This document shows, piece by piece, positions 1-64,000 of a DNA stretch of 64,000 bases (position 1 is its first letter; each line of letters starts with the position of its first letter). The DNA is from a virus (Duplodnaviria; Heunggongvirae; Uroviricota; Caudoviricetes). The position numbers were made by a program, and so were the translations under genes. The notes beneath the pieces were generated by a model. It saw nothing but the letters and a program-made list of their open reading frames with translations, did not search any database and was not told the DNA's origin. Location of the stretch: IMG/VR virus record IMGVR_UViG_3300028789_000005; one strand, given 5' to 3'.

Positions 1-420
1 GAATGACTTTGGATACTCGACAACTTCGTCGCCAATGGCGATGCCGATTGTCATACCAAGGATTTGGCGATAAGACGCTTCGTCCTTGGCACCCATAACG
101 AACCACTGCGTGCCGAACAGCCAGAGCTCGCCAGTGGACGAGTTGTAACTGTAGTTGTCCTTGCCTACAACGTTGAACAGATCGATGAGTACGTTGCGGT
201 AGATCGTTTGCTTTGACGCGCCCGTCATCAGCCGCTTGGCGTTGGGCGGTATCTTATAACGGCACAATTGCACGATCGTCTTGGCGTTCAGCGTGAAGGT
301 CTTAGAACTTCGCACTGTGCCAATAAGGATGGTGTACCGCTTGTCCTGCTCCGGCGGTCGCATGATGAAGGAATGCGACTTCTTGCCGAAGGGCTTGATG
401 ATCAGCTCGGTGTCACTCAC
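1..420 (-). CDS. terL: terminase large subunit, N-terminal part (gene continues beyond window start)
   Basis: Minus-strand translation from GTG at 420 reads VSDTELIIKPFGKKSHSFIMRPPEQDKRYTILIGTVRSSKTF...LWLFGTQWFVMGAKDEASYRQILGMTIGIAIGDEV. This is a terminase ATPase N-terminus with a P-loop-like GTVRSSKT. The start overlaps the stop of the upstream gene by 8 nt. It is absent from the ORF track because it runs off the window. Confidence 0.75.
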   Translation of the reverse strand, partial: MSDTELIIKPFGKKSHSFIMRPPEQDKRYTILIGTVRSSKTFTLNAKTIVQLCRYKIPPNAKRLMTGASKQTIYRNVLIDLFNVVGKDNYSYNSSTGELWLFGTQWFVMGAKDEASYRQILGMTIGIAIGDEVVEYPKSF

Positions 421-1105
421 TCGGCCCAGCCTTTAGTGCTGCAAACAAACCTTCCAGCTGCTCGTTCTTTCCACCGCCGCCGAGGTCAGGCTGGCGTCCA
501 TGCTTCTTGGGCTGTAGATGGCCCAATGTCCACTGTAACCCGGCGAATGCGAGCTTGGCTCTCTCGACGTTGTCGACGATGCGACTCTCTACTAGATCCT
601 CAACGTCGCCGTCCCGAGTAACGACTTGCTTATGGGTGACGATGGAGTAGCTTGTAGGACGTTGAGTTATTGCCCTTGCGTCGTCTTCGAAAAGTGGTAC
701 AAGAAACTCTTTCGCGCGCGCATGGATTTTCGAGAAGGAGTGTTCTTTATCTGCAAGCCACTTCACGAGTTGATACAGACTCGGGTTTCCTTCGATGGCT
801 GCTAATTCACGTAACGTGCTGCCAGTAGCGATCAGCGCAAAGAGTTGCTCGCCGAGCTCGTCTGTCCATGGAAATTCTGGATTCGGTGGTCGACCAACCT
901 TCCGCTCTGAAACTACTTGGTCCTGAATGGCGAGCTTTACTTCGGCAACAGATTCTTTGGCTTTACGTTGTGATTCTGCTTGCACAGCACGAAACACAGT
1001 CTTATTGGCTGCGGACTTCTCTGCTCGTGTGGGACGACCGTCGTGCGTTTTTGCCGGCACCTTAGCAGCAGGCGCGGTGGCCTTAGACTGCTTCTTAGAT
1101 GCCAT
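413..1105 (-). CDS. terminase small subunit-like DNA-packaging protein
   Basis: ORF track 413..1195 trimmed to the internal ATG at 1105, preceded by AGGAGA. Sits immediately upstream of terL with a coupled overlap. The basic N-terminus and the segment TDELGEQLFALIATGSTLRELAAIEGNPSLYQLVKWLADKEHSF are HTH-like, as in small terminases. Confidence 0.5.
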   Translation of the reverse strand: MASKKQSKATAPAAKVPAKTHDGRPTRAEKSAANKTVFRAVQAESQRKAKESVAEVKLAIQDQVVSERKVGRPPNPEFPWTDELGEQLFALIATGSTLRELAAIEGNPSLYQLVKWLADKEHSFSKIHARAKEFLVPLFEDDARAITQRPTSYSIVTHKQVVTRDGDVEDLVESRIVDNVERAKLAFAGLQWTLGHLQPKKHGRQPDLGGGGKNEQLEGLFAALKAGPSE

Positions 1106-1584
1106 GCGGTTATATCTCCTGGGACTTAAAGCAAGGAAGGGCCGCGAACCACGTTGTGCGGTCAGCAGCCCCTCTGGACGTCCGTCTACTTGCACTCTTC
1201 TTCAGAGCAGGCAGCTATTAGGTGTTCTTACTGGTCAACTCGTACTACTTATCGAGTGACACCCTGGTCGCTGCTAACCACGCTCAATGTCGTGCGGCCT
1301 CCGTAGAGTGCCGCCGATGTAACTGTTTCCGTTATGGGTGCCAATGGCATGCTCACTCTAAAGTAAGCTGAACGGTCGTCGTTACTCACGAGAACTTTGC
1401 CGCACTCACTGCGGCTGCCCTATCCGGAGAGCGCGGAGGAAGGGTGCTCGATAACCCCGAGTCCAGGACATGCACACTCAAAGAGTGTCTCTCAACAGTT
1501 TGGTCAAAGAACGTGAGTACATCTATCTGGGTAACGTGGTGGTCCAGCCTAGATGGCTCGATTGCCCATAGCTTCTGAGCAATA

Positions 1585-1648
1585 TGGTCGGTGAAGAAGG
1601 ATTTGAACCTCCGGCATCTAGCTCCCAAAGCTAGCGCGCCATTCACCG
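1585..1648 (-). tRNA. tRNA-Pro(UGG)-like element lacking a D-arm
   Basis: The reverse complement is CGGTGAA-TGGCGCG-CTAGC-TTTGGGA-GCTAG-ATGCC-GGAGG-TTCAAAT-CCTTC-TTCACCG-A-CCA. It has a 7-bp acceptor stem, a 5-bp anticodon stem with a 7-nt loop carrying UGG, a canonical T-arm, a discriminator and CCA. The 3' half closely resembles bacterial tRNA-Pro(UGG), but only 7 nt occupy the position of the roughly 17-nt D-arm. Confidence 0.45.
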
Positions 1649-1743
1649 TAATCTTTAGGGCACTCGCGGGCTAACTGGTAATTTGCGCGGTTTTCATGTT
1701 CCGCCGTTCCCTGCCGCTAAACGCACCCTACATATATTATAGG

Positions 1744-1932
1744 CTAACTAGCTTGTTCCGACATCATGCTGCGGTAGGAGTACACCACCATCAACTCCTC
1801 GGCCGTGAGCTTCTCATCGAACAGCACGGTGCCTACCTTGCCGGCCCAACAAGCATGGACGTACTCTTCAAGCTTCTTCAAGCTCTCTATCAAATCCATC
1901 GCCATACCTCGATCGCTAACCAAACCGCCCAT
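1744..1932 (-). CDS. hypothetical small protein
   Basis: ORF track 1744..2142 trimmed to the first ATG downstream of the GIY-YIG gene stop (1932), with GGTGGA upstream. The sequence LIESLKKLEEYVHACWAGKVGTVLFDEKLTAEEL looks protein-like, whereas the competing plus-strand ORF is His-rich and unnatural. Confidence 0.3.
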   Translation of the reverse strand: MGGLVSDRGMAMDLIESLKKLEEYVHACWAGKVGTVLFDEKLTAEELMVVYSYRSMMSEQAS

Positions 1933-1996
1933 GCCGCCATCCACCACGCGGTGCACCCAACCACCAGCGCCGAACCCCACACTACAATGGACCGTA

Positions 1997-2725
1997 TCAC
2001 TTCGCAGCCAATTTCTTAGCTGCATTTGCGCGACGCGTTTCCCAAATCTTTGCGGATAAAGCTGCTCTGTCTTCTGCCGAACGTGCTGCCCAACCACGTT
2101 TAGAAGCTTCGGAACACTTAGCAACAAACTCTGGGCTTTCAAACTTGGACATCAAGAGTTCACGTTTTGTGGCCCACATAGACTTAGACTGTTTACTGAC
2201 TAAGCTACGTCTACGTGGTGATCGCACCTCTTCCAGATGCGCAGCTTTCTTTACGGGATCCTTAAACCGCTCTTTACATGCTGCGCTTACTGAGTCACGA
2301 AACTCTTTACTAGCGAAGAGTACGGTTTTCTTTGCTCGGTAGTCTGGATCTGCCCACACAGCTTTCTGTTTCTTAGAAAGAAGTTTTAATGATCTCTTTG
2401 AAAACTGCATTCCACCACAACCACCAGTGGTGAGATTGTAGCCGTGACCATTGTCGATGAACGTGTCAAGCTTCGCGATGTAAAATTCTTCTTTCTCATT
2501 CAACAGCGAAACAGGCCCACGCCAAACAACTGATTTCTCAAACGCTTCCCACCCATACAAACGCATCGCATTATACAGCGGATGCTTTATCTTCTTCACA
2601 AACGCAGCACATTTGTGCCCACGCCAACGAACGAGTTCATTTACTCGTTCATGCTGCCCTACGTAACCCTTACCATTTACAGTACAATGAAAGTAGTATA
2701 TGAGACCTTGCTGTTCATTCTTCAT
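1997..2725 (-). CDS. GIY-YIG homing endonuclease with NUMOD-like C-terminal repeats
   Basis: ORF track. The N-terminus GLIYYFHCTVNGKGYVGQ...YNAMRLYGWEAFEKSV...EEFYIAKLDTFIDNGHGYNLTTGG is a GIY-YIG catalytic domain. The C-terminus carries repeated basic helices (KQKAVWADPDYRAKK, KEFRDSVSAACKERFKDP) like NUMOD DNA-binding modules. AGGAG lies upstream of the ATG. Confidence 0.75.
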   Translation of the reverse strand: MKNEQQGLIYYFHCTVNGKGYVGQHERVNELVRWRGHKCAAFVKKIKHPLYNAMRLYGWEAFEKSVVWRGPVSLLNEKEEFYIAKLDTFIDNGHGYNLTTGGCGGMQFSKRSLKLLSKKQKAVWADPDYRAKKTVLFASKEFRDSVSAACKERFKDPVKKAAHLEEVRSPRRRSLVSKQSKSMWATKRELLMSKFESPEFVAKCSEASKRGWAARSAEDRAALSAKIWETRRANAAKKLAAK

Positions 2726-2738
2726 ACGTACTCCTGCA

Positions 2739-3020
2739 CTATACAGTTCTTGGAAGTCCCCAAATTCTTAAACCATTTACAGGCTTGCCATTCCAATCAG
2801 AGCATGGCACAGGTTGCCAAACCGAACCGACGTTCACCGATACGATGTACGTACTGCATTCAACCGCCGTATTCATACCGCCCACTTGCCGATGCGTCTC
2901 TGCTTTGATCAACGTCTCAGCGTCACGTTTCGATATGTGCCGATGATGCTTACACGTTGGCCAGATACCGTAATGTTCCATACGTCCAGCTTCTTCTAAC
3001 GATAGCACGCAGTAATTCAA
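2739..3020 (-). CDS. hypothetical protein (start uncertain; possible internal start at 2978)
   Basis: ORF track. First gene of the leftward module after the divergent region. Contains CKHHRHISKRD but no convincing HNH or zinc-finger spacing. Confidence 0.3.
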   Translation of the reverse strand: MNYCVLSLEEAGRMEHYGIWPTCKHHRHISKRDAETLIKAETHRQVGGMNTAVECSTYIVSVNVGSVWQPVPCSDWNGKPVNGLRIWGLPRTV

Positions 3021-3221
3021 GGGATAGCTACGCCTCAGGATGAACTCGGGCTGTTAGGACTCGGGGTATACCGCCCGGTCACGGTATCTAAGATCGAGCC
3101 GCCCTGGCTCCATCTAGACCACTCTCTAAGCAAACCACCCTACCCACTCTTCTATCCTTGTTGTTGATCTAATTCTAAACTAACCAGCGACGTAGCGGGG
3201 AGCTAAAGTGACCGTCTGCTA

Positions 3222-3525
3222 CCGCTACAATTGCGACGAATCATATCTAACGCAGAATGTGCCACTGGCTAACTATTTCTCCATTCCGCTGTAGACCGCT
3301 AACTTTGATGGTGGTAGATAACCCACGCAGAATGTGCCACTCGCTGGCTTGCTAACTATTTATTACTTATATTTAAACCAAGTAGAATAGGGTGAGTATA
3401 TATATATGCCAACTAAGTACTATAGCAGGGAGTGAGAGCGAATTGTAGCGGAATTGTTAGCGGGACCTAACCACCAGCTTTAACAACTACATAGCGAAAA
3501 AGCCGCTAACTTCCAATTGTAGCGG
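3222..3525. repeat. iteron cluster: AATTGT(T)AGCGG x3 direct (3441, 3453, 3515) plus one inverted copy (3222-3232)
   Basis: Seen directly in the AT-rich intergenic region between the divergently transcribed modules. The inverted pair GTTAGCGG / CCGCTAAC also occurs at 3457-3464 and 3503-3510. Confidence 0.6.
3250..3363. repeat. two copies of a ~31-bp direct repeat ACGCAGAATGTGCCACT(C)GGCT..AACTATTT
   Basis: Copy 1 is 3250-3280 and copy 2 is 3325-3363. Copy 2 carries a 7-nt insertion. Both lie in the AT-rich divergent control region. Confidence 0.6.
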
Positions 3526-3624
3526 TTTACTCTTGCGGCCGCTTTGACCTTAAAACCTAGTCACGCTTCTACATAAAATATATACTTGCGTTAACACTAA
3601 TTGGAATCGGAGGACGACCAATAT

Positions 3625-4143
3625 ATGGCGCGACGCGTTATGCGTGCCTTCACTTTATCGCCTGAGACGTCAGCCGCTTTGGACAGACTACTGTCCGATC
3701 CGCCTGAGCGCGAAGTACTCAGCCGTCTGTTGCAAGCACCAAGTACCGTAGATCTAGACAAGCATTTCCTGTCTACGCAAGACTACGAGTACCTTTACAC
3801 ACTACTGCCGCCAGTAACTCCAGGCGCTGACATGAAGAGCATTAAACGCTGGCCGACTCTTAATGGGTTCGACACACATCTATCGCGGTGCAGTGAATTC
3901 GACCGCTTTCTGACGAAGCGCGTCTTACTGCAAATGAACCAGCGTATACGCATCAACAAGCGTAGCGTTAAGACTCCTTCAATCAACGTAAGTCGTATTG
4001 TGGATGCGCTGCTATTACCAGCTATCAACAAGTTGTACGAAAGGGCTCGCCAGAGTGAAGCTGCTCCAAGCAAGAGAACTGATGCTAAAGAAGGCCGCAA
4101 CAAGTTGTCTGTCTCCAGCCGACGTAAAGGCGTTGCAGTTTGA
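3625..4143 (+). CDS. hypothetical early protein
   Basis: ORF track 3601..4143 trimmed to the ATG at 3625, preceded by GGAGGA at 3610-3615. First rightward gene after the control region. Confidence 0.45.
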   Translation: MARRVMRAFTLSPETSAALDRLLSDPPEREVLSRLLQAPSTVDLDKHFLSTQDYEYLYTLLPPVTPGADMKSIKRWPTLNGFDTHLSRCSEFDRFLTKRVLLQMNQRIRINKRSVKTPSINVSRIVDALLLPAINKLYERARQSEAAPSKRTDAKEGRNKLSVSSRRKGVAV

Positions 4144-6373
4144 TCCGTACCCAGAGGGCCACGAACTAGACATCTATCCAGCCGGGTTGGCCGGATTCAA
4201 GATACCGTACTTCACGCTGGACGGCAAGGTAGATACGAGCGTGTATCGTTTCCGTTTGCTACAGAGCAAGCCCAGTAAAGGCTGGAAGTCTGTTACCGAA
4301 GAAGCGGAGAAGCCAAGACGCTACACCCAACCACAAGGCACCCAGTGCGGAGTGTATCTCTCGCCCATATTAAAGAATATGGATGGCGCGCCACTGACCT
4401 GGAAGGAAGTGGCCAGGAATACAAAGATACCCATCGTCATAACCGAAGGTGAGCTCAAAGCTGCTTGCGCCTGTAAGCTGGGCTTCCCAACTATAGGATT
4501 GGGTGGCGTCTACAACTGGCGCTCGTCAAAGCAAGGATTTGATTTACTACCCATTCTGGAGAAGTTTGATTGGCACGACCGCAATATCTACATCGCGTTT
4601 GACAGTGACACGAAGACCAATCCAATGGTGCGTATGGCGGCTTCACGCTTGGCCTGGACACTAGGAGTGCGTAGCGGTCTGGTTAATATGATGGAATTAC
4701 CGGAGGGCGAAGAAGCCAAGAAGCAGGGTCTGGACGACCTAATCTTCTCGAAGGCGACCACCGGAGGGCGAAGTGCTAAGAATCTGAGCACGCTAACACC
4801 AGACGCGCAGATATTGGCGGTTGATGCTGCTGACTTCACGGCAGGTGTTGAAGTAGTCGGCGAGCTTGTCGTGAACAGTAAGAGCATCGGCCCGGGAAAA
4901 GAGCTGCACCGGCTCAACAGCGAGGTAGGGTTGGTACGTAAAACCAACGAGATCGTGGAAATTCTCACTGGTAATGTATACACCCCAGCCGCGTTCACGG
5001 AATCATTGTACAAGAATCGCACGTACACTGATAATACAGAGACAGAGAACGCACGCATGCAGCGTAAGTTCGCGGCTAAGGAATGGCTGGCCATTGAAGA
5101 ACGCACGGAGTTCAGCGAGTTTGCGTACGACCCAAGCTGTAATCGCATCGTCACTGATAGCGGCGCGTACAATACGTGGTATCCGCAACGCTGGGCTATT
5201 GAGCCATCCAAGCATCTACGTGACTCAGTCACTGGGGCTAAGAAGTTGGTATCGATAGCACCGTGGGAGACACTATTCAACCACGTATTCCAAACCCTTA
5301 CAGATGAGCAACGCCAATGGATGAAGTGTTGGTTAGCGTACCCCATTCAGTTCCCGGGCACCAAGTTATTCACAGCCATATTGGTTTGGGGCCGTACCAC
5401 CGGCACCGGCAAGTCGCGCATCGGTGAGACGATGAAGACCATCTACGGCAAGAATTACACCATGATCAACAACGCCCATTTGACAGCCAATTTCAACGAG
5501 TGGGCAGAGAATAAGCAATTCATCGTGGGCGATGAGATTTCGTTGGGCGATAAGCGTGGTGTAGCCAATACCTTGAAGGGCATGATTACCGGTACGACCA
5601 TTCGGTTGAACATCAAGAATCGCAAGAGCTACGACATAACAGATTGCATCAATTACTACTTTAGCAGTAACCATGAAGACGCCATGTACCTGGAGAATCA
5701 CGATCGGCGGTACTTCATCGTACACGCCGACATTGAGCGGCTTCCAGGGTCGTTCTACACCGATTACATGCAATGGCTGGACCACGAAGGGGGGGCCGCG
5801 CGGCTGTTCCATTATCTGAAGTACGAAGTGAACGTTGACGCACACGAACTGGTTGTTTCGGCCGACACGCCTGGAGCCGTGCGCAGAGGTAACAGTTGGG
5901 TGAAGGAAGTAGCGGCTTTCAATCCCAAGGGCGAAGCTCCTGTTACCACTGCCAAGCTCGAGATGATGGCTAGTGGGCGGTCCGACGTGGAGGATTGGGC
6001 GTTCGGCTTGAAGGCTGATCCCGATAAGCAATTAGGTGCCGGGCCTAAGCGGGTGTACGACCTGTACACGACAAAAGAATTGTTGGCCTTTTACGATAAA
6101 GGCGATGGTAAGGTTAAGTCTAACGGCATGGCGCGCGCGTTGAATGCGGCTGGTGTGTTCAAGTGTGCCAACGGATCAAATCATGTGCAGATAGCTGGTA
6201 GCCGTGACGTCGTTTACGCGGTGCGCAACGTCGACAAGTACAAACGGTCAGGACCAGCAGAGATATCGAAGGCTTACGCGTTTGAACGTCGTAACGAGTT
6301 CGTTCCACCATCTGAGCGAGTCGGCAAGAGTGAGAAGTTCGTGTCCTCGACGGCCAAGGCGCGCTTGAATTAG
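4082..6373 (+). CDS. DNA primase-helicase (N-terminal TOPRIM primase domain, C-terminal P-loop NTPase of the P4/D5/VirE type)
   Basis: ORF track 3998..6373, start placed at the in-frame ATG at 4082. The TOPRIM-like region is IPIVITEGELKAACACKLGFPTIGLGGVYNW...IYIAFDSDTKTN. Walker A is WGRTTGTGKSRIGE and Walker B is FIVGDEIS, followed by TGTTIRLNIKNRKSYDI...RRYFIVHAD, typical of primase C-terminal/D5_N helicases. Confidence 0.75.
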   Translation: MLKKAATSCLSPADVKALQFDPYPEGHELDIYPAGLAGFKIPYFTLDGKVDTSVYRFRLLQSKPSKGWKSVTEEAEKPRRYTQPQGTQCGVYLSPILKNMDGAPLTWKEVARNTKIPIVITEGELKAACACKLGFPTIGLGGVYNWRSSKQGFDLLPILEKFDWHDRNIYIAFDSDTKTNPMVRMAASRLAWTLGVRSGLVNMMELPEGEEAKKQGLDDLIFSKATTGGRSAKNLSTLTPDAQILAVDAADFTAGVEVVGELVVNSKSIGPGKELHRLNSEVGLVRKTNEIVEILTGNVYTPAAFTESLYKNRTYTDNTETENARMQRKFAAKEWLAIEERTEFSEFAYDPSCNRIVTDSGAYNTWYPQRWAIEPSKHLRDSVTGAKKLVSIAPWETLFNHVFQTLTDEQRQWMKCWLAYPIQFPGTKLFTAILVWGRTTGTGKSRIGETMKTIYGKNYTMINNAHLTANFNEWAENKQFIVGDEISLGDKRGVANTLKGMITGTTIRLNIKNRKSYDITDCINYYFSSNHEDAMYLENHDRRYFIVHADIERLPGSFYTDYMQWLDHEGGAARLFHYLKYEVNVDAHELVVSADTPGAVRRGNSWVKEVAAFNPKGEAPVTTAKLEMMASGRSDVEDWAFGLKADPDKQLGAGPKRVYDLYTTKELLAFYDKGDGKVKSNGMARALNAAGVFKCANGSNHVQIAGSRDVVYAVRNVDKYKRSGPAEISKAYAFERRNEFVPPSERVGKSEKFVSSTAKARLN

Positions 6374-6434
6374 AGGCTGGGTTGCTCGGCCCGCGCTGTA
6401 ATTTTACGAAATTCCTCAGGAAATCGGTAGGGGT

Positions 6435-6440
6435 TATAAT
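6435..6440 (+). promoter_or_regulatory. promoter-like -10 box (gGTTATAATc) 26 nt upstream of the 6461 start
   Basis: Member of the recurring gYTATAAT motif family found upstream of plus-strand genes. No clear -35. Confidence 0.35.
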
Positions 6441-6460
6441 CAATACAGAGGTACAAGAGA

Positions 6461-6856
6461 ATGGCTGCTAAGAAAAGAGAACTGACCGCGCCACAGCAGA
6501 TGTGGGTGGACGCGCTGACTAGCGGGAAATACAGATGGGCCACGGACAGTCTACAGTCCGACGACGGCAAGAGGCAGTATTGCTGTCTTGGCGTGGCGTG
6601 TGTGGTGGCCGAGCAGCAGGGCGTTCACGTCAAGCGCACTGACGGTCGCATCGACGGCACATCGCTGGAGGACCAACACGCTGTGCGGAAGTGGCTGGGG
6701 CTGCGCACCGACACAGGCGACTTTTCCGACTACGACAGTTTGACGGAGTATAACGACGAGTCGAAGCGCAACCCGTTCAAGAAGATCGCGGCGCTGATCG
6801 TGGAGAGATCGGACGTGTTGTTCGTGGCGCAGCGGAAGAGGGCGGTGAAGAGATGA
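6461..6856 (+). CDS. hypothetical protein, paralog A of the YCCLGVACVVAE family
   Basis: ORF track. LTAPQQMWVDALTSGKYRWA...YCCLGVACVVAEQQGVHV...WLGLR...FKKIAALI aligns with the protein encoded at 7429..8013. Confidence 0.55.
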   Translation: MAAKKRELTAPQQMWVDALTSGKYRWATDSLQSDDGKRQYCCLGVACVVAEQQGVHVKRTDGRIDGTSLEDQHAVRKWLGLRTDTGDFSDYDSLTEYNDESKRNPFKKIAALIVERSDVLFVAQRKRAVKR

Positions 6857-7263
6857 CAGAAATGACGCCGTTGCACGAGTATCGCCTGAATGGCAAGAAG
6901 GTCTCTAAGAAGAAGCACGACCAGGTCGTGGACACCATCGTTGCAAAATACGGCAAGAGCCCGGACAGCACCAGTCAGCAGCTGTTTTCTGTGCCGTATG
7001 GCCTCGGACGCGGCGTGCGCGCGCTCGACGTGCAGGCCGTGTTCGGCAAGGGCAGGTTGACGCCCAGCGAGCGCGCCATTACGGCTGCGATATTGGCATT
7101 CGTGCGTGCCGGTGAGACCGGGCCGAAGAGCGGAGATGCGGCGATCCTGCCATTCATCATGCATTACTGTCTGGTGAATGGTCTGTCATACACGCTTCAT
7201 TCCATGGTCGCTTCGGGACACAAGAAGCGCGCCTGGAAGCTGGTGCTGGAGGTTGCCAAGTGA
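6853..7263 (+). CDS. hypothetical protein
   Basis: ORF track; 4-nt stop-start overlap with the previous gene. Confidence 0.5.
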   Translation: MTEMTPLHEYRLNGKKVSKKKHDQVVDTIVAKYGKSPDSTSQQLFSVPYGLGRGVRALDVQAVFGKGRLTPSERAITAAILAFVRAGETGPKSGDAAILPFIMHYCLVNGLSYTLHSMVASGHKKRAWKLVLEVAK

Positions 7264-7313
7264 AGACGCCGACGCGCTGGAACCCCAATAGATTGTCGTT
7301 TCTGCCCGGAGAA

Positions 7314-7439
7314 ATGCGCCCTTCCAAACACGGCGAGTACGTGCGGTGGGAGGACTACGAGGCTTTGCTGAAGAAACTGAAGAAACTGAAGGAACTGAAG
7401 AAACTGAAGGAGGCGAGAGGAGAGCACCATGGCAACTGA
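7314..7439 (+). CDS. possible 41-aa Lys/Leu-repeat micro-protein (MRPSKHGEYVRWEDYEALLKKLKKLKELKKLKEARGEHHGN)
   Basis: Open frame spanning the 9-bp tandem repeat. Below the 60-aa cutoff of the ORF track, with no strong RBS. It could instead be purely regulatory DNA. Confidence 0.2.
   Translation: MRPSKHGEYVRWEDYEALLKKLKKLKELKKLKEARGEHHGN
7368..7412. repeat. tandem repeat, 5 x 9 bp CTGAAG(A/G)A(A/G)
   Basis: Seen directly: ctgaagaaa ctgaagaaa ctgaaggaa ctgaagaaa ctgaaggag, ending in the RBS GGAGG of the gene starting at 7429. Confidence 0.65.
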
Positions 7440-8013
7440 GTTGACAGAACCGCAGAAGCTGTGGGTGGCCGCGTTGCGTAGCGGCGAGTATGGGTGGGCG
7501 AAGTCCACGTTGCAGATGGAGGGCGACAGGTATTGCTGCCTTGGCGTGGCGTGCGTCGTGGCCGAGAAGCACGGCGTGACTGTCCACCGCGTCAGTATCG
7601 ACGGTGCCGACTTTCTGAAGGGCGGCGCGCTGGAGGATCAGCCCGAGGTAATGGATTGGTTGGGGCTGCGCGACGACAACGGTGCCTTCACGGTGCCACT
7701 GACGAACCCGGTCGCGGATATGGGGTGCGTAGTGGGTCTGGACCGTTCGCGCGTGCTGCTGACGTACACGAACGATCAGTCGCCGGAAGTGCCCTTCTCC
7801 AAGATCGCGGACATCATTGAGACCAGGCCCGAGGGCTTGTTCGTCGACCCACCAGTCGCCGGGATTCAGGACGAAGTCATGCTGGTCGAGGACTCTACAG
7901 CGCCGAAGTCGTTGGAGCAGGCCATGACGGAGCAGCCGGAGTTCCTGACCCTGGAGGATCTGATTGATGCGCCACCGGCCAGCCTCGTACGGCCCACGGA
8001 GGACATAGAGTGA
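7429..8013 (+). CDS. hypothetical protein, paralog B of the YCCLGVACVVAE family (longer acidic C-terminus)
   Basis: ORF track. LTEPQKLWVAALRSGEYGWA...YCCLGVACVVAEKHGVTV...WLGLR...FSKIADII; GGAGG is upstream. Confidence 0.55.
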   Translation: MATELTEPQKLWVAALRSGEYGWAKSTLQMEGDRYCCLGVACVVAEKHGVTVHRVSIDGADFLKGGALEDQPEVMDWLGLRDDNGAFTVPLTNPVADMGCVVGLDRSRVLLTYTNDQSPEVPFSKIADIIETRPEGLFVDPPVAGIQDEVMLVEDSTAPKSLEQAMTEQPEFLTLEDLIDAPPASLVRPTEDIE

Positions 8014-8195
8014 TGAAGCAGACCTACGCAATACTTCGCTGCCACGCCGAGGGCGAAGAGTATCGTATTGTGCAGGACGGCTACCCCACACGCGCCGTCG
8101 CGCTACGAGCGGCCAAGGCGATGAAGATTGCGGCTACGAAGCTCGGCGGCAGCTGGGCCGACCGGTTCTTTGTCTGTATTCTGGAGGCGGTATGA
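8010..8195 (+). CDS. hypothetical small protein
   Basis: ORF track; ATGA stop-start overlap. Confidence 0.45.
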   Translation: MMKQTYAILRCHAEGEEYRIVQDGYPTRAVALRAAKAMKIAATKLGGSWADRFFVCILEAV

Positions 8196-8330
8196 ACGTC
8201 GAGGACCTTGCCCGGCTGGCGCGCAGATCTGGCAGTACATGCAGGACGTCGAGGACAGCGGCGAGTGCAAGCCCGACAGCGAGATAAGGGCGGAGAGCGT
8301 GCCGGCAACTCCGGCGAGGTTGAGGTTGTG

Positions 8331-8777
8331 ATGGAGCAGGGCGCGAGGCACCACATGGCAGAGTGGAGTGCACAGCAAGTGCAAAAGGTAGAAGCAAAGT
8401 TGATTCAGAAGGCCCGGGAGCATGGCGCCATACTCTCGTTCGAGAAGCCCAAGAAGCTGCGGCCCACGACCGAGCACGCCGAGGAGTATCAGTCCGACAC
8501 CAATATAGCCGGAACCTACGTGCCGAATATGTCCGAGGCCGACAAGCTGAAGTGGAAGGCCAAGCGCGTGAAGAGCGGGGACGATCCGCGCGTCGAGATT
8601 CGCAAGACGCTTAGCGGCGCTGCTGGGTTGTACGCGCAGGTGCTGCTGGTTGTGCGAAAGGACAGCGTGGTGATGTCGGCCAACGGCAAGATGGGATTCT
8701 CCAACCTGGATTGGATGAACCTGCTGGAAGCCGTGGCCGAGGCGCACGTGGCGCTCCACGAGAAGGAGGCGGTATGA
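8331..8777 (+). CDS. hypothetical protein
   Basis: ORF track 8208..8777 trimmed to the internal ATG at 8331, which overlaps the stop of a short upstream frame (TGATG). The upstream part of the ORF is Arg/Gly-rich, as in an antisense artefact. Confidence 0.4.
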   Translation: MEQGARHHMAEWSAQQVQKVEAKLIQKAREHGAILSFEKPKKLRPTTEHAEEYQSDTNIAGTYVPNMSEADKLKWKAKRVKSGDDPRVEIRKTLSGAAGLYAQVLLVVRKDSVVMSANGKMGFSNLDWMNLLEAVAEAHVALHEKEAV

Positions 8778-8989
8778 GAAGAGCGGACATCTTGTTCTTT
8801 ACGTCGGTGTTCTTGATGGTCGGCGGCATTGTCGAGGAATCGATGGGCCGCGTTTGGCTGGACGACTTGCTCGTGGCGATTCTGTTCGCACTGTTCGGCA
8901 TCGCGCAGCTTATCCACAATGCGTCGTGTGGCACCCAGGTCAGCCATCAGGTGGCCATCACGGTACCAAGGAAGGAGGAGGAGAAGTGA
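8774..8989 (+). CDS. small membrane protein (two hydrophobic helices)
   Basis: ORF track 8711..8989 trimmed to ATG 8774 (ATGA overlap). ILFFTSVFLMVGGIVEE and LLVAILFALFGIAQLI are hydrophobic. Confidence 0.45.
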   Translation: MRRADILFFTSVFLMVGGIVEESMGRVWLDDLLVAILFALFGIAQLIHNASCGTQVSHQVAITVPRKEEEK

Positions 8990-9222
8990 GAGCCCGAGGC
9001 AAGCGCCTGGAAGATATCGACCCGGTATGGCTGTGCTGCGACGCCATGCGCGCGGAAGGCAAGCAGTACGAGTGCCAGGTGATGGAGCTGGAGGGACCGC
9101 CACTCGAGGTGCGAGGCATCTGCAAGTACTGTGGCGTGGAGAAGGTCGGCATAGCCTACAGGATCGTCGGCGAGCCTCGCGGATCATTCATCTTCACCAT
9201 TGACATAGAGGAGGGAACGTGA
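8986..9222 (+). CDS. hypothetical small Cys-containing protein
   Basis: ORF track 8854..9222 trimmed to GTG 8986 (GTGA overlap). CQVMELEGPPLEVRGICKYCG is zinc-ribbon-like. Confidence 0.4.
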   Translation: MRARGKRLEDIDPVWLCCDAMRAEGKQYECQVMELEGPPLEVRGICKYCGVEKVGIAYRIVGEPRGSFIFTIDIEEGT

Positions 9223-9365
9223 AGCGCTGCGCCACGTGCGGTCAACCACTGTACTACGACGGCAAGCGGTGGTGGCACATGTATAATGGTTATATAGGCC
9301 AGGCAACACTGAATCAGTATTTGACGGCGGCTGGACTTCGCTGCTTTGGGAAGGGGAGGCCGTGA
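9219..9365 (+). CDS. hypothetical 48-aa zinc-ribbon-like protein (VKRCATCGQPLYYDGKRWWHMYNGY...)
   Basis: GTG start overlapping the previous stop (GTGA); its stop overlaps the next GTG start. Below the ORF-track cutoff. Confidence 0.3.
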   Translation: MKRCATCGQPLYYDGKRWWHMYNGYIGQATLNQYLTAAGLRCFGKGRP

Positions 9366-9655
9366 AGAAGGCATTCCAGGCCAAGCACATCGATGACAAG
9401 GCAGTCATCAAGGTGATGGTGATCCTTTGTGAAAAGAATCAGCGACGGTCGCCAGACAACCCGTACTTCGCAGTTTGCAGCCGCTGGGAGGTTGTAGATG
9501 CATTTGCGCCCATACCGTGGAAGCTGATTCAGGCCAAGCTCACGGCTCTGCACCGAAAGGGATTTATCACGGACGGCTGCGTCGGGTGCACGTGCTCCAC
9601 CGGCTTCAAGGTCGGCGACGCCGGAATGGCGCTATTGGAACAGCCGCCTGAGTAG
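9362..9655 (+). CDS. hypothetical protein
   Basis: ORF track; GTGA overlap with the previous gene. Confidence 0.45.
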   Translation: MKKAFQAKHIDDKAVIKVMVILCEKNQRRSPDNPYFAVCSRWEVVDAFAPIPWKLIQAKLTALHRKGFITDGCVGCTCSTGFKVGDAGMALLEQPPE

Positions 9656-9667
9656 CTGGCGGGAGTC
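9651..9667. repeat. 17-bp direct repeat AGTAGCTGGCGGGAGTC, left copy
   Basis: Matches 9881-9897 at 16 of 17 positions. The pair brackets a ~230-bp AT-rich insert. Confidence 0.6.
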
Positions 9668-9703
9668 AGCGAGAAGGTTTGCAGAAGAACTGGAGGATGA
9701 GGA

Positions 9704-9865
9704 ATGTTGATTACATATCGAATGTGGATGGTGCTCTTTTGGAGCTCGACAGCAATCCCTCTAGAGCTACTTATGTTCTGGGCGTGGTATTGGCTAGAGC
9801 CAAAATTAGAAGCTAGAAAGCGACGCGGTTATAGGATCGGAAACGCCTTTGATAGTCCAAGATAG
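9704..9865 (+). CDS. small hydrophobic peptide (MLITYRMWMVLFWSSTAIPLELLMFWAWYWLEPKLEARKRRGYRIGNAFDSPR)
   Basis: ATG preceded by GGAGGATGAGGA. Lies inside the AT-rich segment bracketed by the 17-bp direct repeats. Below the ORF-track cutoff. Confidence 0.3.
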   Translation: MLITYRMWMVLFWSSTAIPLELLMFWAWYWLEPKLEARKRRGYRIGNAFDSPR

Positions 9866-9880
9866 GCCCCCACCGACCAA

Positions 9881-9897
9881 AGTAGCTGGCAGGAGTC
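9881..9897. repeat. 17-bp direct repeat AGTAGCTGGCAGGAGTC, right copy
   Basis: See the left copy at 9651-9667. Confidence 0.6.
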
Positions 9898-9936
9898 GTA
9901 CCTGCAATTTCTGTTGGAGCAAGAGGAGGAACTTTC

Positions 9937-10140
9937 GTGAGTGTTACCCGAGATGAAGTAAGGCACGGGAATACGCTGTTGATCCCAGTGAAGGGTCATG
10001 GTATGCAGAAGGTGATGCTGGGAGACGTGAGCAATGGCGTAGCCCTCTACGTTCTCCTCGACATTGAGGATAGTGATTTCTTTACTTTGCCGGTTGAGGA
10101 AATAATGCAGCACGCAGAGCCATCTAAGGAGACCCCATGA
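9937..10140 (+). CDS. hypothetical small protein
   Basis: ORF track; GTG start with AGAGGAGGA 9 nt upstream; lower-GC region. Confidence 0.4.
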   Translation: MSVTRDEVRHGNTLLIPVKGHGMQKVMLGDVSNGVALYVLLDIEDSDFFTLPVEEIMQHAEPSKETP

Positions 10141-10418
10141 AGGCAATAGCACTCTTGATGTTTAGCGTGGCACTCACGGCGGGATGCCAAACCGTAGAGG
10201 ATGACACGTTGTCTGTAGTGAACGCTCGTAAAGCTGAGTATGTTCGCACCCACGATTGCAAAAAGATCGAGTATATTCCTGCCTCTGATACGATGAGCTT
10301 GGACGGCAAGGTCGTGCCCGATACGGGATTTTGGGTCTGGGAATGCAAAGGCATCGGAAACCAAATCTACGTGCACGACACGCCATACCCACCCAAGCCA
10401 GCAGCCCCAAAGCACTAA
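10137..10418 (+). CDS. lipoprotein (signal peptide with lipobox LTAG|C)
   Basis: ORF track. MKAIALLMFSVALTAGCQT is a type II signal peptide. ATGA overlap with the previous gene. Lower GC than neighbours. Confidence 0.55.
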   Translation: MKAIALLMFSVALTAGCQTVEDDTLSVVNARKAEYVRTHDCKKIEYIPASDTMSLDGKVVPDTGFWVWECKGIGNQIYVHDTPYPPKPAAPKH

Positions 10419-10448
10419 CCCCAGCTACGACAAAGGAATGGAGAGACC

Positions 10449-10640
10449 ATGAGCGAGAAGATTTGGATAGCGAAGGACGGATTTCCCGTTGAACACATCG
10501 AGGGACGTTGGTTTACCAACTGGCTGTGCGACCTGATCCACGGTCGAGAATTGATGACGCGGGACGAATGGAATGAGGAGCAGCACAGGCGTCGAGTTGC
10601 GAGTGCACTAATGGGCGGATCATCCACGCGCCTTCCTTGA
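10449..10640 (+). CDS. hypothetical small protein
   Basis: ORF track; AAAGGAATGGAGAG upstream. Confidence 0.4.
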   Translation: MSEKIWIAKDGFPVEHIEGRWFTNWLCDLIHGRELMTRDEWNEEQHRRRVASALMGGSSTRLP

Positions 10641-10691
10641 ACCCCCCGTAGCAAAGAACTGATGCGCTACTGCGTGAAATGAGGAAATGAA

Positions 10692-10916
10692 ATGAGTCTC
10701 GGGACCGAGCCGGTGATTACGGTGAATGGCGTTACGCTTAGCACGGCTGAAGCTATGACGATGCGGGTTGCGCTTGGATCGTTCCTCATCTCCCTTCAGG
10801 AAGGACTGGGAGACGATGAGACCGGGAAATCCATCACTCGTGGGTACAAACGGTGCGCGGATAATATCCACCAATTTATGTTTCGCACACCACCTGAACC
10901 AACACCTAAGCATTAG
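10692..10916 (+). CDS. hypothetical small protein
   Basis: ORF track; GAGGAAATGAA upstream. Confidence 0.4.
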   Translation: MSLGTEPVITVNGVTLSTAEAMTMRVALGSFLISLQEGLGDDETGKSITRGYKRCADNIHQFMFRTPPEPTPKH

Positions 10917-10941
10917 GGGCGTTAGCCCTTGGAGGAGAGAG

Positions 10942-11163
10942 ATGGCAAATGAAGAGTTTCATGGATTGAGTGTTGATCTCACGAATTGCTTGGCGCAACG
11001 CAACCGAGAACTTGCTGAGGCGAAGAAAGCTATCGGAGCTTTGATTGTCACTACGGTATTGCCGAAAGCCGATAAACAAAGAGCCCTAGTTCAAGGACGC
11101 GACTGGCTAAAACGCTACAACGATCGAATGCATCCCCCTCGGTTTGCACCTGAAGCAAAGTAG
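10942..11163 (+). CDS. hypothetical small protein
   Basis: ORF track 10768..11163 trimmed to ATG 10942, with GGAGGAGAGAG upstream. Confidence 0.4.
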   Translation: MANEEFHGLSVDLTNCLAQRNRELAEAKKAIGALIVTTVLPKADKQRALVQGRDWLKRYNDRMHPPRFAPEAK

Positions 11164-11188
11164 TCCCACCACACCATAAGGAGCAGAG

Positions 11189-11827
11189 ATGGCAGACGTA
11201 GAAGAGATGAAGGAATTGTGCGAGTGCGGCTGCCAGAAGGGTTGGCATAGTTTGTCGTCGCAGGAATGGTTGCCATCAAAGTCAGGCTGCCTCTCAGGAT
11301 CAAGGTGCGGCTGCACTAAATTCAAGGCCAAGCTCCCAGCAGATGCTAGCCCCTCAGAGCCGCAGGATGCGTGCGAAGGCGGCAAGTGCTGGCTCAACCC
11401 TGAAAGCGGATGGCTTGAAGCATGTACGAAGCACGAAGGGGTGTTCATGGACAAGATGATGGAGAAAGAGGCAGCCCCAACAGCAGCAGGGAGCGAGGAG
11501 CCGAAGCCGCTCAAGTTCAACCTTGAGAATCCAGGAGAGATGATTGCCGCGTCTGGAGCGGTGAAAGCATTACATGACGCTGGATATAGGGCGGCTCCTG
11601 TGGCATCCCAAGCCCCAGCCCCGAAGCGGCCTGAGGCTATCAAAGATGCTGGATTGGGAAAGAAGTATTGGGCACACGAAGCCGACGCCTACATGGATTA
11701 TCAAGAAGGTCTAGCGAAGCGTCTTTATGTCGCCCTCAACGCGATGAAGATGTACGCAGACGAGGAGCATAAAGGTCTAAAGATAGCCGACGATGTTCTT
11801 AGGGAGTACGAGGCCAACCATGAATAA
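11189..11827 (+). CDS. hypothetical Cys-rich protein
   Basis: ORF track; TAAGGAGCAGAG upstream. The N-terminus has CECGCQKGW...SGCLSGSRCGCTKF...CEGGKCW clusters. Confidence 0.5.
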   Translation: MADVEEMKELCECGCQKGWHSLSSQEWLPSKSGCLSGSRCGCTKFKAKLPADASPSEPQDACEGGKCWLNPESGWLEACTKHEGVFMDKMMEKEAAPTAAGSEEPKPLKFNLENPGEMIAASGAVKALHDAGYRAAPVASQAPAPKRPEAIKDAGLGKKYWAHEADAYMDYQEGLAKRLYVALNAMKMYADEEHKGLKIADDVLREYEANHE

Positions 11828-12002
11828 GCCCCTCACCCCGACACCGAAAACAGAAGCGGAAGTCATTGCTGGCATGGACGATAGTGACCTACTGCTTGCG
11901 GTAATAACTGGTTTTCCTTTCTGCCTTCTGTTTGAAATGGGGCGGTTCGCATTAGCTTGCCGGGAAGAATGGAGTAAGAGACGGAGAAAACCGAATGAAT
12001 AA
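11820..12002 (+). CDS. hypothetical small protein
   Basis: ORF track 11793..12002 trimmed to the ATG at 11820, which overlaps the previous stop. Confidence 0.4.
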   Translation: MNKPLTPTPKTEAEVIAGMDDSDLLLAVITGFPFCLLFEMGRFALACREEWSKRRRKPNE

Positions 12003-12119
12003 GACCCTAGCTGTTGCAGATTCTTGGCACCGCCAACGAGCACATCTACGGTGTGTGGCACGACGCGCGTGGAGGAAGACAATGAAAGAAATTAAAACGA
12101 CGCATGTAAAGAGGATACC

Positions 12120-12407
12120 ATGACACTGCTACTGCACGGCGCGCTCCTACTCGGGCTATCCACGCAACCCAACAATCATCACGACCCGTTCTGGAGCTAC
12201 GACCCGTCGGCCAACGAACTGGAGTATTGGATCGCCCCGGCTGGCGAGGCATACCATACGTGCGGCTTCGTGTCGGCGTACCACGGCATGTTTATGGCCG
12301 ACGCGCTATATAGCGGAGGCGCGAAGGACTCGGTTTCGAGGGAGTTCAACGTCGTGGACAAGGCGGAGGAGTTCGTGGAGTACCAGTGCGACGCGAGGAG
12401 GGACTGA
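12120..12407 (+). CDS. hypothetical protein
   Basis: ORF track; AAAGAGGATACC upstream. Confidence 0.45.
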   Translation: MTLLLHGALLLGLSTQPNNHHDPFWSYDPSANELEYWIAPAGEAYHTCGFVSAYHGMFMADALYSGGAKDSVSREFNVVDKAEEFVEYQCDARRD

Positions 12408-12652
12408 TGAGCGAAGTTGTCGTGAGAGTGGACAAACCAAAGCAACGATGTGTGAACGCCAGAGGCCTGATATTTGTAGATGGACGCGACGCGCCGTGCC
12501 AAAGACGCTTGTCGGTGAGTTGTTTCTGGATGCTGCGCTACAAGAGGACGCAAGGAATGGCTACGTGCCGTGGATCGAGGAGAAGTGATGGCGAAACTAG
12601 GAATGCGCGGCATTGTGGAAGCGAAGGTAACGATGGAAATTACGGAAGCTGA
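12407..12652 (+). CDS. hypothetical protein (coding frame ambiguous)
   Basis: ORF track 12386..12652 trimmed to ATG 12407 (TGATG overlap). An alternative frame, 12448..12588 (MCERQRPDICRWTRRAVPKTLVGELFLDAALQEDARNGYVPWIEEK), ends in a TGATG overlap with the next gene and looks at least as protein-like. GC3 does not discriminate. Confidence 0.2.
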   Translation: MSEVVVRVDKPKQRCVNARGLIFVDGRDAPCQRRLSVSCFWMLRYKRTQGMATCRGSRRSDGETRNARHCGSEGNDGNYGS

Positions 12653-12869
12653 GGCCGGCGCGCTGGACGCACTGGTCGGATACGGCTTCGAGCCGTTCAA
12701 GAAGGTGTTCTACGAGAAGCTGGGCGCGGCGTACATGGAGCCGTACGAGGCCGGTCTGAAGTCACTGTTCGAGTCCGTGCGCGGAGGAGAGGCCGGCGTC
12801 AGCGGCTTCTTGCAGCGCGCCAAAGCCGCTCGGGCGGTGATGAACGGCACTTTGGAGGCGAGGAAATGA
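12588..12869 (+). CDS. hypothetical protein
   Basis: ORF track 12570..12869 trimmed to ATG 12588. Confidence 0.45.
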   Translation: MAKLGMRGIVEAKVTMEITEAEAGALDALVGYGFEPFKKVFYEKLGAAYMEPYEAGLKSLFESVRGGEAGVSGFLQRAKAARAVMNGTLEARK

Positions 12870-13111
12870 GCAAATGGGCAACAAGGAACTTGCCGCGACC
12901 GAATGCGTTCATCCAGTGGAAGGGTACCAATGTCTGCATGGACGTGTACTGCATTTGCGGCGAGCAATTCCACATAGACGCTGATTTCGCATATGCTGTT
13001 CGCTGTTGCCACTGCGGCAGAACGTATGAGATGTCGGCCATGATCGAGATGCGAGAGTTGAAGGATGGCGAGGTCTGGAAAGGCTGCGCGCCGAGGGAGG
13101 ATAAGGGATGA
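12866..13111 (+). CDS. hypothetical zinc-ribbon protein
   Basis: ORF track; ATGA overlap. CMDVYCICGEQF...CCHCGRTYE has four Cys pairs. Confidence 0.45.
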   Translation: MSKWATRNLPRPNAFIQWKGTNVCMDVYCICGEQFHIDADFAYAVRCCHCGRTYEMSAMIEMRELKDGEVWKGCAPREDKG

Positions 13112-13389
13112 CATTTGAGATGCTTTGCTGGGGCGAGAACACCGAGCTCCGGTTGCTGGACGAGATAGGCTGCTGCAGGCAGGTATGGGTGAAAACCGTT
13201 CCGGCGGTCTTCACGGTGGCCGTGGAGTTTCCTGTCAACGCCAAGGTGCTGTTCTGGGCCATGGTACTGCGCAGCGAACCGCCTTACATCGGCGGTGTGT
13301 GGGCGCACATGCATCCGTACACTGTCGGCCGCGAACTGCTGCTTGTCGAGGCCAGGAAGGAGCTAGAGAATGCCGGAGTCAAAGCGTGA
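13108..13389 (+). CDS. hypothetical protein
   Basis: ORF track; ATGA overlap. Confidence 0.45.
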   Translation: MTFEMLCWGENTELRLLDEIGCCRQVWVKTVPAVFTVAVEFPVNAKVLFWAMVLRSEPPYIGGVWAHMHPYTVGRELLLVEARKELENAGVKA

Positions 13390-13600
13390 CCTTTGGATCG
13401 TGGAGTTGCAACGCGAAGAAGGAGAAGCGGTGCTGTCCGTGTTGGACACTCACCAGAAGGCGCACGGCTGGTACGACCACACTTGCGCTCTTTGCAGGGC
13501 GCGGTCTCGCGTATCTATTGGGCGCGACTACACCGCGCTGCAAGGGCTGACGCCCGAGGCGAAGAAGCAGGTAAAGGAGGAGTTGGAATGGCCGACCTAA
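13370..13600 (+). CDS. hypothetical protein
   Basis: ORF track; GGAAGGAG upstream. Confidence 0.4.
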   Translation: MPESKRDLWIVELQREEGEAVLSVLDTHQKAHGWYDHTCALCRARSRVSIGRDYTALQGLTPEAKKQVKEELEWPT

Positions 13601-13848
13601 GTAGGAGAGGCTTCATCGGCCTGTTCGCGGCCTCCACCACGGCGTACTTCCTACCGCCGCTGCGTGGCTGGACGACCGCGCCGTCTGGGCTCGTCTTCCT
13701 GGAAACAAAGCTAGAAGTGCTGAGCGAGCGTTTGTGCATGCCGTTGGGTTACGTATACACGCTGAACAGTCTTACGAGAATGCTTGGAGAATCAGATACA
13801 GAGCTTAGAAGGAGGCACCATGAAGCAATTGACGGAAGAGCAGATTGA
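13588..13848 (+). CDS. small protein with a twin-arginine (Tat)-like N-terminus
   Basis: ORF track 13393..13848 trimmed to ATG 13588. MADLSRRGFIGLFAASTTAYFLPP matches the S-R-R-x-F-L/I pattern followed by a hydrophobic h-region. Confidence 0.35.
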   Translation: MADLSRRGFIGLFAASTTAYFLPPLRGWTTAPSGLVFLETKLEVLSERLCMPLGYVYTLNSLTRMLGESDTELRRRHHEAIDGRAD

Positions 13849-14236
13849 GGCGGCAGCGAAGGCGGCGTACGAGGTTTGGCATGGCATGGCATACCTGTCT
13901 AAGTGCCCTTGGAGTGAAAACAATGCTGAGTTTAAAGAACGGTGGTACGTGCGGGTTCGGGCCACGGTGCCGTTCCTGCAGCTGCCGTGGGAGGACATCA
14001 CGGAAGTAGAGCGGTCTAACTGGCTGAGCTACCTGCGTAGAAAGGCGGTGTACGATGTAGATTGGGAGGATCTTGGCAGGCTGCTGAACGGATTCATAAC
14101 CGACCGCAACAACAAGCTGCTGCCCAAGAAGCCAAACCCAGTGGTGCGGCAGATCGCGGAGCGGCTGGCAGGGCAGGTGCTGTCGGAGGACGCTGCCAAG
14201 ACGCTGCACGAGCTCATCACTGCGAGGACGCGATGA
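13820..14236 (+). CDS. hypothetical protein
   Basis: ORF track 13784..14236 trimmed to ATG 13820, with AGAAGGAGG upstream. Confidence 0.45.
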   Translation: MKQLTEEQIEAAAKAAYEVWHGMAYLSKCPWSENNAEFKERWYVRVRATVPFLQLPWEDITEVERSNWLSYLRRKAVYDVDWEDLGRLLNGFITDRNNKLLPKKPNPVVRQIAERLAGQVLSEDAAKTLHELITARTR

Positions 14237-14763
14237 GGCCGGCAAGGACGTGGCTGATCACGGACACGCACTTCAACCACGACATGCTGGTGCGCGAGGG
14301 TCATAGACCGGCCGACTTCCAGGAGCGGGTGATTGCCAATTGGCGCAAACTGGTAAGCCTTGAAGACCTTGTATTCCACCTTGGAGACGTCATACTGGGC
14401 AAGAACGGAACGTTGTTCAACATTTTGGTGCATCTGCCTGGCAAGAAGGTGCTTGTGCGAGGCAACCATGACCACGAGTCGAATGGCTGGTACATGCGGA
14501 ACGGCTTCCAGTTCGTCGCGCAGGGCATCCTGCATGGCGGAGTCTGGCTGACGCACGCGCCGCAGGTCACGCTGCCCGACGGGGCGGTGCTGAACGTGCA
14601 CGGCCACCTGCACACGCTGGAACTCGAACTACCGAAGCATTGCAAGCTGTTGTCATTGGAGCGCGAGAACTACGCACCGGTCGAATTCAATTCGTTCGTG
14701 GGATTCAGTCCCATGACGCGCAAGCTGCTGGGAACCACGGACGAAGAAGGAGATACCGATTGA
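14233..14763 (+). CDS. calcineurin-like metallophosphoesterase (Ser/Thr phosphatase-like)
   Basis: ORF track 14062..14763 trimmed to ATG 14233 (ATGA overlap). The motifs LITDTHFNHD, HLGDVIL and VRGNHDHE match the metallophosphoesterase DxH / GD / GNH(D/E) signature. Confidence 0.6.
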   Translation: MRPARTWLITDTHFNHDMLVREGHRPADFQERVIANWRKLVSLEDLVFHLGDVILGKNGTLFNILVHLPGKKVLVRGNHDHESNGWYMRNGFQFVAQGILHGGVWLTHAPQVTLPDGAVLNVHGHLHTLELELPKHCKLLSLERENYAPVEFNSFVGFSPMTRKLLGTTDEEGDTD

Positions 14764-14936
14764 TGGACTTCTTGTTCGACCATCCGATCGTCGTGTTGAC
14801 GGCGTTCATCTTCAGCCTGCTGACGGTGGCCAACATCTGGAGCAATTTCTGCGACTTGATGGTGAAGCTGCGCTGGGAAGGAGCCGCCAATGCCAAGCTC
14901 GACAAGAAAGACGACGACCAAGCCGGTACTGCCTAA
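14763..14936 (+). CDS. small membrane protein
   Basis: ORF track 14640..14936 trimmed to ATG 14763. PIVVLTAFIFSLLTVANIW is hydrophobic. Confidence 0.35.
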   Translation: MDFLFDHPIVVLTAFIFSLLTVANIWSNFCDLMVKLRWEGAANAKLDKKDDDQAGTA

Positions 14937-15051
14937 GCTTCCGAGCGTCTGCACCGCGTGCTCGGGCACCGGCGTGGTCACCTGCGCCCAGTTCGAGCAG
15001 ATCGTCAAGAAGCACTGCCTGTTCTGCGGCGGGAAGGGTACGAGGTTATGA
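14890..15051 (+). CDS. possible 53-aa DnaJ-type zinc-finger mini-protein (CTACSGTG...CLFCGGKG)
   Basis: Alternate frame carrying two CxxCxGxG motifs. Its stop forms an ATGA overlap with the next gene. It overlaps the C-terminus of the gene at 14763..14936. Below the ORF-track cutoff. Confidence 0.25.
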   Translation: MPSSTRKTTTKPVLPKLPSVCTACSGTGVVTCAQFEQIVKKHCLFCGGKGTRL

Positions 15052-15218
15052 GTGACGTGTTAAAGGAGCTTGTGCCGGAGGAGCGCGTGTTGGAGCTGAT
15101 TGAGGCTTCGGAAGCGTACCCCGGTTATACCAAAGTGATAGACGCCAGCGCCGCTTACAATGACGTGGCCATGCTTCTACACGAACTGCTAGAGCGACGT
15201 AAGGAGGCCGTAAAATGA
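15048..15218 (+). CDS. hypothetical small protein
   Basis: ORF track 14958..15218 trimmed to ATG 15048. Confidence 0.4.
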   Translation: MSDVLKELVPEERVLELIEASEAYPGYTKVIDASAAYNDVAMLLHELLERRKEAVK

Positions 15219-15400
15219 GGATCGAGGCCGTCGAAGAGGCGAAGGTCGCCGCGAGAAGGTTTCTCACACTCGCAGACATGTTAACTTACAGAACAGGCGG
15301 CGACGCAAACTGGGTGGATTCATCGCCGAAGCTCACCGGAGCGCTGCGGCGCGCGTCCATGGACCTTACGCGAGCGCTGGCGGAAATGAGGAAACTGTGA
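15215..15400 (+). CDS. hypothetical small protein
   Basis: ORF track; ATGA overlap. Confidence 0.4.
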   Translation: MRIEAVEEAKVAARRFLTLADMLTYRTGGDANWVDSSPKLTGALRRASMDLTRALAEMRKL

Positions 15401-15402
15401 TT

Positions 15403-15522
15403 ATGCCTCTGGTCGTAGTCGTTGTCGCGCTGGCGGCGGTTGGCGTATTTGCCGTCGTGGCGTTCGTAATGTTGCTGTTCGCGGTCTTGATCGCGTCGAA
15501 GTGGGCTGGGTGGGATGATTGA
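15403..15522 (+). CDS. 39-aa hydrophobic peptide (MPLVVVVVALAAVGVFAVVAFVMLLFAVLIASKWAGWDD)
   Basis: ATG 3 nt after the previous stop; a single TM-like segment. Below the ORF-track cutoff. Confidence 0.3.
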   Translation: MPLVVVVVALAAVGVFAVVAFVMLLFAVLIASKWAGWDD

Positions 15523-15546
15523 CCCTGGAAGCGCCTAGCTTATAAT
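15519..15546 (+). promoter_or_regulatory. sigma70-type promoter TTGACC-16 bp-TATAAT
   Basis: Seen directly: ttgacc (15519-15524), a 16-nt spacer, tataat (15541-15546). The downstream ATG at 15578 is preceded by CAAGGAGAACC. Confidence 0.6.
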
Positions 15547-15577
15547 TAATTCACTAAGCAACCAGACAAGGAGAACC

Positions 15578-15754
15578 ATGAAGAACATTCAGTACATCGA
15601 GCGCGCAGAAAGCACCAATCGCACTTGTGCAGTCTGTACCTCGTCAGCCATTCGCTTCGGTTACACGCAAAGTAAAGCCAGTAAGAAGCCTAACCCTTCC
15701 GCTCGTACGCCACTTTGTCTGGCACACGCTGTCACTGGACCCGTAGCGGTCTAG
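15578..15754 (+). CDS. hypothetical 58-aa protein
   Basis: ATG with CAAGGAGAACC upstream, directly downstream of the strong promoter. Below the ORF-track cutoff. Confidence 0.35.
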   Translation: MKNIQYIERAESTNRTCAVCTSSAIRFGYTQSKASKKPNPSARTPLCLAHAVTGPVAV

Positions 15755-15776
15755 CCACCAAGCAAGGAGCAGCGGT

Positions 15777-15920
15777 ATGAGAAACGAGCTGTATGAGCCG
15801 TACAAGATCGGCGCGGATTGGTACTTCGACTGCAGGGCCGGAAGGCGCGGACCGTTCGTGTCGGAGCAGCGTTGCGTAGAAGCGGCAGCGAGCAGGCAGG
15901 AAGCGGAGGAGATGGCGTGA
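15777..15920 (+). CDS. hypothetical 47-aa protein encoded immediately upstream of the Fic gene (MRNELYEPYKIGADWYFDCRAGRRGPFVSEQRCVEAAASRQEAEEMA)
   Basis: ATG with CAAGGAGCAGCGGT upstream; its stop overlaps the GTG start of the Fic gene (GTGA). Confidence 0.35.
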   Translation: MRNELYEPYKIGADWYFDCRAGRRGPFVSEQRCVEAAASRQEAEEMA

Positions 15921-16378
15921 CTATCCCAGAGTATTGCGCCGAGGAGGTGTGGCGACAGGGGCACAACCTCGGCGAACTGGACGGCGTGGAGCGCGTCGGC
16001 TGGATGCTGGACGCCTGGAGCTACATGATATACACCGGGCGGCACGCTAGGACGCTGCTGACGGAGGACGTCGTCGCGCTGGGCACACGCGTCGAGCGCT
16101 ACAAGAACCGTCGCGGGCTGAGGACGTGCGAGGTGCGGGTGGGAAACTCCATTCCGCCGCGCGCCGTGGACGTTCCGAACCTGCTCGCGGACCTGCTGGC
16201 GCGGCAAGCGGAGCTCGCCCCGCTCGACTTCTACCGCCAGTTCGAGCTCATCCACCCGTTCGAGGACGGCAACGGGCGCGTGGGCAAGGTGCTGCTGAAC
16301 TGGAAGAACGGCACTTTGCTTAACGATCCCATATTCCCTCCGGGCGACTTCTGGGGGACGACGATCTTGAATCCGTAG
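15917..16378 (+). CDS. Fic/Doc-family protein (Fido domain)
   Basis: ORF track 15818..16378 trimmed to GTG 15917. Carries the Fic active-site motif HPFEDGNGRVGK (HxFx[D/E]GNGR). Confidence 0.6.
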   Translation: MTIPEYCAEEVWRQGHNLGELDGVERVGWMLDAWSYMIYTGRHARTLLTEDVVALGTRVERYKNRRGLRTCEVRVGNSIPPRAVDVPNLLADLLARQAELAPLDFYRQFELIHPFEDGNGRVGKVLLNWKNGTLLNDPIFPPGDFWGTTILNP

Positions 16379-16435
16379 CACCAGGAACCAAGGTGCTTGT
16401 CCATCACGCAGGTCAAACCAAGTCAAGGAGACACA

Positions 16436-16756
16436 ATGAATTTGAAGCACGCAGTACTCGCAGCAATGCTCGTAGCGCCGGTAGCATTCGCCCAAGCGGT
16501 AAAGCAGCCTAACGAACTGCAGAGCAGCAAGATTCAGCTCGCCATCAAGGACTATCAGCTGGCGCAGAAAGACCAGCAGATGCTGAAACAAGCTGAGGCG
16601 TACAGCGCCAAGGCACTGCAGTCAGCGGGACAAAACGTGGAGGCTACCGTGGCCAAGGTGAAAAAGGAACTCGGCTTACCCGATGACTACACATTCAACT
16701 ACCAGACTCTGCAGTACAAGAAGCCAGCCGCACCACCGGCACCGGTCAAGAAGTAA
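16436..16756 (+). CDS. secreted protein (Sec signal peptide MNLKHAVLAAMLVAPVAFA|QA)
   Basis: ORF track 16397..16756 trimmed to ATG 16436, with AAGGAGACACA upstream. Confidence 0.5.
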   Translation: MNLKHAVLAAMLVAPVAFAQAVKQPNELQSSKIQLAIKDYQLAQKDQQMLKQAEAYSAKALQSAGQNVEATVAKVKKELGLPDDYTFNYQTLQYKKPAAPPAPVKK

Positions 16757-16944
16757 TGCAACCGAGAACGGCTAATCACAGCATCAACCTGGCGCGCAAG
16801 CCCAATCGGAACGTGCACCATCCGGTTATAGCGGATACCGATTGGGGTCAGCGCGGCATGCGCGAAGGGCACTTGCGGAAGGTGCCATTCGCTGAAGTGC
16901 GCACATCCGTGCCATAAAGCCCTGCGAGGGGAAAGGAACAAGAT

Positions 16945-17427
16945 ATGAGAAACGCACTGCTCGTAATCGCATTACTGCTTGCCGCTTCGCTGGGAGCCTC
17001 AGCGCAGACCGCCACCGTGGCGCAGCTAACACCAGCAGAGGCCGCACAAGCCAAGGCGCTGCATGAAGCCAAGCTCGACCTGGAGAAGCGGCAGGGCGAA
17101 TTCGACGCCGCCATTCTGGATAAGTACAGCAGTATGCACGAAGCCGCGCAGTCCACGCACCCAGGACGCAGAATTCAATTATATGCATGGACGTACGGAT
17201 TTGAGTACAGCAGCGACTTCAAGTTCATTGTGTCGAAGTCAGCGCCGTGCTACGGCTCATCATGCGGCGCTACACTGCCTTGCGGCAGTTGGGTGACGTC
17301 GACTCCTGCCATTGTGCTTGACAGTGTTAAGCCAACCAACTGTATCAGCCTGAATGGAGGCCCTATGAACTGCGGTAGCAGCAGCGCTCCAACTTCGATA
17401 GGTAGTACTACGCCTTCAACCCACTAA
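16945..17427 (+). CDS. secreted Cys-containing protein (signal peptide MRNALLVIALLLAASLGASA|QT)
   Basis: ORF track; GAAAGGAACAAGAT upstream. Confidence 0.5.
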   Translation: MRNALLVIALLLAASLGASAQTATVAQLTPAEAAQAKALHEAKLDLEKRQGEFDAAILDKYSSMHEAAQSTHPGRRIQLYAWTYGFEYSSDFKFIVSKSAPCYGSSCGATLPCGSWVTSTPAIVLDSVKPTNCISLNGGPMNCGSSSAPTSIGSTTPSTH

Positions 17428-17456
17428 AGCAGCGACAGTACAAAGGAGAAATCACA

Positions 17457-18155
17457 ATGAAGCTAAGCGAAGCGATGATGTTGGGCAGCACGACGGTGAA
17501 GATGGTGGCGGGAGACTGGAACAGCTGCGTGCTGGGCGCGGCGTGCAATGCCATGGGAGTGGCGAAGCACAAAAGTTTGTACGAGACGATGATGGAATCA
17601 GGGTTCACTCTCGCCGACATGAAGATGGTGGATGGGAAGCCAGAAATCACGTTTAAGGGCTGCAAGGAACGCGAGGAGACCGTGAACCGCCGTCTCAAGG
17701 TGGTCGAACTTTGGCCGTGGCTCGCGCAGTGGATGAAGGCGTCGGAGGCTCCCGACTGGTTCCAGCAATGGTCGGTCAATATGAATATGGTTATCTCTCC
17801 AGTTACTACGGTGAAGGTCAGTACGATCATCGTAACGGCATTCGACTTCTTCATCTGCGAAGGAAAGATGACCCTGGAGCAGCTCGTGGATTGGGTGGCG
17901 TCGGTCGAGCCGTCCTGCGGCGAGTGCTGCGAGTACGAGTGCAAGTGCGGCAAGACGGAACTACTCGCCGTTGAGGACGAAGTGGCAATGCTGGAGCGCA
18001 TGGCGTCATTGGGCGCGCCGCTGGATCTGGATGACGATGAGGAAGACGATGAGGACGATGAGGAAGACGATGAGGACGATGAGGAAGACGATGAGGACGA
18101 TGAGGAAGACGAACTCGGCAGTGTGAAGCAGCGGAAGGGACGCATTCATGCCTAG
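17457..18155 (+). CDS. hypothetical protein with Cys cluster and poly-acidic C-terminal tail
   Basis: ORF track; CAAAGGAGAAATCACA upstream. Contains CGECCEYECKCGK, then DDDEEDDEDDEEDDEDDEEDDEDDEEDE. Confidence 0.55.
   Translation: MKLSEAMMLGSTTVKMVAGDWNSCVLGAACNAMGVAKHKSLYETMMESGFTLADMKMVDGKPEITFKGCKEREETVNRRLKVVELWPWLAQWMKASEAPDWFQQWSVNMNMVISPVTTVKVSTIIVTAFDFFICEGKMTLEQLVDWVASVEPSCGECCEYECKCGKTELLAVEDEVAMLERMASLGAPLDLDDDEEDDEDDEEDDEDDEEDDEDDEEDELGSVKQRKGRIHA
18034..18113. repeat. 21-bp tandem repeat (GATGAGGAAGACGATGAGGAC) x ~3.8 encoding the acidic tail
   Basis: Seen directly, inside the CDS 17457..18155. Confidence 0.6.
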
Positions 18156-18357
18156 ACGACCGCAGGAGCAGTACGTCGACATCGTCGTAGCCGCGTTGTC
18201 GGCGGCCTACGGTCCTAGGTACGAGGGCGGTTTCGCGCCGGTCACCGCCGCAATGGAGCGCTGGGCCTGCCAGAAGTGCGGCTCCGTGGTGGTCGACAAG
18301 GAGTCGCACGGGAGGTGGCATCGTGAGATGGCCGTGGTTTCATCAACGACTTACTAG
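18148..18357 (+). CDS. hypothetical small protein
   Basis: ORF track; overlaps the previous gene end by 8 nt. Confidence 0.4.
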   Translation: MPRRPQEQYVDIVVAALSAAYGPRYEGGFAPVTAAMERWACQKCGSVVVDKESHGRWHREMAVVSSTTY

Positions 18358-19255
18358 GAAAGACGATTGGGTTGAGCGGCAGAAGAGGCCGCCATGGAAC
18401 GTAGCAAGACCGTACTTCAAACCGCCGGTAACCGTTACGCGACCAAGCGCGACGCAGCAACTGCGGGAGCTTATCGACTGGCATCAACGAATGGAAAGGG
18501 AGAAACAGATGGCGAAGTTCAAGATCGGCGATCGAGTGAAGACCAGGAGCGGAATCATCGGTCACGTGGTAAATGAGGGTTCGCCGCAGTACCGCGTGCG
18601 AGCAGCGTACGGCGAATATTATTGGTGCGCTTCTGAGTTCATGGAACCCTGGCAGGAGATCAAGGTCGGGCAGAGGGTGCGTATTACTAGTGTGCCGCAC
18701 GGCAGTGTCGCTTCTGAGTACATTGGCTACGTCGGAACGGTACACCAGCCGGAGTTCAACGGGATATTTGCGGTCCGGCTAGGCGAAGGAACTTTGCTCT
18801 ACTGCGCCCGTTCCATGGTGCAGTTCCTGGAACCGTTGTTGGATCCGGACTACTCGTTCATGTATCTTGGTTGCGACAAGGCGAAGAAGCCGCTGCTGGA
18901 TCAAACGTTCATCACCACTAGCTATCAAAGCTCGGATGCGCGCTGCATCGGACAAGAACTGTACGATGTGACGCTGAAAGGTGTAGTTAAACTGCCGGGA
19001 AATTGCTTCAGCTCTGAGCTGAAGCTGACGCTGGATAAGGTGGGCGCACTCGCCGATCCGGCGAAGAAGTTCCGCGTCACCGTGACGGAGGTCGAGGAGC
19101 CAACACCGCTGCCGTGCCCTTGTTGCGGTACCAGCAATTACGTGTGCAGCCGAGATTTTCCAACCAGCATCTACTGCGTAACTTGCAGCCTGTCGATCAC
19201 CGGCAAGACGTTCGCCGAGTGCGCGGCGAAGTGGAACCGGAGGTGCGGCAAATGA
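18323..19255 (+). CDS. hypothetical protein with tandem KOW/SH3-like beta segments and a C-terminal zinc ribbon
   Basis: ORF track; GGAGGTG 10 nt upstream of ATG 18323, with an alternative ATG at about 18510. Repeated KIGDRVKTRSGIIGHVV / VGQRVRITSVPHGSVASEYIGYVGTV. C-terminal CPCCGTSNYVC...CVTCS. Confidence 0.5.
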   Translation: MRWPWFHQRLTRKDDWVERQKRPPWNVARPYFKPPVTVTRPSATQQLRELIDWHQRMEREKQMAKFKIGDRVKTRSGIIGHVVNEGSPQYRVRAAYGEYYWCASEFMEPWQEIKVGQRVRITSVPHGSVASEYIGYVGTVHQPEFNGIFAVRLGEGTLLYCARSMVQFLEPLLDPDYSFMYLGCDKAKKPLLDQTFITTSYQSSDARCIGQELYDVTLKGVVKLPGNCFSSELKLTLDKVGALADPAKKFRVTVTEVEEPTPLPCPCCGTSNYVCSRDFPTSIYCVTCSLSITGKTFAECAAKWNRRCGK

Positions 19256-19458
19256 GGGGTGCCATTATATGCGACTTCCACCCGGCGGCCGAGGAGCCGC
19301 CGCTTACGCGCAAGATATACGGCTCCGCGTACAGTCCTGACTGCCTGTTGAAGCTGGAAGGCGGCGGTTGGGCTGTCGGCATGTACATCAAAGGCGAAGG
19401 CTGGGAAAGTGACGAAGGCTACACCTACAATGTGAAGGAATGGGCCCTGCTGCCATGA
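19252..19458 (+). CDS. hypothetical small protein
   Basis: ORF track 19114..19458 trimmed to ATG 19252 (ATGA overlap). Confidence 0.4.
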   Translation: MRGAIICDFHPAAEEPPLTRKIYGSAYSPDCLLKLEGGGWAVGMYIKGEGWESDEGYTYNVKEWALLP

Positions 19459-19655
19459 TAGAAGACGTTTGGCGCGACACGCCCGAACTGTACGAACGAG
19501 TGCGGGACACCGAACCGAAGACATGCTGTATTTGCGGAGCGAGGCCGGCGCTGCGCAAGGTGGCTAAGAAGGGCTACTGCAGGGACCACTACGCCAACGC
19601 CGTCAGCGCGGCGTCCGGCGCTCCACTGGTGCTGAAGGAGGAGGAACTGCTGTGA
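19455..19655 (+). CDS. hypothetical small protein
   Basis: ORF track 19440..19655 trimmed to ATG 19455 (ATGA overlap). Confidence 0.4.
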   Translation: MIEDVWRDTPELYERVRDTEPKTCCICGARPALRKVAKKGYCRDHYANAVSAASGAPLVLKEEELL

Positions 19656-19716
19656 GCTATGTCGTGGTATTTGTCCTGCTGATGCTGGCGGCCTGCTATC
19701 TGGGAGCGCGGCGCAG

Positions 19717-20037
19717 ATGAGGCTGCAGAGGCGCCTGGAGCAGGTGTACGATGAGGTCAACCGCGGCCACTACGGGGGCAGGCTGCCGGAGGACCTGGAG
19801 ATAAGGATCTACAAGATGAGGCTGGCCGGGCGCTGGGTGCTGCACATGGATGATACCCACGCCATATGGGTGTCGGACGACCTGCCGGAGTTCGCCGCCT
19901 GCATCACGCTGGTGCACGAGGTGGTACACGTGCGCTGCCACCAGATGGGCTGGACGGACCATGAGACACACGGGCCGAGTTTCTTGAAGGAAAGGAAGCG
20001 CCTCCGCGACCGCGGGGTGTTTGATAGGTGGCTGTGA
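19717..20037 (+). CDS. SprT-like zinc metallopeptidase-domain protein (HExxH)
   Basis: ORF track. ITLVHEVVHVRCH contains HEVVH; the size and context are typical of SprT-like/WLM-like domains. Confidence 0.45.
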   Translation: MRLQRRLEQVYDEVNRGHYGGRLPEDLEIRIYKMRLAGRWVLHMDDTHAIWVSDDLPEFAACITLVHEVVHVRCHQMGWTDHETHGPSFLKERKRLRDRGVFDRWL

Positions 20038-20080
20038 TGGTCGTAGCTGGGCTGGCAGGTTACGGCAGCTTGACTGGCGT

Positions 20081-20086
20081 TATAAT
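20081..20086 (+). promoter_or_regulatory. promoter-like -10 box (gcGTTATAATt) 44 nt upstream of the 20125 start
   Basis: gYTATAAT motif family; TTGACT lies only 5 nt upstream, so the -35 is non-canonical. Confidence 0.35.
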
Positions 20087-20124
20087 TAGGCAACGCAGTA
20101 AGAAGAACCCTCAGGAGAAATGAA

Positions 20125-22413
20125 ATGACTGTAAAGACTAAGAAAGTGACGCAGACCGACCTGGACTTCACCGTGTTCAGTCGCGCGGTGGCCGCCCAGT
20201 TCCAGCGCATGAGCGCGCATCCGCTGTTCCGCGCATCAACCAGCAAGGACGATATGTGGGCCATATACCAGGCCGCTTGGCCGGAGGGCACCAACGAGAT
20301 CTTCCGCGAGCGGCGGGAGCATGATTGCCAGAAGTGCAAGCACTTCATCCGAGCGGTCGGCGGCGTCGTGGCCGTGATCGACGGCGAGCTTGTCAGTATT
20401 TGGGACGCGGAGATGCCCGAGCCGTACGCCACGGTGGCTGCGGCCATGTCGCGCTACGTGGAATCTTGCGCCATCGACAACGTGTTCCTCACGTCGGAGC
20501 GCACGGCGGGGGTGGCGAAGAATTTTCAGCAGGTCATAACTGCCCTAGAGTTCCAAGACTCATTCGCGAAGGCTTCGGCTACACCGCTAAAGAGCGAACG
20601 CGTGATCGAGTGGAACCACTTCAGCGTCGCCATCCCGGACCGCTTCGTCGTCTCGAAGAAGGACATCGGGCCGAAACTGGCCGACGCCCGCGCCACGCAC
20701 GACGTTCTGCTGCGCGGACTGCAGGAGCTCACGCTGGACTCGGTCGACACGGTGCTCGAGTTGATTGCGCAGAACTCGCTCTACCGTGGGGAGGAGTATA
20801 AGCATTCGTTGCAGACGTTCCGGGCGTTGAAGGTGAAGTTCGACGCCGTGAGTCCTGCCATGCAGCTTTCTCTGAATAACCGAGCGGCAGCGGATGAAGT
20901 GCTGAACGAACGACGCGACCAGTTCGCGTGGCTCCACGCCCAGGCCGCGCACCCGACAGCGAGTCGGATTCGCAACACGGCCATTGGCACGCTGCTGATC
21001 GACCTGTCGGCCGGGATCGAGCTCGAGGACGCCGTCAAGAAGTTCGAGACGTCCGTCATGGCCCCATCCAATTACAAGCGGCCCACGGCGCTGGTTTCCA
21101 AGGCCATGATCGAGAAGGCGCGCGTGAAAATCGACGAGCTGGGGCTGGCGTCGGCTTTGGAGCGTCGCTACGCCGTCATAGACGACATCACGGTGAACAA
21201 TATCCTGTTCGCCGACCGATCGGCCAAGGTGCTGAGGGGCCAGCGCGGCGGTGGTAAGACGGCCGAGAGCGCGTTCGCGGAACTGGCGGAGAAGATCCCC
21301 GAGGACGTCAAGAAGCTGGACCGCGTGGAGGAGATCGGCATCGAGAAGTTCCTCAAGGACGTGCTTCCGAAGGCGACCTCGCTGGAGGTTCTGTTTGAGA
21401 ACAAGCACGCCGGGAACCTCGTCAGCCTTATCGCGCCAGTCGACCCCACGGCTAAGAACCTGTTCAAGTGGCCCAACAAGTTCTCCTGGTCGTACGCGGG
21501 GGACGTGGCGGACTCCATCAAGGAGCGCGTCAAGCGCGCCGGAGGAAGCGTAGTCGGCGACCTTTGCTGCCGGCTGGCCTGGGACTACACGGACGACCTG
21601 GATTTCCACATGATTGAGCCAGCTGGCGCGGGGCGTGGAAGAGGCGGTTTCGGCACCGGTAGCACGCATATCTTCTACGGCAACGTACGCAGGCCGTCTG
21701 CCAGCGGAGGCATTCTGGACCTGGACGCCAACGGTTGCGACGGCCTGAAGGCTGAACCAGCGGAGAACATCTTCTACGCCGACAAGGCCAACATGGCGGA
21801 GGGCGTGTACGAGCTGACGGTAAACAACTACTCGCGACGCTCGACCGGAAGTGGATTCGAGGCGCAGGTGGAGTTTGGCGGCGTCACGCACAACTTCGTC
21901 TACGAGAAGGCGCTGCGCACCGGAGAGACGGTAAGCGTAGCCAAGGTGAAGTACAGCCATGCGGCTGGGTTCGAGATTATCGAGTCGTTGCCGTCGACGC
22001 AAACCTCCAAGGAGGTTTGGGGTATGCAGACGCAGACCTTTCGCAAGGCGAACGTGGTCATGCTGTCGCCGAATTGGTGGGATGGCTACGCGCCTGGCAC
22101 CGCGACGTTCGAATCACTCGGAGACGTGGAAGCTGACGAGCGGGTGGCGAAGGCGTTCGGTATCGGCAACAAGCACTACTTCTTCATGCTGGAGGGCTGC
22201 GCCAACGAGGGCAAGGCTCGCGGCTACTACAATGAATTCTTGCGCGCGGACCTGGAACCGCACCGCAAGGTCATGGAGATGGTGGGGGCCAAGATGCGCA
22301 CGGACGAGGCCGCGCACCAGTTGTCTGGCTTAGGCTTCTCGTCTACACAGAGGGCTGAGCTAACCGTGCGGGTCGGCGGAACGTTCAGCCGTGTCGTAAA
22401 GGTGGTGTTCTAG
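20125..22413 (+). CDS. large hypothetical protein (762 aa) with a Walker A-like GQRGGGKT motif
   Basis: ORF track; AGGAGAAATGAA upstream. No confident family assignment. Notable segments: GDLCCRLAWDYTDDLDFHMIEPAG and DLDANGCDG. Confidence 0.6.
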   Translation: MTVKTKKVTQTDLDFTVFSRAVAAQFQRMSAHPLFRASTSKDDMWAIYQAAWPEGTNEIFRERREHDCQKCKHFIRAVGGVVAVIDGELVSIWDAEMPEPYATVAAAMSRYVESCAIDNVFLTSERTAGVAKNFQQVITALEFQDSFAKASATPLKSERVIEWNHFSVAIPDRFVVSKKDIGPKLADARATHDVLLRGLQELTLDSVDTVLELIAQNSLYRGEEYKHSLQTFRALKVKFDAVSPAMQLSLNNRAAADEVLNERRDQFAWLHAQAAHPTASRIRNTAIGTLLIDLSAGIELEDAVKKFETSVMAPSNYKRPTALVSKAMIEKARVKIDELGLASALERRYAVIDDITVNNILFADRSAKVLRGQRGGGKTAESAFAELAEKIPEDVKKLDRVEEIGIEKFLKDVLPKATSLEVLFENKHAGNLVSLIAPVDPTAKNLFKWPNKFSWSYAGDVADSIKERVKRAGGSVVGDLCCRLAWDYTDDLDFHMIEPAGAGRGRGGFGTGSTHIFYGNVRRPSASGGILDLDANGCDGLKAEPAENIFYADKANMAEGVYELTVNNYSRRSTGSGFEAQVEFGGVTHNFVYEKALRTGETVSVAKVKYSHAAGFEIIESLPSTQTSKEVWGMQTQTFRKANVVMLSPNWWDGYAPGTATFESLGDVEADERVAKAFGIGNKHYFFMLEGCANEGKARGYYNEFLRADLEPHRKVMEMVGAKMRTDEAAHQLSGLGFSSTQRAELTVRVGGTFSRVVKVVF

Positions 22414-22673
22414 TGGGCGATTGCACCGTATGTGGCGAAAACTGCATGGCCGATGTGCGCGAAGCATTTCCAGGCTGTCGTTACCAAGACTATAACAACA
22501 GCATTTGGAAAGTAGCTAGCGGCGACATGCGCGATGATGACCCACCACTCGGCAGTGGACCGACAGAGGCATTTGCATACCATGACGCCGCCGGTCGGCT
22601 GTTCAAGGTGCAAGAACTCCGAAGACGTCGTGAGCTGGTAAAAGAAGAGAAGACGGCCGAAGATGAGAACTGA
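22413..22673 (+). CDS. hypothetical small protein
   Basis: ORF track; GTG start overlapping the previous stop by 1 nt. Confidence 0.4.
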   Translation: MGDCTVCGENCMADVREAFPGCRYQDYNNSIWKVASGDMRDDDPPLGSGPTEAFAYHDAAGRLFKVQELRRRRELVKEEKTAEDEN

Positions 22674-22863
22674 GTTCCATGGACTGTTGGTGCTGAAGAC
22701 GGGAGAGTTGGTAGTTGTGGACGCTGAAGTAAAGCTGTTCACAACTAGCAGCGCTGCTAAAGACTTCTACTTTGCAGAGTTTACACTAGAGCAATGTATT
22801 CCCGTCGTAGTGACGATTGAGAGCGTGGTGTCGCAAGTTGTGTTAACGGAAAGGAAGCAATGA
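22663..22863 (+). CDS. hypothetical small protein
   Basis: ORF track. Confidence 0.4.
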   Translation: MRTEFHGLLVLKTGELVVVDAEVKLFTTSSAAKDFYFAEFTLEQCIPVVVTIESVVSQVVLTERKQ

Positions 22864-23096
22864 TGTTCACATTAGATGCAGCACAGAAGAGTAAGCTACG
22901 CACTTGGCAGCAGGAACAGGAAGAACTGGTTAAAAGCGAAGGCAAGAATGTCGATCTAAATGGCGAGCCTTACTACGGCGCTATAGGCGGCGAACTTACA
23001 TATTCATTCACGCCAACTTCACTGGCGATAATTGTGAAAGTAAAGCACGCTGTAACAGAGAACGAGATTGATCTCAGCGACTACGACAGCTTCTAG
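22860..23096 (+). CDS. hypothetical small protein
   Basis: ORF track; ATGA overlap. Confidence 0.4.
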   Translation: MMFTLDAAQKSKLRTWQQEQEELVKSEGKNVDLNGEPYYGAIGGELTYSFTPTSLAIIVKVKHAVTENEIDLSDYDSF

Positions 23097-23098
23097 GC

Positions 23099-23104
23099 TA
23101 TAAT
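23099..23104 (+). promoter_or_regulatory. promoter-like -10 box (ggCTATAATc) 46 nt upstream of the 23150 start
   Basis: gYTATAAT motif family. Confidence 0.3.
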
Positions 23105-23149
23105 CAAACCAATGGCACCATACTCGCACCACAGAAAAGGAGAACCACA

Positions 23150-23548
23150 ATGTCAGAAGCAAACTTCGAACGTGCGTCACGGCTGAAGATCCGTTTCGCG
23201 ACCACCCTCGGCACCATCTCACCCGAAGATCTCTGGGACCTTCCGCTCACTTCCGGCCGCTCGGTAAGCCTGGACGACATCGCCCGGTCGCTGAATAGCG
23301 AACTCAAGAGTGCCATGAACGAGAGCTTCGTGCTGAAGGCCACGGAGGCCGACGAGAAACTCCAGTTGGGCTTCGACATCGTGAAGCATATCATCGATAT
23401 CAAACTGGCGGAGCGCGAAGTGGCGGCGACCGCAGCGGCGAAGAAGGCCGAGAAGCAGAAACTGCTCGGTCTCATCGCGGAGAAGCAGGAAGGAGCCTTG
23501 AAGGAGAAGTCCGTCGAGGAGCTCCAGGCTATGGTCGAGGCGCTGTAA
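23150..23548 (+). CDS. hypothetical protein (coiled-coil rich)
   Basis: ORF track; AAAGGAGAACCACA upstream. Confidence 0.45.
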   Translation: MSEANFERASRLKIRFATTLGTISPEDLWDLPLTSGRSVSLDDIARSLNSELKSAMNESFVLKATEADEKLQLGFDIVKHIIDIKLAEREVAATAAAKKAEKQKLLGLIAEKQEGALKEKSVEELQAMVEAL

Positions 23549-23674
23549 TTGATTCCTGCCACAGGAAACCGCCCACGTGCCGCTTGACGTCGAAGTGGAA
23601 GATCGGGCTTGTGGCTGGAAAGATGCGGAAAGCATTGAGCGGCTTCCGTATACCAACAGAGCAAAGGAGCGCCT

Positions 23675-23896
23675 ATGTTAGACATGATTGCAATAGAGAT
23701 GGCGCTGGAGAAGTTCAGAGCGAAGTGTCCTGATTCATACAAGGGCGTCGACGACTCTGAAACTATCTGCGCCATCTTGGGCTCTGCCGGCATGTTTGGA
23801 AGCATGGCGGCGCGTGCTACTAGCGAGCTGTGCCGTCTGCAAGCGAACATCGATGCGACGTTGTCGCCGGAATTTTGGAAAGAGGTAGACAAATGA
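23675..23896 (+). CDS. hypothetical small protein
   Basis: ORF track; CAAAGGAGCGCCT upstream. Confidence 0.4.
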   Translation: MLDMIAIEMALEKFRAKCPDSYKGVDDSETICAILGSAGMFGSMAARATSELCRLQANIDATLSPEFWKEVDK

Positions 23897-24099
23897 GAAC
23901 CATGTCGGTAGGGAAGTGGAGTAAGCTGCCAAGCGTGTACAAGGAAGTCCGCAACGGACGATACTGTGTCATGCTGGCTGGCAAGATGAGGCCGGTGATG
24001 CTGATCGGAGCCGCTACCAGGGAAGCGGAGACGGATATGAAGACTGAGTCGTGGACGCCGGCGCATTCGTTGGCGGCGTTCGCAAGGGAGGCGGGATGA
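23893..24099 (+). CDS. hypothetical small protein
   Basis: ORF track 23830..24099 trimmed to ATG 23893 (ATGA overlap). Confidence 0.4.
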   Translation: MRTMSVGKWSKLPSVYKEVRNGRYCVMLAGKMRPVMLIGAATREAETDMKTESWTPAHSLAAFAREAG

Positions 24100-24452
24100 G
24101 CTTGAAAAGCGTGCGGTACTGCGACGAATGCGGAGCGGCCAAGACCATCGCCAACCATTGGTGGGCCGTCTCCAACACGGCGGAAGCGCCTCTGTTCATG
24201 ACCTCCAAGAGCGCCGACAAGCTGCTGCACAAGGACGCGTTCCGGCTGGATTACTGCAGCTACACCTGCGTCGGCACGGTGTTCAACCGCTGGCTGGACA
24301 CTGGCTCCGTCGTCAAGAAGAAGCCGCGCCCGATCAAGGCGGTGGCCGTTGCCAAGGCGATAGAACCCGAACTCGACGAGACAGAGGAAGAGTACGCTCG
24401 GTTGCTTACACCGTCAGAGGTAGAAAAGGAAGCGTATGCAGCTGTTTATTGA
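24096..24452 (+). CDS. hypothetical protein with N-terminal CxxC pair
   Basis: ORF track 24051..24452 trimmed to ATG 24096 (ATGA overlap). Confidence 0.45.
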   Translation: MSLKSVRYCDECGAAKTIANHWWAVSNTAEAPLFMTSKSADKLLHKDAFRLDYCSYTCVGTVFNRWLDTGSVVKKKPRPIKAVAVAKAIEPELDETEEEYARLLTPSEVEKEAYAAVY

Positions 24453-24906
24453 TTGTGACGGTGTGTTAGCGGACTTCGATCAATACTTCATCGACCACTA
24501 CGGACGACATCCGACACTGGTGGAGGAAGAGCACGGCAGTAAACGACTGTGGCAAGATCTGCAGGACCATGAAGATTACTACTTCAAGCTGCCGCTCATG
24601 CCGGACGCCATGGAGCTGTACGATAGCGTCAAGCATCTGAATCCGATCATTCTGACTGGAAGACCAGCAAGCGGACTATGGGCCGTGGATCAAAAGATTC
24701 GTTGGACGGCCAAGCATTTTCCAGGCGTACCGACCATCGTCTGTCTATCGCGTGACAAGTGCCATCACATGACCGCGCCTGGAGACATACTCGTGGATGA
24801 TCGGGTGAAGTACGCACCATTTTGGACTGACGCTGGCGGAGTGTTCGTTCATCACAAGTCGGCGGAAGCGACGATTGTTACACTAGAGAGGCTGGGTTTG
24901 CTGTGA
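24436..24906 (+). CDS. HAD-superfamily 5'(3')-deoxyribonucleotidase-like protein
   Basis: ORF track. The N-terminal FIDCDGVLADF is HAD motif I (DxDGVLxDF), as in NT5C-type deoxynucleotidases. Confidence 0.6.
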   Translation: MQLFIDCDGVLADFDQYFIDHYGRHPTLVEEEHGSKRLWQDLQDHEDYYFKLPLMPDAMELYDSVKHLNPIILTGRPASGLWAVDQKIRWTAKHFPGVPTIVCLSRDKCHHMTAPGDILVDDRVKYAPFWTDAGGVFVHHKSAEATIVTLERLGLL

Positions 24907-24988
24907 AACATTTATGGCACGAGTTCATCGGCGTGCTTGGTATGATCTGGAGCGCTATTTTATTTCTATTCACAGGACTTGGTGATCA

Positions 24989-25162
24989 ATGAAGATATGG
25001 ATTCTGAACGTACTGGTTAGTGACCAATACGGCACCATTGAGGACGTTGGTTACTTCTCTTCAAAGGAACTAACCGAAGCGGCGCAGGCTTCCATTCCAA
25101 CGCAACTTAGTTTGGTGCGAGAGAAAGAGCTGGACAGACCGCTGGAACCGAGGTGGTTGTGA
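24989..25162 (+). CDS. hypothetical 57-aa protein
   Basis: ATG overlapping the stop of a 29-aa GTG-initiated hydrophobic micro-ORF (24903..24992). Below the ORF-track cutoff. Confidence 0.25.
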   Translation: MKIWILNVLVSDQYGTIEDVGYFSSKELTEAAQASIPTQLSLVREKELDRPLEPRWL

Positions 25163-25497
25163 CGCCCTACTGCATACTGTTGGCGAAGCCAAACGACTCT
25201 GACGAGATCATTCGTAAATTATACCATGGGCTGGCGCGGTACTGCCATCCGGATGCGCGGCGTGGAATGCCAGAGGCGTCGCAGGAGAAGTTGAACTTCC
25301 AGTGGCACCGCATCACCGAAGCGTACTCAGCCATCAAGACTGACGCGCTGCGTGCACAGTGGGCGGCGTCGCAGTTTCTGCTGTCAGGGCAGTGTGGCAA
25401 GTGCGCAGGCTCGGGCGTGGTCGGTACACGTATGTTCAAGGGCAAGATAACGGAGTGCAAGGATTGCAAGGGAGAGGGACGCACGCGTGATGGCTGA
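25153..25497 (+). CDS. DnaJ-like protein: J-domain (HPD) plus CxxCxGxG zinc finger
   Basis: ORF track. YCILLAKPNDSDEIIRKLYHGLARYCHPDARRG carries the HPD tripeptide of J-domains. C-terminal CGKCAGSGVV and CKDCKGEG are DnaJ zinc-finger repeats. Confidence 0.6.
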   Translation: MVVTPYCILLAKPNDSDEIIRKLYHGLARYCHPDARRGMPEASQEKLNFQWHRITEAYSAIKTDALRAQWAASQFLLSGQCGKCAGSGVVGTRMFKGKITECKDCKGEGRTRDG

Positions 25498-25510
25498 AAA
25501 CCGGTCACGC

Positions 25511-25516
25511 TATAAT
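25511..25516 (+). promoter_or_regulatory. promoter-like -10 box (cGCTATAATt) 19 nt upstream of the 25535 start
   Basis: gYTATAAT motif family; the ATG is preceded by CAAGGAGGT. Confidence 0.35.
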
Positions 25517-25534
25517 TGAAGCAAGGAGGTCGTT

Positions 25535-25990
25535 ATGGCCAAGAGAAAACAGAAACAGCAAGAAACAGTAGTTCAGCCAACCAACCACGACCGTGCCCCT
25601 TACTGGGAAGTATTCTTCAAGTGTCAGCGTAGTCCTGTTCTACGGAGCCAGCTGATTACTGCACTCATGGCAGGTAAACCGTTGGAAGTTGAACGGCTTC
25701 CACCAGCCGCGCTGCTGGACGTCGTAATGCTGTCCATGGTTACGCGTGAGTATTATCAAGCTGAGATAATTGACGATTACGTGGCTCTTCTTCGCAAGAC
25801 TGACACTATTTGGCGCGAGCCGATGTGGACGTGCAAAATTTTCGACCAATACCACTTGCACACGGCGGACTACGTGGTACGCGGTTCTACTGAGCTCGTC
25901 AGCTACGAGGACAGATATTTGCCAGGGTTAGTGCAGTGGTATTTGAACGCCGAAGCACCATCGTACTTCAAGGAGGAAATCACTAAGTGA
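25535..25990 (+). CDS. hypothetical protein
   Basis: ORF track; CAAGGAGGTCGTT upstream. Confidence 0.45.
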   Translation: MAKRKQKQQETVVQPTNHDRAPYWEVFFKCQRSPVLRSQLITALMAGKPLEVERLPPAALLDVVMLSMVTREYYQAEIIDDYVALLRKTDTIWREPMWTCKIFDQYHLHTADYVVRGSTELVSYEDRYLPGLVQWYLNAEAPSYFKEEITK

Positions 25991-26144
25991 TGAAGACGCT
26001 GCGTAAGGAATGGCGGATAGCGCGCTACTACGGGGCCAGCAGGAAACTTGCTTTAAAGATAGTGTTTAGAAATTGGCGCTACAAGCGCCTGGGCCTCTAA
26101 CGCAGCAACAACAATTCGTTTGGTTGAAAGAAGGAGCTTTACGA

Positions 26145-26399
26145 ATGTACGCATCGATCGATTTCGCCAATAAGACAGAACTCCGCGCAGCAATCAAGCA
26201 AGGTCAGACCGTAGTGGCATACTCACCCACGCTCGGTATGGCGGCTGTAACTGGTCGAACTAAGATTGAAGGGCCGTGGCCGATTGGCGCGGTCGCAGCA
26301 GACGCCACCACGCAACAACCGGTGGTACGCTATCGCGGTCTGAACAGGTGGAGCGCGTGGGTCGACGTACGCGATATGCGCGTGGTGGCGGTGCACTAA
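26145..26399 (+). CDS. hypothetical protein
   Basis: ORF track 26073..26399 trimmed to ATG 26145, with GAAGGAGCTTTACGA upstream. Confidence 0.4.
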   Translation: MYASIDFANKTELRAAIKQGQTVVAYSPTLGMAAVTGRTKIEGPWPIGAVAADATTQQPVVRYRGLNRWSAWVDVRDMRVVAVH

Positions 26400-26485
26400 G
26401 TTCGCAATGCGTGACCTCAGCTCGCTGGCAGACCGGGTGCGAAGTGTCTGCCGACTAAGGAGCTACGGACCAGGAAACTGGACGT

Positions 26486-26617
26486 ACGCTTCTCTGGACC
26501 TACCGCAACAACCTACCGAGTGTCCGGAGGGTTCTCTCGGACAGAGCAGCGCGGGACGCGGGTGCCCTTTCCATCCGGGTGCGCTGCGAGTGGTGAGTGG
26601 TAGGTCCAGAGAAGCGT
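26486..26617. repeat. perfect 19-bp inverted repeat ACGCTTCTCTGGACCTACC / GGTAGGTCCAGAGAAGCGT enclosing 94 bp of GC-rich sequence with internal palindromes
   Basis: Seen directly at 26486-26504 and 26599-26617. Located in the 237-bp gap before the gene starting at 26636. Confidence 0.55.
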
Positions 26618-26635
26618 AAGATCAAGGAGAAAGAG

Positions 26636-27103
26636 ATGAGCACAACAACGAATGGAGAAGTTTGCTTTGGAGTACTGCTAAATGACGAGGCGGAGGAATT
26701 TGAGCTGCCTTGGATGGCGGCAGACGTTGACTGTGACGAAGAGGAGTGGTGGCTGAAGGTGAACGGCTACAAGCCGCCGTTTGAGCTCTTCACAGAAGAT
26801 GGCGACTACATCGGCGGTGTAGAGCCGCCGCGTGCGAAGGTGCGTGAGTACTACGCGCACAAAACCGCGTGGATGAAGCTGAACCCATTGCCGTTCGAAT
26901 TGGTTAATTACCGCAGCGGTGATTGCCCCATGTACATACTGGCCGTGCCTGGAACGGTGCAGACGGCCAATCGTGGATATCCGAAGGAGTTGACGCTGGA
27001 CACGCGCATCCGCCCACTGAGGCAGATAGTGCTGCGTGAATTTTGCAAGAAGTACAACCTACCCACTGAATTCAAGTGGTGGCTTACAAGCTACTGGGGC
27101 TGA
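26636..27103 (+). CDS. hypothetical acidic protein
   Basis: ORF track 26597..27103 trimmed to ATG 26636, with AAGGAGAAAGAG upstream. Confidence 0.45.
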   Translation: MSTTTNGEVCFGVLLNDEAEEFELPWMAADVDCDEEEWWLKVNGYKPPFELFTEDGDYIGGVEPPRAKVREYYAHKTAWMKLNPLPFELVNYRSGDCPMYILAVPGTVQTANRGYPKELTLDTRIRPLRQIVLREFCKKYNLPTEFKWWLTSYWG

Positions 27104-27104
27104 C

Positions 27105-27551
27105 ATGCAGACCTTCCTTCCCTACAAGTCGTTCGTCAAATCGGCCGCGTGCCTGGATAATAAGCGGTTGGGCAAGCAGCGCGTGGAAGCCTACCAGCTG
27201 CTGAACGCGCTGCTAGGCTTGACGCACAAGCCAGGATCCGCCGTGCGCAAAGGATGGACCAACCATCCGGCAGCGTTGATGTGGAAAGGCCATGAAGGCG
27301 TTTTGTACCAATACGCTTGCATTGTATGCGACGAGTGGAAGCGACGCGGATTCAAGAACGAGGCCATGGAGGCTAATCTTCTGCGGCTGTTCAACGTAGT
27401 CGCTGTGCGCTTGATAAAGACATCGACGAGTCCAACGTGGCTAGGTAGTAGGAAGTTCCATGCGTCGCATCGCAGCAATCTACTGCGGAAGGATGCAGCG
27501 TGGTATGGGAAGTTCAACTGGAAGGAGCCGGCAGACCTGGAGTACGTCTGA
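27105..27551 (+). CDS. possible pyrimidine-dimer DNA glycosylase-like (DenV/endonuclease V family) protein
   Basis: ORF track 27036..27551 trimmed to ATG 27105. The N-terminus MQTFLPYKSFVKSAACLDNKRLGKQRVEAYQLL resembles the T4 endonuclease V N-terminus ([25 protein letters not shown]). A PTWLG motif lies near the C-terminus. The similarity was judged by eye only. Confidence 0.35.
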   Translation: MQTFLPYKSFVKSAACLDNKRLGKQRVEAYQLLNALLGLTHKPGSAVRKGWTNHPAALMWKGHEGVLYQYACIVCDEWKRRGFKNEAMEANLLRLFNVVAVRLIKTSTSPTWLGSRKFHASHRSNLLRKDAAWYGKFNWKEPADLEYV

Positions 27552-27573
27552 CCGGTGCAGAAGGAGAAGTAGC

Positions 27574-28501
27574 ATGCCATTTGACGCAATGTACGACCAA
27601 GGAGTAGGTTTGAACCTGACGTCTAAGCCGCCTCTAGTAATACACCACAGTCCATGTCTTGACGGCTTCACCGCTGCGTGGGCCATGTGGCTGCAGTACC
27701 CTGACGCCGAGTTCGTGCCGGGCGTGTACGGACAGGCTCCTCCGGATTGCACCGATCGTGACGTGTACCTGTTGGACTTCAGCTACAAGCTGGAAGTCAT
27801 CGACGCCATGCAGCGTGTCGCCAAGAGCATCACCATCTTGGACCACCACAAGACGGCCGAGAAGGACCTGTCCAATCTCTGGTCGCTGAACGACTGCAAA
27901 GGGGGTCACGAACGTGACGTGCATCTTCGACATGACCAAGTCCGGCGCGCGGTTGGCATGGGAGTGGTTCCATCCGCACACCGAGGTTCCCATGCTGGTC
28001 AGGGCAGTGGAGGACCGCGACCTGTGGCGCTTTTCTCTCGCGTACACCAAAGAACTAAACGCCGTATTGTTCAGCTACGACTACGACTTCAAAATATGGG
28101 GTTCCTTATCGCGACAAATGGAGTCTATTCCTGGTCTTGCCAGCATGCTGGAGGCCGGTCGAGCCATCCTTCGCAAGCAGGACAAGGACGTTCGCGAGCT
28201 TATCGGCATGACGAAGATGCGTCGTAGCATCGGCGGAATCATGGTGCCGTGTGCCAACATGCCGTATACGCTGGCCTCGGATGCAGCGAACTTGATGGCG
28301 GAGGGTAAGCCATTCGCCGCCACGTACTACAGCGACAAGGACGGCTTTGCGGTGTTCAGCCTGCGCTCCAGGGAGGATGGCGCTGACGTCAGCGAGATAG
28401 CCAAGAAGTACGGCGGAGGAGGCCACAAGCATGCCGCTGGGTTCCGCATCGAGTTGGTGAATCACATGCTCGGGTTGTACGACTATGAGAGGACAAAATG
28501 A
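27574..28501 (+). pseudogene. DHH-family phosphoesterase (NrnA/RecJ-like, DHH + DHHA1) interrupted by a +1 frameshift in a G5 run at 27901-27905
   Basis: ORF-track ORFs 27460..28227 and 27914..28501 are consecutive halves of one DHH protein. The first frame carries IHHSPCLDGFTAA (motif I), VYLLDFSY, and ILDHH (the DHH motif). The second frame carries DMTKSGARLAWEWF and the DHHA1 motif GGGGHKHAAGF. Removing one G from AAAGGGGGT joins them into a 308-aa protein. AAGGAGAAGTAGC lies upstream of ATG 27574. Confidence 0.6.
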
Positions 28502-28845
28502 CGGAGATCAAGATTCTAAGCGCGCTGTTCGTATTGTTGTTCGGCCTGAACGTGTGGTTGCGCAGCCATCCAGTCAAGAAGCGGAATACAAGCATGAAGC
28601 TGATACCACTTCTGTTAGTAGTAGTTGGCTTGACCGGTTGCTCTTTGCGTCCAAGTCTGGACGTTCACCTTTATTGCGGAAAACACGATACATGGCAGGT
28701 CTGTGTGCGGTGCCCGGCAGGATTCAAGCCAAAGGTGCAATGGAGACCGCTTAACGGCGAAGTTGGCGACAACGTAGTTACGGCATTCACCGATGCGCAG
28801 GCCGCGCGGTGTGTCGTCGACTGGAAAAGCTTGGTGAAACGCTGA
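28498..28845 (+). CDS. membrane/lipoprotein-like protein (N-terminal TM helix, then a second hydrophobic segment with lipobox-like LTGC)
   Basis: ORF track; ATGA overlap. MTEIKILSALFVLLFGLNVWL and MKLIPLLLVVVGLTGCS are both in the same frame. Confidence 0.45.
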   Translation: MTEIKILSALFVLLFGLNVWLRSHPVKKRNTSMKLIPLLLVVVGLTGCSLRPSLDVHLYCGKHDTWQVCVRCPAGFKPKVQWRPLNGEVGDNVVTAFTDAQAARCVVDWKSLVKR

Positions 28846-29033
28846 TGGCGCACTTGTGGAGATGGTCGGTGCCGAAGGACGAATGGGAGCTGATCACGCA
28901 GGCTACGGACGAGAACAGGCAGACCGTGCTGCGCGGCTACAAGCGACGCGACCGCAAGGGCGTGCGGTTCAAGTGGACTGCCACGCAGGAAAAGCCGAAG
29001 AAGTTCAGGACGAGGGTGAAGAAGGAGGTTTGA
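28845..29033 (+). CDS. hypothetical small basic protein
   Basis: ORF track 28809..29033 trimmed to ATG 28845 (TGATG overlap). Confidence 0.4.
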   Translation: MAHLWRWSVPKDEWELITQATDENRQTVLRGYKRRDRKGVRFKWTATQEKPKKFRTRVKKEV

Positions 29034-29034
29034 G

Positions 29035-29193
29035 ATGACAAGGGAGCATGGCACGGACTACGGTGCGCCGTTAACTGACTATGAGATAGAGGCATTGCGC
29101 TGTCTTATCGGCAGTCATAAGTACAAGGATGTCGGCAATGAGGATGGCAAGGGCCGGTGTGTAACCTGTGGGGAGGAAGAATCCGATGAGTAA
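29035..29193 (+). CDS. hypothetical 52-aa protein
   Basis: ATG preceded by AGGAGGTTTGAG. Below the ORF-track cutoff. Confidence 0.3.
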   Translation: MTREHGTDYGAPLTDYEIEALRCLIGSHKYKDVGNEDGKGRCVTCGEEESDE

Positions 29194-29205
29194 ACTCTGG
29201 AGGCT

Positions 29206-29478
29206 GTGGTGAAGATTTTCAAGTATGCACTACAGATAGAGGATGAGCAAACGGTGGAGCTGCCATTATGCTCTACCATACTATTCACTGGCGCGAATAA
29301 TGGCGAGCTTTGTATCTGGGTACAGGTCCTGAACCCAAACGCGGCTAAGAAGCCGCACAAGCTGTTTATTCATGGTACTGGGCGTGAAATTAACGGCATG
29401 CTACAAAAGAAGTATCTAGGTTCAGTCGTGATGGAACCCTTCGTTTGGCACGTATTTCTCGAGGTGCCGCGTGGCTAA
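29206..29478 (+). CDS. hypothetical protein
   Basis: ORF track; GGAGG upstream of the GTG start. Confidence 0.4.
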   Translation: MVKIFKYALQIEDEQTVELPLCSTILFTGANNGELCIWVQVLNPNAAKKPHKLFIHGTGREINGMLQKKYLGSVVMEPFVWHVFLEVPRG

Positions 29479-30469
29479 CCTCTGGAAACCTATGCTCGCC
29501 GCCAAACCCGATCCCAAGGAACTAGACGCCACCCTGGAGAAGCTCTTCACGCTCGGTCGCACGTGGCTGGCGTCGCCGAAGCTGGACGGCATACGCGTAA
29601 CGGTGCAGAACGGCAGGCTGTACAGCCGATCGTTGAAGCTCATCCCCAATAAGGCCATGCAGCAGCTATGGGGGCGTGAGGAGCTCGACGGTCTTGATGG
29701 AGAAGTTATCGTTGGATCGCCCACGGCTGAGGACTGCTTCAATCGCTCCACCAGCGTGGTCATGAGCCGGGATAAACCAGCCGACGATGCTACGTTCAAC
29801 ATATTTGATTGCTACGACGAGATGGAGCCCTTCGAGATTCGACTGAGTAATGCGACATCGACGGCCGATCAACGACCATTCATGAATCTTGCTGGTAACC
29901 ACTCTACTACTGAGCGCTTCATACGTCGCGTGCCGCACACGGTTATCAAGACTCTGGAGCAGCTGGCCTCTTACGAAGGAAAGCAGACAGGCTTAGGCCA
30001 CGAAGGAATCATGTTGCGCGACCCAATCGGCGCGTACAAGCACGGCCGCTCCACGGTCAAGGAGGGCGGGCTGATCGCCGTCAAGCGGTTCGTGGACGCC
30101 GAGGCCGTGGTGATCGGCACGTACGAGCAAATGGAGAACACGAATCAGCGGGTGGTTAACGAACTCGGCAAGATGAAGCGCTCCAGCCACAAGGCCGGTA
30201 AGGTCGGGAAGGGGACACTGGGAGGGTTCACGGTAAGACCGTTGGCGTGTGCTTGTGAAGCATGTCTTCGTGACAGGTCCGAGGCGTGTCTGCGACAGTT
30301 CAGCATCGGCACCGGTCAGGGTCTTACGGACGCGGTGCGCCTGGAGCTCTGGAAGAAGCGTAATACGCTACCGGGTAAGATCATCAAGTTCCGCTACCAG
30401 CTTATAGGCACCAAGGACGCACCTAGACAGCCGATATTTCTGGGCTGGCGGGACCCGCGCGACCTGTAG
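29471..30469 (+). CDS. ATP-dependent DNA ligase
   Basis: ORF track. KLDGIR is the adenylation motif I (KxDG). EGIMLRD and LIAVKRF are motifs IV and V. The size suits the minimal phage/T7-type ligases. Confidence 0.8.
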   Translation: MANLWKPMLAAKPDPKELDATLEKLFTLGRTWLASPKLDGIRVTVQNGRLYSRSLKLIPNKAMQQLWGREELDGLDGEVIVGSPTAEDCFNRSTSVVMSRDKPADDATFNIFDCYDEMEPFEIRLSNATSTADQRPFMNLAGNHSTTERFIRRVPHTVIKTLEQLASYEGKQTGLGHEGIMLRDPIGAYKHGRSTVKEGGLIAVKRFVDAEAVVIGTYEQMENTNQRVVNELGKMKRSSHKAGKVGKGTLGGFTVRPLACACEACLRDRSEACLRQFSIGTGQGLTDAVRLELWKKRNTLPGKIIKFRYQLIGTKDAPRQPIFLGWRDPRDL

Positions 30470-30480
30470 CCCATCCGGGT

Positions 30481-30486
30481 TATAAT
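30481..30486 (+). promoter_or_regulatory. promoter-like -10 box (gGGTTATAATt)
   Basis: gYTATAAT motif family, downstream of the ligase gene and upstream of the gene starting near 30574. Confidence 0.35.
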
Positions 30487-30573
30487 TAAGCCAGCAACCA
30501 AACTTTACAGTAACTAGATACCAAGACGTACGTGACCAAACTACACCGTAACTCAGAAGCCGAGGACTACAGA

Positions 30574-30858
30574 ATGATCATGCAGTGGAAACAGCAAGGC
30601 AATGATTACACAGCAAGCTGGCAGGGGATTCATTTCGTGCTATTTGAGCATCCTACAACGAAGCGTTGGAACTTGTTCGCCGACGGAAAGCAAGTTCGGC
30701 AGACTTGGTCCAAGGCTCGTTTGGCGATGGAGCAGATTGACGGCAAGCAGCAAGCGTTGGTGCTGAAGGCGTCGAGGGCGCAGGCACCTCGTCTGAGTCT
30801 GGAACTGCACACTACGTCGGCTCGTACGAGCGAGGTTGGTGAAGCGCGTGGCCACTAA
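30574..30858 (+). CDS. hypothetical protein
   Basis: ORF track 30532..30858 trimmed to ATG 30574, with GAGGAC upstream. A GTG at 30532 is an alternative start. Confidence 0.4.
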   Translation: MIMQWKQQGNDYTASWQGIHFVLFEHPTTKRWNLFADGKQVRQTWSKARLAMEQIDGKQQALVLKASRAQAPRLSLELHTTSARTSEVGEARGH

Positions 30859-31354
30859 GACCGCACTCAAGCTGGACATCACTCCGGAGGTTACAGCGGC
30901 CAGCAAGGCACTGTCTCCGGCTGTGAAGCGACTGACGAAGATACTGGCTGGATTCGACGCCGACAGCATTCCGTACGGCGCACTTGCCGATTCGCTCTAT
31001 GATCTGAAACAACTCAGCAAGATTCTCAACAGTATTACAGTACCATTCGACGACCTACTACTTCCGTCGGTGAAAGCTACGGAAGAGCATTTTGTGCAGA
31101 AGCTGGCCGTGGGCGAGTCCAGCGGCGTGCAAGGGCTGAAGAGCCGCGTGCAGGTGACGGAGTCCATTATTCCGGTTGTGAAGGATTGGGAGAAGTTCTA
31201 CGCCCACATCAAGAAGAAGGGGGAATTCGAATTACTCAATCGAGCAGTGAACCGAGCGGCGGTACAGGAGCGCTGGGACGCGAAGAAGCAAGTTCCGGGC
31301 GTAGACAAGTTCCATGCAAAGAAAGTGAGTGTGACGAAGTTGAGCGGGAAGTAA
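30836..31354 (+). CDS. hypothetical protein
   Basis: ORF track; TTG/GTG start overlapping the previous gene. Confidence 0.45.
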   Translation: MVKRVATKTALKLDITPEVTAASKALSPAVKRLTKILAGFDADSIPYGALADSLYDLKQLSKILNSITVPFDDLLLPSVKATEEHFVQKLAVGESSGVQGLKSRVQVTESIIPVVKDWEKFYAHIKKKGEFELLNRAVNRAAVQERWDAKKQVPGVDKFHAKKVSVTKLSGK

Positions 31355-31405
31355 CTCCGGTCGATCCAGAAGATATTCTTCCCTCCATCTACTAAGGAAT
31401 TGCTA

Positions 31406-31624
31406 ATGAGAGAACATTTCTGCGAAGACTGTCGAGACGAACGAATTCAGTTGAATCATCTGGTCGGTCAGCGAATCACAAAGGCGCAGGTCAACTGCGA
31501 TGGACCCGGTACCTACACGTTTGAATTTGAAGATGGTACCGTACTTAGCATTACGTCGTCAGGTAGCGATCTTACTACTACCGATGCAACGTTCACGATA
31601 CCAAAACACACCAAGAAAATGTAG
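31406..31624 (+). CDS. hypothetical small protein with N-terminal CxxC
   Basis: ORF track 31400..31624 trimmed to ATG 31406, with CTAAGGAATTGCTA upstream. Confidence 0.4.
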   Translation: MREHFCEDCRDERIQLNHLVGQRITKAQVNCDGPGTYTFEFEDGTVLSITSSGSDLTTTDATFTIPKHTKKM

Positions 31625-31637
31625 TGCAAGGAGCATT

Positions 31638-32549
31638 ATGGATTTCGCAACAATCGCAATGTACGTGGGACTGGGCGTTCTAGCCATCATAGTCCTGAGC
31701 ATATTCTTCGGGTCGTTCTACACGGTGCCTACGCAGGAAGCGGCTGTAGTAGCGCGCTTCGGCAAGTTCAGTCACATCGCACGGCCAGGGCTCAACTTCA
31801 AGCGGCCATTCGTGGACTCTGTCGAGTTAGTTAGGCTGGCCACGTACCAGCTAGACGACACCATTGAGACGAAGACCAAGGACAACGTGTTCGTCACGCT
31901 GCCGGTGTCCTGCCAGTGGCAGGTGGGTAGTTCGGATCAAGCCATCCAGGACTATCATTACAAGCTAACCAACAACGAGCAGATCAGCTCCTACCTGTCC
32001 AACATCCTGTTGGGACACATTCCGGACATGGACCTGGACACACTCTTCACGTCGCAGCAGCAGGTATCGGACAAGGCGTCGGCAGAACTTGAACTACAGA
32101 TGTCCAAGTTCGGTGTCGAAATCACCAAAGTAATGATCACTGACATCCAACCGGACGCCGGAGTGGTCAAGGCCATGAACAGTATCAACGAGCAGACCCG
32201 GCTGGCCGTGGCTAATAAGGCACAAGGTGACGCGGAGTATATACTCAAGGTGCGGCAGGCTGAGGCTGATGCCGAGGTCAAGCGCCAAGAAGGTTTGGGC
32301 GTGGCTAACGAGCGTAAGGCCATCGCTGACGGGTGGGCTGACTCGATCGACAAGATAAAGGGCAGTACCGACCTGTCGGATAACGACGCTACGTTCCTGC
32401 TGCTGTTCACCAACTGGACCGACATGATGCAGAAGGTCGGCGGCTCTGACAACACCACCATGGTCTTTATGCCCTCTGGACCGGAGGGCTTGCAGAACTT
32501 CCAGGCGACGATGGCCAACGCGCAGTTGCATATGCTGGCGGCGAAGTGA
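31638..32549 (+). CDS. SPFH/band-7 (stomatin/prohibitin/HflC-like) membrane protein
   Basis: ORF track 31500..32549 trimmed to ATG 31638, with CAAGGAGCATT upstream. N-terminal TM segment, then the SPFH core VPTQEAAVVARFGKFSHIARPGLNFKRPFVDSVELV and a coiled coil. Confidence 0.65.
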   Translation: MDFATIAMYVGLGVLAIIVLSIFFGSFYTVPTQEAAVVARFGKFSHIARPGLNFKRPFVDSVELVRLATYQLDDTIETKTKDNVFVTLPVSCQWQVGSSDQAIQDYHYKLTNNEQISSYLSNILLGHIPDMDLDTLFTSQQQVSDKASAELELQMSKFGVEITKVMITDIQPDAGVVKAMNSINEQTRLAVANKAQGDAEYILKVRQAEADAEVKRQEGLGVANERKAIADGWADSIDKIKGSTDLSDNDATFLLLFTNWTDMMQKVGGSDNTTMVFMPSGPEGLQNFQATMANAQLHMLAAK

Positions 32550-32561
32550 TAAGGAGAAAGT

Positions 32562-32822
32562 ATGAACAACGAAGCAAGCGATGAAGTGGAATTGTACCAA
32601 AAGAAAATGTTGATCACGTTCGGCCGTCCGGTTGCCGTCATGATTGCTGGTAGTCCGGTGTTTACGGAAGTGGTGATTGCCGAAGTGAAAGACAAGAATC
32701 GAGACTTTATATACGGCGGCTCGATACGTGTCGTCGGTATGCCCAATCGTCCTGACTTTGAGAAGGCGCAGATTATGCACATTCACAGTATCAGCATTGC
32801 TGCTATGATCGAGCTCGATTAG
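32562..32822 (+). CDS. hypothetical protein
   Basis: ORF track; TAAGGAGAAAGT upstream. Confidence 0.4.
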   Translation: MNNEASDEVELYQKKMLITFGRPVAVMIAGSPVFTEVVIAEVKDKNRDFIYGGSIRVVGMPNRPDFEKAQIMHIHSISIAAMIELD

Positions 32823-32884
32823 GTCGGGTTGCTCAGCGTCGCAGAAACCAAGCACCAATACGAACGCAGCACAAGGAGAACTGA

Positions 32885-33703
32885 ATGCCAGTAGTAAAGA
32901 AGACAGCAGCCAAAGGTAAGAAGACAACGTCCACGGCGATAATTCCTTGGACGGAAAAATTTGCGAAGTACGCCAAAGAAACAAAGGAACAGACCAAGAA
33001 CATCGGAGTCGGCGGCGTCAGTATTAAGTTCGGCCGTGGACGCATCTCTATCGGCGACGTCGAAGTCAAGGGCGGCAAGCTGGAGTGCGTCATTGTCGGC
33101 AGCTGCGCGCTCAATCGCTGGAACGAGCAGCCGTTTGATGCGTCCAATCCGCTGCCGCCGGATTGCTACGCGTTCTCTGTCATCTCGGACGACCCAGAGA
33201 TGGCTCCTCACCCGTCGGCACCTGACAAGCAAGCTGTGAAGTGCGCCGATTGTGAAAAGAACCAGTTCGGTACGGCGCGCGTTGGCAAGGGCAAGGCATG
33301 CGGCAATACTATTCGTCTCGGCCTGCTGACCGGCAATGACGCCACCGAGGACGCTGACAGCGTCGCCGCTGCGGAGATGGCCAATGCCGGTGTCAGCCCT
33401 ACCAACCTGAACCATTACAAGAAGTACACCGACCTGTTGGAAGAGGAGTATGGTCGTCCGCCGTGGGCCGTGGTGACGGAGATTGCCAGTTACGATGATC
33501 CGAAGACACAGATTCGTCTGGAGTTCAAGATGGTGTCTCTGATTGACGACGACGACGTTCTCCAGGCTCTTGAGAAGCGTGTGCTCAAGGTGCAGGAGCA
33601 ACTTCAGAAGCCGTTCTCCGTGGCCGATAAGACCGCGAAGAAGGCTCCGGCTGCGTCGAAGTCCAATTCCAAGTTCGCCGGCAAGAAGACTACACGGCGG
33701 TAG
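32885..33703 (+). CDS. hypothetical protein (basic termini, Cys-containing core; possibly DNA-binding)
   Basis: ORF track; CAAGGAGAACTGA upstream. No confident family assignment. Confidence 0.5.
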   Translation: MPVVKKTAAKGKKTTSTAIIPWTEKFAKYAKETKEQTKNIGVGGVSIKFGRGRISIGDVEVKGGKLECVIVGSCALNRWNEQPFDASNPLPPDCYAFSVISDDPEMAPHPSAPDKQAVKCADCEKNQFGTARVGKGKACGNTIRLGLLTGNDATEDADSVAAAEMANAGVSPTNLNHYKKYTDLLEEEYGRPPWAVVTEIASYDDPKTQIRLEFKMVSLIDDDDVLQALEKRVLKVQEQLQKPFSVADKTAKKAPAASKSNSKFAGKKTTRR

Positions 33704-33768
33704 AATTCTAAGTCGTACTTGGTCGGTAGCCCTCACTGCTGGCCAAGTACGGCGAAGAAAGGAGTACT

Positions 33769-33873
33769 ATGAAACTGATCTTACTGATCCCGCGCATCTT
33801 CCTCATCATTTGTTTGATTCCTTTTGCGTTGGTTTTTGGCCCTGCACTATTTACGAAGCGGAGATTGTTTTGA
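33769..33873 (+). CDS. 34-aa hydrophobic peptide (MKLILLIPRIFLIICLIPFALVFGPALFTKRRLF)
   Basis: ATG preceded by AAAGGAGTACT; its stop overlaps a TTG at 33870 (TTGA). Below the ORF-track cutoff. Confidence 0.25.
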   Translation: MKLILLIPRIFLIICLIPFALVFGPALFTKRRLF

Positions 33874-34301
33874 TTCTATCGCGGCAAGATCTTATGAAGT
33901 ACGTAGAGCGGGGTGCGCTACGGTTCGAGCCAGCATTGGCTGACGATCAGTTTCAGCAAAACGGCATTGACATGATTGTGAGTCAGGTGGAGAGCGACTT
34001 GTTGGCCGCAGGTGGATTCACGTTAGGTCGTACGCGCGAGATTATAACCATGCCTGACGACCTTATGGCGTTCGTGCAAATACGGTCCACTTGGGCGCGT
34101 ATGGGCTTCATCATGCCACCGACTGTGATAGACGCTGGCTTCCAGGGCAGTATCACCCTGGAGATAGCCAAGTTCGGCGCGCCGGGTTACGTGCCTGTTG
34201 GACAGCGATTCGCCCACGTCATCTTCGCGAAGCTTACCAGCGCCACCGAGCCTTATCGCGGCAAGTACCAGGGCCAAGTGGCCATTACGGGGGCGCTGTA
34301 G
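33870..34301 (+). CDS. dCTP deaminase/dUTPase-superfamily protein (Dcd-like)
   Basis: ORF track 33543..34301 trimmed to TTG 33870, with an alternative ATG at 33894. FIMPPTVIDAGFQGSITLEIAKFG matches the IDPG(F/W)xGxIxLE core of dCTP deaminase/dUTPase trimers. Confidence 0.55.
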   Translation: MILSRQDLMKYVERGALRFEPALADDQFQQNGIDMIVSQVESDLLAAGGFTLGRTREIITMPDDLMAFVQIRSTWARMGFIMPPTVIDAGFQGSITLEIAKFGAPGYVPVGQRFAHVIFAKLTSATEPYRGKYQGQVAITGAL

Positions 34302-36281
34302 ATGCCACGTGCGCCGCAGGTGATTCTCGCAGATTTTGAAACGAAGGGTATTCAGTCGCGGCCAAAGTACCCACCGAAGCCGGGTTCGCTCGCTCTTAAG
34401 TGGCCCGATCAGTCAGATTACAAACTCATGGCATGGGGTCATGGGGATGGAACGCGTGCGTTCGACAACAATTGCACAGAGAAGGAAGCGCGCGGCGAGC
34501 TCAAGAAGGCACAGGAAAGCAAGTATCCAGTGCTTTGGCAGAACGAGAAATTCGATCTGGACGTCGCCGAAATACATTGGGAACTACCAATCCCGGATTG
34601 GCGGAAGCGTCACGATACTATGTATCTTCTCTTCCTCGAGAACCCTCATGCTCCGTCTCTAGCGTTGAAGGAATCGGCCCAGCGCATACTAGGGATTGCG
34701 CCTGAGGAGCAGGACAAGCTGAAGGAGTGGATCCTAGCCAACATCGAGGCGGCGCGTAAGAAGCCCAGCACATGGGGTGCGTATATCTGCGAAGCGCCTT
34801 ATCGAATTGTCAAGCCCTACCACAAAGGCGATCTCACGCGCATGGGTCGGTTGTTCAATAAGATCTACCCGTATATCGTCGAGTCCGGAATGCTGGAAGC
34901 GTATCAACGTGAATTGAAGCTCATGCCAATACTGCTGGAGAACGAGCGGGTGGGGATGCGCGTGGACATGAATGGCCTAGAGCGTGACTTGCCGGCGATG
35001 ATAGCTGGCGTAGAGAAGACCGATGTCTGGCTGCGCAAGAAGCTGGGTATTGAGAACATCGACAGTGATCGGCAGCTTGGCGAGGCGCTTTACAATAAAG
35101 GAATCGTAAGCGACTTTAAGAAGACAGCCAAGGGCCATCTGTCGGTGAGTAAGAAGACACTTACGTTGAATAAGTTCAAAGACCCGAAGGTGTATCAAGC
35201 CCTGCAGTATCGCGGTCAGATGAGTACGTCCATCTCGATGTTTATCAAGCCTTGGTTGGAACTTGGTACAGCCGGCAAGGGTACCATTCACCCTAACTGG
35301 TCGCAGGTGCGCAGTCCGAAGGGTAACAACGATACAGGAGGAGCGCGCAGCGGTCGCATCATTTGCTCAAAGCCTAACTTCTTAAATATTCCGAAGAAAT
35401 GGAAGCGCGCAGCTTCTGCCGGTTACGTCCATCCAGCATTCTTGAAGGTTCCAGAATTGCCGTACGTACGTAGTTACTGCTTACCGGATAAGGGTCAGCG
35501 GTGGGGCAAAAGGGATTTCGATCAACAAGAATTGAGATTGTTCGGCCACTTTGAAGAAGGACCCGTTATGGCAGGTTTCTTATCTGCCCAAATAGATTTG
35601 CCATGCTCTAAGTGCGGCGCACCTGTAGGTAAACAATGCGTTGGTGGCAAATTTCACGCAGAACGCAAATACGACATCCATGAACTGGTGCGTGCAGAAG
35701 TAGAACGGCGTTTGATTGAAGCGTGTTTACGCGAAGGATTCGACCGTGACACTGCCAAGAGTTGCGTGTTCGGTCGTCTGTATGGCCAGGGTATAACCGG
35801 CCTGATGCAGCTTCTACAGCTACTAGATGAAGAGAAGCCTATTGCGCAGATCATCCAGGCTTCTATCAACGCGGCTGTGCCATCGATCAAGGAACTGGAC
35901 AATCGTTTGAAGGCGCTCTCGGATGAAGGCTTGCCGATTCGCACGTTTGGGTCACGTCTGTACTATTGTGAAGAGCCGAAGTACAGTCCTCTGTATGGCA
36001 GAGACATGACATTTTCATATAAACTTCTCAACTACCTCATGCAAGGTAGCGGAGCTGATGTAACGAAAGAAACATTGATACGTTATAACGAAGCCAAGAA
36101 GAATAGCAGATTCGTCGTCACTGTGTATGACGAAGTTAATTTCAGTGCACCTGCTAAAGCAATGAAAGAAGAACAGAAAATAATGCAAGATTGTATGCGT
36201 AGTATCGCCACCGACGTTCCCATGTTGTCGGAAGGCGAATCTGGTGTTAATTGGGGGACTTTGACAAAATGGCAGGATTAA
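34302..36281 (+). CDS. DNA polymerase I-family (family A) polymerase with 3'-5' exonuclease domain
   Basis: ORF track. Exo region VILADFETKG...YPVLWQNEKFDLDV. Polymerase motif A DFDQQELRLFGH (DxxxxELR), motif B RDTAKSCVFGRLYGQG (RxxxKxxxFGxxYG) and motif C VYDEVNF (HDE-like). Confidence 0.8.
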   Translation: MPRAPQVILADFETKGIQSRPKYPPKPGSLALKWPDQSDYKLMAWGHGDGTRAFDNNCTEKEARGELKKAQESKYPVLWQNEKFDLDVAEIHWELPIPDWRKRHDTMYLLFLENPHAPSLALKESAQRILGIAPEEQDKLKEWILANIEAARKKPSTWGAYICEAPYRIVKPYHKGDLTRMGRLFNKIYPYIVESGMLEAYQRELKLMPILLENERVGMRVDMNGLERDLPAMIAGVEKTDVWLRKKLGIENIDSDRQLGEALYNKGIVSDFKKTAKGHLSVSKKTLTLNKFKDPKVYQALQYRGQMSTSISMFIKPWLELGTAGKGTIHPNWSQVRSPKGNNDTGGARSGRIICSKPNFLNIPKKWKRAASAGYVHPAFLKVPELPYVRSYCLPDKGQRWGKRDFDQQELRLFGHFEEGPVMAGFLSAQIDLPCSKCGAPVGKQCVGGKFHAERKYDIHELVRAEVERRLIEACLREGFDRDTAKSCVFGRLYGQGITGLMQLLQLLDEEKPIAQIIQASINAAVPSIKELDNRLKALSDEGLPIRTFGSRLYYCEEPKYSPLYGRDMTFSYKLLNYLMQGSGADVTKETLIRYNEAKKNSRFVVTVYDEVNFSAPAKAMKEEQKIMQDCMRSIATDVPMLSEGESGVNWGTLTKWQD

Positions 36282-36429
36282 AACATTAGCAGTAGTAAAG
36301 AGGCAGCCTGGACCACTGTGCTGACCGGGTTACTGCATGAAGTAGATTCACTGCTTGATCCTGAGCATGTCTATCACTTGCCAAGTACGCAAGACGACGG
36401 CGAACCAACCACTGAGTAAGAAAGGCACA

Positions 36430-37221
36430 ATGGCACCTAAGAAAGTACCCGCACCCGAGGTCAAGAAGACAACAACTACATTCACAGTGCCGCAGAAGTT
36501 AGCGACCCTTTCCTCGTGGTCATATTCGGTGTACACTTCGTGGCTGCGCTGCCCAGCAGCGGTGTGCTACGACAAGATTAAACGTATAAAGATATTCGAG
36601 CCGGAGAACCCAGCATTCGTCAAGGGCAACGCTGTCCACAAATTTGCCGAGGATTACATCGCCGGAAGACTTCCGGCCAAGGAGCCAATCCATCCAGGCT
36701 TAAAGCAAGTGCAAGATCGTGTGACTACGTATCGCAAGGTCAAAGCCATGGTGGAGCAAGACTGGGCGTTCACGAAAGAATGGGTTCCCACCAAGTGGAA
36801 TGATTGGACTCATTGCTGGTTGCGTATCAAGGTTGACGTCTGCGCGGTTACGGAAGCCACCAAGAAGGCGCCACCGCTGGTACATATAACGGATTGGAAG
36901 AGCGGTAAGGTGTATGAGGAGCATAAGCAACAGCGTAGCCTGTACGCGCTGGGAGGACTGCAGCTAGTCGAGCTCGGCTTACTAGCCGGTGGAAACAAGG
37001 ATACCAAGGTAGTAGCCGAGCATCTATACACCGACACCACCCAGTCGGCGACGGAGGAGTATTCACTCAAGGATCTGAAGCCGCTGAAGAGTGAGTGGTT
37101 GACGCGTACCAAGCAAATGATGGCCGATACAAAGTACGAGCCGAAGCCGGGTTACCATTGTCGGTGGTGCAGGTTTAGGGCTTCTAACGGTGGGCCTTGC
37201 GAGGCGGAGCAGAAGTCCTAG
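36430..37221 (+). CDS. Cas4/RecB-like PD-(D/E)xK exonuclease with Cys cluster
   Basis: ORF track 36355..37221 trimmed to ATG 36430, with GAGTAAGAAAGGCACA upstream. An N-terminal Cys (WLRCPAAVCYDK), HITDWKSGK (D...ExK-like), QQRSLYALG (QxxxY) and C-terminal CRWCRF...GGPCE match the Cas4/YqaJ-type nuclease layout. Confidence 0.6.
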   Translation: MAPKKVPAPEVKKTTTTFTVPQKLATLSSWSYSVYTSWLRCPAAVCYDKIKRIKIFEPENPAFVKGNAVHKFAEDYIAGRLPAKEPIHPGLKQVQDRVTTYRKVKAMVEQDWAFTKEWVPTKWNDWTHCWLRIKVDVCAVTEATKKAPPLVHITDWKSGKVYEEHKQQRSLYALGGLQLVELGLLAGGNKDTKVVAEHLYTDTTQSATEEYSLKDLKPLKSEWLTRTKQMMADTKYEPKPGYHCRWCRFRASNGGPCEAEQKS

Positions 37222-37397
37222 TGGGTAGAACTGCGAAGTATCGCTCGTCGGACGCACTCCTAGTTGATCTGTTCTTCTTGACCAAGGCTGTACCGCCGAA
37301 GGTAGAGCAACTAGGAGAATGGATAGCGGATCTACAGAGCATGTACGCGCAGTATCAGAAGGCGCTACGAAGGGAGAAGCGGCGTGCTAAAAGTTAG
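37221..37397 (+). CDS. hypothetical 58-aa protein
   Basis: GTG overlapping the previous stop (TAGTG), in frame with ORF track 37197..37397. Confidence 0.3.
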   Translation: MGRTAKYRSSDALLVDLFFLTKAVPPKVEQLGEWIADLQSMYAQYQKALRREKRRAKS

Positions 37398-37638
37398 TGC
37401 TGGGTACGAAACGATAGAAGAAGAGTTCGAAGCGAGTTTGCGCCGAGTATTCGTTGACGGCAAAGCTGATTTTATACGTCTGGACGATCGTAGACGTGAA
37501 TTTCTAGTGCGAAGTGCAGGCTATGGAGAAGAGCAAGGTTGGTTGCGCTTAGAGTTAATTGAAGTAGACGAACAATCTAGTTACCTTGAGGGACGTCTAA
37601 CATCTGCTGGGAAGGTTCACTTTGGCCTCGCGGTATAG
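37384..37638 (+). CDS. hypothetical protein
   Basis: ORF track; GTG start. Confidence 0.4.
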   Translation: MLKVSAGYETIEEEFEASLRRVFVDGKADFIRLDDRRREFLVRSAGYGEEQGWLRLELIEVDEQSSYLEGRLTSAGKVHFGLAV

Positions 37639-38005
37639 GCGTGAATCCCCCACGGAGGCGTGGTGCGTGGCATGGGCACGATTCCGTGGTGTCGTAGTGG
37701 CCAAGATGACCGGCTGTAATGGCATTCCGGATCGTATCTTCTTCTTACCCAGTGGAGCGCCAATCATCGGCGAGTTCAAAGCCAAAGGTAAGAAGGGTAA
37801 GGGGCTCCAGGCTGAGACTCAACCGTACTACCTGACTAAGCTGATTGAATACGGCTACGAGGCGTACTGCTGGGACACCAAGGAAGCGTTTCTAGAGGTC
37901 ATGAAAGGTAGGCTGGAATGTCCGCAAACCGCACCATCCAGGACGAAGAAGTCGAAGAAATCATCGATCGCGTCGAGCAAACGCAAGACGGCTTTATCAT
38001 CGTAG
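37622..38005 (+). CDS. VRR-NUC domain nuclease (start uncertain; alternatives GTG 37666 or ATG 37706)
   Basis: ORF track. GIPDRIFFLPSGAPIIGEFKAKGKKGKGLQAETQPYYLTKLIEYGYEAYCW matches the VRR-NUC pattern G.PD...i.....iEvK....ls..Q......l...G. Confidence 0.5.
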   Translation: MASRYRRESPTEAWCVAWARFRGVVVAKMTGCNGIPDRIFFLPSGAPIIGEFKAKGKKGKGLQAETQPYYLTKLIEYGYEAYCWDTKEAFLEVMKGRLECPQTAPSRTKKSKKSSIASSKRKTALSS

Positions 38006-38064
38006 AACTGTTGCATGAACTTTTGAAACTGAGACGGAAGGTTAGAAATGACTCCAGTAATTGA
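37918..38064 (+). CDS. possible 48-aa overlapping ORF (MSANRTIQDEEVEEIIDRVEQTQDGFIIVELLHELLKLRRKVRNDSSN)
   Basis: Alternate frame overlapping the last 88 nt of the VRR-NUC gene and the first 17 nt of the next gene. The sequence is protein-like and helical. Below the ORF-track cutoff. Confidence 0.2.
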   Translation: MSANRTIQDEEVEEIIDRVEQTQDGFIIVELLHELLKLRRKVRNDSSN

Positions 38065-38290
38065 AGGCGTAAAGATTGGCGACGAGGTGAAGGCGCACGG
38101 TATCAAGTGGCGTGTGGCAGCGTTGAACGAGAAGAATGGTCACGTGTACCTGGAGCGAGGCGCTGTGGGTTATGAGAAGGGCGCGCAGTGGGTGCAGACG
38201 GTAACGGCTGAGACGGCGAAGGATTACGCAATTGTTAAAGAAAACAGCGTAAGCATAACCAGTAGGAAGGGACTTGACCTTGCCGACTGA
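38048..38290 (+). CDS. hypothetical protein
   Basis: ORF track; GGAAGGTTAGAA upstream. Confidence 0.4.
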   Translation: MTPVIEGVKIGDEVKAHGIKWRVAALNEKNGHVYLERGAVGYEKGAQWVQTVTAETAKDYAIVKENSVSITSRKGLDLAD

Positions 38291-39770
38291 CCTCGTACCA
38301 AAATCACTGGCTCTGAAGATGGAGCAGTGGCGGAAAGCGGCTAAACCGTGGACGCCATGGCCGTATCAGGAACGCACACTGAAGTTCATGCTAGAGAATC
38401 CTCGGTCTGGCTTGCTGCTCGATCCTGGAATGGGCAAGACAAGCGTTTCATTGGCTATGTTCAAGATATTACTGAAGAAGAAGTTAGCCAAGCGCATGTT
38501 GGTCATCGCACCGTTACGGGCGTGCTACTATACTTGGCCAGCGGAGGTGTGTGATTGGACAGACTTCAAAGACATGCGTATCGCTCTGTTGCATGGTGCC
38601 GACAAGGAGAAGAATCTACGCAATTTGCAACCAGAGCATCAGATCTGCATTATTAATCCTGAGGGCATTCCATGGTTATTCGAGACCATGAAGCGCGCTA
38701 AATTGCTGGAAGCTGATGTGCTGGATATTGATGAATCGTCTCTATGGAAGAGTAGTGCAACGGTGCGTTTCCGCGCTTTGCGGAAGCACCTGCGTACGTT
38801 TAAGCGGCGACATATACTCACAGGTAGCCCTCGTCCTCGTAACTATCTGGACTTGCATGGGCAGGTGTATCTACTGGATCAGGGTGCAGCGCTGGGAGAG
38901 TACATATCCAGCTATCGCAATACGTACTTCTTCCCTACCGGCTACCAGATGCGCGAGTGGCAGATACTGCCAGGTGCTGAGAAGAAGATCGACGCGCTGG
39001 TAGCGCCCATGATGATGCGTCTGGACGCCAAGGACTATCTGAAGCTGCCTAAGGAGATGGAGCGCACCCACCGGGTTGATCTACCCACGGCGGCGCGCGT
39101 TGAATATGACAAGATTGAGAACTCGCTACTCAGTACACTCTTCACGCAGCCGTTGGTGAATTCAGCCAGCGCGCGGTCGAAGTGCTGCCAGATTGCCAAC
39201 GGATCGGTATACCTGGACTACGACCCGGAAGAGAATTGGGGTAACAAGCAACGACCAGTTAAGGTAGTGCACACGGCCAAGGTGGAAGCGGTAGTGGACC
39301 TTGTACGTGAGCTACAGGGTGAGCCGTTACTACTTGGTATCGGTTTCCAGCATGACGTAACGGCGCTGCGGTTGGCGCTGGGTAAGGACGTTCCATGCAT
39401 CAACGGGCAAACCACACGGTCGCAAGCGGCGGACTACATCGAGCGGTGGAATAAGGGCCAATTGCCGTTGCTGCTAGGTCACCCGGCCAGCATGGCGCAT
39501 AGTTTGAATATGCAGAAGTTCAGCTCTAGACACGTCGGTTACTTCGACATACCAGACAACTACGATCTTTATCACCAATTCTTCCTGCGTGTATTGCGCC
39601 AAGGCAACAAATCGGCGTGGGTCATGAAGCACCACTTCGTCGTCAACAATACGGTGGACATACCAAAGATTCGAAATTTAAGGTCTAAGGAAACTGGGCA
39701 GAAGGCGTTTCTAGCGTCCATGAAGGAGTACTCGGAAGAAAGAGCTGGTGGTAAGAAAGGGAAGAAGTGA
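38274..39770 (+). CDS. SNF2/DEAD-like superfamily II DNA helicase
   Basis: ORF track, with an alternative ATG at 38319. Walker A LLDPGMGKTSVSL, DExx box VLDIDESS and motif III ILTGSPRPRN; helicase C-terminal half. Confidence 0.7.
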   Translation: MTLPTDLVPKSLALKMEQWRKAAKPWTPWPYQERTLKFMLENPRSGLLLDPGMGKTSVSLAMFKILLKKKLAKRMLVIAPLRACYYTWPAEVCDWTDFKDMRIALLHGADKEKNLRNLQPEHQICIINPEGIPWLFETMKRAKLLEADVLDIDESSLWKSSATVRFRALRKHLRTFKRRHILTGSPRPRNYLDLHGQVYLLDQGAALGEYISSYRNTYFFPTGYQMREWQILPGAEKKIDALVAPMMMRLDAKDYLKLPKEMERTHRVDLPTAARVEYDKIENSLLSTLFTQPLVNSASARSKCCQIANGSVYLDYDPEENWGNKQRPVKVVHTAKVEAVVDLVRELQGEPLLLGIGFQHDVTALRLALGKDVPCINGQTTRSQAADYIERWNKGQLPLLLGHPASMAHSLNMQKFSSRHVGYFDIPDNYDLYHQFFLRVLRQGNKSAWVMKHHFVVNNTVDIPKIRNLRSKETGQKAFLASMKEYSEERAGGKKGKK

Positions 39771-40222
39771 GCAGTAAAACTGAAGCACAATACTTACGCG
39801 AAGCTACGAAAGTAGGCAAGTGTCGTCTTCATCCTTCGCGAAATGTAGCCAGACGCGTTTACATTCTACGTCATGGCTACGTACCCAGTCACATATACGT
39901 TTGCCATAAATGTGATCAACCGCAATGTATCGTGGATACGCATCATTTTCTTGGTACGCAGCTTGACAATGTTCGTGACATGATTCGCAAGGGTAGAAAA
40001 CGACAGGTAGAGTGGACGTCTGAAATGCGTGCTAAGAAAGCTGAATCATCTAGAAGTATGTGGGCCGATCCGAAGTTTCACAAAGCACAGAAGAAGCGTA
40101 TAAAGGATGCTTACGCGAAGAAAGTGTGGACTAAAGAAGAGCTCGCAGCGAAGTCTGCCGCTGTGAAGCTTGGCCACATCACCAGAGCGATAAATAAAGC
40201 AGCAAGAGCGAAGGCGCTATAA
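39767..40222 (+). CDS. HNH homing endonuclease
   Basis: ORF track; GTGA overlap with the helicase gene. YVCHKCDQPQCIVDTHHFLGTQLDNVRDM carries the C..C / HH / N / H arrangement of HNH nucleases. Basic C-terminal repeats are NUMOD-like. Confidence 0.6.
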   Translation: MSSKTEAQYLREATKVGKCRLHPSRNVARRVYILRHGYVPSHIYVCHKCDQPQCIVDTHHFLGTQLDNVRDMIRKGRKRQVEWTSEMRAKKAESSRSMWADPKFHKAQKKRIKDAYAKKVWTKEELAAKSAAVKLGHITRAINKAARAKAL

Positions 40223-40223
40223 T
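40218..40223 (+). promoter_or_regulatory. promoter-like -10 box (gcGCTATAATt) overlapping the HNH stop codon, 32 nt upstream of the 40255 start
   Basis: gYTATAAT motif family; followed by a small inverted repeat AGAGCG...CGCTCT around the RBS. Confidence 0.35.
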
Positions 40224-40254
40224 TCAAAGAGCGTCAGAAGGAGGCGCTCTGAAA

Positions 40255-40545
40255 ATGAACTGCATCGCGAGAGTTCCCATGGGTGGGCGCAGCGTTAGTA
40301 TGCGCTCGTGCTTACGCGCCGCATGCGTGGGCGGTTACTGTACGCAGCACAATCCAGAAAATGTGGCTAGGAAAGCTGAAGAGCGAAGCGCCAAGTGGGA
40401 TGCCGCGCAGAAGGAGCGCGTAAAGAAGTTTAGCTGTCTACCGTGCGCTATTGCGCTACTGAAACGTGCGCAAGCCCAGCTTCGCGTTGACAGCAAGTTG
40501 AACAAGGACGTTGAGAAGTTCCTGCGGGAGGTCTCCAATGGTTGA
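40255..40545 (+). CDS. hypothetical Cys-containing protein
   Basis: ORF track; GAAGGAGGCGCTCTGAAA upstream. Confidence 0.4.
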   Translation: MNCIARVPMGGRSVSMRSCLRAACVGGYCTQHNPENVARKAEERSAKWDAAQKERVKKFSCLPCAIALLKRAQAQLRVDSKLNKDVEKFLREVSNG

Positions 40546-41032
40546 GCAGCTGGAACTCCCCGTAAACGCGGTAGAAGTAGTGCCGCAGCCTGGACTCTTG
40601 GCTACGTGGGCCGAGGTCCAGGCATTCATCTTTGCCGGCAAGGCGACGTTCACCCTGGTGTCGCTGAAGACGGGCGTACGCTTCACGTACAAGGTCACCA
40701 AGCGCAAAGAGAATCCGGCCGACGACACTGTGTACTTCGCAAACCTACTGCGTGGCCCCGACAACACGTCGGACTTTGCGTACATGGGTGTTCTTCGTAA
40801 AGACCCGGCGCGCTTCTTCTGGACGGCTACCAGCGGCAAGGTCGGCCGGCAAGCGGCGGCGTACAAGGCGCTGGTCTGGTTCGTGGACGCCATGAAGTGT
40901 GGGCGCGAGGTGCTTGGCGATACGCTGGCGGTCTGGCATGAGGGAGCGTGCGGTCGGTGCGGTCGGAAGCTTACGGTTCCAGGCTCCATCGCGGCGGGTC
41001 TTGGCCCCGAGTGTGCAGGGAGGATGGTATGA
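40538..41032 (+). CDS. hypothetical protein with C-terminal Cys cluster
   Basis: ORF track 40511..41032 trimmed to ATG 40538. Confidence 0.45.
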   Translation: MVEQLELPVNAVEVVPQPGLLATWAEVQAFIFAGKATFTLVSLKTGVRFTYKVTKRKENPADDTVYFANLLRGPDNTSDFAYMGVLRKDPARFFWTATSGKVGRQAAAYKALVWFVDAMKCGREVLGDTLAVWHEGACGRCGRKLTVPGSIAAGLGPECAGRMV

Positions 41033-41220
41033 CCTTTGAGCAAGAGTACACCGAAGAAGAGGTCACGATGTTACTGCGCGGATTAGACCTGTTGGCAACT
41101 GAGATGCGTCAAGCGCAGTACGTTGCCGTGCGTGACGGCAACAAGCCGTTCGTCAAGCACAATGCGTATTTTCTTGGAGTTTTACGTAAACTCCGCGAGA
41201 AGCTGCGTTCAGAGGTATAA
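41029..41220 (+). CDS. hypothetical small protein
   Basis: ORF track 40948..41220 trimmed to ATG 41029 (ATGA overlap). Confidence 0.4.
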   Translation: MTFEQEYTEEEVTMLLRGLDLLATEMRQAQYVAVRDGNKPFVKHNAYFLGVLRKLREKLRSEV

Positions 41221-41221
41221 T
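41216..41221 (+). promoter_or_regulatory. promoter-like -10 box (gaGGTATAATg) 32 nt upstream of the 41253 start
   Basis: gYTATAAT motif family. Confidence 0.3.
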
Positions 41222-41252
41222 GTTTTCAGCGGACTGAAGGGGCCGCCAAGAC

Positions 41253-41438
41253 ATGACAAAGATAATGGCACGGCATCACAAGACACGCGTTGCGAACTGT
41301 AAAGGGCGCATGCGTGGTGAACGTTCTGAATACGGTGTGTGGGCTTATTGGTGTCCAGAAGCTCAGAAGTCGACGAAGACTAGTGGCTGGACCGCGCAGC
41401 CTTGCACGTGCGCAAAGAAGGCGGCCAGCGATGCCTAA
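41253..41438 (+). CDS. hypothetical small basic Cys-containing protein
   Basis: ORF track. Confidence 0.35.
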   Translation: MTKIMARHHKTRVANCKGRMRGERSEYGVWAYWCPEAQKSTKTSGWTAQPCTCAKKAASDA

Positions 41439-41655
41439 GCTCACCGTCCTTTGCCTGAACGACTATCCGATAGGCGTCTACTCATCCGAGCAGTTCGCCG
41501 AGTTCGCCGCCGTCGTGGACTGGAAGGGCCGCGAGCCGCGCTGGCGGGAACAGGGCTTGAAGTTCAAGGAGTCGTTCGACGGTACCATCGGCTCCTACGT
41601 CAAATGGCACTACCACCAGCACGAGTTTGAAGTGGATGCGGAGGCGCGGCTATGA
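41431..41655 (+). CDS. hypothetical small protein
   Basis: ORF track 41290..41655 trimmed to the ATG at 41431, which overlaps the previous stop. Confidence 0.4.
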   Translation: MPKLTVLCLNDYPIGVYSSEQFAEFAAVVDWKGREPRWREQGLKFKESFDGTIGSYVKWHYHQHEFEVDAEARL

Positions 41656-41852
41656 GTGAACAATCTAGACGCATAGCTGCAGAGCAAAGACGCTCCACTA
41701 TTCTCTCTAAGCGTTTCAAGACAATGGCCGATCACATTAACTCGCTTCGTGACAGTCAGTTTGAAACTCTAGACATCAGCGAAGAAAAGTTGCTTATCAA
41801 CATGGAACAATGCTTACTGGCGCTGGCAAAAGCGCGGATTGGAGCGAGATGA
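41652..41852 (+). CDS. hypothetical small protein
   Basis: ORF track; ATGA overlap. Confidence 0.4.
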   Translation: MSEQSRRIAAEQRRSTILSKRFKTMADHINSLRDSQFETLDISEEKLLINMEQCLLALAKARIGAR

Positions 41853-42079
41853 GTAAGCCATTCTCCGTCATGGTTCCTTGCCCCGGCGTTACCAACGACG
41901 GTCTTGCCGGCCACTCTATGCGCGACTTCTGTTCGTCGTGCGCGCCGCATTGGGAGCAATATCCAACGTGCCCAACGCATCATCGGAAGCTACCATCCAG
42001 CGGATTCTGCAGCGATTGTAAGAAGTTCTACCGCGAACCGGAGCGTTTGGATCTCTCGGAGTACAAGGGGTTTGCATGA
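41849..42079 (+). CDS. hypothetical Cys-rich small protein
   Basis: ORF track 41810..42079 trimmed to ATG 41849 (ATGA overlap). Confidence 0.4.
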   Translation: MSKPFSVMVPCPGVTNDGLAGHSMRDFCSSCAPHWEQYPTCPTHHRKLPSSGFCSDCKKFYREPERLDLSEYKGFA

Positions 42080-42255
42080 AACTCTTGAGCGATCCAATCA
42101 CCTTGGAAGAGCTTGAAGTCGTCCTAGCGCGCGTACTGGATTCGCCATTCGAAGTTGACAAGTGGCGGTCCACTGTAGAGGACGCGTACATCCGCATCGG
42201 CGGAAAGAACGCGCGGCTGGTACAGCCAACGAAGAGGGAGTTCCTCCATGGCTAA
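42076..42255 (+). CDS. hypothetical 59-aa protein
   Basis: ATGA overlap with the previous gene; its stop lies just past the ATG at 42248. Below the ORF-track cutoff. Confidence 0.35.
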   Translation: MKLLSDPITLEELEVVLARVLDSPFEVDKWRSTVEDAYIRIGGKNARLVQPTKREFLHG

Positions 42256-42439
42256 ACAACGCGTGGTCGTCAACGGCACGGAGTACAACCTGATCATACC
42301 GCATGGACAAGAAATCACGCTTTCCAGCGATAAGCACGCTGCGACTATGACCACGACCCTCCACGAACTTCAAACGCAGTACGGCGTGAAGACGGCGTAC
42401 TTTGTGCGGTTGGCACTGAATGAGTGGAGACGGCGATGA
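42248..42439 (+). CDS. hypothetical small protein
   Basis: ORF track. Confidence 0.4.
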   Translation: MAKQRVVVNGTEYNLIIPHGQEITLSSDKHAATMTTTLHELQTQYGVKTAYFVRLALNEWRRR

Positions 42440-42720
42440 TCTTCCTACTATTCGTAACGAACATACTCACGATGTGGCTGCTGTGGCTGGCGATCTACCG
42501 CCTGCATCAAGCGAAGAAGCGCCCACTGATTACGGCTGAGCTCAAAGTGGAACGCACGCAGCGCGTAGAGCATTCCACGTTGACCGACGATGTGATCAGC
42601 GCGTTGATGAATCTCGGTTACAAGAAGAAGGTAGCGCAGCGTGCGGTAACTGAGGTGGTCGGCAACGGCTGGACGACGTTCGACGACCTGTTCCGCGCGG
42701 CGCTGAGGAGGGCGGGATGA
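42436..42720 (+). CDS. membrane-anchored protein with RuvA domain-III-like C-terminus
   Basis: ORF track 42424..42720 trimmed to ATG 42436 (ATGA overlap). N-terminal TM helix IFLLFVTNILTMWLLWLAIY. The C-terminal DDVISALMNLGYKKKVAQRAVTEV resembles the RuvA C-terminal helix pair. Confidence 0.4.
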   Translation: MIFLLFVTNILTMWLLWLAIYRLHQAKKRPLITAELKVERTQRVEHSTLTDDVISALMNLGYKKKVAQRAVTEVVGNGWTTFDDLFRAALRRAG

Positions 42721-42905
42721 CACCGGATCGTGGGACTGAGGTCGTGTATACAGCGCCCAATGGAACGTCGTTCCAGGCGGTCGTAGTGAATGGTCGTCTG
42801 GAGGATGACGGGCTTTTGGCGATTCGGCACAAAGCGGATGGCCGGTTGGTGTTCGCGAATCCAGATTTTCTGGAGAAAGTCGTAGTTCCAGAAAACGAGC
42901 TATAA
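42717..42905 (+). CDS. hypothetical small protein
   Basis: ORF track; ATGA overlap. Confidence 0.4.
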   Translation: MTPDRGTEVVYTAPNGTSFQAVVVNGRLEDDGLLAIRHKADGRLVFANPDFLEKVVVPENEL

Positions 42906-42906
42906 T
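42901..42906 (+). promoter_or_regulatory. promoter-like -10 box (gaGCTATAATc) 30 nt upstream of the 42936 start
   Basis: gYTATAAT motif family; the ATG is preceded by CAAGGAGCGCTACC. Confidence 0.35.
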
Positions 42907-42935
42907 CCTAATCAGCGCACAAGGAGCGCTACCCA

Positions 42936-43967
42936 ATGCCTGAAGTGATCTCAGAAAACATCGTCCGCAAGATTCAACTCCTCCTCCAACTCGCAGAGCG
43001 CGCCGCTGGTAACGAAGTGGAAGCCGCCGCCGCCATGGCGAAGGCTCAAGAGCTTCTAGCACAGTACAACCTGGACCTCGCCACCGTACAAGACAAAGTC
43101 GTCAAGGGCGGTACGAACACGCCGGACGACGCCATGGCGAAGCGTGATTACGCCGTAACGAAGCGTTCAGCCATGTACCAGTGGCAGCGGAATCTTGTGC
43201 GCGCTTTGGCCGAGGCGAACTACTGCATCTACTGGACGGCCGAGGTACAGGAAGAGCTCTACATTCCGAAGAGCAAACGGAAGTACGATGATGACGAGGC
43301 CATGCAGAAGCGTTGGGTGAAGCGTCATAAGGTGCTTGGACGCACCGCCAACACGATGTCGGTCTTGATGATGGTGGACTACTTGATGGACACGATTGAA
43401 CGTCTACTACCGTACGAACAGAAAGAGCGACTCAGCCGGTCGGCTAGCAGCTGGCGCGAGGGCTGCTCTGATCGTCTGATTCAGCGCATCCAGGCGAAGG
43501 CCGAAGCCATGAAGAAAGCGGATTACGCCACTCAGGGAGAAGCTGCTTACACCACGGCCATCGCGTTACGGAACGTCGCTACCGCTGAGGAGATCGGGAA
43601 CTACGACTTCCAGAACGGCGCGGGTGCGTGGGCGGCGCGCGCCGCACGTATGAAGGCGAACGAAGAGCGTTGGGCCGCGCAGGACAAGTTGAACGCTGAA
43701 CGCGAAGCCAAGGAGCTCGCGGAACTGGAAGCGAAATTGGCACTGGAAACGCCTGCGCAGAAAGCCAAGCGTCTGAAAGCGGAAGCGCGTGAAGCGGAAC
43801 GGCGCGCTAAGTACAGCGAACGGTATTGGGAGGCTCAGGATCGCAAGGCGTATCGTGAAGCTTCGCGACGTGACCACGGAGCGTATCGGGCCGGGTCGGC
43901 AACGGCGGAGAAAATCGGCCTTGACGACCAGCTGAAGTCTGGTAAGACTGCTGGAAATCTAAGCTAA
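42936..43967 (+). CDS. DUF2786-like N-terminal domain protein with long charged coiled-coil
   Basis: ORF track. IVRKIQLLLQLAERAAGNEVEAAAAMAKAQELLAQYNLDL matches the conserved N-terminal module seen in many phage proteins of unknown function. Long E/K/A/R-rich helical region follows. Confidence 0.45.
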   Translation: MPEVISENIVRKIQLLLQLAERAAGNEVEAAAAMAKAQELLAQYNLDLATVQDKVVKGGTNTPDDAMAKRDYAVTKRSAMYQWQRNLVRALAEANYCIYWTAEVQEELYIPKSKRKYDDDEAMQKRWVKRHKVLGRTANTMSVLMMVDYLMDTIERLLPYEQKERLSRSASSWREGCSDRLIQRIQAKAEAMKKADYATQGEAAYTTAIALRNVATAEEIGNYDFQNGAGAWAARAARMKANEERWAAQDKLNAEREAKELAELEAKLALETPAQKAKRLKAEAREAERRAKYSERYWEAQDRKAYREASRRDHGAYRAGSATAEKIGLDDQLKSGKTAGNLS

Positions 43968-43991
43968 GTCGTTGAAATTGGGCCAGTTGCA

Positions 43992-44036
43992 CTCCAGAAA
44001 AATAGTTTTCAGATTCTCTGTTTTCTGGAGTATAAT
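43992..44036 (+). promoter_or_regulatory. operator-like 10-bp inverted repeat (CTCCAGAAAA n19 TTTTCTGGAG) fused to a promoter (-35-like TTCAGA, 17-nt spacer, -10 TATAAT)
   Basis: Seen directly: the left arm is 43992-44001 and the right arm is 44021-44030, abutting tataat at 44031-44036. A small hairpin GTGGC-n5-GCCAC (44044-44058) lies in the leader before the ATG at 44075. Confidence 0.5.
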
Positions 44037-44074
44037 CATTTCAGTGGCAAGAAGCCACTCAAAAGGAGCCTCAA

Positions 44075-44458
44075 ATGAACCTCACCGATAAACTCACAAT
44101 CGCCGCCCTAGTTGGAATCGCCTCCATCGGTCTGTCACAGACCCCGACCGTCAAGCCGGTGTCGCTCGCCACCACCGCGCCGTCTACGTCATTCGTAGTG
44201 CCTACCGCTCAGCCCGTTACCGCGTCGCTCTTCGCGAACGACGGTCCGATCAAGCCGGGTGCGAAGCTCGTAGTGGTAGGTAACGGTTGGTACAAGGCGT
44301 CGCCCACTACGTACGAGTTCCGTTCGGCCGGCAAGCTGATCGCGACGGTCGATTGCTCTCCTAACGGTACGTGGTACGCTCACCTTCACGCTGGTGCCAC
44401 GCTGGTTGCATTCACCACCCTGGACGCCGCGCAGTCGTTCATTGCTTCCAGCCGCTAG
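44075..44458 (+). CDS. secreted protein (signal peptide MNLTDKLTIAALVGIASIGLS|QT)
   Basis: ORF track; CAAAAGGAGCCTCAA upstream. Confidence 0.5.
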   Translation: MNLTDKLTIAALVGIASIGLSQTPTVKPVSLATTAPSTSFVVPTAQPVTASLFANDGPIKPGAKLVVVGNGWYKASPTTYEFRSAGKLIATVDCSPNGTWYAHLHAGATLVAFTTLDAAQSFIASSR

Positions 44459-44524
44459 TAGCTCGTCTTCACGCCTCTCTAACCTTCGTAGATATAGCGG
44501 TACAGGCCGCTAAGGAGAAACAAA

Positions 44525-44680
44525 ATGCCACAGTCCATGCAACAGAAGCGCAAGAACTCCCTCGAACTTCTCAAGTCAGCACTCATCAGCCGCATCGCGC
44601 AGGAAGAGTTCAAGAAGGCTGAGAACCTCGCCCGCATGATCCAGTTCACCGAAGCCGCCATCGCGAAGGGTGGACGCTAA
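44525..44680 (+). CDS. hypothetical 51-aa helical protein
   Basis: ATG preceded by CTAAGGAGAAACAAA. Below the ORF-track cutoff. Confidence 0.35.
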   Translation: MPQSMQQKRKNSLELLKSALISRIAQEEFKKAENLARMIQFTEAAIAKGGR

Positions 44681-44681
44681 C

Positions 44682-46241
44682 ATGGCAAAGTCAATCCTGA
44701 AGAACATCAAGGCAGCACCGAGCGCGAAAGCTGTCAAGGCTGTTGGCAAGAAGTTGATCAAGACGGCTAAGGGCGAAACAGTCGTAGCCACGCACGACAT
44801 CCACAATAAGTCGCTCGCTCCCACCGCGCCCGTAACGCCGCTGACTCAGGCGTTCGTCAAGGCCGGATTCGTATACAGCCGCACTGAGGAGGTAGATAAC
44901 AATACCGCTCATGGCTATACACGCGAAGACGGTGCGGCGCTTCTATTCACGCACGCTGGCAGTTCGTCCAGCATCAACACCGCGTGGCAGGTGAAGTTTG
45001 CGGACGGCTCCACGGCTGAAGGCAAGAACGCTCAGCAATTCGTAAAGACCATGTACGACGCTAAGGGACCGGCTCCGTTACCTAGCAACGTCGTGGCCGC
45101 GCTGGACGCGCTACGTAAGCTGACGGCTGGCAAGTATCGCATCAGCGATCTGGCTGGCGACGCCAACTACAAGGCGCGCGTGCAGCTTCTGAAGCTGCTA
45201 CGTAAGACTGACAAGGTACTGGTCAAGGAGAGCGGCGTCAACAAAGTGCTGACCGAGTTCTACGTCGCGCTCGGCATCGCGAAGTCGTCCGTGGCCGGTA
45301 TGGAGTCGGCATTCAGCGCGAAGTGCATGGAGCTCGCGAAGAGTGCCAGCAAGACGGAGCGCGCGGTAGCGAAGGTAGAGAAGGCTGTAATCGCTGACGA
45401 GCTTCGGAAGACGGTACACACCCGCGTCGTATTCGATGGCAAGCCGATCCTGGACGCGCCCAAGAAGATGAACAAGAAGCAAGAAGCCAAGGACAGCGCC
45501 GATTTCAAGCTGGAACTGGCGGCACGAGTCAAGCGTGCGGAGCGCGAAACGGCGAACATGCCAATGGCGCAGCCGAAGTCGGATGCTGATATCTACGTCA
45601 ACCTGGACGAGATATTCCTGCTGGAAGATCCCAATAATGGTATCGTTTTGCTACAGTTGGAAAAACCCAATTCGCAGGGCGCGATTTGCGTGTATAATAA
45701 CGGGAGTCGCGTTGCTGCCGGAGTAGTACCGACAGAAGTTCTGAGAACACTGCGTCAGATCACAAGTAGCGATCTAGTGAGAGACGTAAATCAGTTACTA
45801 CACCCCATTACGGCTGGAGTTGTAGTTTCGTCCGTGGCTGAACGCCACCTTACAGCGGTGTTAGATCACTGCAAGGAGAACATCATGACCACTGCAACCG
45901 TTGAAACCAAGAAGCAGAAATTCGCACCTCCCGCTGGAACAGCCAAGAAGACCGCGAAGAACGCTGTCACGACCAAGGTCAAGGCAACCGTAACCAAGAA
46001 GGCCGACAAGGCACCGCGCGCCGCAGCCGCCGATCGCAAGATCAAGGCGTTAGTAACGTTGAAGTCGGAGTCGTTGCCCCGCGAAGGCAGCTTCTGCTAC
46101 GGTCAAGTTGAGGCCATCATCGGCTCCAAGACCGTGAGCGAGGCTCAGGCCAAGCTGGACAAGTCCAAGCTGAATCCCAGCGGTCGCAAGCTGGAAGTGG
46201 CGTGGCTGGTGAAGCAGGGCTACCTGTCCGTCATCGAGTAG
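44682..46241 (+). CDS. hypothetical protein with histone H1-like Lys/Ala-rich N- and C-terminal segments
   Basis: ORF track 44670..46241, start placed at ATG 44682, two nt after the previous stop. KAVKAVGKKLIKTAK at the N-terminus and TKKQKFAPPAGTAKKTAKNAVTTKVKATVTKKADKAPRAAAADRKIKA near the C-terminus. Confidence 0.55.
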   Translation: MAKSILKNIKAAPSAKAVKAVGKKLIKTAKGETVVATHDIHNKSLAPTAPVTPLTQAFVKAGFVYSRTEEVDNNTAHGYTREDGAALLFTHAGSSSSINTAWQVKFADGSTAEGKNAQQFVKTMYDAKGPAPLPSNVVAALDALRKLTAGKYRISDLAGDANYKARVQLLKLLRKTDKVLVKESGVNKVLTEFYVALGIAKSSVAGMESAFSAKCMELAKSASKTERAVAKVEKAVIADELRKTVHTRVVFDGKPILDAPKKMNKKQEAKDSADFKLELAARVKRAERETANMPMAQPKSDADIYVNLDEIFLLEDPNNGIVLLQLEKPNSQGAICVYNNGSRVAAGVVPTEVLRTLRQITSSDLVRDVNQLLHPITAGVVVSSVAERHLTAVLDHCKENIMTTATVETKKQKFAPPAGTAKKTAKNAVTTKVKATVTKKADKAPRAAAADRKIKALVTLKSESLPREGSFCYGQVEAIIGSKTVSEAQAKLDKSKLNPSGRKLEVAWLVKQGYLSVIE

Positions 46242-46307
46242 TTCAGCGTAGTAGCGCGAGTCCGGCGCGTTATCCGGACACATCTCAGCCTGAAAAGGAT
46301 TGACATC

Positions 46308-46502
46308 ATGCCTACCTCTCTAGCTCGTCGTATCCGCCGCATTGGCATCCTGCCTTCCATAACCGTTGACGGCGTTACGAAGCGTCGCTTCGAGGAAATG
46401 AGCTCGTCTGCTCGTTCTAAGATGGAAGACGCCATACGAGCCGAACGAGCGCCGCGTCATGCGAAGTTTCTGGCGGCGCGCAAGTCGGCTAGAAGCAAGT
46501 AA
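46308..46502 (+). CDS. hypothetical small basic protein
   Basis: ORF track; GAAAAGGATTGACATC upstream. Confidence 0.4.
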   Translation: MPTSLARRIRRIGILPSITVDGVTKRRFEEMSSSARSKMEDAIRAERAPRHAKFLAARKSARSK

Positions 46503-46535
46503 ACCACTACAGATAGCCTGAACACGAAGAGTATG

Positions 46536-46567
46536 AGACGCCCAGAACATCGGGCGTCTTTGTATTT
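46536..46567 (+). terminator. rho-independent terminator-like hairpin (AGACGCCC-loop8-GGGCGTCT followed by TTGTATTT)
   Basis: Seen directly; an alternative overlapping hairpin GGCGTCT...AGACGCC (about 46553-46587) could form instead. Confidence 0.5.
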
Positions 46568-46588
46568 CCCCGGGTGTCTTAGACGCCT

Positions 46589-47512
46589 TTGCCACGTAAG
46601 AGGAGAACGATCCTGAAAAACCTAACACTCATCATCCCCACGCACGGTCGTGTTAACAAGCAGATAACGCTCCAGGCGCTGCCGACTGCGCTCCAGGCCG
46701 AGGTCATCCTCGTGGCTTCGTTGCCTGACGAAGCCAAGGCGCTGAAGAAGCTGTACCCGGCTAACCAAGTGCTTACAGCCAAGGGCACTACATCCATCGC
46801 TACGAAGCGTCACTGGATTATGAAGAACGTAGCCGGCAAGTTTCTATTTATGATGGACGACGACCTGGCGTTCTTCGAGCGCTGCCCGGCTAAGTGGCGC
46901 GTGTGGGAGGAGCATCGCAAGGCGTACGCCGTAGCTCCGGACGCACCGGCTGGAACCTCGCTGATGATGCGTCGCTATCCTAAGGACAAGGTCCTCTTGA
47001 AGCTATTCCAGGAGATGGATTCCTACGCTGGTAAAGAGCACGACCTCGGTATGATCGGCATCGCGCATCGGCGTCACTCTGACAAGAAGAAAGCGGCGTG
47101 GGAGAAGAACGCAAGGATGATGTATGCTTTCGGTGTCAACCGAGAGCTCTATCTCAAAGAGAAGATTCGCTTCGACGCCATAGGTCTGCGCGAGGACTTC
47201 CACGTGGTGTTGTCCATGTTGCGTAAAGGCCATGAGTGCCACAACTACGTCGAGCTACTCAACAACGAGTACGGCACATTCGGCGCGGCGGGAGGGTGCA
47301 GCGGCGAGCGCAGTATGGAGTACAGCGACGCCCAGTGCTTCGAGTTGGCCAAGCTACACCCCGGCTTCGTGAAGGTGGTGGACCGCGCGTACACCACGAC
47401 GGCTGTGCGTAAGGAGGTCGTGGTAGCCTGGAAGAAGGCTTACCTCTCCTCTCTGGCTCAGCCCAAGGTTCCAAGCGTACGGAAGGCAGCAAAGAAAGCG
47501 GTGACGGCATGA
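46589..47512 (+). CDS. GT-A fold (GT2-like) glycosyltransferase
   Basis: ORF track; TTG start with no clear RBS, so the start is uncertain. LTLIIPTHGR resembles the GT2 N-terminal IIPT(Y/H)N. FLFMMDDDLAFF gives a DxD/DDD motif about 90 aa downstream. No TM segments. Confidence 0.5.
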   Translation: MPRKRRTILKNLTLIIPTHGRVNKQITLQALPTALQAEVILVASLPDEAKALKKLYPANQVLTAKGTTSIATKRHWIMKNVAGKFLFMMDDDLAFFERCPAKWRVWEEHRKAYAVAPDAPAGTSLMMRRYPKDKVLLKLFQEMDSYAGKEHDLGMIGIAHRRHSDKKKAAWEKNARMMYAFGVNRELYLKEKIRFDAIGLREDFHVVLSMLRKGHECHNYVELLNNEYGTFGAAGGCSGERSMEYSDAQCFELAKLHPGFVKVVDRAYTTTAVRKEVVVAWKKAYLSSLAQPKVPSVRKAAKKAVTA

Positions 47513-47676
47513 AGTGCGAAAATTGCAAGAAGAAGTGTGCGAATCGGTTCTGTAACCTTGGCTGCTTCAACCGGTGGGTGCGGCGTGGTAATCGCAAACT
47601 GGTGGAGGACGCGCACAAGAGCGGCACGGAGGATTACCGCGTCGTCGTACGGAAGATGATGGGAGGCACGGCGTGA
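47509..47676 (+). CDS. 55-aa Cys-rich mini-protein (MKCENCKKKCANRFCNLGCFNRW...)
   Basis: ATGA overlap with the GT gene and GTGA overlap with the next gene. Below the ORF-track cutoff. Confidence 0.35.
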   Translation: MKCENCKKKCANRFCNLGCFNRWVRRGNRKLVEDAHKSGTEDYRVVVRKMMGGTA

Positions 47677-48410
47677 TCATTCACCACAAGATTCAGCGCA
47701 ACAGCGGAGCAGCCCTAGAGCCGTGTATCTATAAGAGTGGCCATGGTGTGCCGACGCAAGGCGCTAAGATGCGCGCCTATCCGGACGTATTTGTGCCGGT
47801 GCTAGGTATAACGACTGGCGGCTACGTCATGCCGGTAATGGGCGAACCATCGCCGGTACTGGACCTGCCGTTGGCGCTGGCCCGGTTGGCTGCTTTATGG
47901 GACCTGCCGGTGGCGCATGTCTACGATTATGAGGGCCGCCGTCGCCACCACGTAGTCCAAGTAGAGCCGTTCACTCGCACAGAAGGCTTTCCGCCTATTA
48001 TCCGGTCGGCGCTGACGACGTGGTACGAACGAATTGGTAGTACGCAAAGCAAAGGAGCACAGGTCGTACATGGTGATCCCACCCTGGAGAACTACGTACG
48101 CGACGGTTATTGGCTAGACCCTAGTACGCGTCCATTGCCACAAGAGGCCGAGCTTGACGGCGGCAAGCTGCTGCAGTCGTACTTCCACTACGGTCGCCCT
48201 TGCCTGGAGTCGGAACGTTACATGATACGTAAGTTCTTGGTCGAGCAAAAATTGAACCTGGACCTCTGTATCTACTACATGCTGACGCACATCATTCGGC
48301 TGTATGGTGTGCAGCCGCAGGCGCGTGTATGGGCCATTGACGTCGTATCGGGCCTGCGTAATTTGGCGGAAGAACTTCGCACGGAAATGAGAGTGGATGC
48401 ATGCAAGTAG
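47673..48410 (+). CDS. APH/choline-kinase-like phosphotransferase (possible anomeric sugar kinase)
   Basis: ORF track; GTG start. VHGDPTLENYVRDGYWLDPS resembles the HGDxxxxN...D catalytic loop of the aminoglycoside/choline/sugar kinase fold. Confidence 0.45.
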   Translation: MIIHHKIQRNSGAALEPCIYKSGHGVPTQGAKMRAYPDVFVPVLGITTGGYVMPVMGEPSPVLDLPLALARLAALWDLPVAHVYDYEGRRRHHVVQVEPFTRTEGFPPIIRSALTTWYERIGSTQSKGAQVVHGDPTLENYVRDGYWLDPSTRPLPQEAELDGGKLLQSYFHYGRPCLESERYMIRKFLVEQKLNLDLCIYYMLTHIIRLYGVQPQARVWAIDVVSGLRNLAEELRTEMRVDACK

Positions 48411-49120
48411 TTATTCTGGCGGCAGGACGCGGTGAACGATTTGTCAGTAACGGGGTAATGACGCCTAAACCGCTGCTCCCAGCGCGCGGTCGCACGATGA
48501 TACAGCATGCGCTGGTCCAGGCGTCTGAAATCATCAAGACGCCTGTCGTTGTGTGCTTGGTGGATTTGTACAGTGAGCTTCACAAGCAAACGCCGAAGAA
48601 CATGCATCCGATCCGCGTGCCCATTCGGTTCGTGCAGAAGGGTGCGGCCATGTCTTTGTTGGCGGCGTCAGGTGTGATTCGCGATACCGATCCGGTGCTG
48701 GTCATGGACTGTGACACCATCTTCAAGAGTGGTGTGCTTGCTAAGTTCTCTGAGTTTAGTGAGGCTTGCTTCAAGTCTGGCGTGCAGTCTTCTATGCTGT
48801 GCTTCCGTCCTAAGGATGACAGCGAGCGCTACAGTTTCGTTATCATGAAGGATCACTTAGTGACGCAGGTGGTGGAGAAGCAGCGCATAAGCGGTATTGC
48901 TTCTTGCGGCGTTCATGCATTCCAGTCGTGGGAGCTTGCCAAGCGCGCCATCTACGAGATGGTGATTCTCAGTACGATGACTAACGGTGAGTACTATCTG
49001 GCACCGTGCCACAACAATTTGCAGTTGACCACGGCCATGGTGATCGCAGCCGATGAATTCAACCACGTAGGCACACCGGCTGAACTGGAGGCGTATGAGC
49101 AAGCAGTTCCCAAGGCTTGA
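48401..49120 (+). CDS. sugar-1-phosphate nucleotidyltransferase (NTP_transferase family)
   Basis: ORF track. The N-terminal VVILAAGRGERF matches the (L)AGGxGTRL nucleotide-binding signature of sugar nucleotidyltransferases; about 240 aa, like MurU/RmlA-type enzymes. Confidence 0.6.
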   Translation: MQVVILAAGRGERFVSNGVMTPKPLLPARGRTMIQHALVQASEIIKTPVVVCLVDLYSELHKQTPKNMHPIRVPIRFVQKGAAMSLLAASGVIRDTDPVLVMDCDTIFKSGVLAKFSEFSEACFKSGVQSSMLCFRPKDDSERYSFVIMKDHLVTQVVEKQRISGIASCGVHAFQSWELAKRAIYEMVILSTMTNGEYYLAPCHNNLQLTTAMVIAADEFNHVGTPAELEAYEQAVPKA

Positions 49121-49967
49121 AGAGTTCGTGTACTTCGTGAACGAGCGTTGGTCCATACATCAGAAGCGATTGGCTGGGAAGCCTGCTCCGTGGACGAAGG
49201 ATCCTATCCTGTTGGAATACCGCTTTACCAACGTACGTCGCGAAGACGACAGGGTCACTAAGTGTATACACGAAAACTGGTTACAGCCGCACGCGGAGGA
49301 CTACGACACGGTAGTCTTCGCAATGGCGCTGGCACGGTTGGTGAACTTGCCGGCGAGCCTGGAAGCGCTCGGTTATCCATCAAAATGGAATCCGAAGCGG
49401 TTTGTGAAGCTGATGGAGGCGCGCAAGAAGGACGGCATGGCGACGTTCACAGGGGCATACATGATAAACGCCGTCGGTGCTACCAAAGGACAGTCCAAGG
49501 CGTCGTACTTGGCCGACCAGGTGCTTGGGCCGTTGTGGAACAGCCGTAAGCTGCTAGGTAACTTGGTGCGTACCGGGTGTGAGCTTAGTACGTTGCAAGA
49601 AGCGCTCATGTTACATCACGGCTTCGGAGGTGGGTTCATGAGTGCGCAGGTCGTGGCGGATATTAAGCACCTGCCTTCTATGAAGAAGGCTGAAGACTGG
49701 ATGACGTTCGCAATGTCAGGGCCAGGAAGTCGTAGAGGGTTAAACTGGCTCGTGGGAAGAGAACCAACTGCGCGCTGGAACGAAGAGGAATGGCATGCTA
49801 CGCTGCTGGATTTGATGAAGGTAGCTCAGCCAAAGTTGAAATGCCCAGTGTTGGATGCGCAGAATCTACAGAACTGTCTGTGTGAATTCAGCAAATACTG
49901 CAAGGTGAAGTACAACGGCGGCAGAGCGAAGCAGAAGTTCCGCGCCAGCGGCGAAGCTTATAATTAA
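49095..49967 (+). CDS. conserved hypothetical protein embedded in the sugar/nucleotide module
   Basis: ORF track; overlaps the nucleotidyltransferase gene end by 26 nt. No family recognised. Confidence 0.5.
   Translation: MSKQFPRLEEFVYFVNERWSIHQKRLAGKPAPWTKDPILLEYRFTNVRREDDRVTKCIHENWLQPHAEDYDTVVFAMALARLVNLPASLEALGYPSKWNPKRFVKLMEARKKDGMATFTGAYMINAVGATKGQSKASYLADQVLGPLWNSRKLLGNLVRTGCELSTLQEALMLHHGFGGGFMSAQVVADIKHLPSMKKAEDWMTFAMSGPGSRRGLNWLVGREPTARWNEEEWHATLLDLMKVAQPKLKCPVLDAQNLQNCLCEFSKYCKVKYNGGRAKQKFRASGEAYN
49959..49964 (+). promoter_or_regulatory. promoter-like -10 box (agCTTATAATt) 29 nt upstream of ATG 49993
   Basis: gYTATAAT motif family; AAAGGAAG RBS before the ATG. Confidence 0.35.
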
Positions 49968-49992
49968 CCCATAGCAGCGAAAGGAAGTGAAG

Positions 49993-51084
49993 ATGTACAG
50001 TTACAAAGCTAGAGACGTAAATGAGGCGCTTTCACTTGGACTACAGCATTTGTTACACAGTGGAATCAAAGAGGACTCCAGAGTAGGTCCAGTGCTAGTA
50101 GCGCCAGGGCCGGTGTGTATCGAGTATACCGACCCAAGGCAGCGAGTGCTGTATTCACCAACGCGCGATGCGAACCACGTATTCCATGTGATGGAGGCGT
50201 TGTGGTTTTTCTCGGGGAGCAACGAACTGGAGTTTCCGGTTTTCTTTAATGCCTCATACTCGCAGTTTTCAGATGATGGCAAGACTATGTGGGACTCTTA
50301 CGGATGGCGCTGGCGAGAATTCTTCGGCTATGACCAGCTCGATGCCATAGTGGAGGAGCTCAAGTCGAATCCGGGAAGCAGGCGCTGCGTATTGGCGATG
50401 TGGAACGCTGATATTGCGCCAAGCGCCCCGCAATGGGAGGCGAAAAGTGGCGTACAGTACAGCGATGATCTTGGCGTTGCGTGCAACGGTGGTAAAGCCG
50501 TTCCGTGCAACACGCACGCTTACTTCGCCATACGAGCCGGCAAGCTGAACATGACCGTCATGAACCGCAGCAACGACAGTATGTGGGGCGCATTCGGCGC
50601 GAACGCGGTCCACTTCAGCTTCCTGTTGGAGTACATGGCGATGCGTATCGGTGTGCCGATGGGCAGTTACTATCAGTTCACGAACAATCTGCATACGTAT
50701 ACCGACAAGTTCAGTATTGACAAGCTGAACGCCATTGAATACGAGTGCGTTACGCTCGATCAGTTGGAACCTCTTGGACCCTCTATCACAGAAGGATTCG
50801 ACGACGACCTGAAGCTGTTCATGCCGTGGGCGCTGAAGGTGATACGTGCCACCCCACCGCCGGCAACGTTCCCGTCAGACGTATTACCAGAAGCTACGCA
50901 GCTTGCAGCGAACGTCCCCGCCTGCAAGACGCCATTCTTCCATGCGGTAGCCATTCCGATGTTCCTGTTCTGGGTGTTCCGAAAGTGGAAGGATGAATAC
51001 AGCAGCAACACTTGCCTCGATGGCATTGACGCGCCGGACTGGAAGCGCGCGTGCTACGAGTGGAAAGAACGGAGGCGGAAGTGA
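49993..51084 (+). CDS. thymidylate synthase (ThyA)-family enzyme with extended C-terminus: thymidylate synthase or dUMP hydroxymethylase
   Basis: ORF track 49987..51084, start placed at ATG 49993 after AAAGGAAG. RRCVLAMWNADIAP, AVPCNTHAYF (catalytic Cys), NRSNDSMWGAFGANAVHFSFLLEYMA and QFTNNLHTY align with the ThyA motifs RR..L.AWN, PCH..FQF, RSxDxxLGxPFNIASYALL and GDxHxY. An Asn is retained at the PFN position that sets dUMP specificity in ThyA. The ~100-aa C-terminal extension is not found in classical ThyA. Confidence 0.65.
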   Translation: MYSYKARDVNEALSLGLQHLLHSGIKEDSRVGPVLVAPGPVCIEYTDPRQRVLYSPTRDANHVFHVMEALWFFSGSNELEFPVFFNASYSQFSDDGKTMWDSYGWRWREFFGYDQLDAIVEELKSNPGSRRCVLAMWNADIAPSAPQWEAKSGVQYSDDLGVACNGGKAVPCNTHAYFAIRAGKLNMTVMNRSNDSMWGAFGANAVHFSFLLEYMAMRIGVPMGSYYQFTNNLHTYTDKFSIDKLNAIEYECVTLDQLEPLGPSITEGFDDDLKLFMPWALKVIRATPPPATFPSDVLPEATQLAANVPACKTPFFHAVAIPMFLFWVFRKWKDEYSSNTCLDGIDAPDWKRACYEWKERRRK

Positions 51085-51659
51085 AAGAACTCCTGCAATT
51101 CATTTACGAGGGCGGTAGTGTAATTCGCTACCACGCACGTCCAGGCTTACGCACAGACACCGATGCGTCACACTCGTTCGGCGTTGCTCTTTGGTGCAGT
51201 TTACTGGCCGGCAAAGATGCCGAGGGTCGTACGCAAGCCAGCGCCATGTTGCTTATGGCAGCGCTAACGCATGATCTGGCCGAGCAAGCAGCGTCAGACA
51301 TCAGCGCTCCAGCCAAGCGCATGATGGGCCTGTCTGACCTAGTCCATGACTGGGAGCAGAAGACGCTGCGTAAGTACGACCTGGATTATGAGCAATGGTT
51401 GGATCCGGAGGAGTTGCTCATCCTTAAGCTGGCTGACTGCTTTGATGGTCTGCTGTATTGCTGCCGTGAGCTTGCCTTAGGTAACAAGAACGTCATGCTG
51501 ATCTGGAAGCGATTCTGTTCATACATCGAAACACTCACGGTAAATACGGAAGTACCCTTGGACATCGCGCTGCGCGCCTCTAACATGTACGAAGCTATAA
51601 AGGAGATCTATCGTGAAACCCGTAGTGAAGCAGGTCCGGAATTCAACGTCTTCGAGTAG
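51051..51659 (+). CDS. HD-domain 5'-deoxynucleotidase (YfbR-like)
   Basis: ORF track; start uncertain, with a GTG at about 51081 just before the ThyA-like stop. VIRYHARPGLRTDTDASHSFGVALW...AALTHDLAEQAASDISAP matches the YfbR pattern (R.......ESVAEHS...A...LLHD.PE). Confidence 0.6.
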   Translation: MLRVERTEAEVKELLQFIYEGGSVIRYHARPGLRTDTDASHSFGVALWCSLLAGKDAEGRTQASAMLLMAALTHDLAEQAASDISAPAKRMMGLSDLVHDWEQKTLRKYDLDYEQWLDPEELLILKLADCFDGLLYCCRELALGNKNVMLIWKRFCSYIETLTVNTEVPLDIALRASNMYEAIKEIYRETRSEAGPEFNVFE

Positions 51660-51897
51660 CAAGGCTAACGATACGCAGGTAGGAGGTAGTCACTATCAAG
51701 AGGCGTCGGCGGTGTGTCCTCACTGTCATAAAATTATTCAGCACTGGGATCTGTATGCCAAGATGCCATACTTGGTTGGACAGGTGGCCAAGTACACATT
51801 ACGCTTCCTCGGTAAGAACGGCCTGGAAGACCTGAAGAAAGCACAGCACTTCCTACAGAAGCTGATCGAAGTGTACTATCCGGATGAGAAGTCTTAA
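51613..51897 (+). CDS. hypothetical protein with CPHC pair (GGSHYQEASAVCPHCHKIIQHWDLYAK)
   Basis: ORF track; GTG start overlapping the HD gene by 46 nt, so the start is uncertain. Confidence 0.35.
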   Translation: MKPVVKQVRNSTSSSSKANDTQVGGSHYQEASAVCPHCHKIIQHWDLYAKMPYLVGQVAKYTLRFLGKNGLEDLKKAQHFLQKLIEVYYPDEKS

Positions 51898-51904
51898 ACG
51901 ACAA

Positions 51905-51956
51905 AAGACCCGGCTGGCTGGCACTCGATGTTCTGAGTACCAGCCAGCCGGGTCTT
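51905..51956. terminator. bidirectional terminator: 17-bp perfect stem AAGACCCGGCTGGCTGG / CCAGCCAGCCGGGTCTT with 18-nt loop
   Basis: Seen directly between the convergent gene ends at 51897 (+) and 51963 (-). A U-rich tract follows on the minus-strand transcript (TTTTGTCGTTT). Confidence 0.55.
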
Positions 51957-51962
51957 ACTTGT

Positions 51963-52505
51963 CTACGCTGCCAACGCGTAAATGCAGTGGTTCATGAATA
52001 GAGGGCTCAGGTGCAGCGTCTCGGGTGTGACGAGGTTGTCTTCGTCCTCTAGACAGTTGAGCGGCCACTTGTCTGCCTGCTGCATGAACAGCGTCATCAA
52101 CGCGGAGCATATCAGCAGATGGTTGTCCACACCGATGCGCGCGTGTATGAATAGACCAACTATGTCCGCGTAGTCGTACGGGCACCCGATCTTCGATTCC
52201 AGCCAGGTCATGGCCGTCTCGTACTCGGCATCCGTGACCGGTATGGCGTAGCGGCGTTCCCGCGTCGGTTTGCACCAGTTCAGTGGCCTAGAGTTAACTC
52301 CTGTTCCGGAATGTGCCCCTACCCAGTGTTGACCATCGCGGCTTAGAGCCTCGGTGTGGCACCACTTACTGTCGGTGGTCCACGTGATGAGCCCGGATAT
52401 TATTCCTGGTTCATCGATAAAGCGTATTACCAGATATTTCTGGTTCTGGTCGAATTGCAGAGCCCAGCTGCGATCCCACACAAGAGCGTACGTGCTTTCA
52501 GTCAT
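51963..52505 (-). CDS. putative Cys/His hydrolase (NlpC/P60- or transglutaminase-like papain-fold)
   Basis: ORF track; GAAGGTG upstream. Candidate catalytic Cys and His in DSKWCHTEALSRDGQHWVGAHSG. Last gene of the leftward lysis module. Confidence 0.4.
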   Translation of the reverse strand: MTESTYALVWDRSWALQFDQNQKYLVIRFIDEPGIISGLITWTTDSKWCHTEALSRDGQHWVGAHSGTGVNSRPLNWCKPTRERRYAIPVTDAEYETAMTWLESKIGCPYDYADIVGLFIHARIGVDNHLLICSALMTLFMQQADKWPLNCLEDEDNLVTPETLHLSPLFMNHCIYALAA

Positions 52506-52507
52506 GG

Positions 52508-53269
52508 CTACACCTTCTTGGCCGCTGCCAGCAGGCCGGTCAGGTCAAGTCCAGACGGCGTCTTGCCGCTGTTTTGGTTCACCCAGTCCTCCGTGACAAT
52601 GACGTACCCTTCGTCGATGTAGCCAAGCATGAACTCGTTCGACATCGGAATCTTCATGCCCCAGCTATTGACAGTGCCGCCGGCCGCACCTTCGCCGAGC
52701 TGCACGATGCAGTGGCCACCTTCGGGCTTCAGACCCGGCGCGAAGTTCCAATTGGACGTGTTCTGCTGGCACTGCTCCGGGCACTGTATGCCAAGGTACA
52801 GTCCACCGAACGTGTACGCGGCCCACTTCATCTGCGCAAGGCTGGATACATCCAGCGCCGCGTAGGCGAGTATCTTGTGCGCGGAGACTCCCACTTGCAC
52901 GCCAATCTTTTGCCAGTAGGTCAACAGGTCGGTCAGAGCCGTGCCTTGGTCGGTCGGGTTGTCTCCGGATGGACCGGCGTTTATGTTGAACCCGGTTACG
53001 GCGGAATACAGACTGAGCGCATCGGCGGTGGTCGGCTGCACTGGACGGCCAGTGTTGTAGCTCTGCGCTTGTATAAGGTGCAGTGCCCCGGCGCACGCAC
53101 AGTCACCCCACTGGTCGTTACCCAGGATGCTGAGCGCGGCGTCTGGCACGGCGTACTCCCAGCCGTGCGCGGGCGCGACAGGCCACGTATCAGCCTTGTC
53201 CAGGAAATCGCTAAGTGACGGCATACTCAGCCTGCGCTTCGGGGCGTTCTTTCCGTATTTGAATCCCAT
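52508..53269 (-). CDS. papain-like (C1-type) cysteine peptidase
   Basis: ORF track; GGAAGGACTGAAAC upstream. NDQWGDCACAGALH resembles the papain QGxCGSCWAF block. EGGHCIVQLGEG resembles the His block. TVNSWGMK carries the family's NSWG signature. Confidence 0.45.
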   Translation of the reverse strand: MGFKYGKNAPKRRLSMPSLSDFLDKADTWPVAPAHGWEYAVPDAALSILGNDQWGDCACAGALHLIQAQSYNTGRPVQPTTADALSLYSAVTGFNINAGPSGDNPTDQGTALTDLLTYWQKIGVQVGVSAHKILAYAALDVSSLAQMKWAAYTFGGLYLGIQCPEQCQQNTSNWNFAPGLKPEGGHCIVQLGEGAAGGTVNSWGMKIPMSNEFMLGYIDEGYVIVTEDWVNQNSGKTPSGLDLTGLLAAAKKV

Positions 53270-53344
53270 GTTTCAGTCCTTCCAATGTTGCGTGCAAAGA
53301 AGAAAGGGAGCCGACCCGAAGGCCGACTCCCTGCTTGCCGAAGG

Positions 53345-53884
53345 TTACTTTAGTTCAGCACCGGCCAAACGCGAGTCGGCCTTCACGGCGGCGTTCCAGG
53401 CTGCCTTGAAGTCACTGACGCGACTATGCAGCATGTGGTGCTTGATTTGCACGCGCCCGATGTGCGGGTTATGGGAGGCTGCCACTACTGGTGTAGGCGC
53501 CACAGTGCTCGGCGGCAGTGCAGCCAGGATTGCCTCAATACCGGCAACTAGCACATCGATCAGCGGAGAGTATGCGGCCGTAAGCGGGATGGCTGCCGTA
53601 ATAGCTACGATGGTATTGAGCGCGTCCTCTACGATGACCACCGTACCGCCAGCCTGCCACGTCGCCTCTGCGGTCTGCAGTGCGGCCACTGCAGCCTTCA
53701 ACTGCGGTGCCCAAGGAGCATTAGGCTGCGCTACCGCCAGAATGTTCACTGCCTCGGTCAGTACCACGTTGACCTCATTGACCACTTGCGAGCCGGTGCA
53801 GCCCACCATTGGCGCGGCGCACAGTGTTAGGCAAAGGGCGGCGACTACCGAGCCCTTTGTAATTCCTGCGATAAGATTTTTCAT
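53345..53884 (-). CDS. lipoprotein (signal peptide with lipobox MVG|C)
   Basis: ORF track; AAGGAGA upstream. MKNLIAGITKGSVVAALCLTLCAAPMVGCTGS. Confidence 0.5.
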   Translation of the reverse strand: MKNLIAGITKGSVVAALCLTLCAAPMVGCTGSQVVNEVNVVLTEAVNILAVAQPNAPWAPQLKAAVAALQTAEATWQAGGTVVIVEDALNTIVAITAAIPLTAAYSPLIDVLVAGIEAILAALPPSTVAPTPVVAASHNPHIGRVQIKHHMLHSRVSDFKAAWNAAVKADSRLAGAELK

Positions 53885-53899
53885 ATTCAGTCTCCTTGC

Positions 53900-54181
53900 T
53901 TACTTGGTTGGTGGTGCGCCAGGGGTAACCGACACCTTGGTGTCTACTTCCGTTCCGTCCGGTTGTTGCTCCTGTTGGTGAAACAGGATCTGTTCGACGT
54001 ATGGAGTGTGCAGAACTGCGATCGCGGCCAATAGAAACTGACCGAGCGGCGCTAGGCGTGGATGGTAGCTGAGAAAATGGTTGACGGCCGTAACTTGGCT
54101 CGCGGCGGCACCCGTGGCGATCAAGCCCAGGATGATCAGGGTTTGCTTCTTGATTGCTTTGCCGTTGATGGTCAGGTTCAT
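53900..54181 (-). CDS. holin-like small membrane protein
   Basis: ORF track; AGGAGA upstream; ATGA overlap with the gene above. Hydrophobic segments LIILGLIATGAAA and FLLAAIAVL. Position within the lysis cluster. Confidence 0.4.
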   Translation of the reverse strand: MNLTINGKAIKKQTLIILGLIATGAAASQVTAVNHFLSYHPRLAPLGQFLLAAIAVLHTPYVEQILFHQQEQQPDGTEVDTKVSVTPGAPPTK

Positions 54182-54420
54182 GCGATTGGGTCTCCTAGTA
54201 CTTTCTCTACGTGGCTCCAGACTTCGTCATTTGAGACGAAGAACGGCAGCTTGATTATGATGATGGTGACCTGCTTCGCAGTGACAGACCATGCCAGCGT
54301 CACGCCGTCGGCGGTGGCCGTTCCGGTGGGCTGCGTGGGATCCACGGCTGGACCGCCCAGTGATCGCAGCTTGGCGACCAGCGCTACCGGGTCGGTCAAT
54401 GCGTACGTGTGTGAGTTCAT
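54178..54420 (-). CDS. hypothetical small protein
   Basis: ORF track 54178..54441 trimmed to ATG 54420, with GAGGG upstream. Confidence 0.35.
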   Translation of the reverse strand: MNSHTYALTDPVALVAKLRSLGGPAVDPTQPTGTATADGVTLAWSVTAKQVTIIIIKLPFFVSNDEVWSHVEKVLGDPIA

Positions 54421-54938
54421 CGTTCTGCCCTCGCTATCCACTCAGGCAAGTCAGATGCGAGAGTTGGGTTGCCGGACGCTATCGCCTTGTAGTGCGTGAT
54501 GCGCGCCGTGATGAAGTTTGCTACCAGGGTTGGTTGGTCGCAGTAGTTAGCCGCTCCTACCGTATTCGAGCCCCAACCGCCATCCACATTTATCTGAGCA
54601 TCCTCCGGCAGCAGCGTGTTGACGGCGCGCTGCAGCATGAATACCGCCGTACCAGGTCCGCCGTTGACCGCCTCATCGAATACTCGCTTGGCTAGGTCGT
54701 CGGTAGCCAGCGCCGCGTACCACTGGTTCCAGAACTTGGTCTGATAGAAGTTTCGCACGGCTGGTCCGCGATCTGCTTGTGGTACGGCGTTTATGGCGGC
54801 GAATTCAGACGGGAAGGAGTGACTGTTGATGCCGGAGATGGCGTGCGCGCCAGGTGGCGGATCGGGCACCATGGCGTAATGATATGTCGGGTCTTCCGAA
54901 GTCATGATCCATGCGTAGCTGACGTCGAAGTTGGCCAT
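54417..54938 (-). CDS. lysin with glycoside hydrolase family 108-like N-terminus and peptidoglycan-binding (PG_binding_3-like) C-terminus
   Basis: ORF track. EDPTYHYAMVPDPPPGAHAISGINSHSFP resembles the GH108 EGGYVNDPxDPGGxTKYGI block. FMLQRAVNTLLPEDAQINVDGGWGSNTVGAANY...FITARITHYKAI matches PG_binding_3. TAATG overlap with the upstream giant gene. Confidence 0.6.
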   Translation of the reverse strand: MANFDVSYAWIMTSEDPTYHYAMVPDPPPGAHAISGINSHSFPSEFAAINAVPQADRGPAVRNFYQTKFWNQWYAALATDDLAKRVFDEAVNGGPGTAVFMLQRAVNTLLPEDAQINVDGGWGSNTVGAANYCDQPTLVANFITARITHYKAIASGNPTLASDLPEWIARAER

Positions 54939-57100
54939 TAGAATGAAGTTCCTTTGCTGAATGCCGAGCCGCTGGAAAACTGGGAGCCTATGAAGGCGGG
55001 TGGTGCAAGGTACTCAACCGCTCCGATGGCTCCCGGTACTGGCCGGGTCACCATGTAGTAGTCGGTTGACGGGCCGCCTGTCGTGTCTGACGCCAGCAGG
55101 GGGCTGCCAGATGTTGGGTAGAAGGAGTTTCTTGCTACAAGGGGGTTGAACACGTCCAGAGCCGCTTCGCTCACCCACGTCTGCGAGGGCTGATTCAACA
55201 GAAGCGGACTGACGCAAATCGTTCCATTCGTAGTCGATGGACATGTTCCACTCCGCATGCCAAACTCATCATTGTGCGAGACGTTCAGCGTGATGCCCGA
55301 TGGCCCCGTTCCCGGCCCGTTGGTGAAGTCGTAGACCGTGGGGACGTTGGTTCCACCGTAGGGGTTGTTCGGATCGACGTAGCCAAGGAACACGTTGTTG
55401 GTGGAGTTGATGGTCGATGGGCAGGTGGAGTCCGCGCCGTTGCAGGCCACGAATATGGCTATCTGCTGAGCCGTGATGAATGTGTTGTTGATCAGGTTCC
55501 AGGTCGAGCCCGTTGGGATCACCGAGGCCATGCCGTTGCCGCCAGCGCGGCAGAAGCCCGTCAGGTACTGGTTGTAGGTTGACGGAGCTCCGGTGATGGA
55601 CGCGCTCATCCTTGAACAGTTATTGACCGTGAGGTTGTTCTCGAATAGGGTCGTGTTGACCACCGAGTCGTCCCCGCCCCACTTCCAGTTCGATCCCATG
55701 TTGCCAATTGCAACGGAGTTGGTGATCGTGATGTTCGCGGTCTCGACGTGTGGGCCAATGAAGCCGTCCTTCGTGTTGTAGTCGTCCACGCAATAGTTGC
55801 AGGTGAACGAGACCAAGGGCGTGTTCTGCCCGCTCCAACTATCTCCAAAGCCTGCTGAGTTGGTGTCGTAGCAGACCTGCGCCGGGTAGGTATTGGTGAT
55901 GGGATACTGCTCGTAGCAGCCATTGAAGATTTGCGTCACGTACTGTGCGTTGATGCTTGACCCTGGATAGTCAGGGGTAGAATTGTTGATCCAATGACCG
56001 CTCTCTGTGGTGAGACCCACAGCGGCATGAGGTGTTTGGAGGGGACCAGTGAACTGTGTTGAAGTAACAGAAGTTATAGAGATCACTTGACCGTTTAGGA
56101 ACGTTGAGGTTCCAAAGGCGGAGAGGGTTACGATCATTCCTGGATTCAAGCCATTTGTAGGGTTTGGCGTGCCTGCGGGAGCAATTATAGTTACGTTATT
56201 GCTACTGTCTATGGAATATTGTGTGCTGTTGTTATTAAAGAGGTTGGCATCGTCGAAATTCCATCCAGCAAATGCGTTGAAGCCAGAGAAAACCCTAGTT
56301 AAATTGATCGTTCCGCCAATAGGTCCGAACAGTCCCGAGGCCGTAAATCCGTGAACATAGACATCCTGAAGGTTGATGTCCGCAGACTGATTGTTGAAGA
56401 TGAAGCCCGTCACCGCGTAGTCGTCGTAGGGAGGGCTGTTGGAGCAGCCGCGCGGATAGGCCGGGGAACCCGTCTGGTAGGTGCAGACGCCGTTGTGCGT
56501 CGTCAACTCGATGCCCTGGATGTCCACATGCTGCGTCGATTGCAGGTTGAACGTGAAGACAAGCCCGAAGCCCCCGAACAACTGTGTCTCATTGGTAGCG
56601 CCATAGGGGTAGTTGTTGTTGATTGGCGTGCATGTGTAGGTCCCGTACGCGCAGCCTCCGAGGATCTTCGTGTGCGCTCCCGAGGTTCCCGCTGGGATTG
56701 GGGGGTTGAAGCACCCTGTGTTACCGTTGCCGGAACCGCACCATTGGTTGGGCGGATTGCCGTTCAACGCGTTGTCGTAGCCCAGCCGGCAGTTGGGATT
56801 CGATGGGTTTGTTTGCCCCGCGAGCGCGTGACATCCACGGATGACTACCGTATCCCCGCCAGCGATGACCCATGCCGGGTTGCTCCCGCTGTTGTCGCTC
56901 CATAGGTATCGGATGTCGTTGTAGGCGCATGGCTGATCTGTGCCCGTGCCAGGATAATCGGCGTCCGCCTGCCCGTTGCACTGGCCTGCGGTCACCGAGG
57001 TCGAGTACCTCGTTCCGCCGCCAGGGCGGACGAACCAAGTCGTGCCCCACGCGGGGGCCGAGCACATCAGAAGCAGCGTAGATAGGAGTAGGAGTCTCAT
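54938..57100 (-). CDS. secreted 720-aa parallel beta-helix repeat protein (signal peptide MRLLLLSTLLLMCSAPAWG|TT)
   Basis: ORF track. N/T/G/S-rich with many NxT/NNxxI-type repeats, as in pectate-lyase-fold tailspikes, depolymerases or adhesins. TAATG overlap with the upstream gene. Confidence 0.7.
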   Translation of the reverse strand: MRLLLLSTLLLMCSAPAWGTTWFVRPGGGTRYSTSVTAGQCNGQADADYPGTGTDQPCAYNDIRYLWSDNSGSNPAWVIAGGDTVVIRGCHALAGQTNPSNPNCRLGYDNALNGNPPNQWCGSGNGNTGCFNPPIPAGTSGAHTKILGGCAYGTYTCTPINNNYPYGATNETQLFGGFGLVFTFNLQSTQHVDIQGIELTTHNGVCTYQTGSPAYPRGCSNSPPYDDYAVTGFIFNNQSADINLQDVYVHGFTASGLFGPIGGTINLTRVFSGFNAFAGWNFDDANLFNNNSTQYSIDSSNNVTIIAPAGTPNPTNGLNPGMIVTLSAFGTSTFLNGQVISITSVTSTQFTGPLQTPHAAVGLTTESGHWINNSTPDYPGSSINAQYVTQIFNGCYEQYPITNTYPAQVCYDTNSAGFGDSWSGQNTPLVSFTCNYCVDDYNTKDGFIGPHVETANITITNSVAIGNMGSNWKWGGDDSVVNTTLFENNLTVNNCSRMSASITGAPSTYNQYLTGFCRAGGNGMASVIPTGSTWNLINNTFITAQQIAIFVACNGADSTCPSTINSTNNVFLGYVDPNNPYGGTNVPTVYDFTNGPGTGPSGITLNVSHNDEFGMRSGTCPSTTNGTICVSPLLLNQPSQTWVSEAALDVFNPLVARNSFYPTSGSPLLASDTTGGPSTDYYMVTRPVPGAIGAVEYLAPPAFIGSQFSSGSAFSKGTSF

Positions 57101-59922
57101 TAGAAGCTCTTTGCCGACATGGATGACAGCTTCATGCCGGTAGCTGTCGATCCCTGCATCGTGATGCCCATGTCAGTCCCGGTGTTTGCAATGGTCTCGG
57201 CAGGGCTTGTGGCCTGTGGGCCTGCAACTGTGATGCTTGTGCTGGAAAGTGTAATGGTGTAGTTGCCAGTTCCAGTACCTGTGGCGCTGGTGTATTTTAG
57301 GTTCGCGGTTCCGCTCACCACATCGTAGATTTGGTAAGCCCCGGTCGTTGCCAATATATTGATGGCGGTGAAGTTGGAGGAGTTAGTCCAGCGCACTCCA
57401 ATCTGGCACACAGCGGAAGTGGAAGTCCCAGTGCAAGTGGCTAGATTGAAACGAATCGTTTCGTTTGTCTGGCCGGTGTTGATTAGGTCTTCGTTGCCGG
57501 TGGTGTTGGGTACCGAGATGGACACGCCACCGCCGGATGCATAAGCGAAGTCTTGTCCACCTGTCAAAGCCCATGTGCAGCCGCTGCCCGCCGTACAGGT
57601 AGCAGGAACAGTTCCTGCAAGCAACGTACCTGATCCAGCTTCGTTGAATATCGTGTTTACGTAGACTGTCGCACCGCCGGGGTATAGGTTGGTGAAGCAA
57701 TCGCCGTTCTGGTAGGTCGGGGCGAAGCCTCCGGCAAGAAGTCGTCCAGCACCCGGTAGGCTGCAATTCGAAGCCGTGAGGCTTGTCGGTACTACGCTCC
57801 CACCAAGCACCGCTGCGGCTCCAGTGTTGATGTCCTCCCAGTTGATTCCACCAAGTTGAATCTGCGGAGCTGCGCCTCCGGTGATTTGAATCAGGTTCGC
57901 CGTAACTGTGGTTGCCGTCGTGTTGATGGTCGCGTTGTGAATAGAAAGAACGCCCGGAGTGACTACGTTGTGCGTGATCCAATTCCAGCCAGAAACGGCA
58001 GCCGCTGGATTCACCAGGGTCGGCCCATCGATGTCGATTAGTTTGTAATTCGCATTGATATAGTAGCCGAGATAAGGCTGAGAATATGGATTTTGAGAGC
58101 CGTTGGACTGGGATGTGTGTTGGTGGATATGCACCGATCCAACATTTCCGTTCCCCGTCGTGAACTTGGCAATCTCTATGTCGTTGCCAAGCACTGTCCC
58201 GCTCGTATTGTTGATATGAATATCATCGGCGAGTTCGGTGCTGCTGTAGACAAGAGGCCCGGCAGCGGCCCCGTCGATCAAGTTGTTATCTGCGAACACA
58301 TGCTGAATCCATCCAAAGTGAATGGCAGTTGGATAGCACGTCGAGCAGGTCTCGTTCCCGTCGTCGGGATTCCAAGCTAAGGCGTCGTCTCCAGACACGA
58401 TGACATTTTCGCTCTCGTAGATATTAGAGTCAGGGCCGGTGAAGTGAAAGCCATCCGTGTTCTTCTTGAGAACCATCGGAACGATCTGATGTAGATAATT
58501 GTGGTTCAGCCAAACGTTCGAATCGTTCGAGAACATCGCGCTGTACGTGCCTGAGTCATAGATTTCGTCATAGTCCATGACGACGCCATTTACACTGAGC
58601 AGTTGGACGCCGAAGATCCAAAGATTCGACCCGTTTGTGGTGTGCGCCGTTCCTTGTCCGTTGCCACTGCCTGTCACCGCTTGAAGCGAGTTCGCATTTA
58701 GCGTGCAACCCGTGATTCGGATATTGGAATCGGTCTGGTTCGAGACTAAATAACCACCCGTTCCGCTCGTAGTAGTCGGGGCGTTCTGATGGGCATTGAC
58801 GATAACCGGAACGTTCGCCGCCGCCTGCATGATGAATCCGTACTGAGGGGACGTACATTCAATCCATGTATTCGATCCAACGACTAAAGATGTGCTCAGA
58901 GCAACCCCAGTATCCATCATCAAGTGGATGTTCCCCGAAGCGAGGGTGGAATTGATTGGCCCTGCCGAGTCGACGGTTCCGGTTGCTGAACTTCCCGGCA
59001 CTACTGCAACTCCGGGAGTCACGCCGATGATCTTGGATGCATAGACGACATTAGTGCTGAACGATCCAAGCACCTGCGCGGCTGTTGCAATGGACGGCAC
59101 TCCGGTAGAAGTTGTATTCCAAAGCAACCCAGTCCCCAACCCAGACAGCAGCGTGCCGTTGATTCCCTTTACTGTAGTGGCTCCGCCTGTAGAGGTGCTG
59201 GTTGCATCGCCAGAGAGTTGCACAAAGGGAGTCGCTAGGTTGCTATTCGGTATTCCTGTTGGCAGCATGGCCACCGTAAGCGCACAGTAACTCGGTGCCG
59301 CTGTAGAGCCTGTGCAGTTGCCGAACAGTGTGCTCCCGGACGCATTGCTGAGCGTAAATGCCAGGGCTGGTGCCGTAGTCGGATTAGCCCCCAAGGCCGC
59401 CGTAAACAGCGGCGAAAGATTGGCCACGGTAAAGCTAGTCAATCCAATGCTTAAAGGCGTCTCCGCGCCGCCATTCAGTGATTGAAGAAAGCTGTGCGTG
59501 GTGGCGTCTGCTCGAATGTAGTCGACGCCCGCGGTGGGTGCTCCTGACGTGACGGATTCACCAAACGCAGCGCATCCAGTGGTGTGCGAACAGGATGTAG
59601 GTGGTGTGGTTCCCAGAGCTAGGCCACCCGTGGCTGCTAGGGACGTGAATATGCCAGAGTTAGGCGTGCCGGTGCCGATCGCGCCGGGTGATGCCCAGTT
59701 TACCGTGCCGCTACCGAGTTGAACCCACGCGCCGTTGATGCACTGAAACGTTCCAACATTGACCGTAACGACGAGCCAATTTGGCTGCGTGCACGCGCCG
59801 GTAGGCGTGTAGTTTTGATACTGCACAGGCTGCAGGTTGGTCTGCGCAGAAACGACGGCTGGAGCTGCCGCAAAGAGCAGCCCCAGCAAGAAGAGAAGCT
59901 TTCTCATAGTCATCGGTTTCAC
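57100..59922 (-). CDS. secreted 940-aa G/T/S/N-rich beta-helix or fibre-like protein (signal peptide ...LLFAAAPAVVSA|QT)
   Basis: ORF track; starts 2 nt after the upstream giant gene stop. Confidence 0.7.
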   Translation of the reverse strand: MKPMTMRKLLFLLGLLFAAAPAVVSAQTNLQPVQYQNYTPTGACTQPNWLVVTVNVGTFQCINGAWVQLGSGTVNWASPGAIGTGTPNSGIFTSLAATGGLALGTTPPTSCSHTTGCAAFGESVTSGAPTAGVDYIRADATTHSFLQSLNGGAETPLSIGLTSFTVANLSPLFTAALGANPTTAPALAFTLSNASGSTLFGNCTGSTAAPSYCALTVAMLPTGIPNSNLATPFVQLSGDATSTSTGGATTVKGINGTLLSGLGTGLLWNTTSTGVPSIATAAQVLGSFSTNVVYASKIIGVTPGVAVVPGSSATGTVDSAGPINSTLASGNIHLMMDTGVALSTSLVVGSNTWIECTSPQYGFIMQAAANVPVIVNAHQNAPTTTSGTGGYLVSNQTDSNIRITGCTLNANSLQAVTGSGNGQGTAHTTNGSNLWIFGVQLLSVNGVVMDYDEIYDSGTYSAMFSNDSNVWLNHNYLHQIVPMVLKKNTDGFHFTGPDSNIYESENVIVSGDDALAWNPDDGNETCSTCYPTAIHFGWIQHVFADNNLIDGAAAGPLVYSSTELADDIHINNTSGTVLGNDIEIAKFTTGNGNVGSVHIHQHTSQSNGSQNPYSQPYLGYYINANYKLIDIDGPTLVNPAAAVSGWNWITHNVVTPGVLSIHNATINTTATTVTANLIQITGGAAPQIQLGGINWEDINTGAAAVLGGSVVPTSLTASNCSLPGAGRLLAGGFAPTYQNGDCFTNLYPGGATVYVNTIFNEAGSGTLLAGTVPATCTAGSGCTWALTGGQDFAYASGGGVSISVPNTTGNEDLINTGQTNETIRFNLATCTGTSTSAVCQIGVRWTNSSNFTAINILATTGAYQIYDVVSGTANLKYTSATGTGTGNYTITLSSTSITVAGPQATSPAETIANTGTDMGITMQGSTATGMKLSSMSAKSF

Positions 59923-59923
59923 C

Positions 59924-62900
59924 TTAAGGTTGGCACTGGTAGTTAATGGTTACTGTGGTGCCCAGGATTGTGGCGGTGTTGGTGAAGCTGACGCCTGTTG
60001 CCGTTGCGACTGAGTTCCCGATGCCTAGACTAGCCCCGCCGTTCTGCGTAGCGGTGCAAGCGTACGCCGTAGTAGTCGTGGGCCACACCAACGTCAAGAA
60101 CGTACCAGTCGCAAACGTGCCACCCGCGACAGAGTAAGTTCCTCGCAGATTCGTGCACGTCGCCGTCAGGCAGGTGATCGTTCCCGTTCCACTGCCGCCT
60201 CCGGCGGAGGTGATCGGATTGGAGATGGCGGTGTATGGGTGCGCTATGTTCGCGTTCGGTAGAAGTCCGGTGACTCCTCCAGCCGAGCCGCTGGCCAAAT
60301 TGACGGTGGAGAAGTTCATGAGGGACGTGAATTCCGACCCGCCGTTTAGAGTCAGCTTGAACAAGTGAGAGGAGTCTGCGCGGATAGTGTCCACACCAGC
60401 CGCTGCGGTAACGGGCGTTCCTGCTTCCGCAAAGGCGCCACAACCAGATACTCCAGCGCCACAGGTCGGAGGTGATGAACCGAGCGCAAGGCTCGTTGCC
60501 GTCAAAGTGGTGAACGCTCCGCTATTCGGCGTCGTGGATCCGATTGCACCCGGGGTCGCCCATGGAATACTTACGCTCGGACAATCTGTTCCATTCTGCA
60601 GGCATGGAAGGATGCCACCGATGGTCGTTCCCGCAGCGAAGGAACTCGCCGCGCTTGTGGCAGTCACCTCCTTGGCTATCACCGTTCCAGTGGGGCCGTT
60701 GTTTCCGAACGTGTAGCTGTTCGCCGAGTAGGTGTAGAGGATGCCGCCGTTGGAGCCCAGCTCGTCGAAGATAAAGTACGGGAGCGGGGTTCCGCCGTTA
60801 GGATTCGCGTCGACAACGCACAGCACGCACCCGTTGTTGCCTGGCGTGAAGTACGAATGGATGAATTGGGAGTATGAGCCGTCGATGTCATACGCAGTGT
60901 TGGCGACCCCATTTCCCGGATTGTTTTGCACGCGCATCCCATACAGGACGTCGACCGGCCCGATGTCATTCAGCGTAATACCGACGCTGGGAAAGCTGAA
61001 GTCGATCCCCGTATACTGCGCCATTCGTATCGTCGCACCCTGGGCCTCGTACTCAGACGAGGAGGAACCAACGACCGAGTCAGCCACGTTCCAAGTCGCG
61101 TGGTTGGTGCAAAGGTTAGCGTCGCCCTGCGTGCCGTTGTTGGTGCCGCAGATCATTGCAGCCCCGTACATCTTGATCTGGGGCAGTGGCGACGTGATGG
61201 TGGCTCCGGTGCCCGTCTCGGTCGCTCCGGACTGTGTCCACGTGAGGACGATGTTGTAGAGGTTTAGCGTGTTCGAAGCGACGGTGAAAGTCCCGTTCAG
61301 GTCGGACGGTGTCGCCCCGCTGACGACGATGGTCGAACCGGCGGGCCAGAAGTAGGGGGGAAAGTTGGTGTTCGGAGCCGTGGCCGTCACCACGCCCGTG
61401 CCGCTGTTGCGTGAGAGCGACAGGTTGGGCAGGAGGTTCGCGCTTGGCTTGACGACGTTTCCGTTGCCCGCGCAGCTTCCCTTTACGCAATGCCCGAAGA
61501 TTACATGGGTGGAGTCGATGGCGCCAGCGATGAAATCGACCGTGGCCACTGTTGAACCGTTCGGGCCTAGAACCTGCCCGCCCGGGCCGCCCTGCCCGAT
61601 AAAGTCTCCCGTGTGGAATGGATACTGCGATTCAAGCACGATGGTCTGAGTTCCGCCGCCGAGTGTCCCGACGCTGGTGACAGTGTCCTCTTCCTCCTTC
61701 GTTCCGACTTGGAAGATATCTGAGCCCGTCGCGAAGCCTGCTACGTTCGTTCCACCGAGGACGTTGATCGTGCAGTTCTGCGCGCCGTACACGCCGAAGT
61801 TTCCTTGGAGCGAACTCGTGCAGCTCGCGATGGTTCCATAGGCCGTCGAGGGCGTTACGGTACCCGAACTTAGGGTGTACTCATTGGCTCCGTCCACGTT
61901 GGGCGTGTAGACGCTTACCGTATATGGCCCCGAGACCCCGGTGGTCTGATTGACCATAAACAGCCCAACCGGAAACTGGTTGGAATTAGCGGGCATTTCA
62001 CTCCAGTCGCCCGCCTGCGATGGCCCGGTAACCACGAGCAGCGTAGTACTATTGGCCCCCGAGGTGGCAGATACCACGGGACCGAATAGTTCGCCCACTT
62101 GCTTGATGTGGACGCACTTCCAGCAGCCGCCCTCGTCATTAGCGTTCACCAAGTTTATGACCGCGGACATGTAGTCGTAGCTGCAGTGGGTGTCGCCCTC
62201 GGAGGTGTGCGCGAAGAGACAGCCCTCATACTGACTGATGCCAGCAGTTGCGGACTCGAATGAACCCGGGTGAACCGAAAACACCGACCAGTCGCTGTTG
62301 CCGTTGAAACTCTGACCGCTATTGTGACCGGGGCTGAAGCTGTCGAACGCCGTCTGATCGAATTGGAAGCTGTTGCTCGGCGTCGTGTTGGTTTCGGTGA
62401 ATCCGTAGGACGTGCCAGTTGACTGCGTGACGAACTGATTGCTGGTTCCGGCGTTGTTCACGCAAGTTCCGATAGCGCAGCCCGAGCCTCCCCCACCGAT
62501 GGTGAAGGTGCTTCCCGTCTGCGTTACCCCGGCTCCAACGATGGAGATTGAAGGGCCGGTAACGGTCGTGACAGGGCCGATGACGGACGTTATTCCTGCG
62601 GTCGCTGGACATACCGCGTTCGCCGCCGTGCAGATTAGCGATCCGTTTACCTCGCTACCCGTAGCCGCGAGAATCGGCGCTCCAAACGTGAAGTAGCCTG
62701 GATTTGTAACGTTGTAGTCGAGCAGGGAATTGCCCACAGTCGTGGATGACGTTGCAATCGGAAAGAATCCCGTGGTGAGGCCGGAGAGTCCACCGCCCGT
62801 GCAGCCAACGTTAGTTACCACCGCAGGAGAGCCTGCGGGATAGCAGAGCGGGCTGGTGCTGGGGGTTAGGTAGTTGAGTTCTAGGCCGGTAGGTACAATC

Positions 62901-64000
62901 GTGGTGATTGTAGATCCGGCGTTCTGAAAAGTAACGGAGCCGCCGGGCGCACCACTAACCGCTGCGGTGTTGAATGTGATCGTATTGGTCAGAAATGTTT
63001 CGCAAGCAAAAGGATTCCCCCCGCCGACTTGAGCCTGCGATGAACAGATACTACCAGTTGGGAAAGAGCTTTCGGATTCGTCGTCAAGTGGACCCATGTA
63101 AATCCCATTTACCACATCCGTCCACGCGCTATTTGTCGCCAAGCTTCCCTCTATCCTGAACGGGACTCCTGCGGCACCTTGCACTCCTAACATCGGAGAA
63201 AGTTCTCCGCCTGATCCAAAGTTCTCTTCGTAAACATAGAGAGATGGTTGATTAGTATTGTCTTGGGGACCCACGGTCAGGGGTAGGGATATGGTCACAT
63301 CGCCTGGGTTGGTGATTCCGTTGTCGATGGGCGAGTCACCGAGCGTAGAAGATGTTACAGCATAGGGGAGAAATCCCGCCGTCAAAGAGAATCCGCCACC
63401 CGCCGCAACCCAGTTCCCCTCATCGTTACAGAACAGCCCACTGGGCGTTCCTACGGGCGTGCAGGTGACGAACTGCGACGTAGCGCTCGACTTGCTATTA
63501 ACGAAGTTTCCTCCACCCGGCTGGAACGCGATTCCATTCGGAGCGTATATCCCCCCCTCTGCTGCGAGCAGGTCGGGCATGTAAACCGTGCCGCCGAATG
63601 ACGTCTGGAATGTTACGCCCGGATTGATTCCATTGAACAAGCCACCTTGACCCGACGAGGCCACCTGAAAATTCTGCTGGGTCGTGGGACTAGATGCCTG
63701 TGTGTAGACGGCTCCGATAATATTGGTGTTGATCGGATGAGACACAGCCGCGTATGCGTTACCTCCGCGACGAAGGCTTAGCTGATTCAATACAAGCGAC
63801 GTGGGGGTTGTCGAATCCCAGCATATAAACTCCACCGCTCCGTTCGTCCATCCACATCCCGTAGACGGCCATCCTGCGGTGGACGCTACTGGAATGACAA
63901 GGGATGTCGAGGTGATTGAGGCAGTCGTAGTAAGAGCTGCGCCGACGCTGAATCCGGGGTTATTCTGGTCGAGATTAGCGCAGGTTGGGCCAGCGCAGAA
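59924..64000 (-). CDS. giant (>1358-aa) G/T/S/N-rich fibre/beta-helix-like protein, C-terminal part; N-terminus lies beyond the window end
   Basis: ORF track 59924..63835 begins at an internal GTG, but the frame stays open to the window edge (...FCAGPTCANLDQNNPGFSVGAALTTTASITSTSLVIPVASTAGWPSTGCGWTNGAVEFICWD...). Confidence 0.7.
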   Translation of the reverse strand, partial: FCAGPTCANLDQNNPGFSVGAALTTTASITSTSLVIPVASTAGWPSTGCGWTNGAVEFICWDSTTPTSLVLNQLSLRRGGNAYAAVSHPINTNIIGAVYTQASSPTTQQNFQVASSGQGGLFNGINPGVTFQTSFGGTVYMPDLLAAEGGIYAPNGIAFQPGGGNFVNSKSSATSQFVTCTPVGTPSGLFCNDEGNWVAAGGGFSLTAGFLPYAVTSSTLGDSPIDNGITNPGDVTISLPLTVGPQDNTNQPSLYVYEENFGSGGELSPMLGVQGAAGVPFRIEGSLATNSAWTDVVNGIYMGPLDDESESSFPTGSICSSQAQVGGGNPFACETFLTNTITFNTAAVSGAPGGSVTFQNAGSTITTIVPTGLELNYLTPSTSPLCYPAGSPAVVTNVGCTGGGLSGLTTGFFPIATSSTTVGNSLLDYNVTNPGYFTFGAPILAATGSEVNGSLICTAANAVCPATAGITSVIGPVTTVTGPSISIVGAGVTQTGSTFTIGGGGSGCAIGTCVNNAGTSNQFVTQSTGTSYGFTETNTTPSNSFQFDQTAFDSFSPGHNSGQSFNGNSDWSVFSVHPGSFESATAGISQYEGCLFAHTSEGDTHCSYDYMSAVINLVNANDEGGCWKCVHIKQVGELFGPVVSATSGANSTTLLVVTGPSQAGDWSEMPANSNQFPVGLFMVNQTTGVSGPYTVSVYTPNVDGANEYTLSSGTVTPSTAYGTIASCTSSLQGNFGVYGAQNCTINVLGGTNVAGFATGSDIFQVGTKEEEDTVTSVGTLGGGTQTIVLESQYPFHTGDFIGQGGPGGQVLGPNGSTVATVDFIAGAIDSTHVIFGHCVKGSCAGNGNVVKPSANLLPNLSLSRNSGTGVVTATAPNTNFPPYFWPAGSTIVVSGATPSDLNGTFTVASNTLNLYNIVLTWTQSGATETGTGATITSPLPQIKMYGAAMICGTNNGTQGDANLCTNHATWNVADSVVGSSSSEYEAQGATIRMAQYTGIDFSFPSVGITLNDIGPVDVLYGMRVQNNPGNGVANTAYDIDGSYSQFIHSYFTPGNNGCVLCVVDANPNGGTPLPYFIFDELGSNGGILYTYSANSYTFGNNGPTGTVIAKEVTATSAASSFAAGTTIGGILPCLQNGTDCPSVSIPWATPGAIGSTTPNSGAFTTLTATSLALGSSPPTCGAGVSGCGAFAEAGTPVTAAAGVDTIRADSSHLFKLTLNGGSEFTSLMNFSTVNLASGSAGGVTGLLPNANIAHPYTAISNPITSAGGGSGTGTITCLTATCTNLRGTYSVAGGTFATGTFLTLVWPTTTTAYACTATQNGGASLGIGNSVATATGVSFTNTATILGTTVTINYQCQP

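Follow-up and report, generated by a model that had tools for sequence, protein, structure and literature searches.

The window analysed here, a 64,000-nt stretch of DNA from a tailed virus (Caudoviricetes; IMG/VR record IMGVR_UViG_3300028789_000005), is part of a phage genome of about 100 kb; its primase occurs in identical form on contigs of up to 100–102 kb and is indexed in 89 blocks of the assembly collection. On the minus strand, the genes and features at the locus are arranged in the order ORF93, a GIY-YIG endonuclease gene, an uncharacterised ORF, a TATAAT box, a tRNA-like element, the gene for the small terminase (TerS) and the start of the gene for the large terminase (TerL); on the opposite strand a primase-helicase operon begins at about position 3600 (Table 1). 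The adjacency of the element to GIY-YIG and terminase genes, pointed out in the initial annotation, is therefore borne out. The endonuclease gene lies 349 nt upstream of the element, and the spacer between element and TerS is 480 nt, with the true start of TerS placed by alignment at M31 of the long ORF. The TerL ORF continues to 429 aa in contigs L082 and L001.

Among the products encoded by the phage are a 5-hmdU DNA kinase, thymidylate-synthase-like proteins, a TET-associated glycosyltransferase, PolA, a ligase and helicases; this possession of its own replication genes and of a thymidine-hypermodification set suggests to us a virulent phage. Neither near-identical DNA nor close isolates were found among deposited phages. 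Four independent contigs (from JGI, ENA and IMG/VR) were compared over the region of the element and proved 100% identical, and the allele described below is fixed and clonal in all of them. Identity across independent assemblies from the three sources rules out an assembly artefact.

Table 1 Features of the element and its surroundings in the window. Positions count from the first letter of the window.
Feature	Coordinates	Strand	Evidence
ORF93, conserved upstream slot marker	2739..3020	minus	52% identity to ORF95 of L005
Free-standing GIY-YIG Seg-like homing endonuclease gene	1997..2725	minus	PHROG 1.7e-19; weak Pfam GIY-YIG; tblastn matches to Seg-like proteins
TATAAT box, 88 nt upstream of the element	1736..1741	minus	TATAAT excess in window; upstream boxes in relatives
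D-arm-deleted tRNA-Pro(UGG) gene, 64 nt including encoded CCA	1585..1648	minus	Rfam RF00005; orthologues L005, L087, L215 and L219
Acceptor stem, 5' strand CGGTGAA; C1 pairs with G72	1642..1648	minus	7/7 pairing with 1595..1589
Connector T-G-GCGC-G (U8, G9, lone GCGC D-stem tetramer, G26); deletion junction	1635..1641	minus	Structural alignment
Anticodon arm CTAGC-TTTGGGA-GCTAG, 5/5 pairs; U33 and G37 present	1618..1634	minus	Sequence; Rfam; alignment
Anticodon TGG (RNA: UGG; loop UUUGGGA)	1627..1625	minus	Sequence
Variable loop ATGCC; G46 and C48 kept	1613..1617	minus	Structural alignment
T arm GGAGG-TTCAAAT-CCTTC, 5/5 pairs, one G-U at 50-64	1596..1612	minus	Rfam; alignment
Acceptor 3' strand TTCACCG, discriminator A (1588) and encoded CCA (1587..1585)	1585..1595	minus	Sequence; alignment
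Small terminase (TerS), conserved downstream neighbour	413..1105	minus	Pfam Sf6_terminase 1.1e-13; phrog_1482
Large terminase (TerL), 5' part, about 140 codons in window	1..420	minus	phrog_2 terminase large subunit 1.3e-26

A three-armed tRNA-Pro(UGG) element

Read directly on the minus strand from 1648 to 1585, the element runs CGGTGAA-T-GGCGCG-CTAGC-TTTGGGA-GCTAG-ATGCC-GGAGG-TTCAAAT-CCTTC-TTCACCG-A-CCA. This reading confirms the earlier description of a 64-nt minus-strand element with a perfectly paired acceptor stem, a UGG anticodon arm and a T arm without mismatches, followed by a discriminator A and an encoded CCA. Compared with the canonical cloverleaf, the acceptor stem, the anticodon arm and the T stem and loop have the expected form; the D arm, normally a stem of 3–4 bp closed by a loop with G18 and G19, is absent, and only GCGC stands between G9 and G26. 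The 7 nt reported previously between acceptor and anticodon stems were found as described, but the length expected there is 20 nt (U8, N9, a 17-nt D arm and N26) and not that of the D arm alone, so that 13 nt are missing.

When the 64-kb window was scanned on both strands with all Rfam families, the element matched the tRNA family RF00005 at 49.4 bits (gathering score 29; E 1.5e-7), and the cmscan alignment skipped 11 model positions of the D arm, with 0 residues of the window placed there; the Infernal comparison proposed in the initial annotation thus returned a tRNA with its D-arm positions deleted. No further Rfam match was found beside the element, either in the 64-kb window or in a permissive scan of positions 1..4000. 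ARAGORN, proposed in the same place, gave a divided answer: in bacterial mode no tRNA gene was called at the element, and in metazoan-mitochondrial mode mtRNA-Pro(tgg) was called at exactly 1648..1585. The latter mode is noisy, with 1–4 spurious calls per locus of 5–8 kb, and the call by itself is weak support. The minimum free energy (MFE) of the element is -26.3 kcal/mol (z = -3.3), an energy equalled by 0 of 200 shuffled sequences, and a structural pattern describing the D-arm-less architecture matched once in the window against 0.00 matches expected. The D-arm-less outline is real and far beyond chance.

Intact orthologues, the 13-nt deletion and its rarity

Relatives of the phage were gathered by homology to the small terminase and the primase, and the slot of the element was defined as the interval between the ORF93 homologue and TerS. 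A 77-nt tRNA-Pro(UGG) gene scoring 64.8–66.8 bits occupies this slot, in the same orientation, in four diverged lineages: L003–L007 together with L010 (TerS identity 61% by tblastn, 69% by pairwise alignment); L087 (primase identity 60%); and L215 and L219 (TerS identity 49% and 47%, respectively). Among closer relatives, the contigs of three TerS homologues (L011–L013; 78, 72 and 69%) begin 85–181 nt upstream of TerS, and those of three primase homologues (L084–L086; 74, 71 and 68%) either have a slot without a tRNA or end short of the slot. A search for homologues of ORF93 matched only ORF93 itself, and the scan of a single metagenome added one copy of the L005 lineage.

In structural alignment, all four intact orthologues carry an identical D arm, GCGC-AGTCTGGTA-GCGC, with flanks TR...R, and vary among themselves at 10–15 positions outside it. 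The copy in the window equals the orthologous gene minus 13 nt, namely one GCGC and the 9-nt loop, and its Rfam score falls from about 66 bits in the intact genes to 49 bits. It shares slot, strand, anticodon, C1-G72, A73 and the encoded CCA with the intact genes of L005, L087, L215 and L219, and its T stem is that of L215 and L219; it differs from them in the loss of one strand of the D stem and the D loop, and in being missed by ARAGORN in bacterial mode. L215 is the nearest intact relative (54/64 positions identical), and the ten differences comprise the compensatory pairs 4-69, 7-66, 28-42 and 29-41 and positions 47 and 57. Loss of one copy of a short direct repeat together with the intervening bases is a classic product of replication slippage or of microhomology-mediated repair. 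On these comparisons of sequence and synteny, the origin of the element as a phage tRNA-Pro(UGG) gene with a 13-nt deletion in the D arm may be regarded as settled, and of the origins considered in the initial annotation it is the deleted or degenerate phage tRNA that holds.

As in tRNA pseudogenes, the element descends from a functional gene through one structurally disabling mutation, the 13-nt deletion relative to four intact orthologues; internally deleted tRNA-Pro copies comparable in this respect are found in L147 and L207. It is unlike them in that one domain was cleanly removed and the rest is undecayed, leaving an exact three-armed outline and no scrambled remnant. Signs of relaxed constraint are absent, with 0 mismatches in 17 stem pairs and canonical loops; a pseudogene, if the element is one, would be young. 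The term tRNA pseudogene is already used alongside phage genomes in the literature.

The alternative origin proposed earlier, an attP core that stems from a host tRNA-Pro 3' half, draws on the fact that viral and bacterial contigs often contain such 3' halves with no matching 5' strand, which resemble att sites (L033, L069, L077 and L055 are examples). In the element, however, the 5' acceptor strand is present and pairs at 7 of 7 positions, and the whole has full-length phage tRNA genes as its orthologues. A search with the 22-nt 3' end, GGTTCAAATCCTTCTTCACCGA, against one genome for each of 185,579 bacterial and archaeal species, among which the true host may be unrepresented, gave 0 exact matches. 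No integrase or recombinase appeared among the best 25 of 31 Pfam and 25 of 45 PHROG families for 47 ORFs of the window, which covers 64 kb of the genome of about 100 kb. Neither of the two observations that would have pointed to such an origin, a 3' part identical to a host tRNA-Pro and an integrase, was thus made in these genomes and families, and the replication and DNA-modification genes, which suggest a virulent phage, also speak against it. We consider an attP origin extremely improbable; the paired 5' strand, the orthology of the whole gene, the unmatched 3' end and the lack of a listed integrase family together rule it out for practical purposes.

The D-arm-less form was sought more widely with a pattern for tRNA-Pro(UGG) in which U8 is followed by a connector of 4–8 nt. 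In 2.9 million viral contigs the pattern matched 60 times, and only in the present phage were a 7/7 acceptor stem and both other stems intact; the remaining viral matches were either normal tRNAs whose D loop contains CGG...T or 3' halves resembling att sites. In the genome collection, the at least 120 matches listed included only degenerate copies and no intact D-arm-less tRNA-Pro. Two internally deleted tRNA-Pro genes were noted: L147 (Mesorhizobium), with a different internal deletion (33 bits), and L207, with a 6/7 acceptor stem (34 bits). A wider class of D-arm-less tRNA-Pro was not found; the candidates were full tRNAs, 3' halves or, among the at least 120 genome matches listed, degenerate copies. 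Since the four diverged homologues all keep the D arm, the armless form is not conserved across them; it is a singleton and not a class. A search of the literature for D-arm-less tRNAs in phages returned nothing relevant.

A variable slot, its likely promoter and its endonuclease

The contents of the slot differ among relatives. In L014 it holds a tRNA-Trp(CCA); in L084 and L015–L023 it is empty; in L215, L218 and L220 it holds a permuted tmRNA (Rfam RF04321, 68–101 bits) with the tag ATQRDS[T/M]RKNNVLAF...AA as given by ARAGORN. Genes for homing endonucleases (GIY-YIG and HNH) stand at varying places around it. On these comparisons the cargo of the slot is accessory and turns over, and loss of a tRNA from it is therefore tolerable; the tRNA gene itself is dispensable, because the slot of relatives contains tRNA-Pro or tRNA-Trp in some, a permuted tmRNA in others, and in others again no such gene.

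The window contains 20 copies of the hexamer TATAAT, compared with 8.7 +/- 2.9 in shuffled sequences. Many of them precede a gene start by no more than about 70 nt, frequently in the form TATAATTAA and following a stretch rich in G+C, and TATAATTAA also precedes the intact tRNA genes of L215 and L005. A rule-based scan for sigma-70 promoters found nothing beside the element, where the TATAAT box has a poor -35. The box at 1741..1736 is likely to be the promoter of a unit made up of the element, TerS and TerL, and the element is probably transcribed, at least as leader sequence to the terminase operon. Co-transcription is implied in L005, whose tRNA directly adjoins the stop codon of the small ORF upstream. 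CCA makes up 25.6% of proline codons and, set against the other four-fold families, is the NNA class in heaviest use, a weak hint that demand for tRNA-Pro(UGG) may persist.

This arrangement bears on the notion that the element does not decode and serves as a tRNA-like processing or decoy element, through which RNase P, with 3' trimming, would cut the terminase leader or a tRNA-binding host factor would be soaked up. Its position between the promoter-like TATAAT and TerS/TerL on the same strand agrees with such a role, as do the perfect acceptor and T arms, the acceptor/T domain being all that RNase P needs, and the co-transcription implied in L005. Against this, L084 and L016–L023 express their terminase genes with an empty slot, and the anticodon arm is perfect although it would be free to decay if the minihelix alone mattered. 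We regard a role of this kind as improbable.

The endonuclease gene next to the element provides a possible cause for the deletion, either as the scar left when a cut in the tRNA gene was mended by microhomology repair, or as a selected change by which the genome that carries the endonuclease escapes its own enzyme. Synteny indicates that the gene entered between ORF93 and the tRNA, a position without an endonuclease gene in L005, and the deletion ends in a microhomology of 4 nt. The arrangement resembles that of segB of phage T4, a free-standing GIY-YIG endonuclease gene beside phage tRNA genes: SegB, encoded in the tRNA cluster, targets the tRNA genes of endonuclease-free relatives and cuts inside them (PMC2330249). 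The enzyme of the window is a distant one, however, with about 25–28% identity to Seg-like proteins, and the cut made by SegB, which recognises the T-psi-C motif, falls at the 3' end of the tRNA gene, not in the D arm. L087 moreover has a nearby GIY-YIG gene together with an intact tRNA-Pro, though its enzyme is only 28% identical to that of the window, and slippage between GCGC repeats needs no nuclease. A deletion caused by the endonuclease therefore seems doubtful to us, with about the same low probability as the processing or decoy role. Such an origin bears on how the deletion arose and could be combined with any functional reading of its product.

Functional state and significance

Features that might mark adaptation to the loss of the D arm were compared with intact tRNAs. 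In the predicted MFE fold, a new 4-bp helix is formed between G9–G12 and U45–C48 (GGCG/UGCC) and is stacked on the anticodon stem. For a control, 341 distinct class-I tRNAs were drawn from the fetched loci, subjected to the same deletion in silico and each folded by MFE; such a helix of at least 3 bp was obtained in 47% and of at least 4 bp in 25%. G10, C11, G46 and C48 are conserved tRNA bases, and a helix between connector and variable loop is for this reason nearly free. As a sign of adaptation the GGCG/UGCC helix was accordingly ruled out, arising by default in 25–47% of deleted tRNAs. Relative to L005 and L087, the copy in the window looks derived at positions 9, 26, 44, 45 and 47; the full-length gene of L215, however, already has G9, G26, A44 and U45, so these bases predate the deletion and were likewise rejected as adaptations. 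The differences from L215 have the appearance of ordinary divergence between working tRNA genes. No feature requires adaptation after the deletion, all three leads having failed. To judge from the sequence comparisons, either the deletion is young relative to the divergence of the lineages or the RNA is still under selection.

The determinants used by the prolyl-tRNA synthetase (ProRS) of E. coli are G72, A73, G35, G36, G37, the Levitt pair G15-C48, G49 and U17a (PMC9976931). The element keeps C1-G72, A73, G35, G36, G37, C48 and G49; G15 and U17a fell within the deleted 13 nt, and G18/G19, which contact the T loop at the elbow, were lost as well. In general, an intact acceptor/T minihelix is a sufficient substrate for RNase P, and Hou and Schimmel reportedly described, in 1992, D-arm-deleted tRNA variants that were active in E. 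coli.

Two functional readings have to be weighed. In the first, the element would be a working D-arm-less elongator tRNA-Pro, transcribed from the upstream promoter, matured by RNase P, charged by the host ProRS by way of the acceptor and anticodon determinants that it keeps, and reading CCN on the bacterial ribosome, with the helix of residual D strand and variable loop in place of the D stem. The remaining tRNA features and the main proline determinants are intact, the predicted 4-bp helix would be stacked on the anticodon stem where the D stem belongs, a promoter-like box lies upstream, and no stem change relative to the nearest orthologue, L215, is uncompensated. The allele is fixed in all contigs compared of a phage whose primase is found across 89 blocks of the assembly collection, and size and shape match those of mitochondrial D-arm-less tRNAs, as the mitochondrial-mode call of ARAGORN reflects. 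On the other side, a single clonal sequence is involved, without a second one in 2.9 million viral contigs or among the at least 120 genome matches listed; the D arm is 100% invariant in the four intact orthologues; the substitute helix is the default for a quarter to half of tRNAs; the core bases are older than the deletion; G15, U17a, G18 and G19 are lost; and the cargo of the slot is dispensable in relatives. No other part is fully invariant in the four intact orthologues, and the D arm would therefore appear to matter in the host of the phage. A working tRNA is on balance unlikely. Slightly less likely again is a natural D-arm-less elongator that a bacterial ProRS would charge with proline and that EF-Tu and the bacterial ribosome would accept.

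In the second reading, which we favour and hold to be probable, the element is a young impaired or dead copy of tRNA-Pro, in effect a tRNA pseudogene. Slippage, or a microhomology-mediated deletion, between the two GCGC repeats of the D stem would have removed 13 bp from a gene that was dispensable cargo, its slot being one of changing content flanked by TerS and a conserved small ORF. The deleted allele is fixed in an abundant clonal phage of about 100 kb and lies behind the promoter-like TATAAT box, with its transcript probably still made and cleavage by RNase P probably retained through the intact acceptor/T-arm minihelix. Loss of the D loop, with G18/G19, G15 and U17a, would leave a recently formed copy that is crippled or dead and no longer able to decode; it is because these bases went with the loop that decoding is most likely abolished. 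We infer both the mechanism of the deletion and the loss of function.

Several observations weigh against a dead copy. Decay is absent, the 17 stem pairs, both loops, A73, C1-G72 and CCA being intact, and this absence fits a very recent deletion and continued selection equally. The strong ProRS determinants survive, and a promoter-like box has been kept upstream. Because it is fixed in a widespread phage, the deleted allele is at least not harmful. Were the element a working tRNA, doing without the D arm might even be of benefit, for example through escape from a host defence that targets tRNAs or from a modification system that reads the D arm.

D-arm-less tRNAs that function are found in the mitochondria of animals; these are ancient, conserved across lineages and accompanied by co-evolved synthetases and ribosomes. 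The element resembles the metazoan mitochondrial tRNA-Ser(AGY) in its three arms, in the short connector that takes the place of the D arm and in its length of about 60 nt before CCA. It is unlike the mitochondrial forms in being a single clonal allele of a bacterial virus with canonical G+C-rich stems and an encoded CCA.

The element most likely represents the recent loss of an accessory tRNA gene, not a tRNA of a novel type. Its novelty is modest, though there is a slight possibility that it will prove remarkable. Because so small a gene can be made synthetically, its function is directly testable without culture of the phage. For annotation, bacterial-mode tRNA finders miss D-arm-deleted copies, whereas Rfam scores them well above threshold. 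If merely broken, the element is a tidy example of how a phage may lose an accessory tRNA gene, through a single slippage in the palindrome-like D stem, in a slot marked by turnover of translation-related RNA genes and homing endonucleases. If functional, it would be the first D-arm-less elongator tRNA outside organelles; it would mean that a three-armed tRNA can naturally serve the translation apparatus of bacteria, and would bear on the design of minimal tRNAs and on the origin of the armless tRNAs of mitochondria.

The slot upstream of TerS in related phages

In three relatives (L215, L218 and L220) the variable slot upstream of the small terminase gene (TerS) is occupied by a permuted, two-piece tmRNA gene, whereas the window has the tRNA-Pro(UGG) remnant at this position. 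These genes match the Rfam model with 68-101 bits (Rfam cut-off 47), and the tag predicted for them by ARAGORN, ATQRDS[T/M]RKNNVLAF...AA, is unusually long; no tmRNA was found in the 64-kb window. Their presence in the relatives hints at hosts that themselves have a permuted tmRNA, i.e., alpha- or betaproteobacteria. In L215 a weak second tRNA-like match, perhaps a degenerate tRNA or one with a long arm, lies immediately 3' of the intact tRNA-Pro and 5' of the tmRNA. In the sister lineage L005 the start of the tRNA-Pro gene is overlapped by the terminal TGA of a hydrophobic ORF of 37 codons, which implies that the tRNA would be co-transcribed with this putative gene for a small membrane protein.

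The Logan contigs of the closest TerS relatives (L011, L012 and L013) reach only 85-181 nt beyond the 5' end of TerS and so stop short of the expected tRNA position. The assembly graph seems to have been broken here in each of these samples; a repeat common to other genomes or strain variation at the slot is a possible cause. GIY-YIG/HNH homing endonuclease genes are found around TerS, the large terminase gene (TerL) and ORF93 in almost every relative, in varying placement; the region around the packaging genes is an insertion hotspot for such endonucleases.

Coordinates of the features described. L005, L087, L215, lineages with intact tRNA-Pro(UGG) in the slot; L147, L207, genome-collection loci from the scan for D-arm-less tRNA-Pro; other L numbers, further relatives.
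Feature	Locus	Position (strand)	Details
Hydrophobic ORF	L005	5695-5808	MLRKFIEYTLAACICIIIYYVTAWVLWFSWLVWGLKR
Permuted tmRNA	L215	2827-3327	RF04321
Permuted tmRNA	L218	361-732	RF04321
Permuted tmRNA	L220	2922-3290	RF04321
tRNA-like match	L215	2554-2653	34.1 bits, ~100 nt
GIY-YIG/HNH gene	L011	871-1707	
GIY-YIG/HNH gene	L012	1615-1944	
GIY-YIG/HNH gene	L013	2474-2797	
GIY-YIG/HNH gene	L016	3832-4206	
GIY-YIG/HNH gene	L084	1916-2257	
GIY-YIG/HNH gene	L087	2980-3618	
GIY-YIG/HNH gene	L088	494-1138	
RNase P RNA copy with the odd tRNA genes after it	L147	5023-5990	RNase P RNA 132.7 bits, posterior accuracy 0.86
Deleted tRNA-Pro	L147	5381-5442	33 bits
tRNA-Pro(UGG) copy	L207	315-374	Rfam 34.3 bits
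TATAAT (examples)	window	6435, 15541, 20081, 25511, 30481, 40218, 49959 (+); 1741 (-)	
Two 28-nt direct repeats	window	3243-3361	ATAnCnnACGCAGAATGTGCCACTnGCT, 75 nt apart
13-nt inverted repeat	window	3221-3233 / 3514-3526	perfect
5-hmdU DNA kinase	window	~10-52 kb (+)	PF18723, 1.9e-41
Thymidylate-synthase-like proteins	window	~10-52 kb (+)	
TET-associated glycosyltransferase	window	~10-52 kb (+)	PF20691
PolA, ligase, SNF2 helicase, nucleotidases	window	~10-52 kb (+)	

Other tRNA-Pro copies with deletions

Next to a 16S rRNA gene of Mesorhizobium sp. M1312 (L147), a low-scoring RNase P RNA copy is followed by a run of odd tRNA genes; one of these, an internally deleted tRNA-Pro, lacks the 3' strand of the D-stem and the 5' strand of the anticodon stem. 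The D-arm-less-looking copy on a 2-kb genome contig (L207) has six of seven acceptor pairs and is without CCA, and a hairpin and then a T-run lie 3' of it. This copy probably represents either an att remnant or a degenerate tRNA-Pro.

Promoter motif, intergenic repeats and modification genes in the window

TATAAT is enriched in the window (20 copies; 8.7 ± 2.9 expected), many copies preceding a gene start by no more than about 70 nt and frequently in the context G+C-rich-TATAAT-TAA; it is probably the promoter motif of this phage. In the intergenic region that separates ORF93 from the divergently oriented primase operon, each copy of the 28-nt repeat is followed by CTnGCTAACTATTT, and the repeats of this region may be regulatory or origin repeats. 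The window ORFs on the plus strand from about 10 kb to 52 kb include a thymidine-hypermodification gene set, and the phage, by its predicted gene content, probably carries modified DNA.

Follow-up and report, generated by a model that had tools for sequence, protein, structure and literature searches.

The closest described counterparts of the gene considered here are the NrnA/NrnB nanoRNases, Rv2837c (CnpB), TM1595, the catalytic domain of GdpP and DhhP, with which it shares the combination of a DHH and a DHHA1 domain, a length of ~300 residues, the DHH sequence of motif III, the acidic motifs II and IV and the GGGGH motif (Foldseek E-values from 9e-12 to 1e-9). For a gene interrupted by a shift of one nucleotide, the recoding systems suited for comparison are prfB-type programmed +1 frameshifting and the quadruplet decoding of GGGG by sufD-type tRNA-Gly. 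Among phages, DHH genes of the phrog_4771 type have been annotated in Vibrio anguillarum, Caulobacter phiCbK-like and Brevundimonas phages, and phage DHH phosphodiesterases have been predicted to counter cyclic-nucleotide immune signals (PMC7824862). Here we describe such a gene from an uncultivated, near-clonal and many times sampled phage of ~100 kb (contigs extend up to about 100-102 kb), based on a stretch of 64,000 nucleotides (IMG/VR record IMGVR_UViG_3300028789_000005; hereafter 'the window') in which the gene is divided between two reading frames.

A DHH/DHHA1 gene in two reading frames

Direct reading of the sequence together with the ORF list yields, on the plus strand, one DHH/DHHA1 phosphoesterase gene in two halves, that is, an ORF opening with ATG 27574 and an ORF extending from GTG 27914 to 28501. 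The ATG follows, at a distance of 7 nt, a Shine-Dalgarno sequence GGAG (27563..27566) of the type also used by neighbouring genes. In the ORF list the first half appears as 27460..28227 (255 aa, or 217 aa counted from ATG 27574), and an exact look-up of both N-terminal versions in the protein collection retrieved neither. The N-terminal half proper, in frame A (27574..27906), encodes residues 1-110, identical to those of an intact metagenomic protein (P0124), and the first out-of-frame codon; its translation runs MPFDAMYDQ...ITILDHHKTAEKDLSNLWSLNDCKGG, includes the stretches MPFDAMYDQGVGLNLTSKPPLVIHHSPCLDGFTAAW...DVYLLDFSYK...SITILDHHKTAEKDLSNLWSLNDCKGG, and holds the Asp of motif I (D30, 27661-63), D68 of motif II (27775-77) and D90-H91-H92 of motif III (27841-49). 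Frame A then continues (27907..28227) through 106 nonsense codons to TAG 28225-28227, overlapping the true C-terminal frame. The latter, frame B, is +1 relative to frame A and open from 27890 to the TGA stop at 28499-28501; it reads TTAKGVTNVTCIFDMTKSGARLAWEWF...KYGGGGHKHAAGFRIE... from 27890, with ...CIFDMTKSGARLAWEWF... in the motif IV region. Its 195-aa ORF from the GTG (27914..28501), equal to the metagenomic entries P0003/P0122, carries D119 of motif IV (27929-31), the inter-domain helices and DHHA1 with its GGGGH (28412-26).

The two frames can be joined only within about 27890-27913, with a TGA in frame B (27887..27889, read from the sequence) as the 5' limit, and this interval holds AAAGGGGGT (27898-27906) with the run of five Gs (G5, 27901..27905) that is the site of a 1-bp insertion and that counts four Gs (G4) in the intact allele. 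Removal of one G yields a continuous protein of 308 aa with the junction peptide NDCKGVTNVTCIFDMTK. An earlier note on this DNA had proposed precisely such an arrangement, and its reading is borne out in each part: (i) the two ORFs are halves of one DHH phosphoesterase, as the match to phrog_4771 spans the junction; (ii) direct reading finds motifs I to III, including DHH, in the first frame, and the post-DHH segment and DHHA1 in the +1 frame; (iii) the frame B stop and the G4 contigs place the shift at 27898-27906, in the G5 run; and (iv) the protein repaired by deletion of one G is, with 308 aa, identical to P0124 residue for residue. This identity, together with GGGG in the DNA of the contigs encoding P0124, establishes that the split is real and located where the note had placed it, and that the two ORFs do not adjoin merely by chance.

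The assignment to the family rests on profiles, alignment and structure prediction. Pfam DHHA1 (PF02272) matches the second half with 33.4 bits, above the cut-off of 25.9, and Pfam DHH (PF01368) matches the first half with 17.5-18 bits, below its gathering score of 28.1. The PHROGs profile phrog_4771 ('DHH phosphoesterase') spans, in a single alignment, the repaired protein from residue 16 to 294 (positions 14-285 of the 363 in the profile, E 2.8e-98); the two ORFs are thus halves of one gene. In an alignment of 45 homologues, H25, C28, D30, D68, D90-H91-H92, D147, D149, S262-L263-R264-S265 and G280-G281-G282-G283-H284 are invariant, and D119 of motif IV is nearly so. Motif I takes the form H-x-P-C-x-D-G in this alignment, with an invariant Cys, i.e., C28-x-D30 in place of DxD; NrnA presumably has an Asp where C28 stands, an equivalence judged from sequence only. 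The AlphaFold2 model of the intact protein (mean pLDDT 89.5, pTM 0.83) exhibits the two-lobed DHH + DHHA1 fold, and its top 42 Foldseek matches in the PDB are all DHH-family structures (E down to 9e-12, probability 1.0), comprising mycobacterial NrnA (4ls9, E 9e-12), Rv2837c/CnpB, the pApA phosphodiesterase TM1595 of T. maritima, the catalytic domain of GdpP, Borrelia DhhP, PggH and Bacillus NrnA and, lower in the list, archaeal RecJ and family II pyrophosphatase. Hence, the product of the intact gene is, as judged from the model, a stand-alone two-domain DHH/DHHA1 phosphodiesterase of the NrnA/GdpP-like type, with a metal-dependent phosphodiesterase or nuclease activity predicted, for which nanoRNA, pApA, cyclic oligonucleotides, pAp and ssDNA are candidate substrates; JGI names the relatives 'oligoribonuclease NrnB/cAMP/cGMP phosphodiesterase'.

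A Pyr_excise-type gene ends at 27551, just 5' of the DHH gene, and the neighbours, i.e., pyrimidine-dimer glycosylase, ligase, NT5C, DCD/dUTPase and PolA, form a replication and nucleotide-metabolism module. Such neighbours would fit a role of the enzyme in nucleotide salvage or DNA processing just as well as one in counter-defence. The phage is remote from those in culture: megablast of 27400-28600 against the INPHARED phages gave no match, and with any deposited phage PolA shares at most 37% identity and the DHH protein at most about 43%.

Gene callers passed over the N-terminal DHH fragment, and a spurious minus-strand ORF is often called in its place. For 17.5-38.5 kb this fragment is the only coding gap in the deposited gene calls, from which other broken genes were judged, since greedy ORF tiling of the window is unreliable (55.6% GC, with spurious antisense ORFs).

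Two alleles and their linkage

A protein search of the metagenomic collection returned 7787 matches at E <= 0.001; the full-length homologues listed are single ORFs of about 270-345 aa, and one entry of 195 aa (P0003) is 100% identical to the split C-terminal ORF. The forms of the gene were taken from the 90% cluster of P0003. The split form is indexed as P0003 in 36 JGI blocks and as P0122 in 44 Logan/ENA blocks, with one further contig encoding P0126, and the intact form is represented by P0124 (308 aa; 7 contigs read) and P0125 (295 aa; 2 contigs); because some runs were assembled by more than one of JGI, Logan and ENA, contig counts overstate the number of independent samples. The split (G5) form is much commoner than the intact form in the sampled metagenomes.

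The evidence on the alleles comes from assembled contigs, representatives of which were read at the DNA level. Five of them (L001, L002, L011, L012 and L014) have AAAGGGGGTCAC, i.e., G5, and nine (L003-L010 and L013) have AAAGGGGTCAC, i.e., G4. When compared with the window, L003-L010 differ by a 1-bp gap and 0-3 substitutions over 3.4-21 kb, and the mosaic contig L013 differs by 10 substitutions. The comparison of related phage genomes, which the earlier note had put forward as a check, thus turned up near-identical contigs with an intact G4 gene. Pattern scans of the viral_contigs and metagenome_contigs collections, one gapped across the G-run and one with a 32-mer just downstream, gave 0 matches, and the contigs are evidently absent from those two collections.

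The intact G4 form appears, from the sequences compared, to be ancestral and G5 to be a derived 1-bp insertion, since (i) the other full-length members of the family listed are single ORFs, (ii) a 68%-identical relative (P0002, on a 93.9-kb contig of GCA_015689235.1) is intact within the same DnaJ...DHH...DNA ligase...DCD...PolA synteny, and (iii) the more divergent mosaic contig L013 belongs to the G4 group.

The length of the G-run is perfectly linked to a synonymous SNP (GGA/GGG) at 34202 of the plus strand, located 6.3 kb away in a dCTP-deaminase/dUTPase-like gene: 34202 is G in 4/4 G4 contigs covering it (L008, L009, L010 and L013) and A in 4/4 G5 sequences (the window, L011, L012 and L014). 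A second synonymous SNP (ATA/ATC; 25176, plus strand), in a DnaJ-like gene, is C in all covering G4 contigs; among the G5 sequences, L012 likewise has C, and the window, L001 and L011 have A. Sites 25176, 27660, 28136 and 36621 add no homoplasy and are compatible with a perfect phylogeny, and a single origin of G5 thus suffices. The sequences suggest that a root haplotype (25176C, G4, 34202G) gave rise to one with G5 and 34202A, as in L012, and that acquisition of 25176A then led to that of the window. No other difference in homopolymer length was found between any pair of contigs in the up to 20 kb compared; the other G5 runs in this span sit inside intact long genes (a 762-aa gene, the ligase and PolA), and the sole other length difference is a 42-nt change in copy number of a 21-nt coding repeat.

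Fate of the interrupted gene

The shift follows residue 110 and falls between motifs III and IV, which in the model is between a helix (104-107) and the strand bearing motif IV (114-118). Of the internal segments of the model, residues 105-109 at this junction alone have pLDDT < 50, and the junction also lies in a length-variable, indel-rich part of the family alignment. The catalytic residues are thereby divided, with D30, D68 and D90-H91-H92 on the 5' side and D119 and G280-H284 on the 3' side.

We consider it probable that these findings reflect a genuine G4 -> G5 insertion that arose a single time and created a null or strongly hypomorphic allele, i.e., a young pseudogene, which belongs to the dominant haplotype while an intact minority persists. 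An ancestor with an intact 308-aa gene would have gained the fifth G by replication slippage, most likely once. Normal translation of the G5 allele would then yield residues 1-110 followed by 106 nonsense residues, a product devoid of motif IV and of the entire DHHA1 substrate-binding domain that is expected to be catalytically dead. Within the metagenomes sampled, the G5 allele would define the haplotype that dominates the phage population, with the intact allele as minority haplotype, and loss of the enzyme would presumably be neutral or advantageous. Two findings count against a null allele: although related phages conserve the gene, its broken allele far outnumbers the intact one, and the G5 gene lacks a second disabling mutation. 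In favour of a null allele, the only further change seen in the G5 gene is non-synonymous, F153C at a nearly invariant Phe (L014/P0126). Dominance of the broken allele in the absence of a second lesion would also be expected if slippage or a two-piece enzyme kept the function. The members of the G5 clade differ by only about 0.005-0.06%, too little for relaxed selection to be detectable.

A two-piece enzyme deserves attention in view of what the inserted base does at its site. The insertion turns AAGGGGTC into AAGGGGGT (27899..27906, plus strand), which may form 8 bp with the 3' end of 16S rRNA and lies 7 nt upstream of GTG 27914, where it might serve as ribosome-binding site. One may imagine that the extra G, while breaking the frame in a disordered surface loop, creates a strong Shine-Dalgarno sequence AAGGGGGU 7 nt 5' of GTG 27914, and that the 195 C-terminal residues (strand 5 with motif IV, and DHHA1) are made separately and complement the N-terminal fragment or act alone, e.g., as a non-catalytic nucleotide binder. 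We regard this as unlikely. The duplex with the 16S 3' end is strengthened, from -8.0 kcal/mol for G4 to -11.9 kcal/mol for G5, GTG starts are used by 11 of the 41 neighbouring genes (27%), the junction coincides with the sole internal low-confidence region of the model (105-109) and a length-variable region of the alignment, and the broken allele is the dominant one and free of a second lesion. However, Shine-Dalgarno-like strings this strong occur by chance at about 1% of positions (compared with random positions of the window, the G5 value ranks near the 1st percentile), no naturally split family member is among the homologues listed, and the catalytic centre would have to reassemble from two chains, with motifs I-III on one and motif IV and GGGH on the other. 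An efficient two-piece enzyme is disfavoured, moreover, since the N-terminal fragment would be burdened with a nonsense tail of 106 residues and the putative initiation site lies in the path of ribosomes that translate frame A. A separate 195-aa fragment comprising motif IV and DHHA1, functional alone or with the N-terminal piece, belongs to the realm of conjecture.

Equally, one might ask if the insertion is adaptive, for which two routes can be envisaged: the cut in the loop and the near-consensus Shine-Dalgarno sequence could provide a motif-IV + DHHA1 fragment, as part of a two-piece enzyme or as a non-catalytic binder, or a predicted counter-defence enzyme that degrades cyclic nucleotides could have been switched off under selection by host systems that sense such depletion, for which Panoptes-type decoy immunity provides an example (PMC12657218). 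We hold an adaptive insertion to be quite unlikely.

Restoration of the protein by the ribosome itself appears very unlikely. Peptidyl-tRNA-Gly would have to slip from GGG 27901-03 to GGG 27902-04, with GUC read next, to give the exact 308-aa protein. GGG_G (27901-27904) indeed re-pairs perfectly in the +1 frame with P0124 as the product, no Gly codon is rarer than GGG (8.2 per 1000), and the allele is common in nature. Against it, (i) the shift is not conserved, as the listed full-length homologues, the syntenic P0002 and the co-circulating allele are all one ORF; (ii) the codon in the A-site of the 0 frame, GGU, is not a stop and, as the second commonest Gly codon (15.8 per 1000), is not rare either; (iii) a Shine-Dalgarno-like element is lacking 3-10 nt upstream of the slip codon, as is a stable structure downstream (the fold of the 130 nt 27880-28010 has z = 0.45 versus shuffles); (iv) the 41 neighbouring genes contain GGG_G in frame 12 times, which shows no avoidance of the motif as a shifty one; and (v) the window encodes neither a Gly nor a quadruplet-reading tRNA. 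ARAGORN found no tRNA gene in the window, and the one tRNA-like element matched by Rfam (1588-1648) has the anticodon UGG (Pro) and is irrelevant to GGGG. Spontaneous low-level slippage on GGG_G may still supply a trace amount of the enzyme.

A shift by -1 leads to the wrong frame and was dismissed. The tracts on which RNA polymerase is known to slip are far longer than G5, and transcriptional slippage was dismissed on this ground.

The G-run as a contingency tract, switching the enzyme on and off reversibly and at high frequency, is highly improbable. Both run lengths do occur in otherwise near-identical genomes. The tract has only 4 or 5 Gs, however, while known contingency tracts usually have 7 or more, and the perfect linkage with 34202 and the homoplasy-free tree indicate one event rather than recurrent switching.

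Finally, homopolymers are classic sites of indel errors, but an error of sequencing or assembly would be exceedingly improbable and is rejected, given that three pipelines (JGI, Logan and ENA k141/MEGAHIT-style) produce the same G5 from many samples and G4 elsewhere, that the allele is linked to the SNP 6.3 kb off within a tree devoid of homoplasy, and that no other run of at least five G or C shows an indel over up to 20 kb. The earlier note had offered three causes side by side: the genuine frameshift, as a pseudogene-type allele, is retained, the sequencing or assembly indel is abandoned, and programmed +1 slippage, for which conservation and stimulators are lacking, is unsupported.

Comparison with known systems

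For annotation, the two ORFs should be treated as one frameshifted DHH/DHHA1 gene, i.e., as a pseudogene allele, rather than as a pair of genes, and the sequence is best left uncorrected. For population biology, the locus would offer a case in which a loss-of-function allele of a conserved phage gene has become dominant in a wild population without displacing the intact one. Should the prediction hold that phage DHH enzymes act as counter-defence phosphodiesterases, the two alleles would provide a natural on/off pair as a contrast for the cost and benefit of the enzyme. As the evidence stands, the event is of an ordinary type and the protein family a known one. Two modest curiosities are left, namely that the majority form of a conserved gene is broken, and that the same base change makes a strong internal candidate ribosome-binding site.

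When compared with the structures of the NrnA/GdpP type, the protein shares only 13-17% sequence identity and aligns with TM about 0.4-0.5, and its DHH domain stays below the Pfam gathering score; unlike the genes of these enzymes, that of the window is frameshifted. The annotated phage genes of the phrog_4771 type are nearer, with a full-length HMM match and about 40-43% identity in tblastn, and they are intact single ORFs, unlike the gene in the window. With recoding of the prfB or sufD type the locus has in common that a +1 shift is needed and that the P-site codon re-pairs in the +1 frame (GGG_G). It differs in that the A-site holds neither a stop nor a rare codon, an upstream Shine-Dalgarno sequence at the right spacing is missing, the shift is not conserved, the window encodes no tRNA for Gly or for quadruplet reading, and an unshifted allele co-circulates. 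The best likeness in kind is to the homopolymer-indel pseudogenes and loss-of-function polymorphisms of natural virus populations, with which it shares the expansion of a short G-tract by 1 bp, a probable single origin, linked SNPs and the location in an accessory gene; it differs from them in that the majority haplotype carries the presumed null allele of a gene that related phages conserve.

Annotation and further change in the split DHH gene

In the JGI gene call, the gap left at the N-terminal part of the DHH phosphoesterase gene is filled by a 99-aa ORF on the minus strand (27634-27933 region; 2721-3020 in contig L001, which likewise carries the split allele), placed there because the N-terminal DHH fragment itself goes uncalled. 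This ORF is almost certainly spurious, and it is through such minus-strand gap filling that the frameshift is masked by annotation pipelines. Within the broken gene, the sole additional change seen on contigs with the G5 allele is the non-synonymous substitution F153C at a nearly invariant Phe (L014 372, corresponding to window position 28032; P0126, the split C-terminal ORF form). The ligase and PolA genes of L014 likewise exhibit several non-synonymous changes, and those of this contig could reflect either relaxed constraint or low-coverage assembly noise.

Variation among near-identical contigs

Contig comparison reveals that in L013 (JGI 3300031234; G4 allele; intact protein P0125) an unrelated segment of ~380 nt (L013 128-506), coding for a 126-aa ORF, stands in for about 1 kb of the window (26619-27624). 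Missing from L013 as a result are a 168-aa ORF and the T4 endoV-like Pyr_excise gene, together with the initial ~17 codons of DHH, which places the mosaic breakpoint within the 5' end of that gene. A coding tandem repeat on the plus strand (~18033-18115; L011 150-200), with the 21-nt unit GATGAGGAAGACGATGAGGAC and a D/E-rich acidic tail as its product, differs in copy number among otherwise identical contigs, being 42 nt (two units) shorter in L011 (ENA ERZ27248783) than in the window and L008.

A tRNA-like element

An Rfam tRNA match (RF00005; 49.4 bits, E 1.5e-07) at 1588-1648 on the minus strand is only 61 nt long, wholly devoid of a D-loop, and presents the anticodon loop UUUGGGA, yielding UGG (Pro). 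It overlaps the ORF 1386..1646(-), and the ARAGORN scan of the window returned no tRNA. Possible identities are a truncated tRNA and a tRNA-like element that lacks the D-arm.

Motif I of the DHH family

In an alignment of 45 homologues, the phage DHH family to which this protein belongs appears to carry motif I as H-x-P-C-x-D-G, with an invariant Cys28 (C28-L29-D30; 27655-27663). Motif I of canonical DHH proteins reads D-x-D, and Cys28 may, judging from sequence, represent an altered metal ligand.

Follow-up and report, generated by a model that had tools for sequence, protein, structure and literature searches.

Eight overlapping or abutting ORFs lie between two hairpins in the window, i.e. 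the whole 64-kb stretch of viral DNA analysed, from a genome of about 100 kb (Table 1). A preliminary description had reported a block of six genes. All six ORFs were found on the plus strand at the coordinates claimed, as were both flanking hairpins and the motifs quoted for the glycosyltransferase (GT), the kinase and the nucleotidyltransferase, but the block also holds a Cys-rich ORF and a DUF3310 gene. The DUF3310 gene has 45–71% identity in relatives and, because it is conserved with the module, the operon ends at 51897 and not at 51659. DUF3310 domains are frequently fused to phage nucleotide kinases, and the PHROG matches of the protein sit within “nucleotide kinase” families. The Cys-rich ORF shows no conservation in relatives and is probably outside the core module. 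Since at least eight related contigs preserve the order of the module genes, with 41–76% amino-acid identity for the GT, kinase and nucleotidyltransferase, the module exceeds what chance would produce.

Table 1. Features of the operon, its borders and two accessory genes.
Feature	Position	Strand	Basis and remarks
NT5C-family HAD phosphatase, accessory gene	24436..24906	+	phrog_2643 5e-28; Pfam NT5C 1e-8
dCTP-deaminase/dUTPase-like accessory gene	33870..34301	+	Pfam DCD PF22769 2e-20; dUTPase 5e-6
Terminator-like hairpin, 5´ operon border, closes upstream gene	46535..46560	+	9-bp stem, 6 GC pairs, then T-rich tail
GT-A glycosyltransferase, TAGT family	46589..47512	+	Pfam PF20691 55.3 bits (cutoff 27.5); phrog_842 3e-43
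Cys-rich ORF, 55 aa	47509..47676	+	4-nt overlap on each side
Compact APH/ChoK-fold kinase, 245 aa	47673..48410	+	HGDPTLEN, WLDPS
Sugar-1-phosphate nucleotidyltransferase, 239 aa	48401..49120	+	NTP_transf_3 7e-14, NTP_transferase 3e-10, both above cutoff
PF18723 protein (“HMUDK_hel”, formerly aGPT-Pplase clade 1)	49095..49967	+	Pfam 2e-41
Thymidylate-synthase-superfamily enzyme, predicted dUMP hydroxymethylase (dUMP to 5-hmdUMP)	49993..51084	+	Thymidylat_synt 6e-18
YfbR-like HD phosphohydrolase	51051..51659	+	Pfam YfbR-like 6e-9, HD_3; start codon uncertain
DUF3310 protein, final operon gene	51613..51897	+	Pfam 2e-7
Bidirectional terminator hairpin between operon and convergent lysis/tail genes	51907..51954	.	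20-bp stem, 14 GC pairs, T-run

ATG 49993 is the most likely start of the homologue of thymidylate synthase (TS), as first proposed, because its homologues begin MYSF; residues are numbered here on the 365-aa version from GTG 49987. Its C-terminal extension had been put at ~100 aa but comprises ~120 aa, and is common to YuA gp17 and phiRSL1 ORF230; identity to YuA gp17 (37%) runs over the full length, extension included. In the homology ranking, YuA/M6 (38%), SPO1 gp29 (37%, 3e-32) and ViI (33%) come first, whereas identity to the td thymidylate synthases of T-even phages is no more than 24% (about 1e-5), and the best solved relative is the hydroxymethylase MilA, not a TS. No cutoff of the NCBIfam TS equivalogs was reached. 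Cys174 corresponds to Ec C146, Asn206 to N177, Asp197 to D169, and Ala171 stands at L143; the last three positions are diagnostic (PMC13326640). Asp occupies the N177 position in all dCMP-using enzymes and Asn the D169 position in 5-hydroxy-dCMP synthases. The L143 position is Asp in most hydroxymethylases, one close relative included, and carries no bulky residue here. The enzyme has PCN instead of PCH and SDDG instead of WDEW, and has lost the TS residues His147 and Trp80/83 together with the C-terminal tail. Alignment and profile searches place it nearest to dUMP hydroxymethylases, with no clustering among TSs, and the residues suggest that the modified pyrimidine is most likely uracil (hmU), not cytosine.

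The HD phosphohydrolase (28% identity to YuA gp18), whose gene position is equally occupied in YuA, PaMx11, PhiJL001 and all relatives, is predicted to clear dTMP/dTTP, the canonical thymidine nucleotides, or else a related dNMP. The gene at 33870 is dCTP-deaminase-like, as originally annotated, and its product is predicted to supply dUMP. The supposed HAD 5´-nucleotidase at 24436 is an NT5C-family HAD phosphatase, but its substrate may be a sugar bisphosphate instead of a dNMP; it is 42% identical to an orthologue (L014:5091-5621) located inside the module, between the TAGT and kinase genes.

By profile the GT is a member of the DNA-base glycosyltransferase family (TAGT, phrog_842) and not of the cell-envelope families, with which it does not cluster. 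The PHROG is that of the T6 enzyme, beta-glucosyl-HMC-alpha-glucosyltransferase. The protein carries LIIPTHGR and a DDD at residues 90–92, is soluble, with no TM segment found, and is 37% identical to phiRSL1 ORF237. Its TTG start is uncertain, homology beginning at about residue 9. Its predicted reaction is the transfer of sugar from an NDP-sugar donor to 5-hmdU in the DNA of the phage. T6 provides the characterised member of TAGT, which attaches a second sugar to glucosyl-hmC; for the present enzyme we infer direct transfer to hmU.

The HGDPTLEN and WLDPS motifs of the kinase are invariant throughout its family, and in every relative the kinase gene overlaps the neighbouring nucleotidyltransferase gene by 10 nt. 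Based on its modelled fold, the kinase is predicted to be an anomeric kinase acting on a sugar or sugar-phosphate, and the nucleotidyltransferase (motif ILAAGRGERF) would supply the NDP-sugar donor. The top NCBIfam matches of the latter are GlmU-type (2e-18) and MurU (2e-9), all under the equivalog cutoffs. It is 30% identical to phiRSL1 ORF235, both being in phrog_3980, and phiRSL1 encodes both activities, its ORF236 having an APH domain. In a polysaccharide locus, a cellular homologue has genes for an APH kinase and a HAD phosphatase as neighbours. By structure, the kinase model matched RB69 ORF052c and phage proteins (441 and 521 aa) that bear NTP- or guanylyl-transferase annotations. RB69 ORF052c, similar in fold to the present kinase, forms the kinase part of a nucleotidyltransferase-kinase fusion making NDP-arabinose for DNA glycosylation; RB69 gp52:53, like HY126 AfhE, combines kinase and UDP-arabinose pyrophosphorylase activities and serves that process. 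The fusion evidence stems from other phages, since here each of the two enzymes has a gene of its own. APH-fold kinases also have choline, aminoglycosides, steroids and fructosamines among their substrates, and neither sequence nor fold specifies those of the present kinase and nucleotidyltransferase.

The 290-aa protein previously listed as unknown turned out to belong to a known family, PF18723, which is associated with thymidine hypermodification. Its fold is that of helix-hairpin-helix DNA glycosylases and is AADT-like, with an invariant Cys. The alignment to AADT catalytic residues is below statistical significance, and Gln/Asn occupy the positions of the AADT metal ligands, which are needed for phosphate departure (PMC13458397). 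PF18723 stays with the hydroxymethylase whichever tailoring genes are present, and it is predicted to act on hmU in DNA.

The strongest evidence for a DNA hypermodification module is a cassette swap in a syntenic sister phage (L015), where a GATase-ADDT fusion, a P-loop 5-hmdU DNA kinase (HMUDK) and an acetyltransferase fill the slot of the GT, kinase and nucleotidyltransferase. The flanks are 40–61% identical to those described here, with the exception of the HD gene (27%). The canonical thymidine-hypermodification cassette of P-loop kinase, amino-acid:DNA transferase and acetyltransferase is thus replaced in the present phage; no HMUDK or ADDT homologues were found in the window, and GT-type IMG/VR contigs are absent among HMUDK carriers. 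Three cultured phages that are unrelated, phiRSL1, PhiJL001 and LuckyBarnes, also hold the triad of TAGT, PF18723 and hydroxymethylase, and no HMUDK or ADDT was detected near it there. A metagenome survey found GT-A statistically associated with ThyS and APH. The combination had been called not described as such; this holds in that the parallel clusters are uncharacterised, but such clusters do exist, and the metagenomic association was on record.

We consider it probable, from gene content, that the operon directs pre- and post-replicative hypermodification yielding O-glycosylated 5-hydroxymethyluracil DNA via a phage-made activated sugar. The core of the preliminary description, an NDP-sugar made by the phage and used to glycosylate a hydroxymethyl-pyrimidine in its own DNA, is supported by the GT family, the ranking of the TS homologue, the cassette swap and the RB69 kinase match. 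As residues and homology suggest, the Dcd-like enzyme would feed dUMP, the TS homologue would turn it into 5-hmdUMP, thymidine nucleotides would be drained by the HD phosphohydrolase, perhaps together with the NT5C-like enzyme, and the family-A polymerase of the phage would incorporate 5-hmdUTP into its DNA. Fold, gene pairing and the RB69/HY126 precedent point to a second step in which the APH-fold kinase would place a phosphate on C1 of a sugar or sugar-phosphate, and the nucleotidyltransferase would make an NDP-sugar from the sugar-1-phosphate. Finally, going by family membership and the cassette swap, the TAGT enzyme would link the sugar to double-stranded phage DNA at the hydroxymethyl groups of hmU, shielding the DNA against host nucleases. 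PF18723, a conserved core member outside the tailoring cassette, would be a base-flipping, Cys-dependent enzyme and fold kin of amino-acid:DNA transferases. Most likely it processes hmU in DNA with no dependence on the sugar chemistry, e.g. by turning non-glycosylated hmU into thymine, which is the weakest part of the model.

The retention of PF18723 in GT-type clusters, which lack the P-loop kinase that abuts it in YuA and PaMx11, would also fit an APH-fold kinase that is a non-orthologous stand-in for HMUDK and phosphorylates hmU in DNA. PF18723, given its AADT-like fold and Cys, would then act on 5-PmdU, appending a nucleophile or yielding thymine, while the GT would use a host NDP-sugar and the nucleotidyltransferase would have a side role. 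No member of the kinase family has been characterised, and a nucleotide pyrophosphohydrolase is joined to the kinase in one relative. This arrangement is nevertheless improbable. PF18723 probably needs no kinase, because none was found among the neighbouring genes scanned in PhiJL001 and LuckyBarnes, which hold the triad; moreover, its Gln/Asn residues replace the phosphate-departure ligands. The kinase always accompanies the nucleotidyltransferase, both are gone together with the GT in L015, and its nearest viral structural kin are sugar-pathway kinases fused to nucleotidyltransferases. It is likewise unlikely that the GT uses a host NDP-sugar such as UDP-glucose on hmU, as in T4, with the kinase and nucleotidyltransferase making another activated compound (a LicA/LicC-type CDP-alcohol or a second sugar) for further decoration or a non-DNA target. 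GTs alone do suffice in PhiJL001 and LuckyBarnes, but the only transferase gene in the operon encodes an NDP-sugar-using DxD GT-A, Pfam/PHROG profile searches found no LicD-like or second transferase, and GT, kinase and nucleotidyltransferase are gained or lost as one.

Glycosylated hmU is also preferred over a modified cytosine such as the glycosyl-5-hmC or glycosyl-5-hydroxy-C of T-even/RB69-like phages, which we regard as very unlikely although TAGT has been characterised on cytosine derivatives only. MilA is a CMP hydroxymethylase and is the best match of 5-hydroxy-dCMP synthases too, yet Asn206 and Asp197 differ from the residues of the cytosine enzymes, the nearest relatives are dUMP hydroxymethylases from hmU phages, and in L015 the enzyme has a 5-hmdU DNA kinase as its partner. 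The dCTP-deaminase-like enzyme, moreover, would destroy the dCTP pool feeding a cytosine pathway. Hardly any weight attaches to a set of ordinary genes, in which a true thymidylate synthase, the label given by Pfam and PHROG, accompanies a GT and NDP-sugar genes that modify a host polysaccharide or virion protein (serotype conversion, capsid glycosylation). The polysaccharide locus of the distant cellular nucleotidyltransferase homologue would suit it, but it was already disfavoured by the failed TS equivalogs, the DNA-base family of the soluble GT and the canonical DNA-modification cassette in the sister-phage slot; the missing TS-specific residues and the presence of PF18723 in the operon also speak against it.

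We found no report of glycosyl-hmU from any phage in the literature, and its presence in phage DNA is a computational prediction from genomes only. In trypanosomes, glycosylated hmU occurs as base J; the operon described here is predicted to be the bacterial-virus counterpart of that system.

The putative modification module lies at the 3´ end of a long plus-strand block for replication and nucleotide metabolism, which upstream codes for a primase, an ATP-dependent ligase, a family-A DNA polymerase, an exonuclease and a SNF2-type helicase; downstream of the module, the minus strand carries convergent genes for lysis and tail proteins. Eight closely packed ORFs are found between a hairpin at 46535-46560 and a bidirectional hairpin with a 20-bp stem at 51907-51954. 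The preliminary description had counted six genes between the two hairpins; these are present, but the 55-aa ORF and the DUF3310 gene bring the number to eight. Every motif quoted there was recovered from the module ORFs, and the two outlying genes to which it drew attention, one dCTP-deaminase-like and one coding for an NT5C-family HAD phosphatase, are real. Module proteins were found on contigs of up to ~100-102 kb, from which we estimate that the window holds some two thirds of the genome. The 55-aa ORF (MKCENCKKKCANRFCNLGCF...) precisely spans the gap between the glycosyltransferase and kinase genes and is unmatched in related loci; at the equivalent position, one of the compared loci (L003) carries a 63-aa ORF unrelated to it.

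Coordinates of the operon ORFs and of two genes outside the operon
Feature	Position	Strand	Basis or remark
Glycosyltransferase	46589-47512	+	TAGT PF20691, phrog_842
55-aa Cys-rich ORF	47509-47676	+	4-nt overlap on each side, with the glycosyltransferase and kinase genes
Kinase	47673-48410	+	APH/ChoK fold from structure prediction
Nucleotidyltransferase	48401-49120	+	PF12804, PF00483
PF18723 protein	49095-49967	+	Pfam profile
TS homologue	49993-51084	+	hydroxymethylase homology
HD protein	51051-51659	+	YfbR-like
DUF3310 protein	51613-51897	+	Pfam; last operon ORF
dCTP-deaminase-like gene	33870-34301	+	outside operon
NT5C-family HAD phosphatase	24436-24906	+	outside operon

The order of the module is conserved in at least eight related contigs, and the glycosyltransferase, kinase and nucleotidyltransferase encoded there are 41-76% identical to those of the window. 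A sister phage represented by a 105-kb contig (L015) has flanks syntenic with the window, with identities of 55% for the DUF2786 protein, 40% for the large Lys/Ala-rich protein, 52% for the PF18723 protein, 58% for the TS homologue, 27% for the HD protein, 51% for the DUF3310 protein and 61% for the first minus-strand gene. The glycosyltransferase, kinase and nucleotidyltransferase are absent from its locus, and their slot is taken by a GATase-ADDT fusion, a P-loop 5-hmdU DNA kinase (HMUDK_HMUD1), a small ORF and an acetyltransferase. Genes of this type are experimentally established tools of thymidine hypermodification (PMC8989533). Viewed as a natural experiment, the swap suggests that the PF18723 protein, the hydroxymethylase, the HD protein and the DUF3310 protein form a constant core producing DNA with 5-hydroxymethyluracil (hmU), and that the glycosyltransferase, kinase and nucleotidyltransferase form an exchangeable tailoring cassette that would act on the same substrate as the cassette of L015. 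The hmU core, which is also common to YuA and PaMx11, would then be a platform on which sister phages exchange tailoring modules.

A search by tblastn with the kinases and amino-acid:DNA transferases (AADTs) of YuA, PaMx11 and L015 gave no match in the 64-kb window (~36 kb of the genome lie outside it), and the window carries no homologues of P-loop kinase (PF18748), ADDT (PF18724), PLP, radical-SAM, FAD or Nmad5 genes. The sole Walker A motif among the plus-strand ORFs of 3-52 kb, GQRGGGKT, occurs in an unrelated 762-aa protein (20125-22413, +). This protein falls in phrog_1735 (2e-242), a family of unknown function, and has no Pfam domain. When IMG/VR was scanned for relatives of the P-loop kinase, the 80 carriers listed included the L015-type phage, and the near-complete contigs with the glycosyltransferase cassette were not among them.

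The closest relatives of the TS homologue in phage genomes are the M6/YuA-like enzymes, and the identity of 37-38% extends across the whole protein with its C-terminal extension. By homology it ranks nearer the dUMP hydroxymethylases than the thymidylate synthases: SPO1 gp29, the classical dUMP hydroxymethylase, is 37% identical (3e-32) and the enzymes of ViI-like phages 33%, compared with just 24% (E ~5e-6) for the T-even td thymidylate synthases. Its best solved relative is MilA, a CMP hydroxymethylase.

An ordinary thymidylate synthase, which the preliminary description had kept as an alternative, would share the catalytic Cys174 (C146 of E. coli ThyA) and the phosphate-binding Arg194/Ser195 (R166/S167), which are invariant in reference alignment A2. 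This assignment was nevertheless rejected, because the NCBIfam thymidylate synthase equivalogs stay under their cutoffs (67.5 bits against 174.55 for the top model, the remaining models being lower), PCN stands for PCH (His147) and SDDG for WDEW (Trp80/Trp83), and the folate-closing C-terminal tail of ThyA is replaced by an unrelated 120-aa C-terminus. No second TS-family gene was found in the 64-kb window. Residue criteria for the base have been published, by which Asn at ThyA-N177 denotes uracil and not cytosine, Asn at D169 denotes a 5-hydroxy-dCMP synthase, and a non-bulky, usually acidic residue at L143 admits water to the exocyclic methylene (PMC13326640). The TS homologue has Asn206 in the first of these columns, where the dCMP hydroxymethylase T4 gp42 has Asp, and Asp197 in the second, where 5-hydroxy-dCMP synthases carry Asn; dCMP hydroxymethylase and 5-hydroxy-dCMP synthase were rejected on these grounds. 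The L143 column, positioned by counting back from the Cys, holds Ala in the TS homologue (Ala171) and in two compared loci (L003 and L004), and Asp in a third (L002) and in YuA, phiRSL1, SPO1, ViI and T4 gp42. The TS homologue is thus predicted to be a dUMP hydroxymethylase rather than a thymidylate synthase, and the hydroxymethyl-pyrimidine originally proposed can be narrowed to hmU from Asn206, Asp197 and the homology ranking.

The kinase yielded nothing useful in sequence searches of Pfam, PHROGs, NCBIfam and PDB, with no Pfam match at E <= 0.1, APH (PF01636) included, and its fold is apparent from structure prediction only. The model has a bilobal eukaryotic-like kinase fold in which a metal-binding Asp follows the HxDxxxxN catalytic loop. 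The protein is a member of a compact family of its own, with ~280 clusters and no Pfam model. In a library of viral structure models, the top match is a phage ‘aminoglycoside phosphotransferase’, and the next are a 441-aa myovirus ‘NTP transferase’, RB69 ORF052c (Foldseek probability 1.0, E = 1.5e-3, query-normalised TM-score 0.51) and a 521-aa phage ‘guanylyltransferase’. ORF052c forms the C-terminal kinase domain within a single 561-residue RB69 protein, ORF53_52c (PMC6024577), described as a bifunctional nucleotidyltransferase-kinase (PMC13326640). ORF53_52c provides both a Rosetta-stone fusion and a functional precedent within phage DNA glycosylation. The evidence for fusion is confined to the fold search of viral models and the literature on RB69: all 33 nucleotidyltransferase homologues are standalone, and among the 150 listed of ~280 kinase-family representatives none is fused to a nucleotidyltransferase and one to MazG. 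P0244 (362 aa), a remote member of the kinase family, carries a fused PRA-PH/MazG-like NTP pyrophosphohydrolase domain, which hints that some members of the family may act in nucleotide rather than sugar metabolism.

The nucleotidyltransferase matches PF12804 (52.8 against 27) and PF00483 (40.7 against 21.2) and has LAAGRGERF at residues 6-14. The NCBIfam equivalogs stay far under their cutoffs (Arch_glmU 66.7 against 292 bits, MurU 37.7 against 250 bits), so that none of them (GlmU, MurU, RmlA, HddC etc.) names the sugar; the enzyme appears to be of a generic sugar-1-phosphate type, for which GlmU-type and MurU models score highest. Its gene overlaps that of the kinase by 10 nt and the two always travel together, and a distant cellular homologue is found in a polysaccharide locus, where its neighbours are a HAD phosphatase and an APH-family kinase. 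Taken with the viral fold matches and the RB69 precedent, these observations predict by analogy that the pair supplies an NDP-sugar. The pathway built on a bifunctional kinase/NDP-arabinose pyrophosphorylase (RB69 gp52:53, HY126 AfhE/AfhF) has as companions an arabinose-5-phosphate isomerase (SIS) and the HAD phosphatase AfhF, which takes off the distal phosphate (PMC13326640). No SIS isomerase domain was seen among the window ORFs scanned. An NT5C-like HAD phosphatase 42% identical to that of the window lies between the glycosyltransferase and kinase genes in another compared locus (L014:5091-5621). This opens a second reading for the phosphatase of the window: instead of a dNMP nucleotidase, it may be the enzyme that removes a phosphate from a sugar bisphosphate on the way to the NDP-sugar.

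The glycosyltransferase passes the gathering score of Pfam family TAGT (PF20691; 55.3 bits against 27.5), short for ‘TET-associated glycosyltransferase’, and matches phrog_842 (3e-43), the PHROG of the T-even beta-glucosyl-HMC alpha-glucosyltransferase. Iyer et al. reportedly defined TAGT, and also aGPT-Pplase, in 2013. DDD at residues 90-92 corresponds to the DxD of GT-A enzymes. The possibility raised earlier that the enzyme decorates the host envelope or the virion was rejected, since it is soluble (the maximum hydropathy over 19 residues is 1.34, i.e., there is no hydrophobic segment) and belongs to a family of DNA-base glycosyltransferases. Gene context supports a predicted transfer of sugar to 5-hydroxymethylpyrimidine, or to its sugar, in DNA. 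Comparative genomics, through the cassette swap, the TAGT assignment, the RB69 precedent and a gene triad recurring in cultured phages, supports the initial interpretation that an NDP-sugar is made and used to glycosylate a hydroxymethyl-pyrimidine. On balance, we consider it probable that the phage makes O-glycosyl-hmU with its own sugar-nucleotide supply.

A different order of events can be drawn from the lack of the usual P-loop kinase in clusters of this type. The APH-fold kinase would phosphorylate hmU in DNA and the nucleotidyltransferase would nucleotidylate the product to a DNA-bound NDP ester, from which the GT-A enzyme or the PF18723 protein would displace NDP with a nucleophile. This ester would be an activated ‘pyrophosphoryl’ intermediate comparable to one once postulated for phiW-14. 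If true, a glycosyltransferase-like enzyme would use DNA as an NDP-activated donor; we regard this as very improbable.

Whatever the tailoring chemistry, PF18723 neighbours the hydroxymethylase, and the cassette swap singles it out as a tailoring-independent enzyme. The assignment to PF18723 (HMUDK_hel / aGPT-Pplase clade 1) comes from a profile match, and the family has a helix-hairpin-helix glycosylase-like fold; a PDB sequence search with the protein gave no match. The Pfam name HMUDK_hel fits the glycosyltransferase clusters poorly, as these are without the P-loop kinase. The family has an invariant Cys263-Glu264 in QNCLCEF, a motif like ETILCKW around the catalytic Cys247 of gp46, with Gln/Asn where AADTs have the metal ligands Glu243/Thr244. 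Profile-profile alignment did not map the AADT catalytic residues to PF18723 significantly (0.2% with YuA gp10 alone, 3% with a three-sequence ADDT profile), and the likeness is at the level of the motif. The AADT reaction of M6 does not require the PF18723 protein in vitro. Bacillus phage records include 6 with a PF18723 relative and 88 with a TS-family relative (record counts), a gap which hints that plain-hmU phages may lack PF18723. As a guess, the protein could perform C6-thiol chemistry on hmU in DNA, independently of the sugar; it is likewise a guess that unglycosylated hmU might be converted to thymine, which would make PF18723 a candidate answer to an old question, namely how phages turn hmU in their DNA back into thymine. 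The family is not invariably clustered with a hydroxymethylase: at L016, a further compared locus, a PF18723 gene (L016:7001-7870; 45% to that of the window) adjoins a primase-polymerase gene, and no TS homologue, glycosyltransferase or kinase lies within 7 kb. At L014, the PF18723 and TS genes are separated by an inserted GIY-YIG/NUMOD3 homing endonuclease (L014:7915-8724).

The triad of TAGT, PF18723 and an SPO1-like hydroxymethylase also occurs in the Ralstonia jumbo phage phiRSL1 (ORF230-238), the Alphaproteobacteria phage PhiJL001 (gp19-25) and the Brevibacterium phage LuckyBarnes (gp38-41); the cluster genes that were scanned include neither a P-loop kinase nor an ADDT. Its presence in unrelated phages implies that the design is recurrent and horizontally spread. 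In addition, phiRSL1 has a nucleotidyltransferase of the same PHROG (30% to that of the window) and an APH-domain protein, ORF236, the N-terminus of which is not detectably that nucleotidyltransferase. PhiJL001 and LuckyBarnes differ from the window in having clusters without sugar-activation genes. From these comparisons, the kinase and nucleotidyltransferase pair is an optional add-on, found at least twice. In the phiRSL1 cluster (L001, 163-171.5 kb), the hydroxymethylase and PF18723 genes are accompanied by three TAGTs, a sulfotransferase and an APS kinase, which suggests an oligosaccharide on hmU, possibly sulfated. LuckyBarnes gp41 (L021:3448-5001) is a 517-aa TS homologue adjoining two TAGTs; its TS domain is limited to residues 13-239, and no Pfam family matches the long C-terminal remainder. 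The searchable literature holds no report on the DNA chemistry of the three phages, and the occurrence of the triad in cultured phages makes the prediction directly testable.

Several other features of the window may be mentioned. A 523-aa Lys/Ala-rich protein (44670-46241, +) falls in no Pfam or PHROG family. In every relative, L015 among them, a homologue of 570-678 aa directly precedes the tailoring cassette, and the protein could bind DNA as a partner of the modification enzymes. A SPFH/Band-7 protein (31500-32549, +; Pfam 4e-30), unusual in a phage, is encoded amid the replication genes. A 310-aa ORF (18323-19255, +) has weak, below-cutoff Pfam matches to YajC and the Lar restriction-alleviation protein and could provide an extra anti-restriction function. 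GC content falls to 0.47 at 2001-4000, compared with 0.51-0.62 elsewhere in the window, and near 3-4 kb the genes change from the minus to the plus strand; an early-region boundary, or a region resembling an origin, may lie within 1-4000. The exact products of the two end genes of the window had no database copies, and a sequence-tag search led to contigs of 7-9 kb only.

Hypermodification of its DNA determines which restriction, CRISPR and type IV defence systems are able to cut a phage, and the enzymes have served as reagents, as with the T4 glucosyltransferases in 5hmC mapping. To our knowledge, the sugar modifications of phage DNA are on cytosine derivatives, and hmU-derived hypermodifications carry amino-acid or polyamine side chains. 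Genome-wide glycosyl-hmU in a phage would, if true, join these two branches, and provide a prokaryotic route to base-J-like DNA and a glycosyltransferase that labels 5hmU.

The nearest known systems are those of M6/YuA, PaMx11 and ViI (Lee 2018, PMC5889632; Lee 2021, PMC8989533), which share with the window a dUMP hydroxymethylase (37-38%) with the same C-terminal extension, a PF18723 protein (33-34%), a YfbR-like HD protein and a DUF3310-like gene, in similar order and beside a family-A DNA polymerase module. Both in these phages and in our model, hmU arises before replication, and the tailoring follows on the DNA. The window differs in having a glycosyltransferase with an NDP-sugar supply and no HMUDK, AADT, PLP, radical-SAM or FAD enzyme, and its predicted product is an O-glycoside instead of an amino-acid-derived side chain. 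The arabinosyl-5-hydroxycytosine systems of RB69, DLP3 and HY126 (PMC6024577; PMC13326640) follow a shared logic, in which a TS-superfamily enzyme makes a hydroxylated pyrimidine dNMP, and an APH-like kinase and a MurU-like nucleotidyltransferase provide an NDP-sugar for DNA glycosyltransferases. However, the base in RB69/HY126 is cytosine (N177D, D169N, compared with Asn and Asp in the window), kinase and nucleotidyltransferase are fused (AfhE) and not encoded by two separate genes, and the glycosyltransferases are GT-B-like rather than GT-A/TAGT. The AmgK/MurU pair of MurNAc salvage, invoked in the preliminary description, likewise combines an APH-fold anomeric kinase with an NTP_transferase-fold uridylyltransferase; this order of folds is seen in the window, MurU models match the nucleotidyltransferase at 2e-9, and a MurU structure is among its PDB sequence matches. 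The resemblance is nevertheless one of logic and not of orthology, as the MurU equivalog stays far under its cutoff and no sequence similarity was detected between the kinase and AmgK-type APH models.

T-even phages, which make glucosyl-hydroxymethylcytosine, also combine a TS-family hydroxymethylase (gp42) with post-replicative DNA glycosylation by alpha/beta-GT and, in T2/T6, by the beta-glucosyl-HMC alpha-glucosyltransferase. The T6 enzyme shares its PHROG/TAGT family with the glycosyltransferase of the window. However, the base modified by T-even phages is cytosine (Asp at N177), the UDP-glucose comes from the host, and sugar-activation genes and PF18723 are both absent. The TET/5mYOX-TAGT clusters (Burke 2021, PMC8256090; Pyle 2023, bioRxiv 10.1101/2023.12.21.572611) share the glycosyltransferase family and a 5-hydroxymethylpyrimidine in DNA; there, 5hmC is made after replication from 5mC by a dioxygenase, and cytosine products alone have been demonstrated. 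Pfam and PHROG searches found no dioxygenase among the operon genes of the window. A metagenome survey noted that GT-A matches are often near ThyS and APH phosphotransferase genes. In product class, a sugar O-linked to 5-hmU in DNA, the prediction resembles base J of kinetoplastids, in which JBP1/2 dioxygenases make hmU after replication at ~1% of T and JGT glucosylates it from UDP-glucose. In the window, by contrast, hmU would be made as a nucleotide by the TS homologue, probably genome-wide, and be modified by another glycosyltransferase family from a phage-made donor. We found no glycosylated hmU from a phage in the searchable literature, although Iyer et al. 2013 may have predicted it, and every mention of glucosyl-hmU found concerns kinetoplastid base J or synthetic work. 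The predicted phage O-glycosyl-hmU would therefore be the first of its kind, while each of its enzyme classes and the overall logic have precedent in T-even phages, RB69/HY126 and the TET-TAGT clusters.
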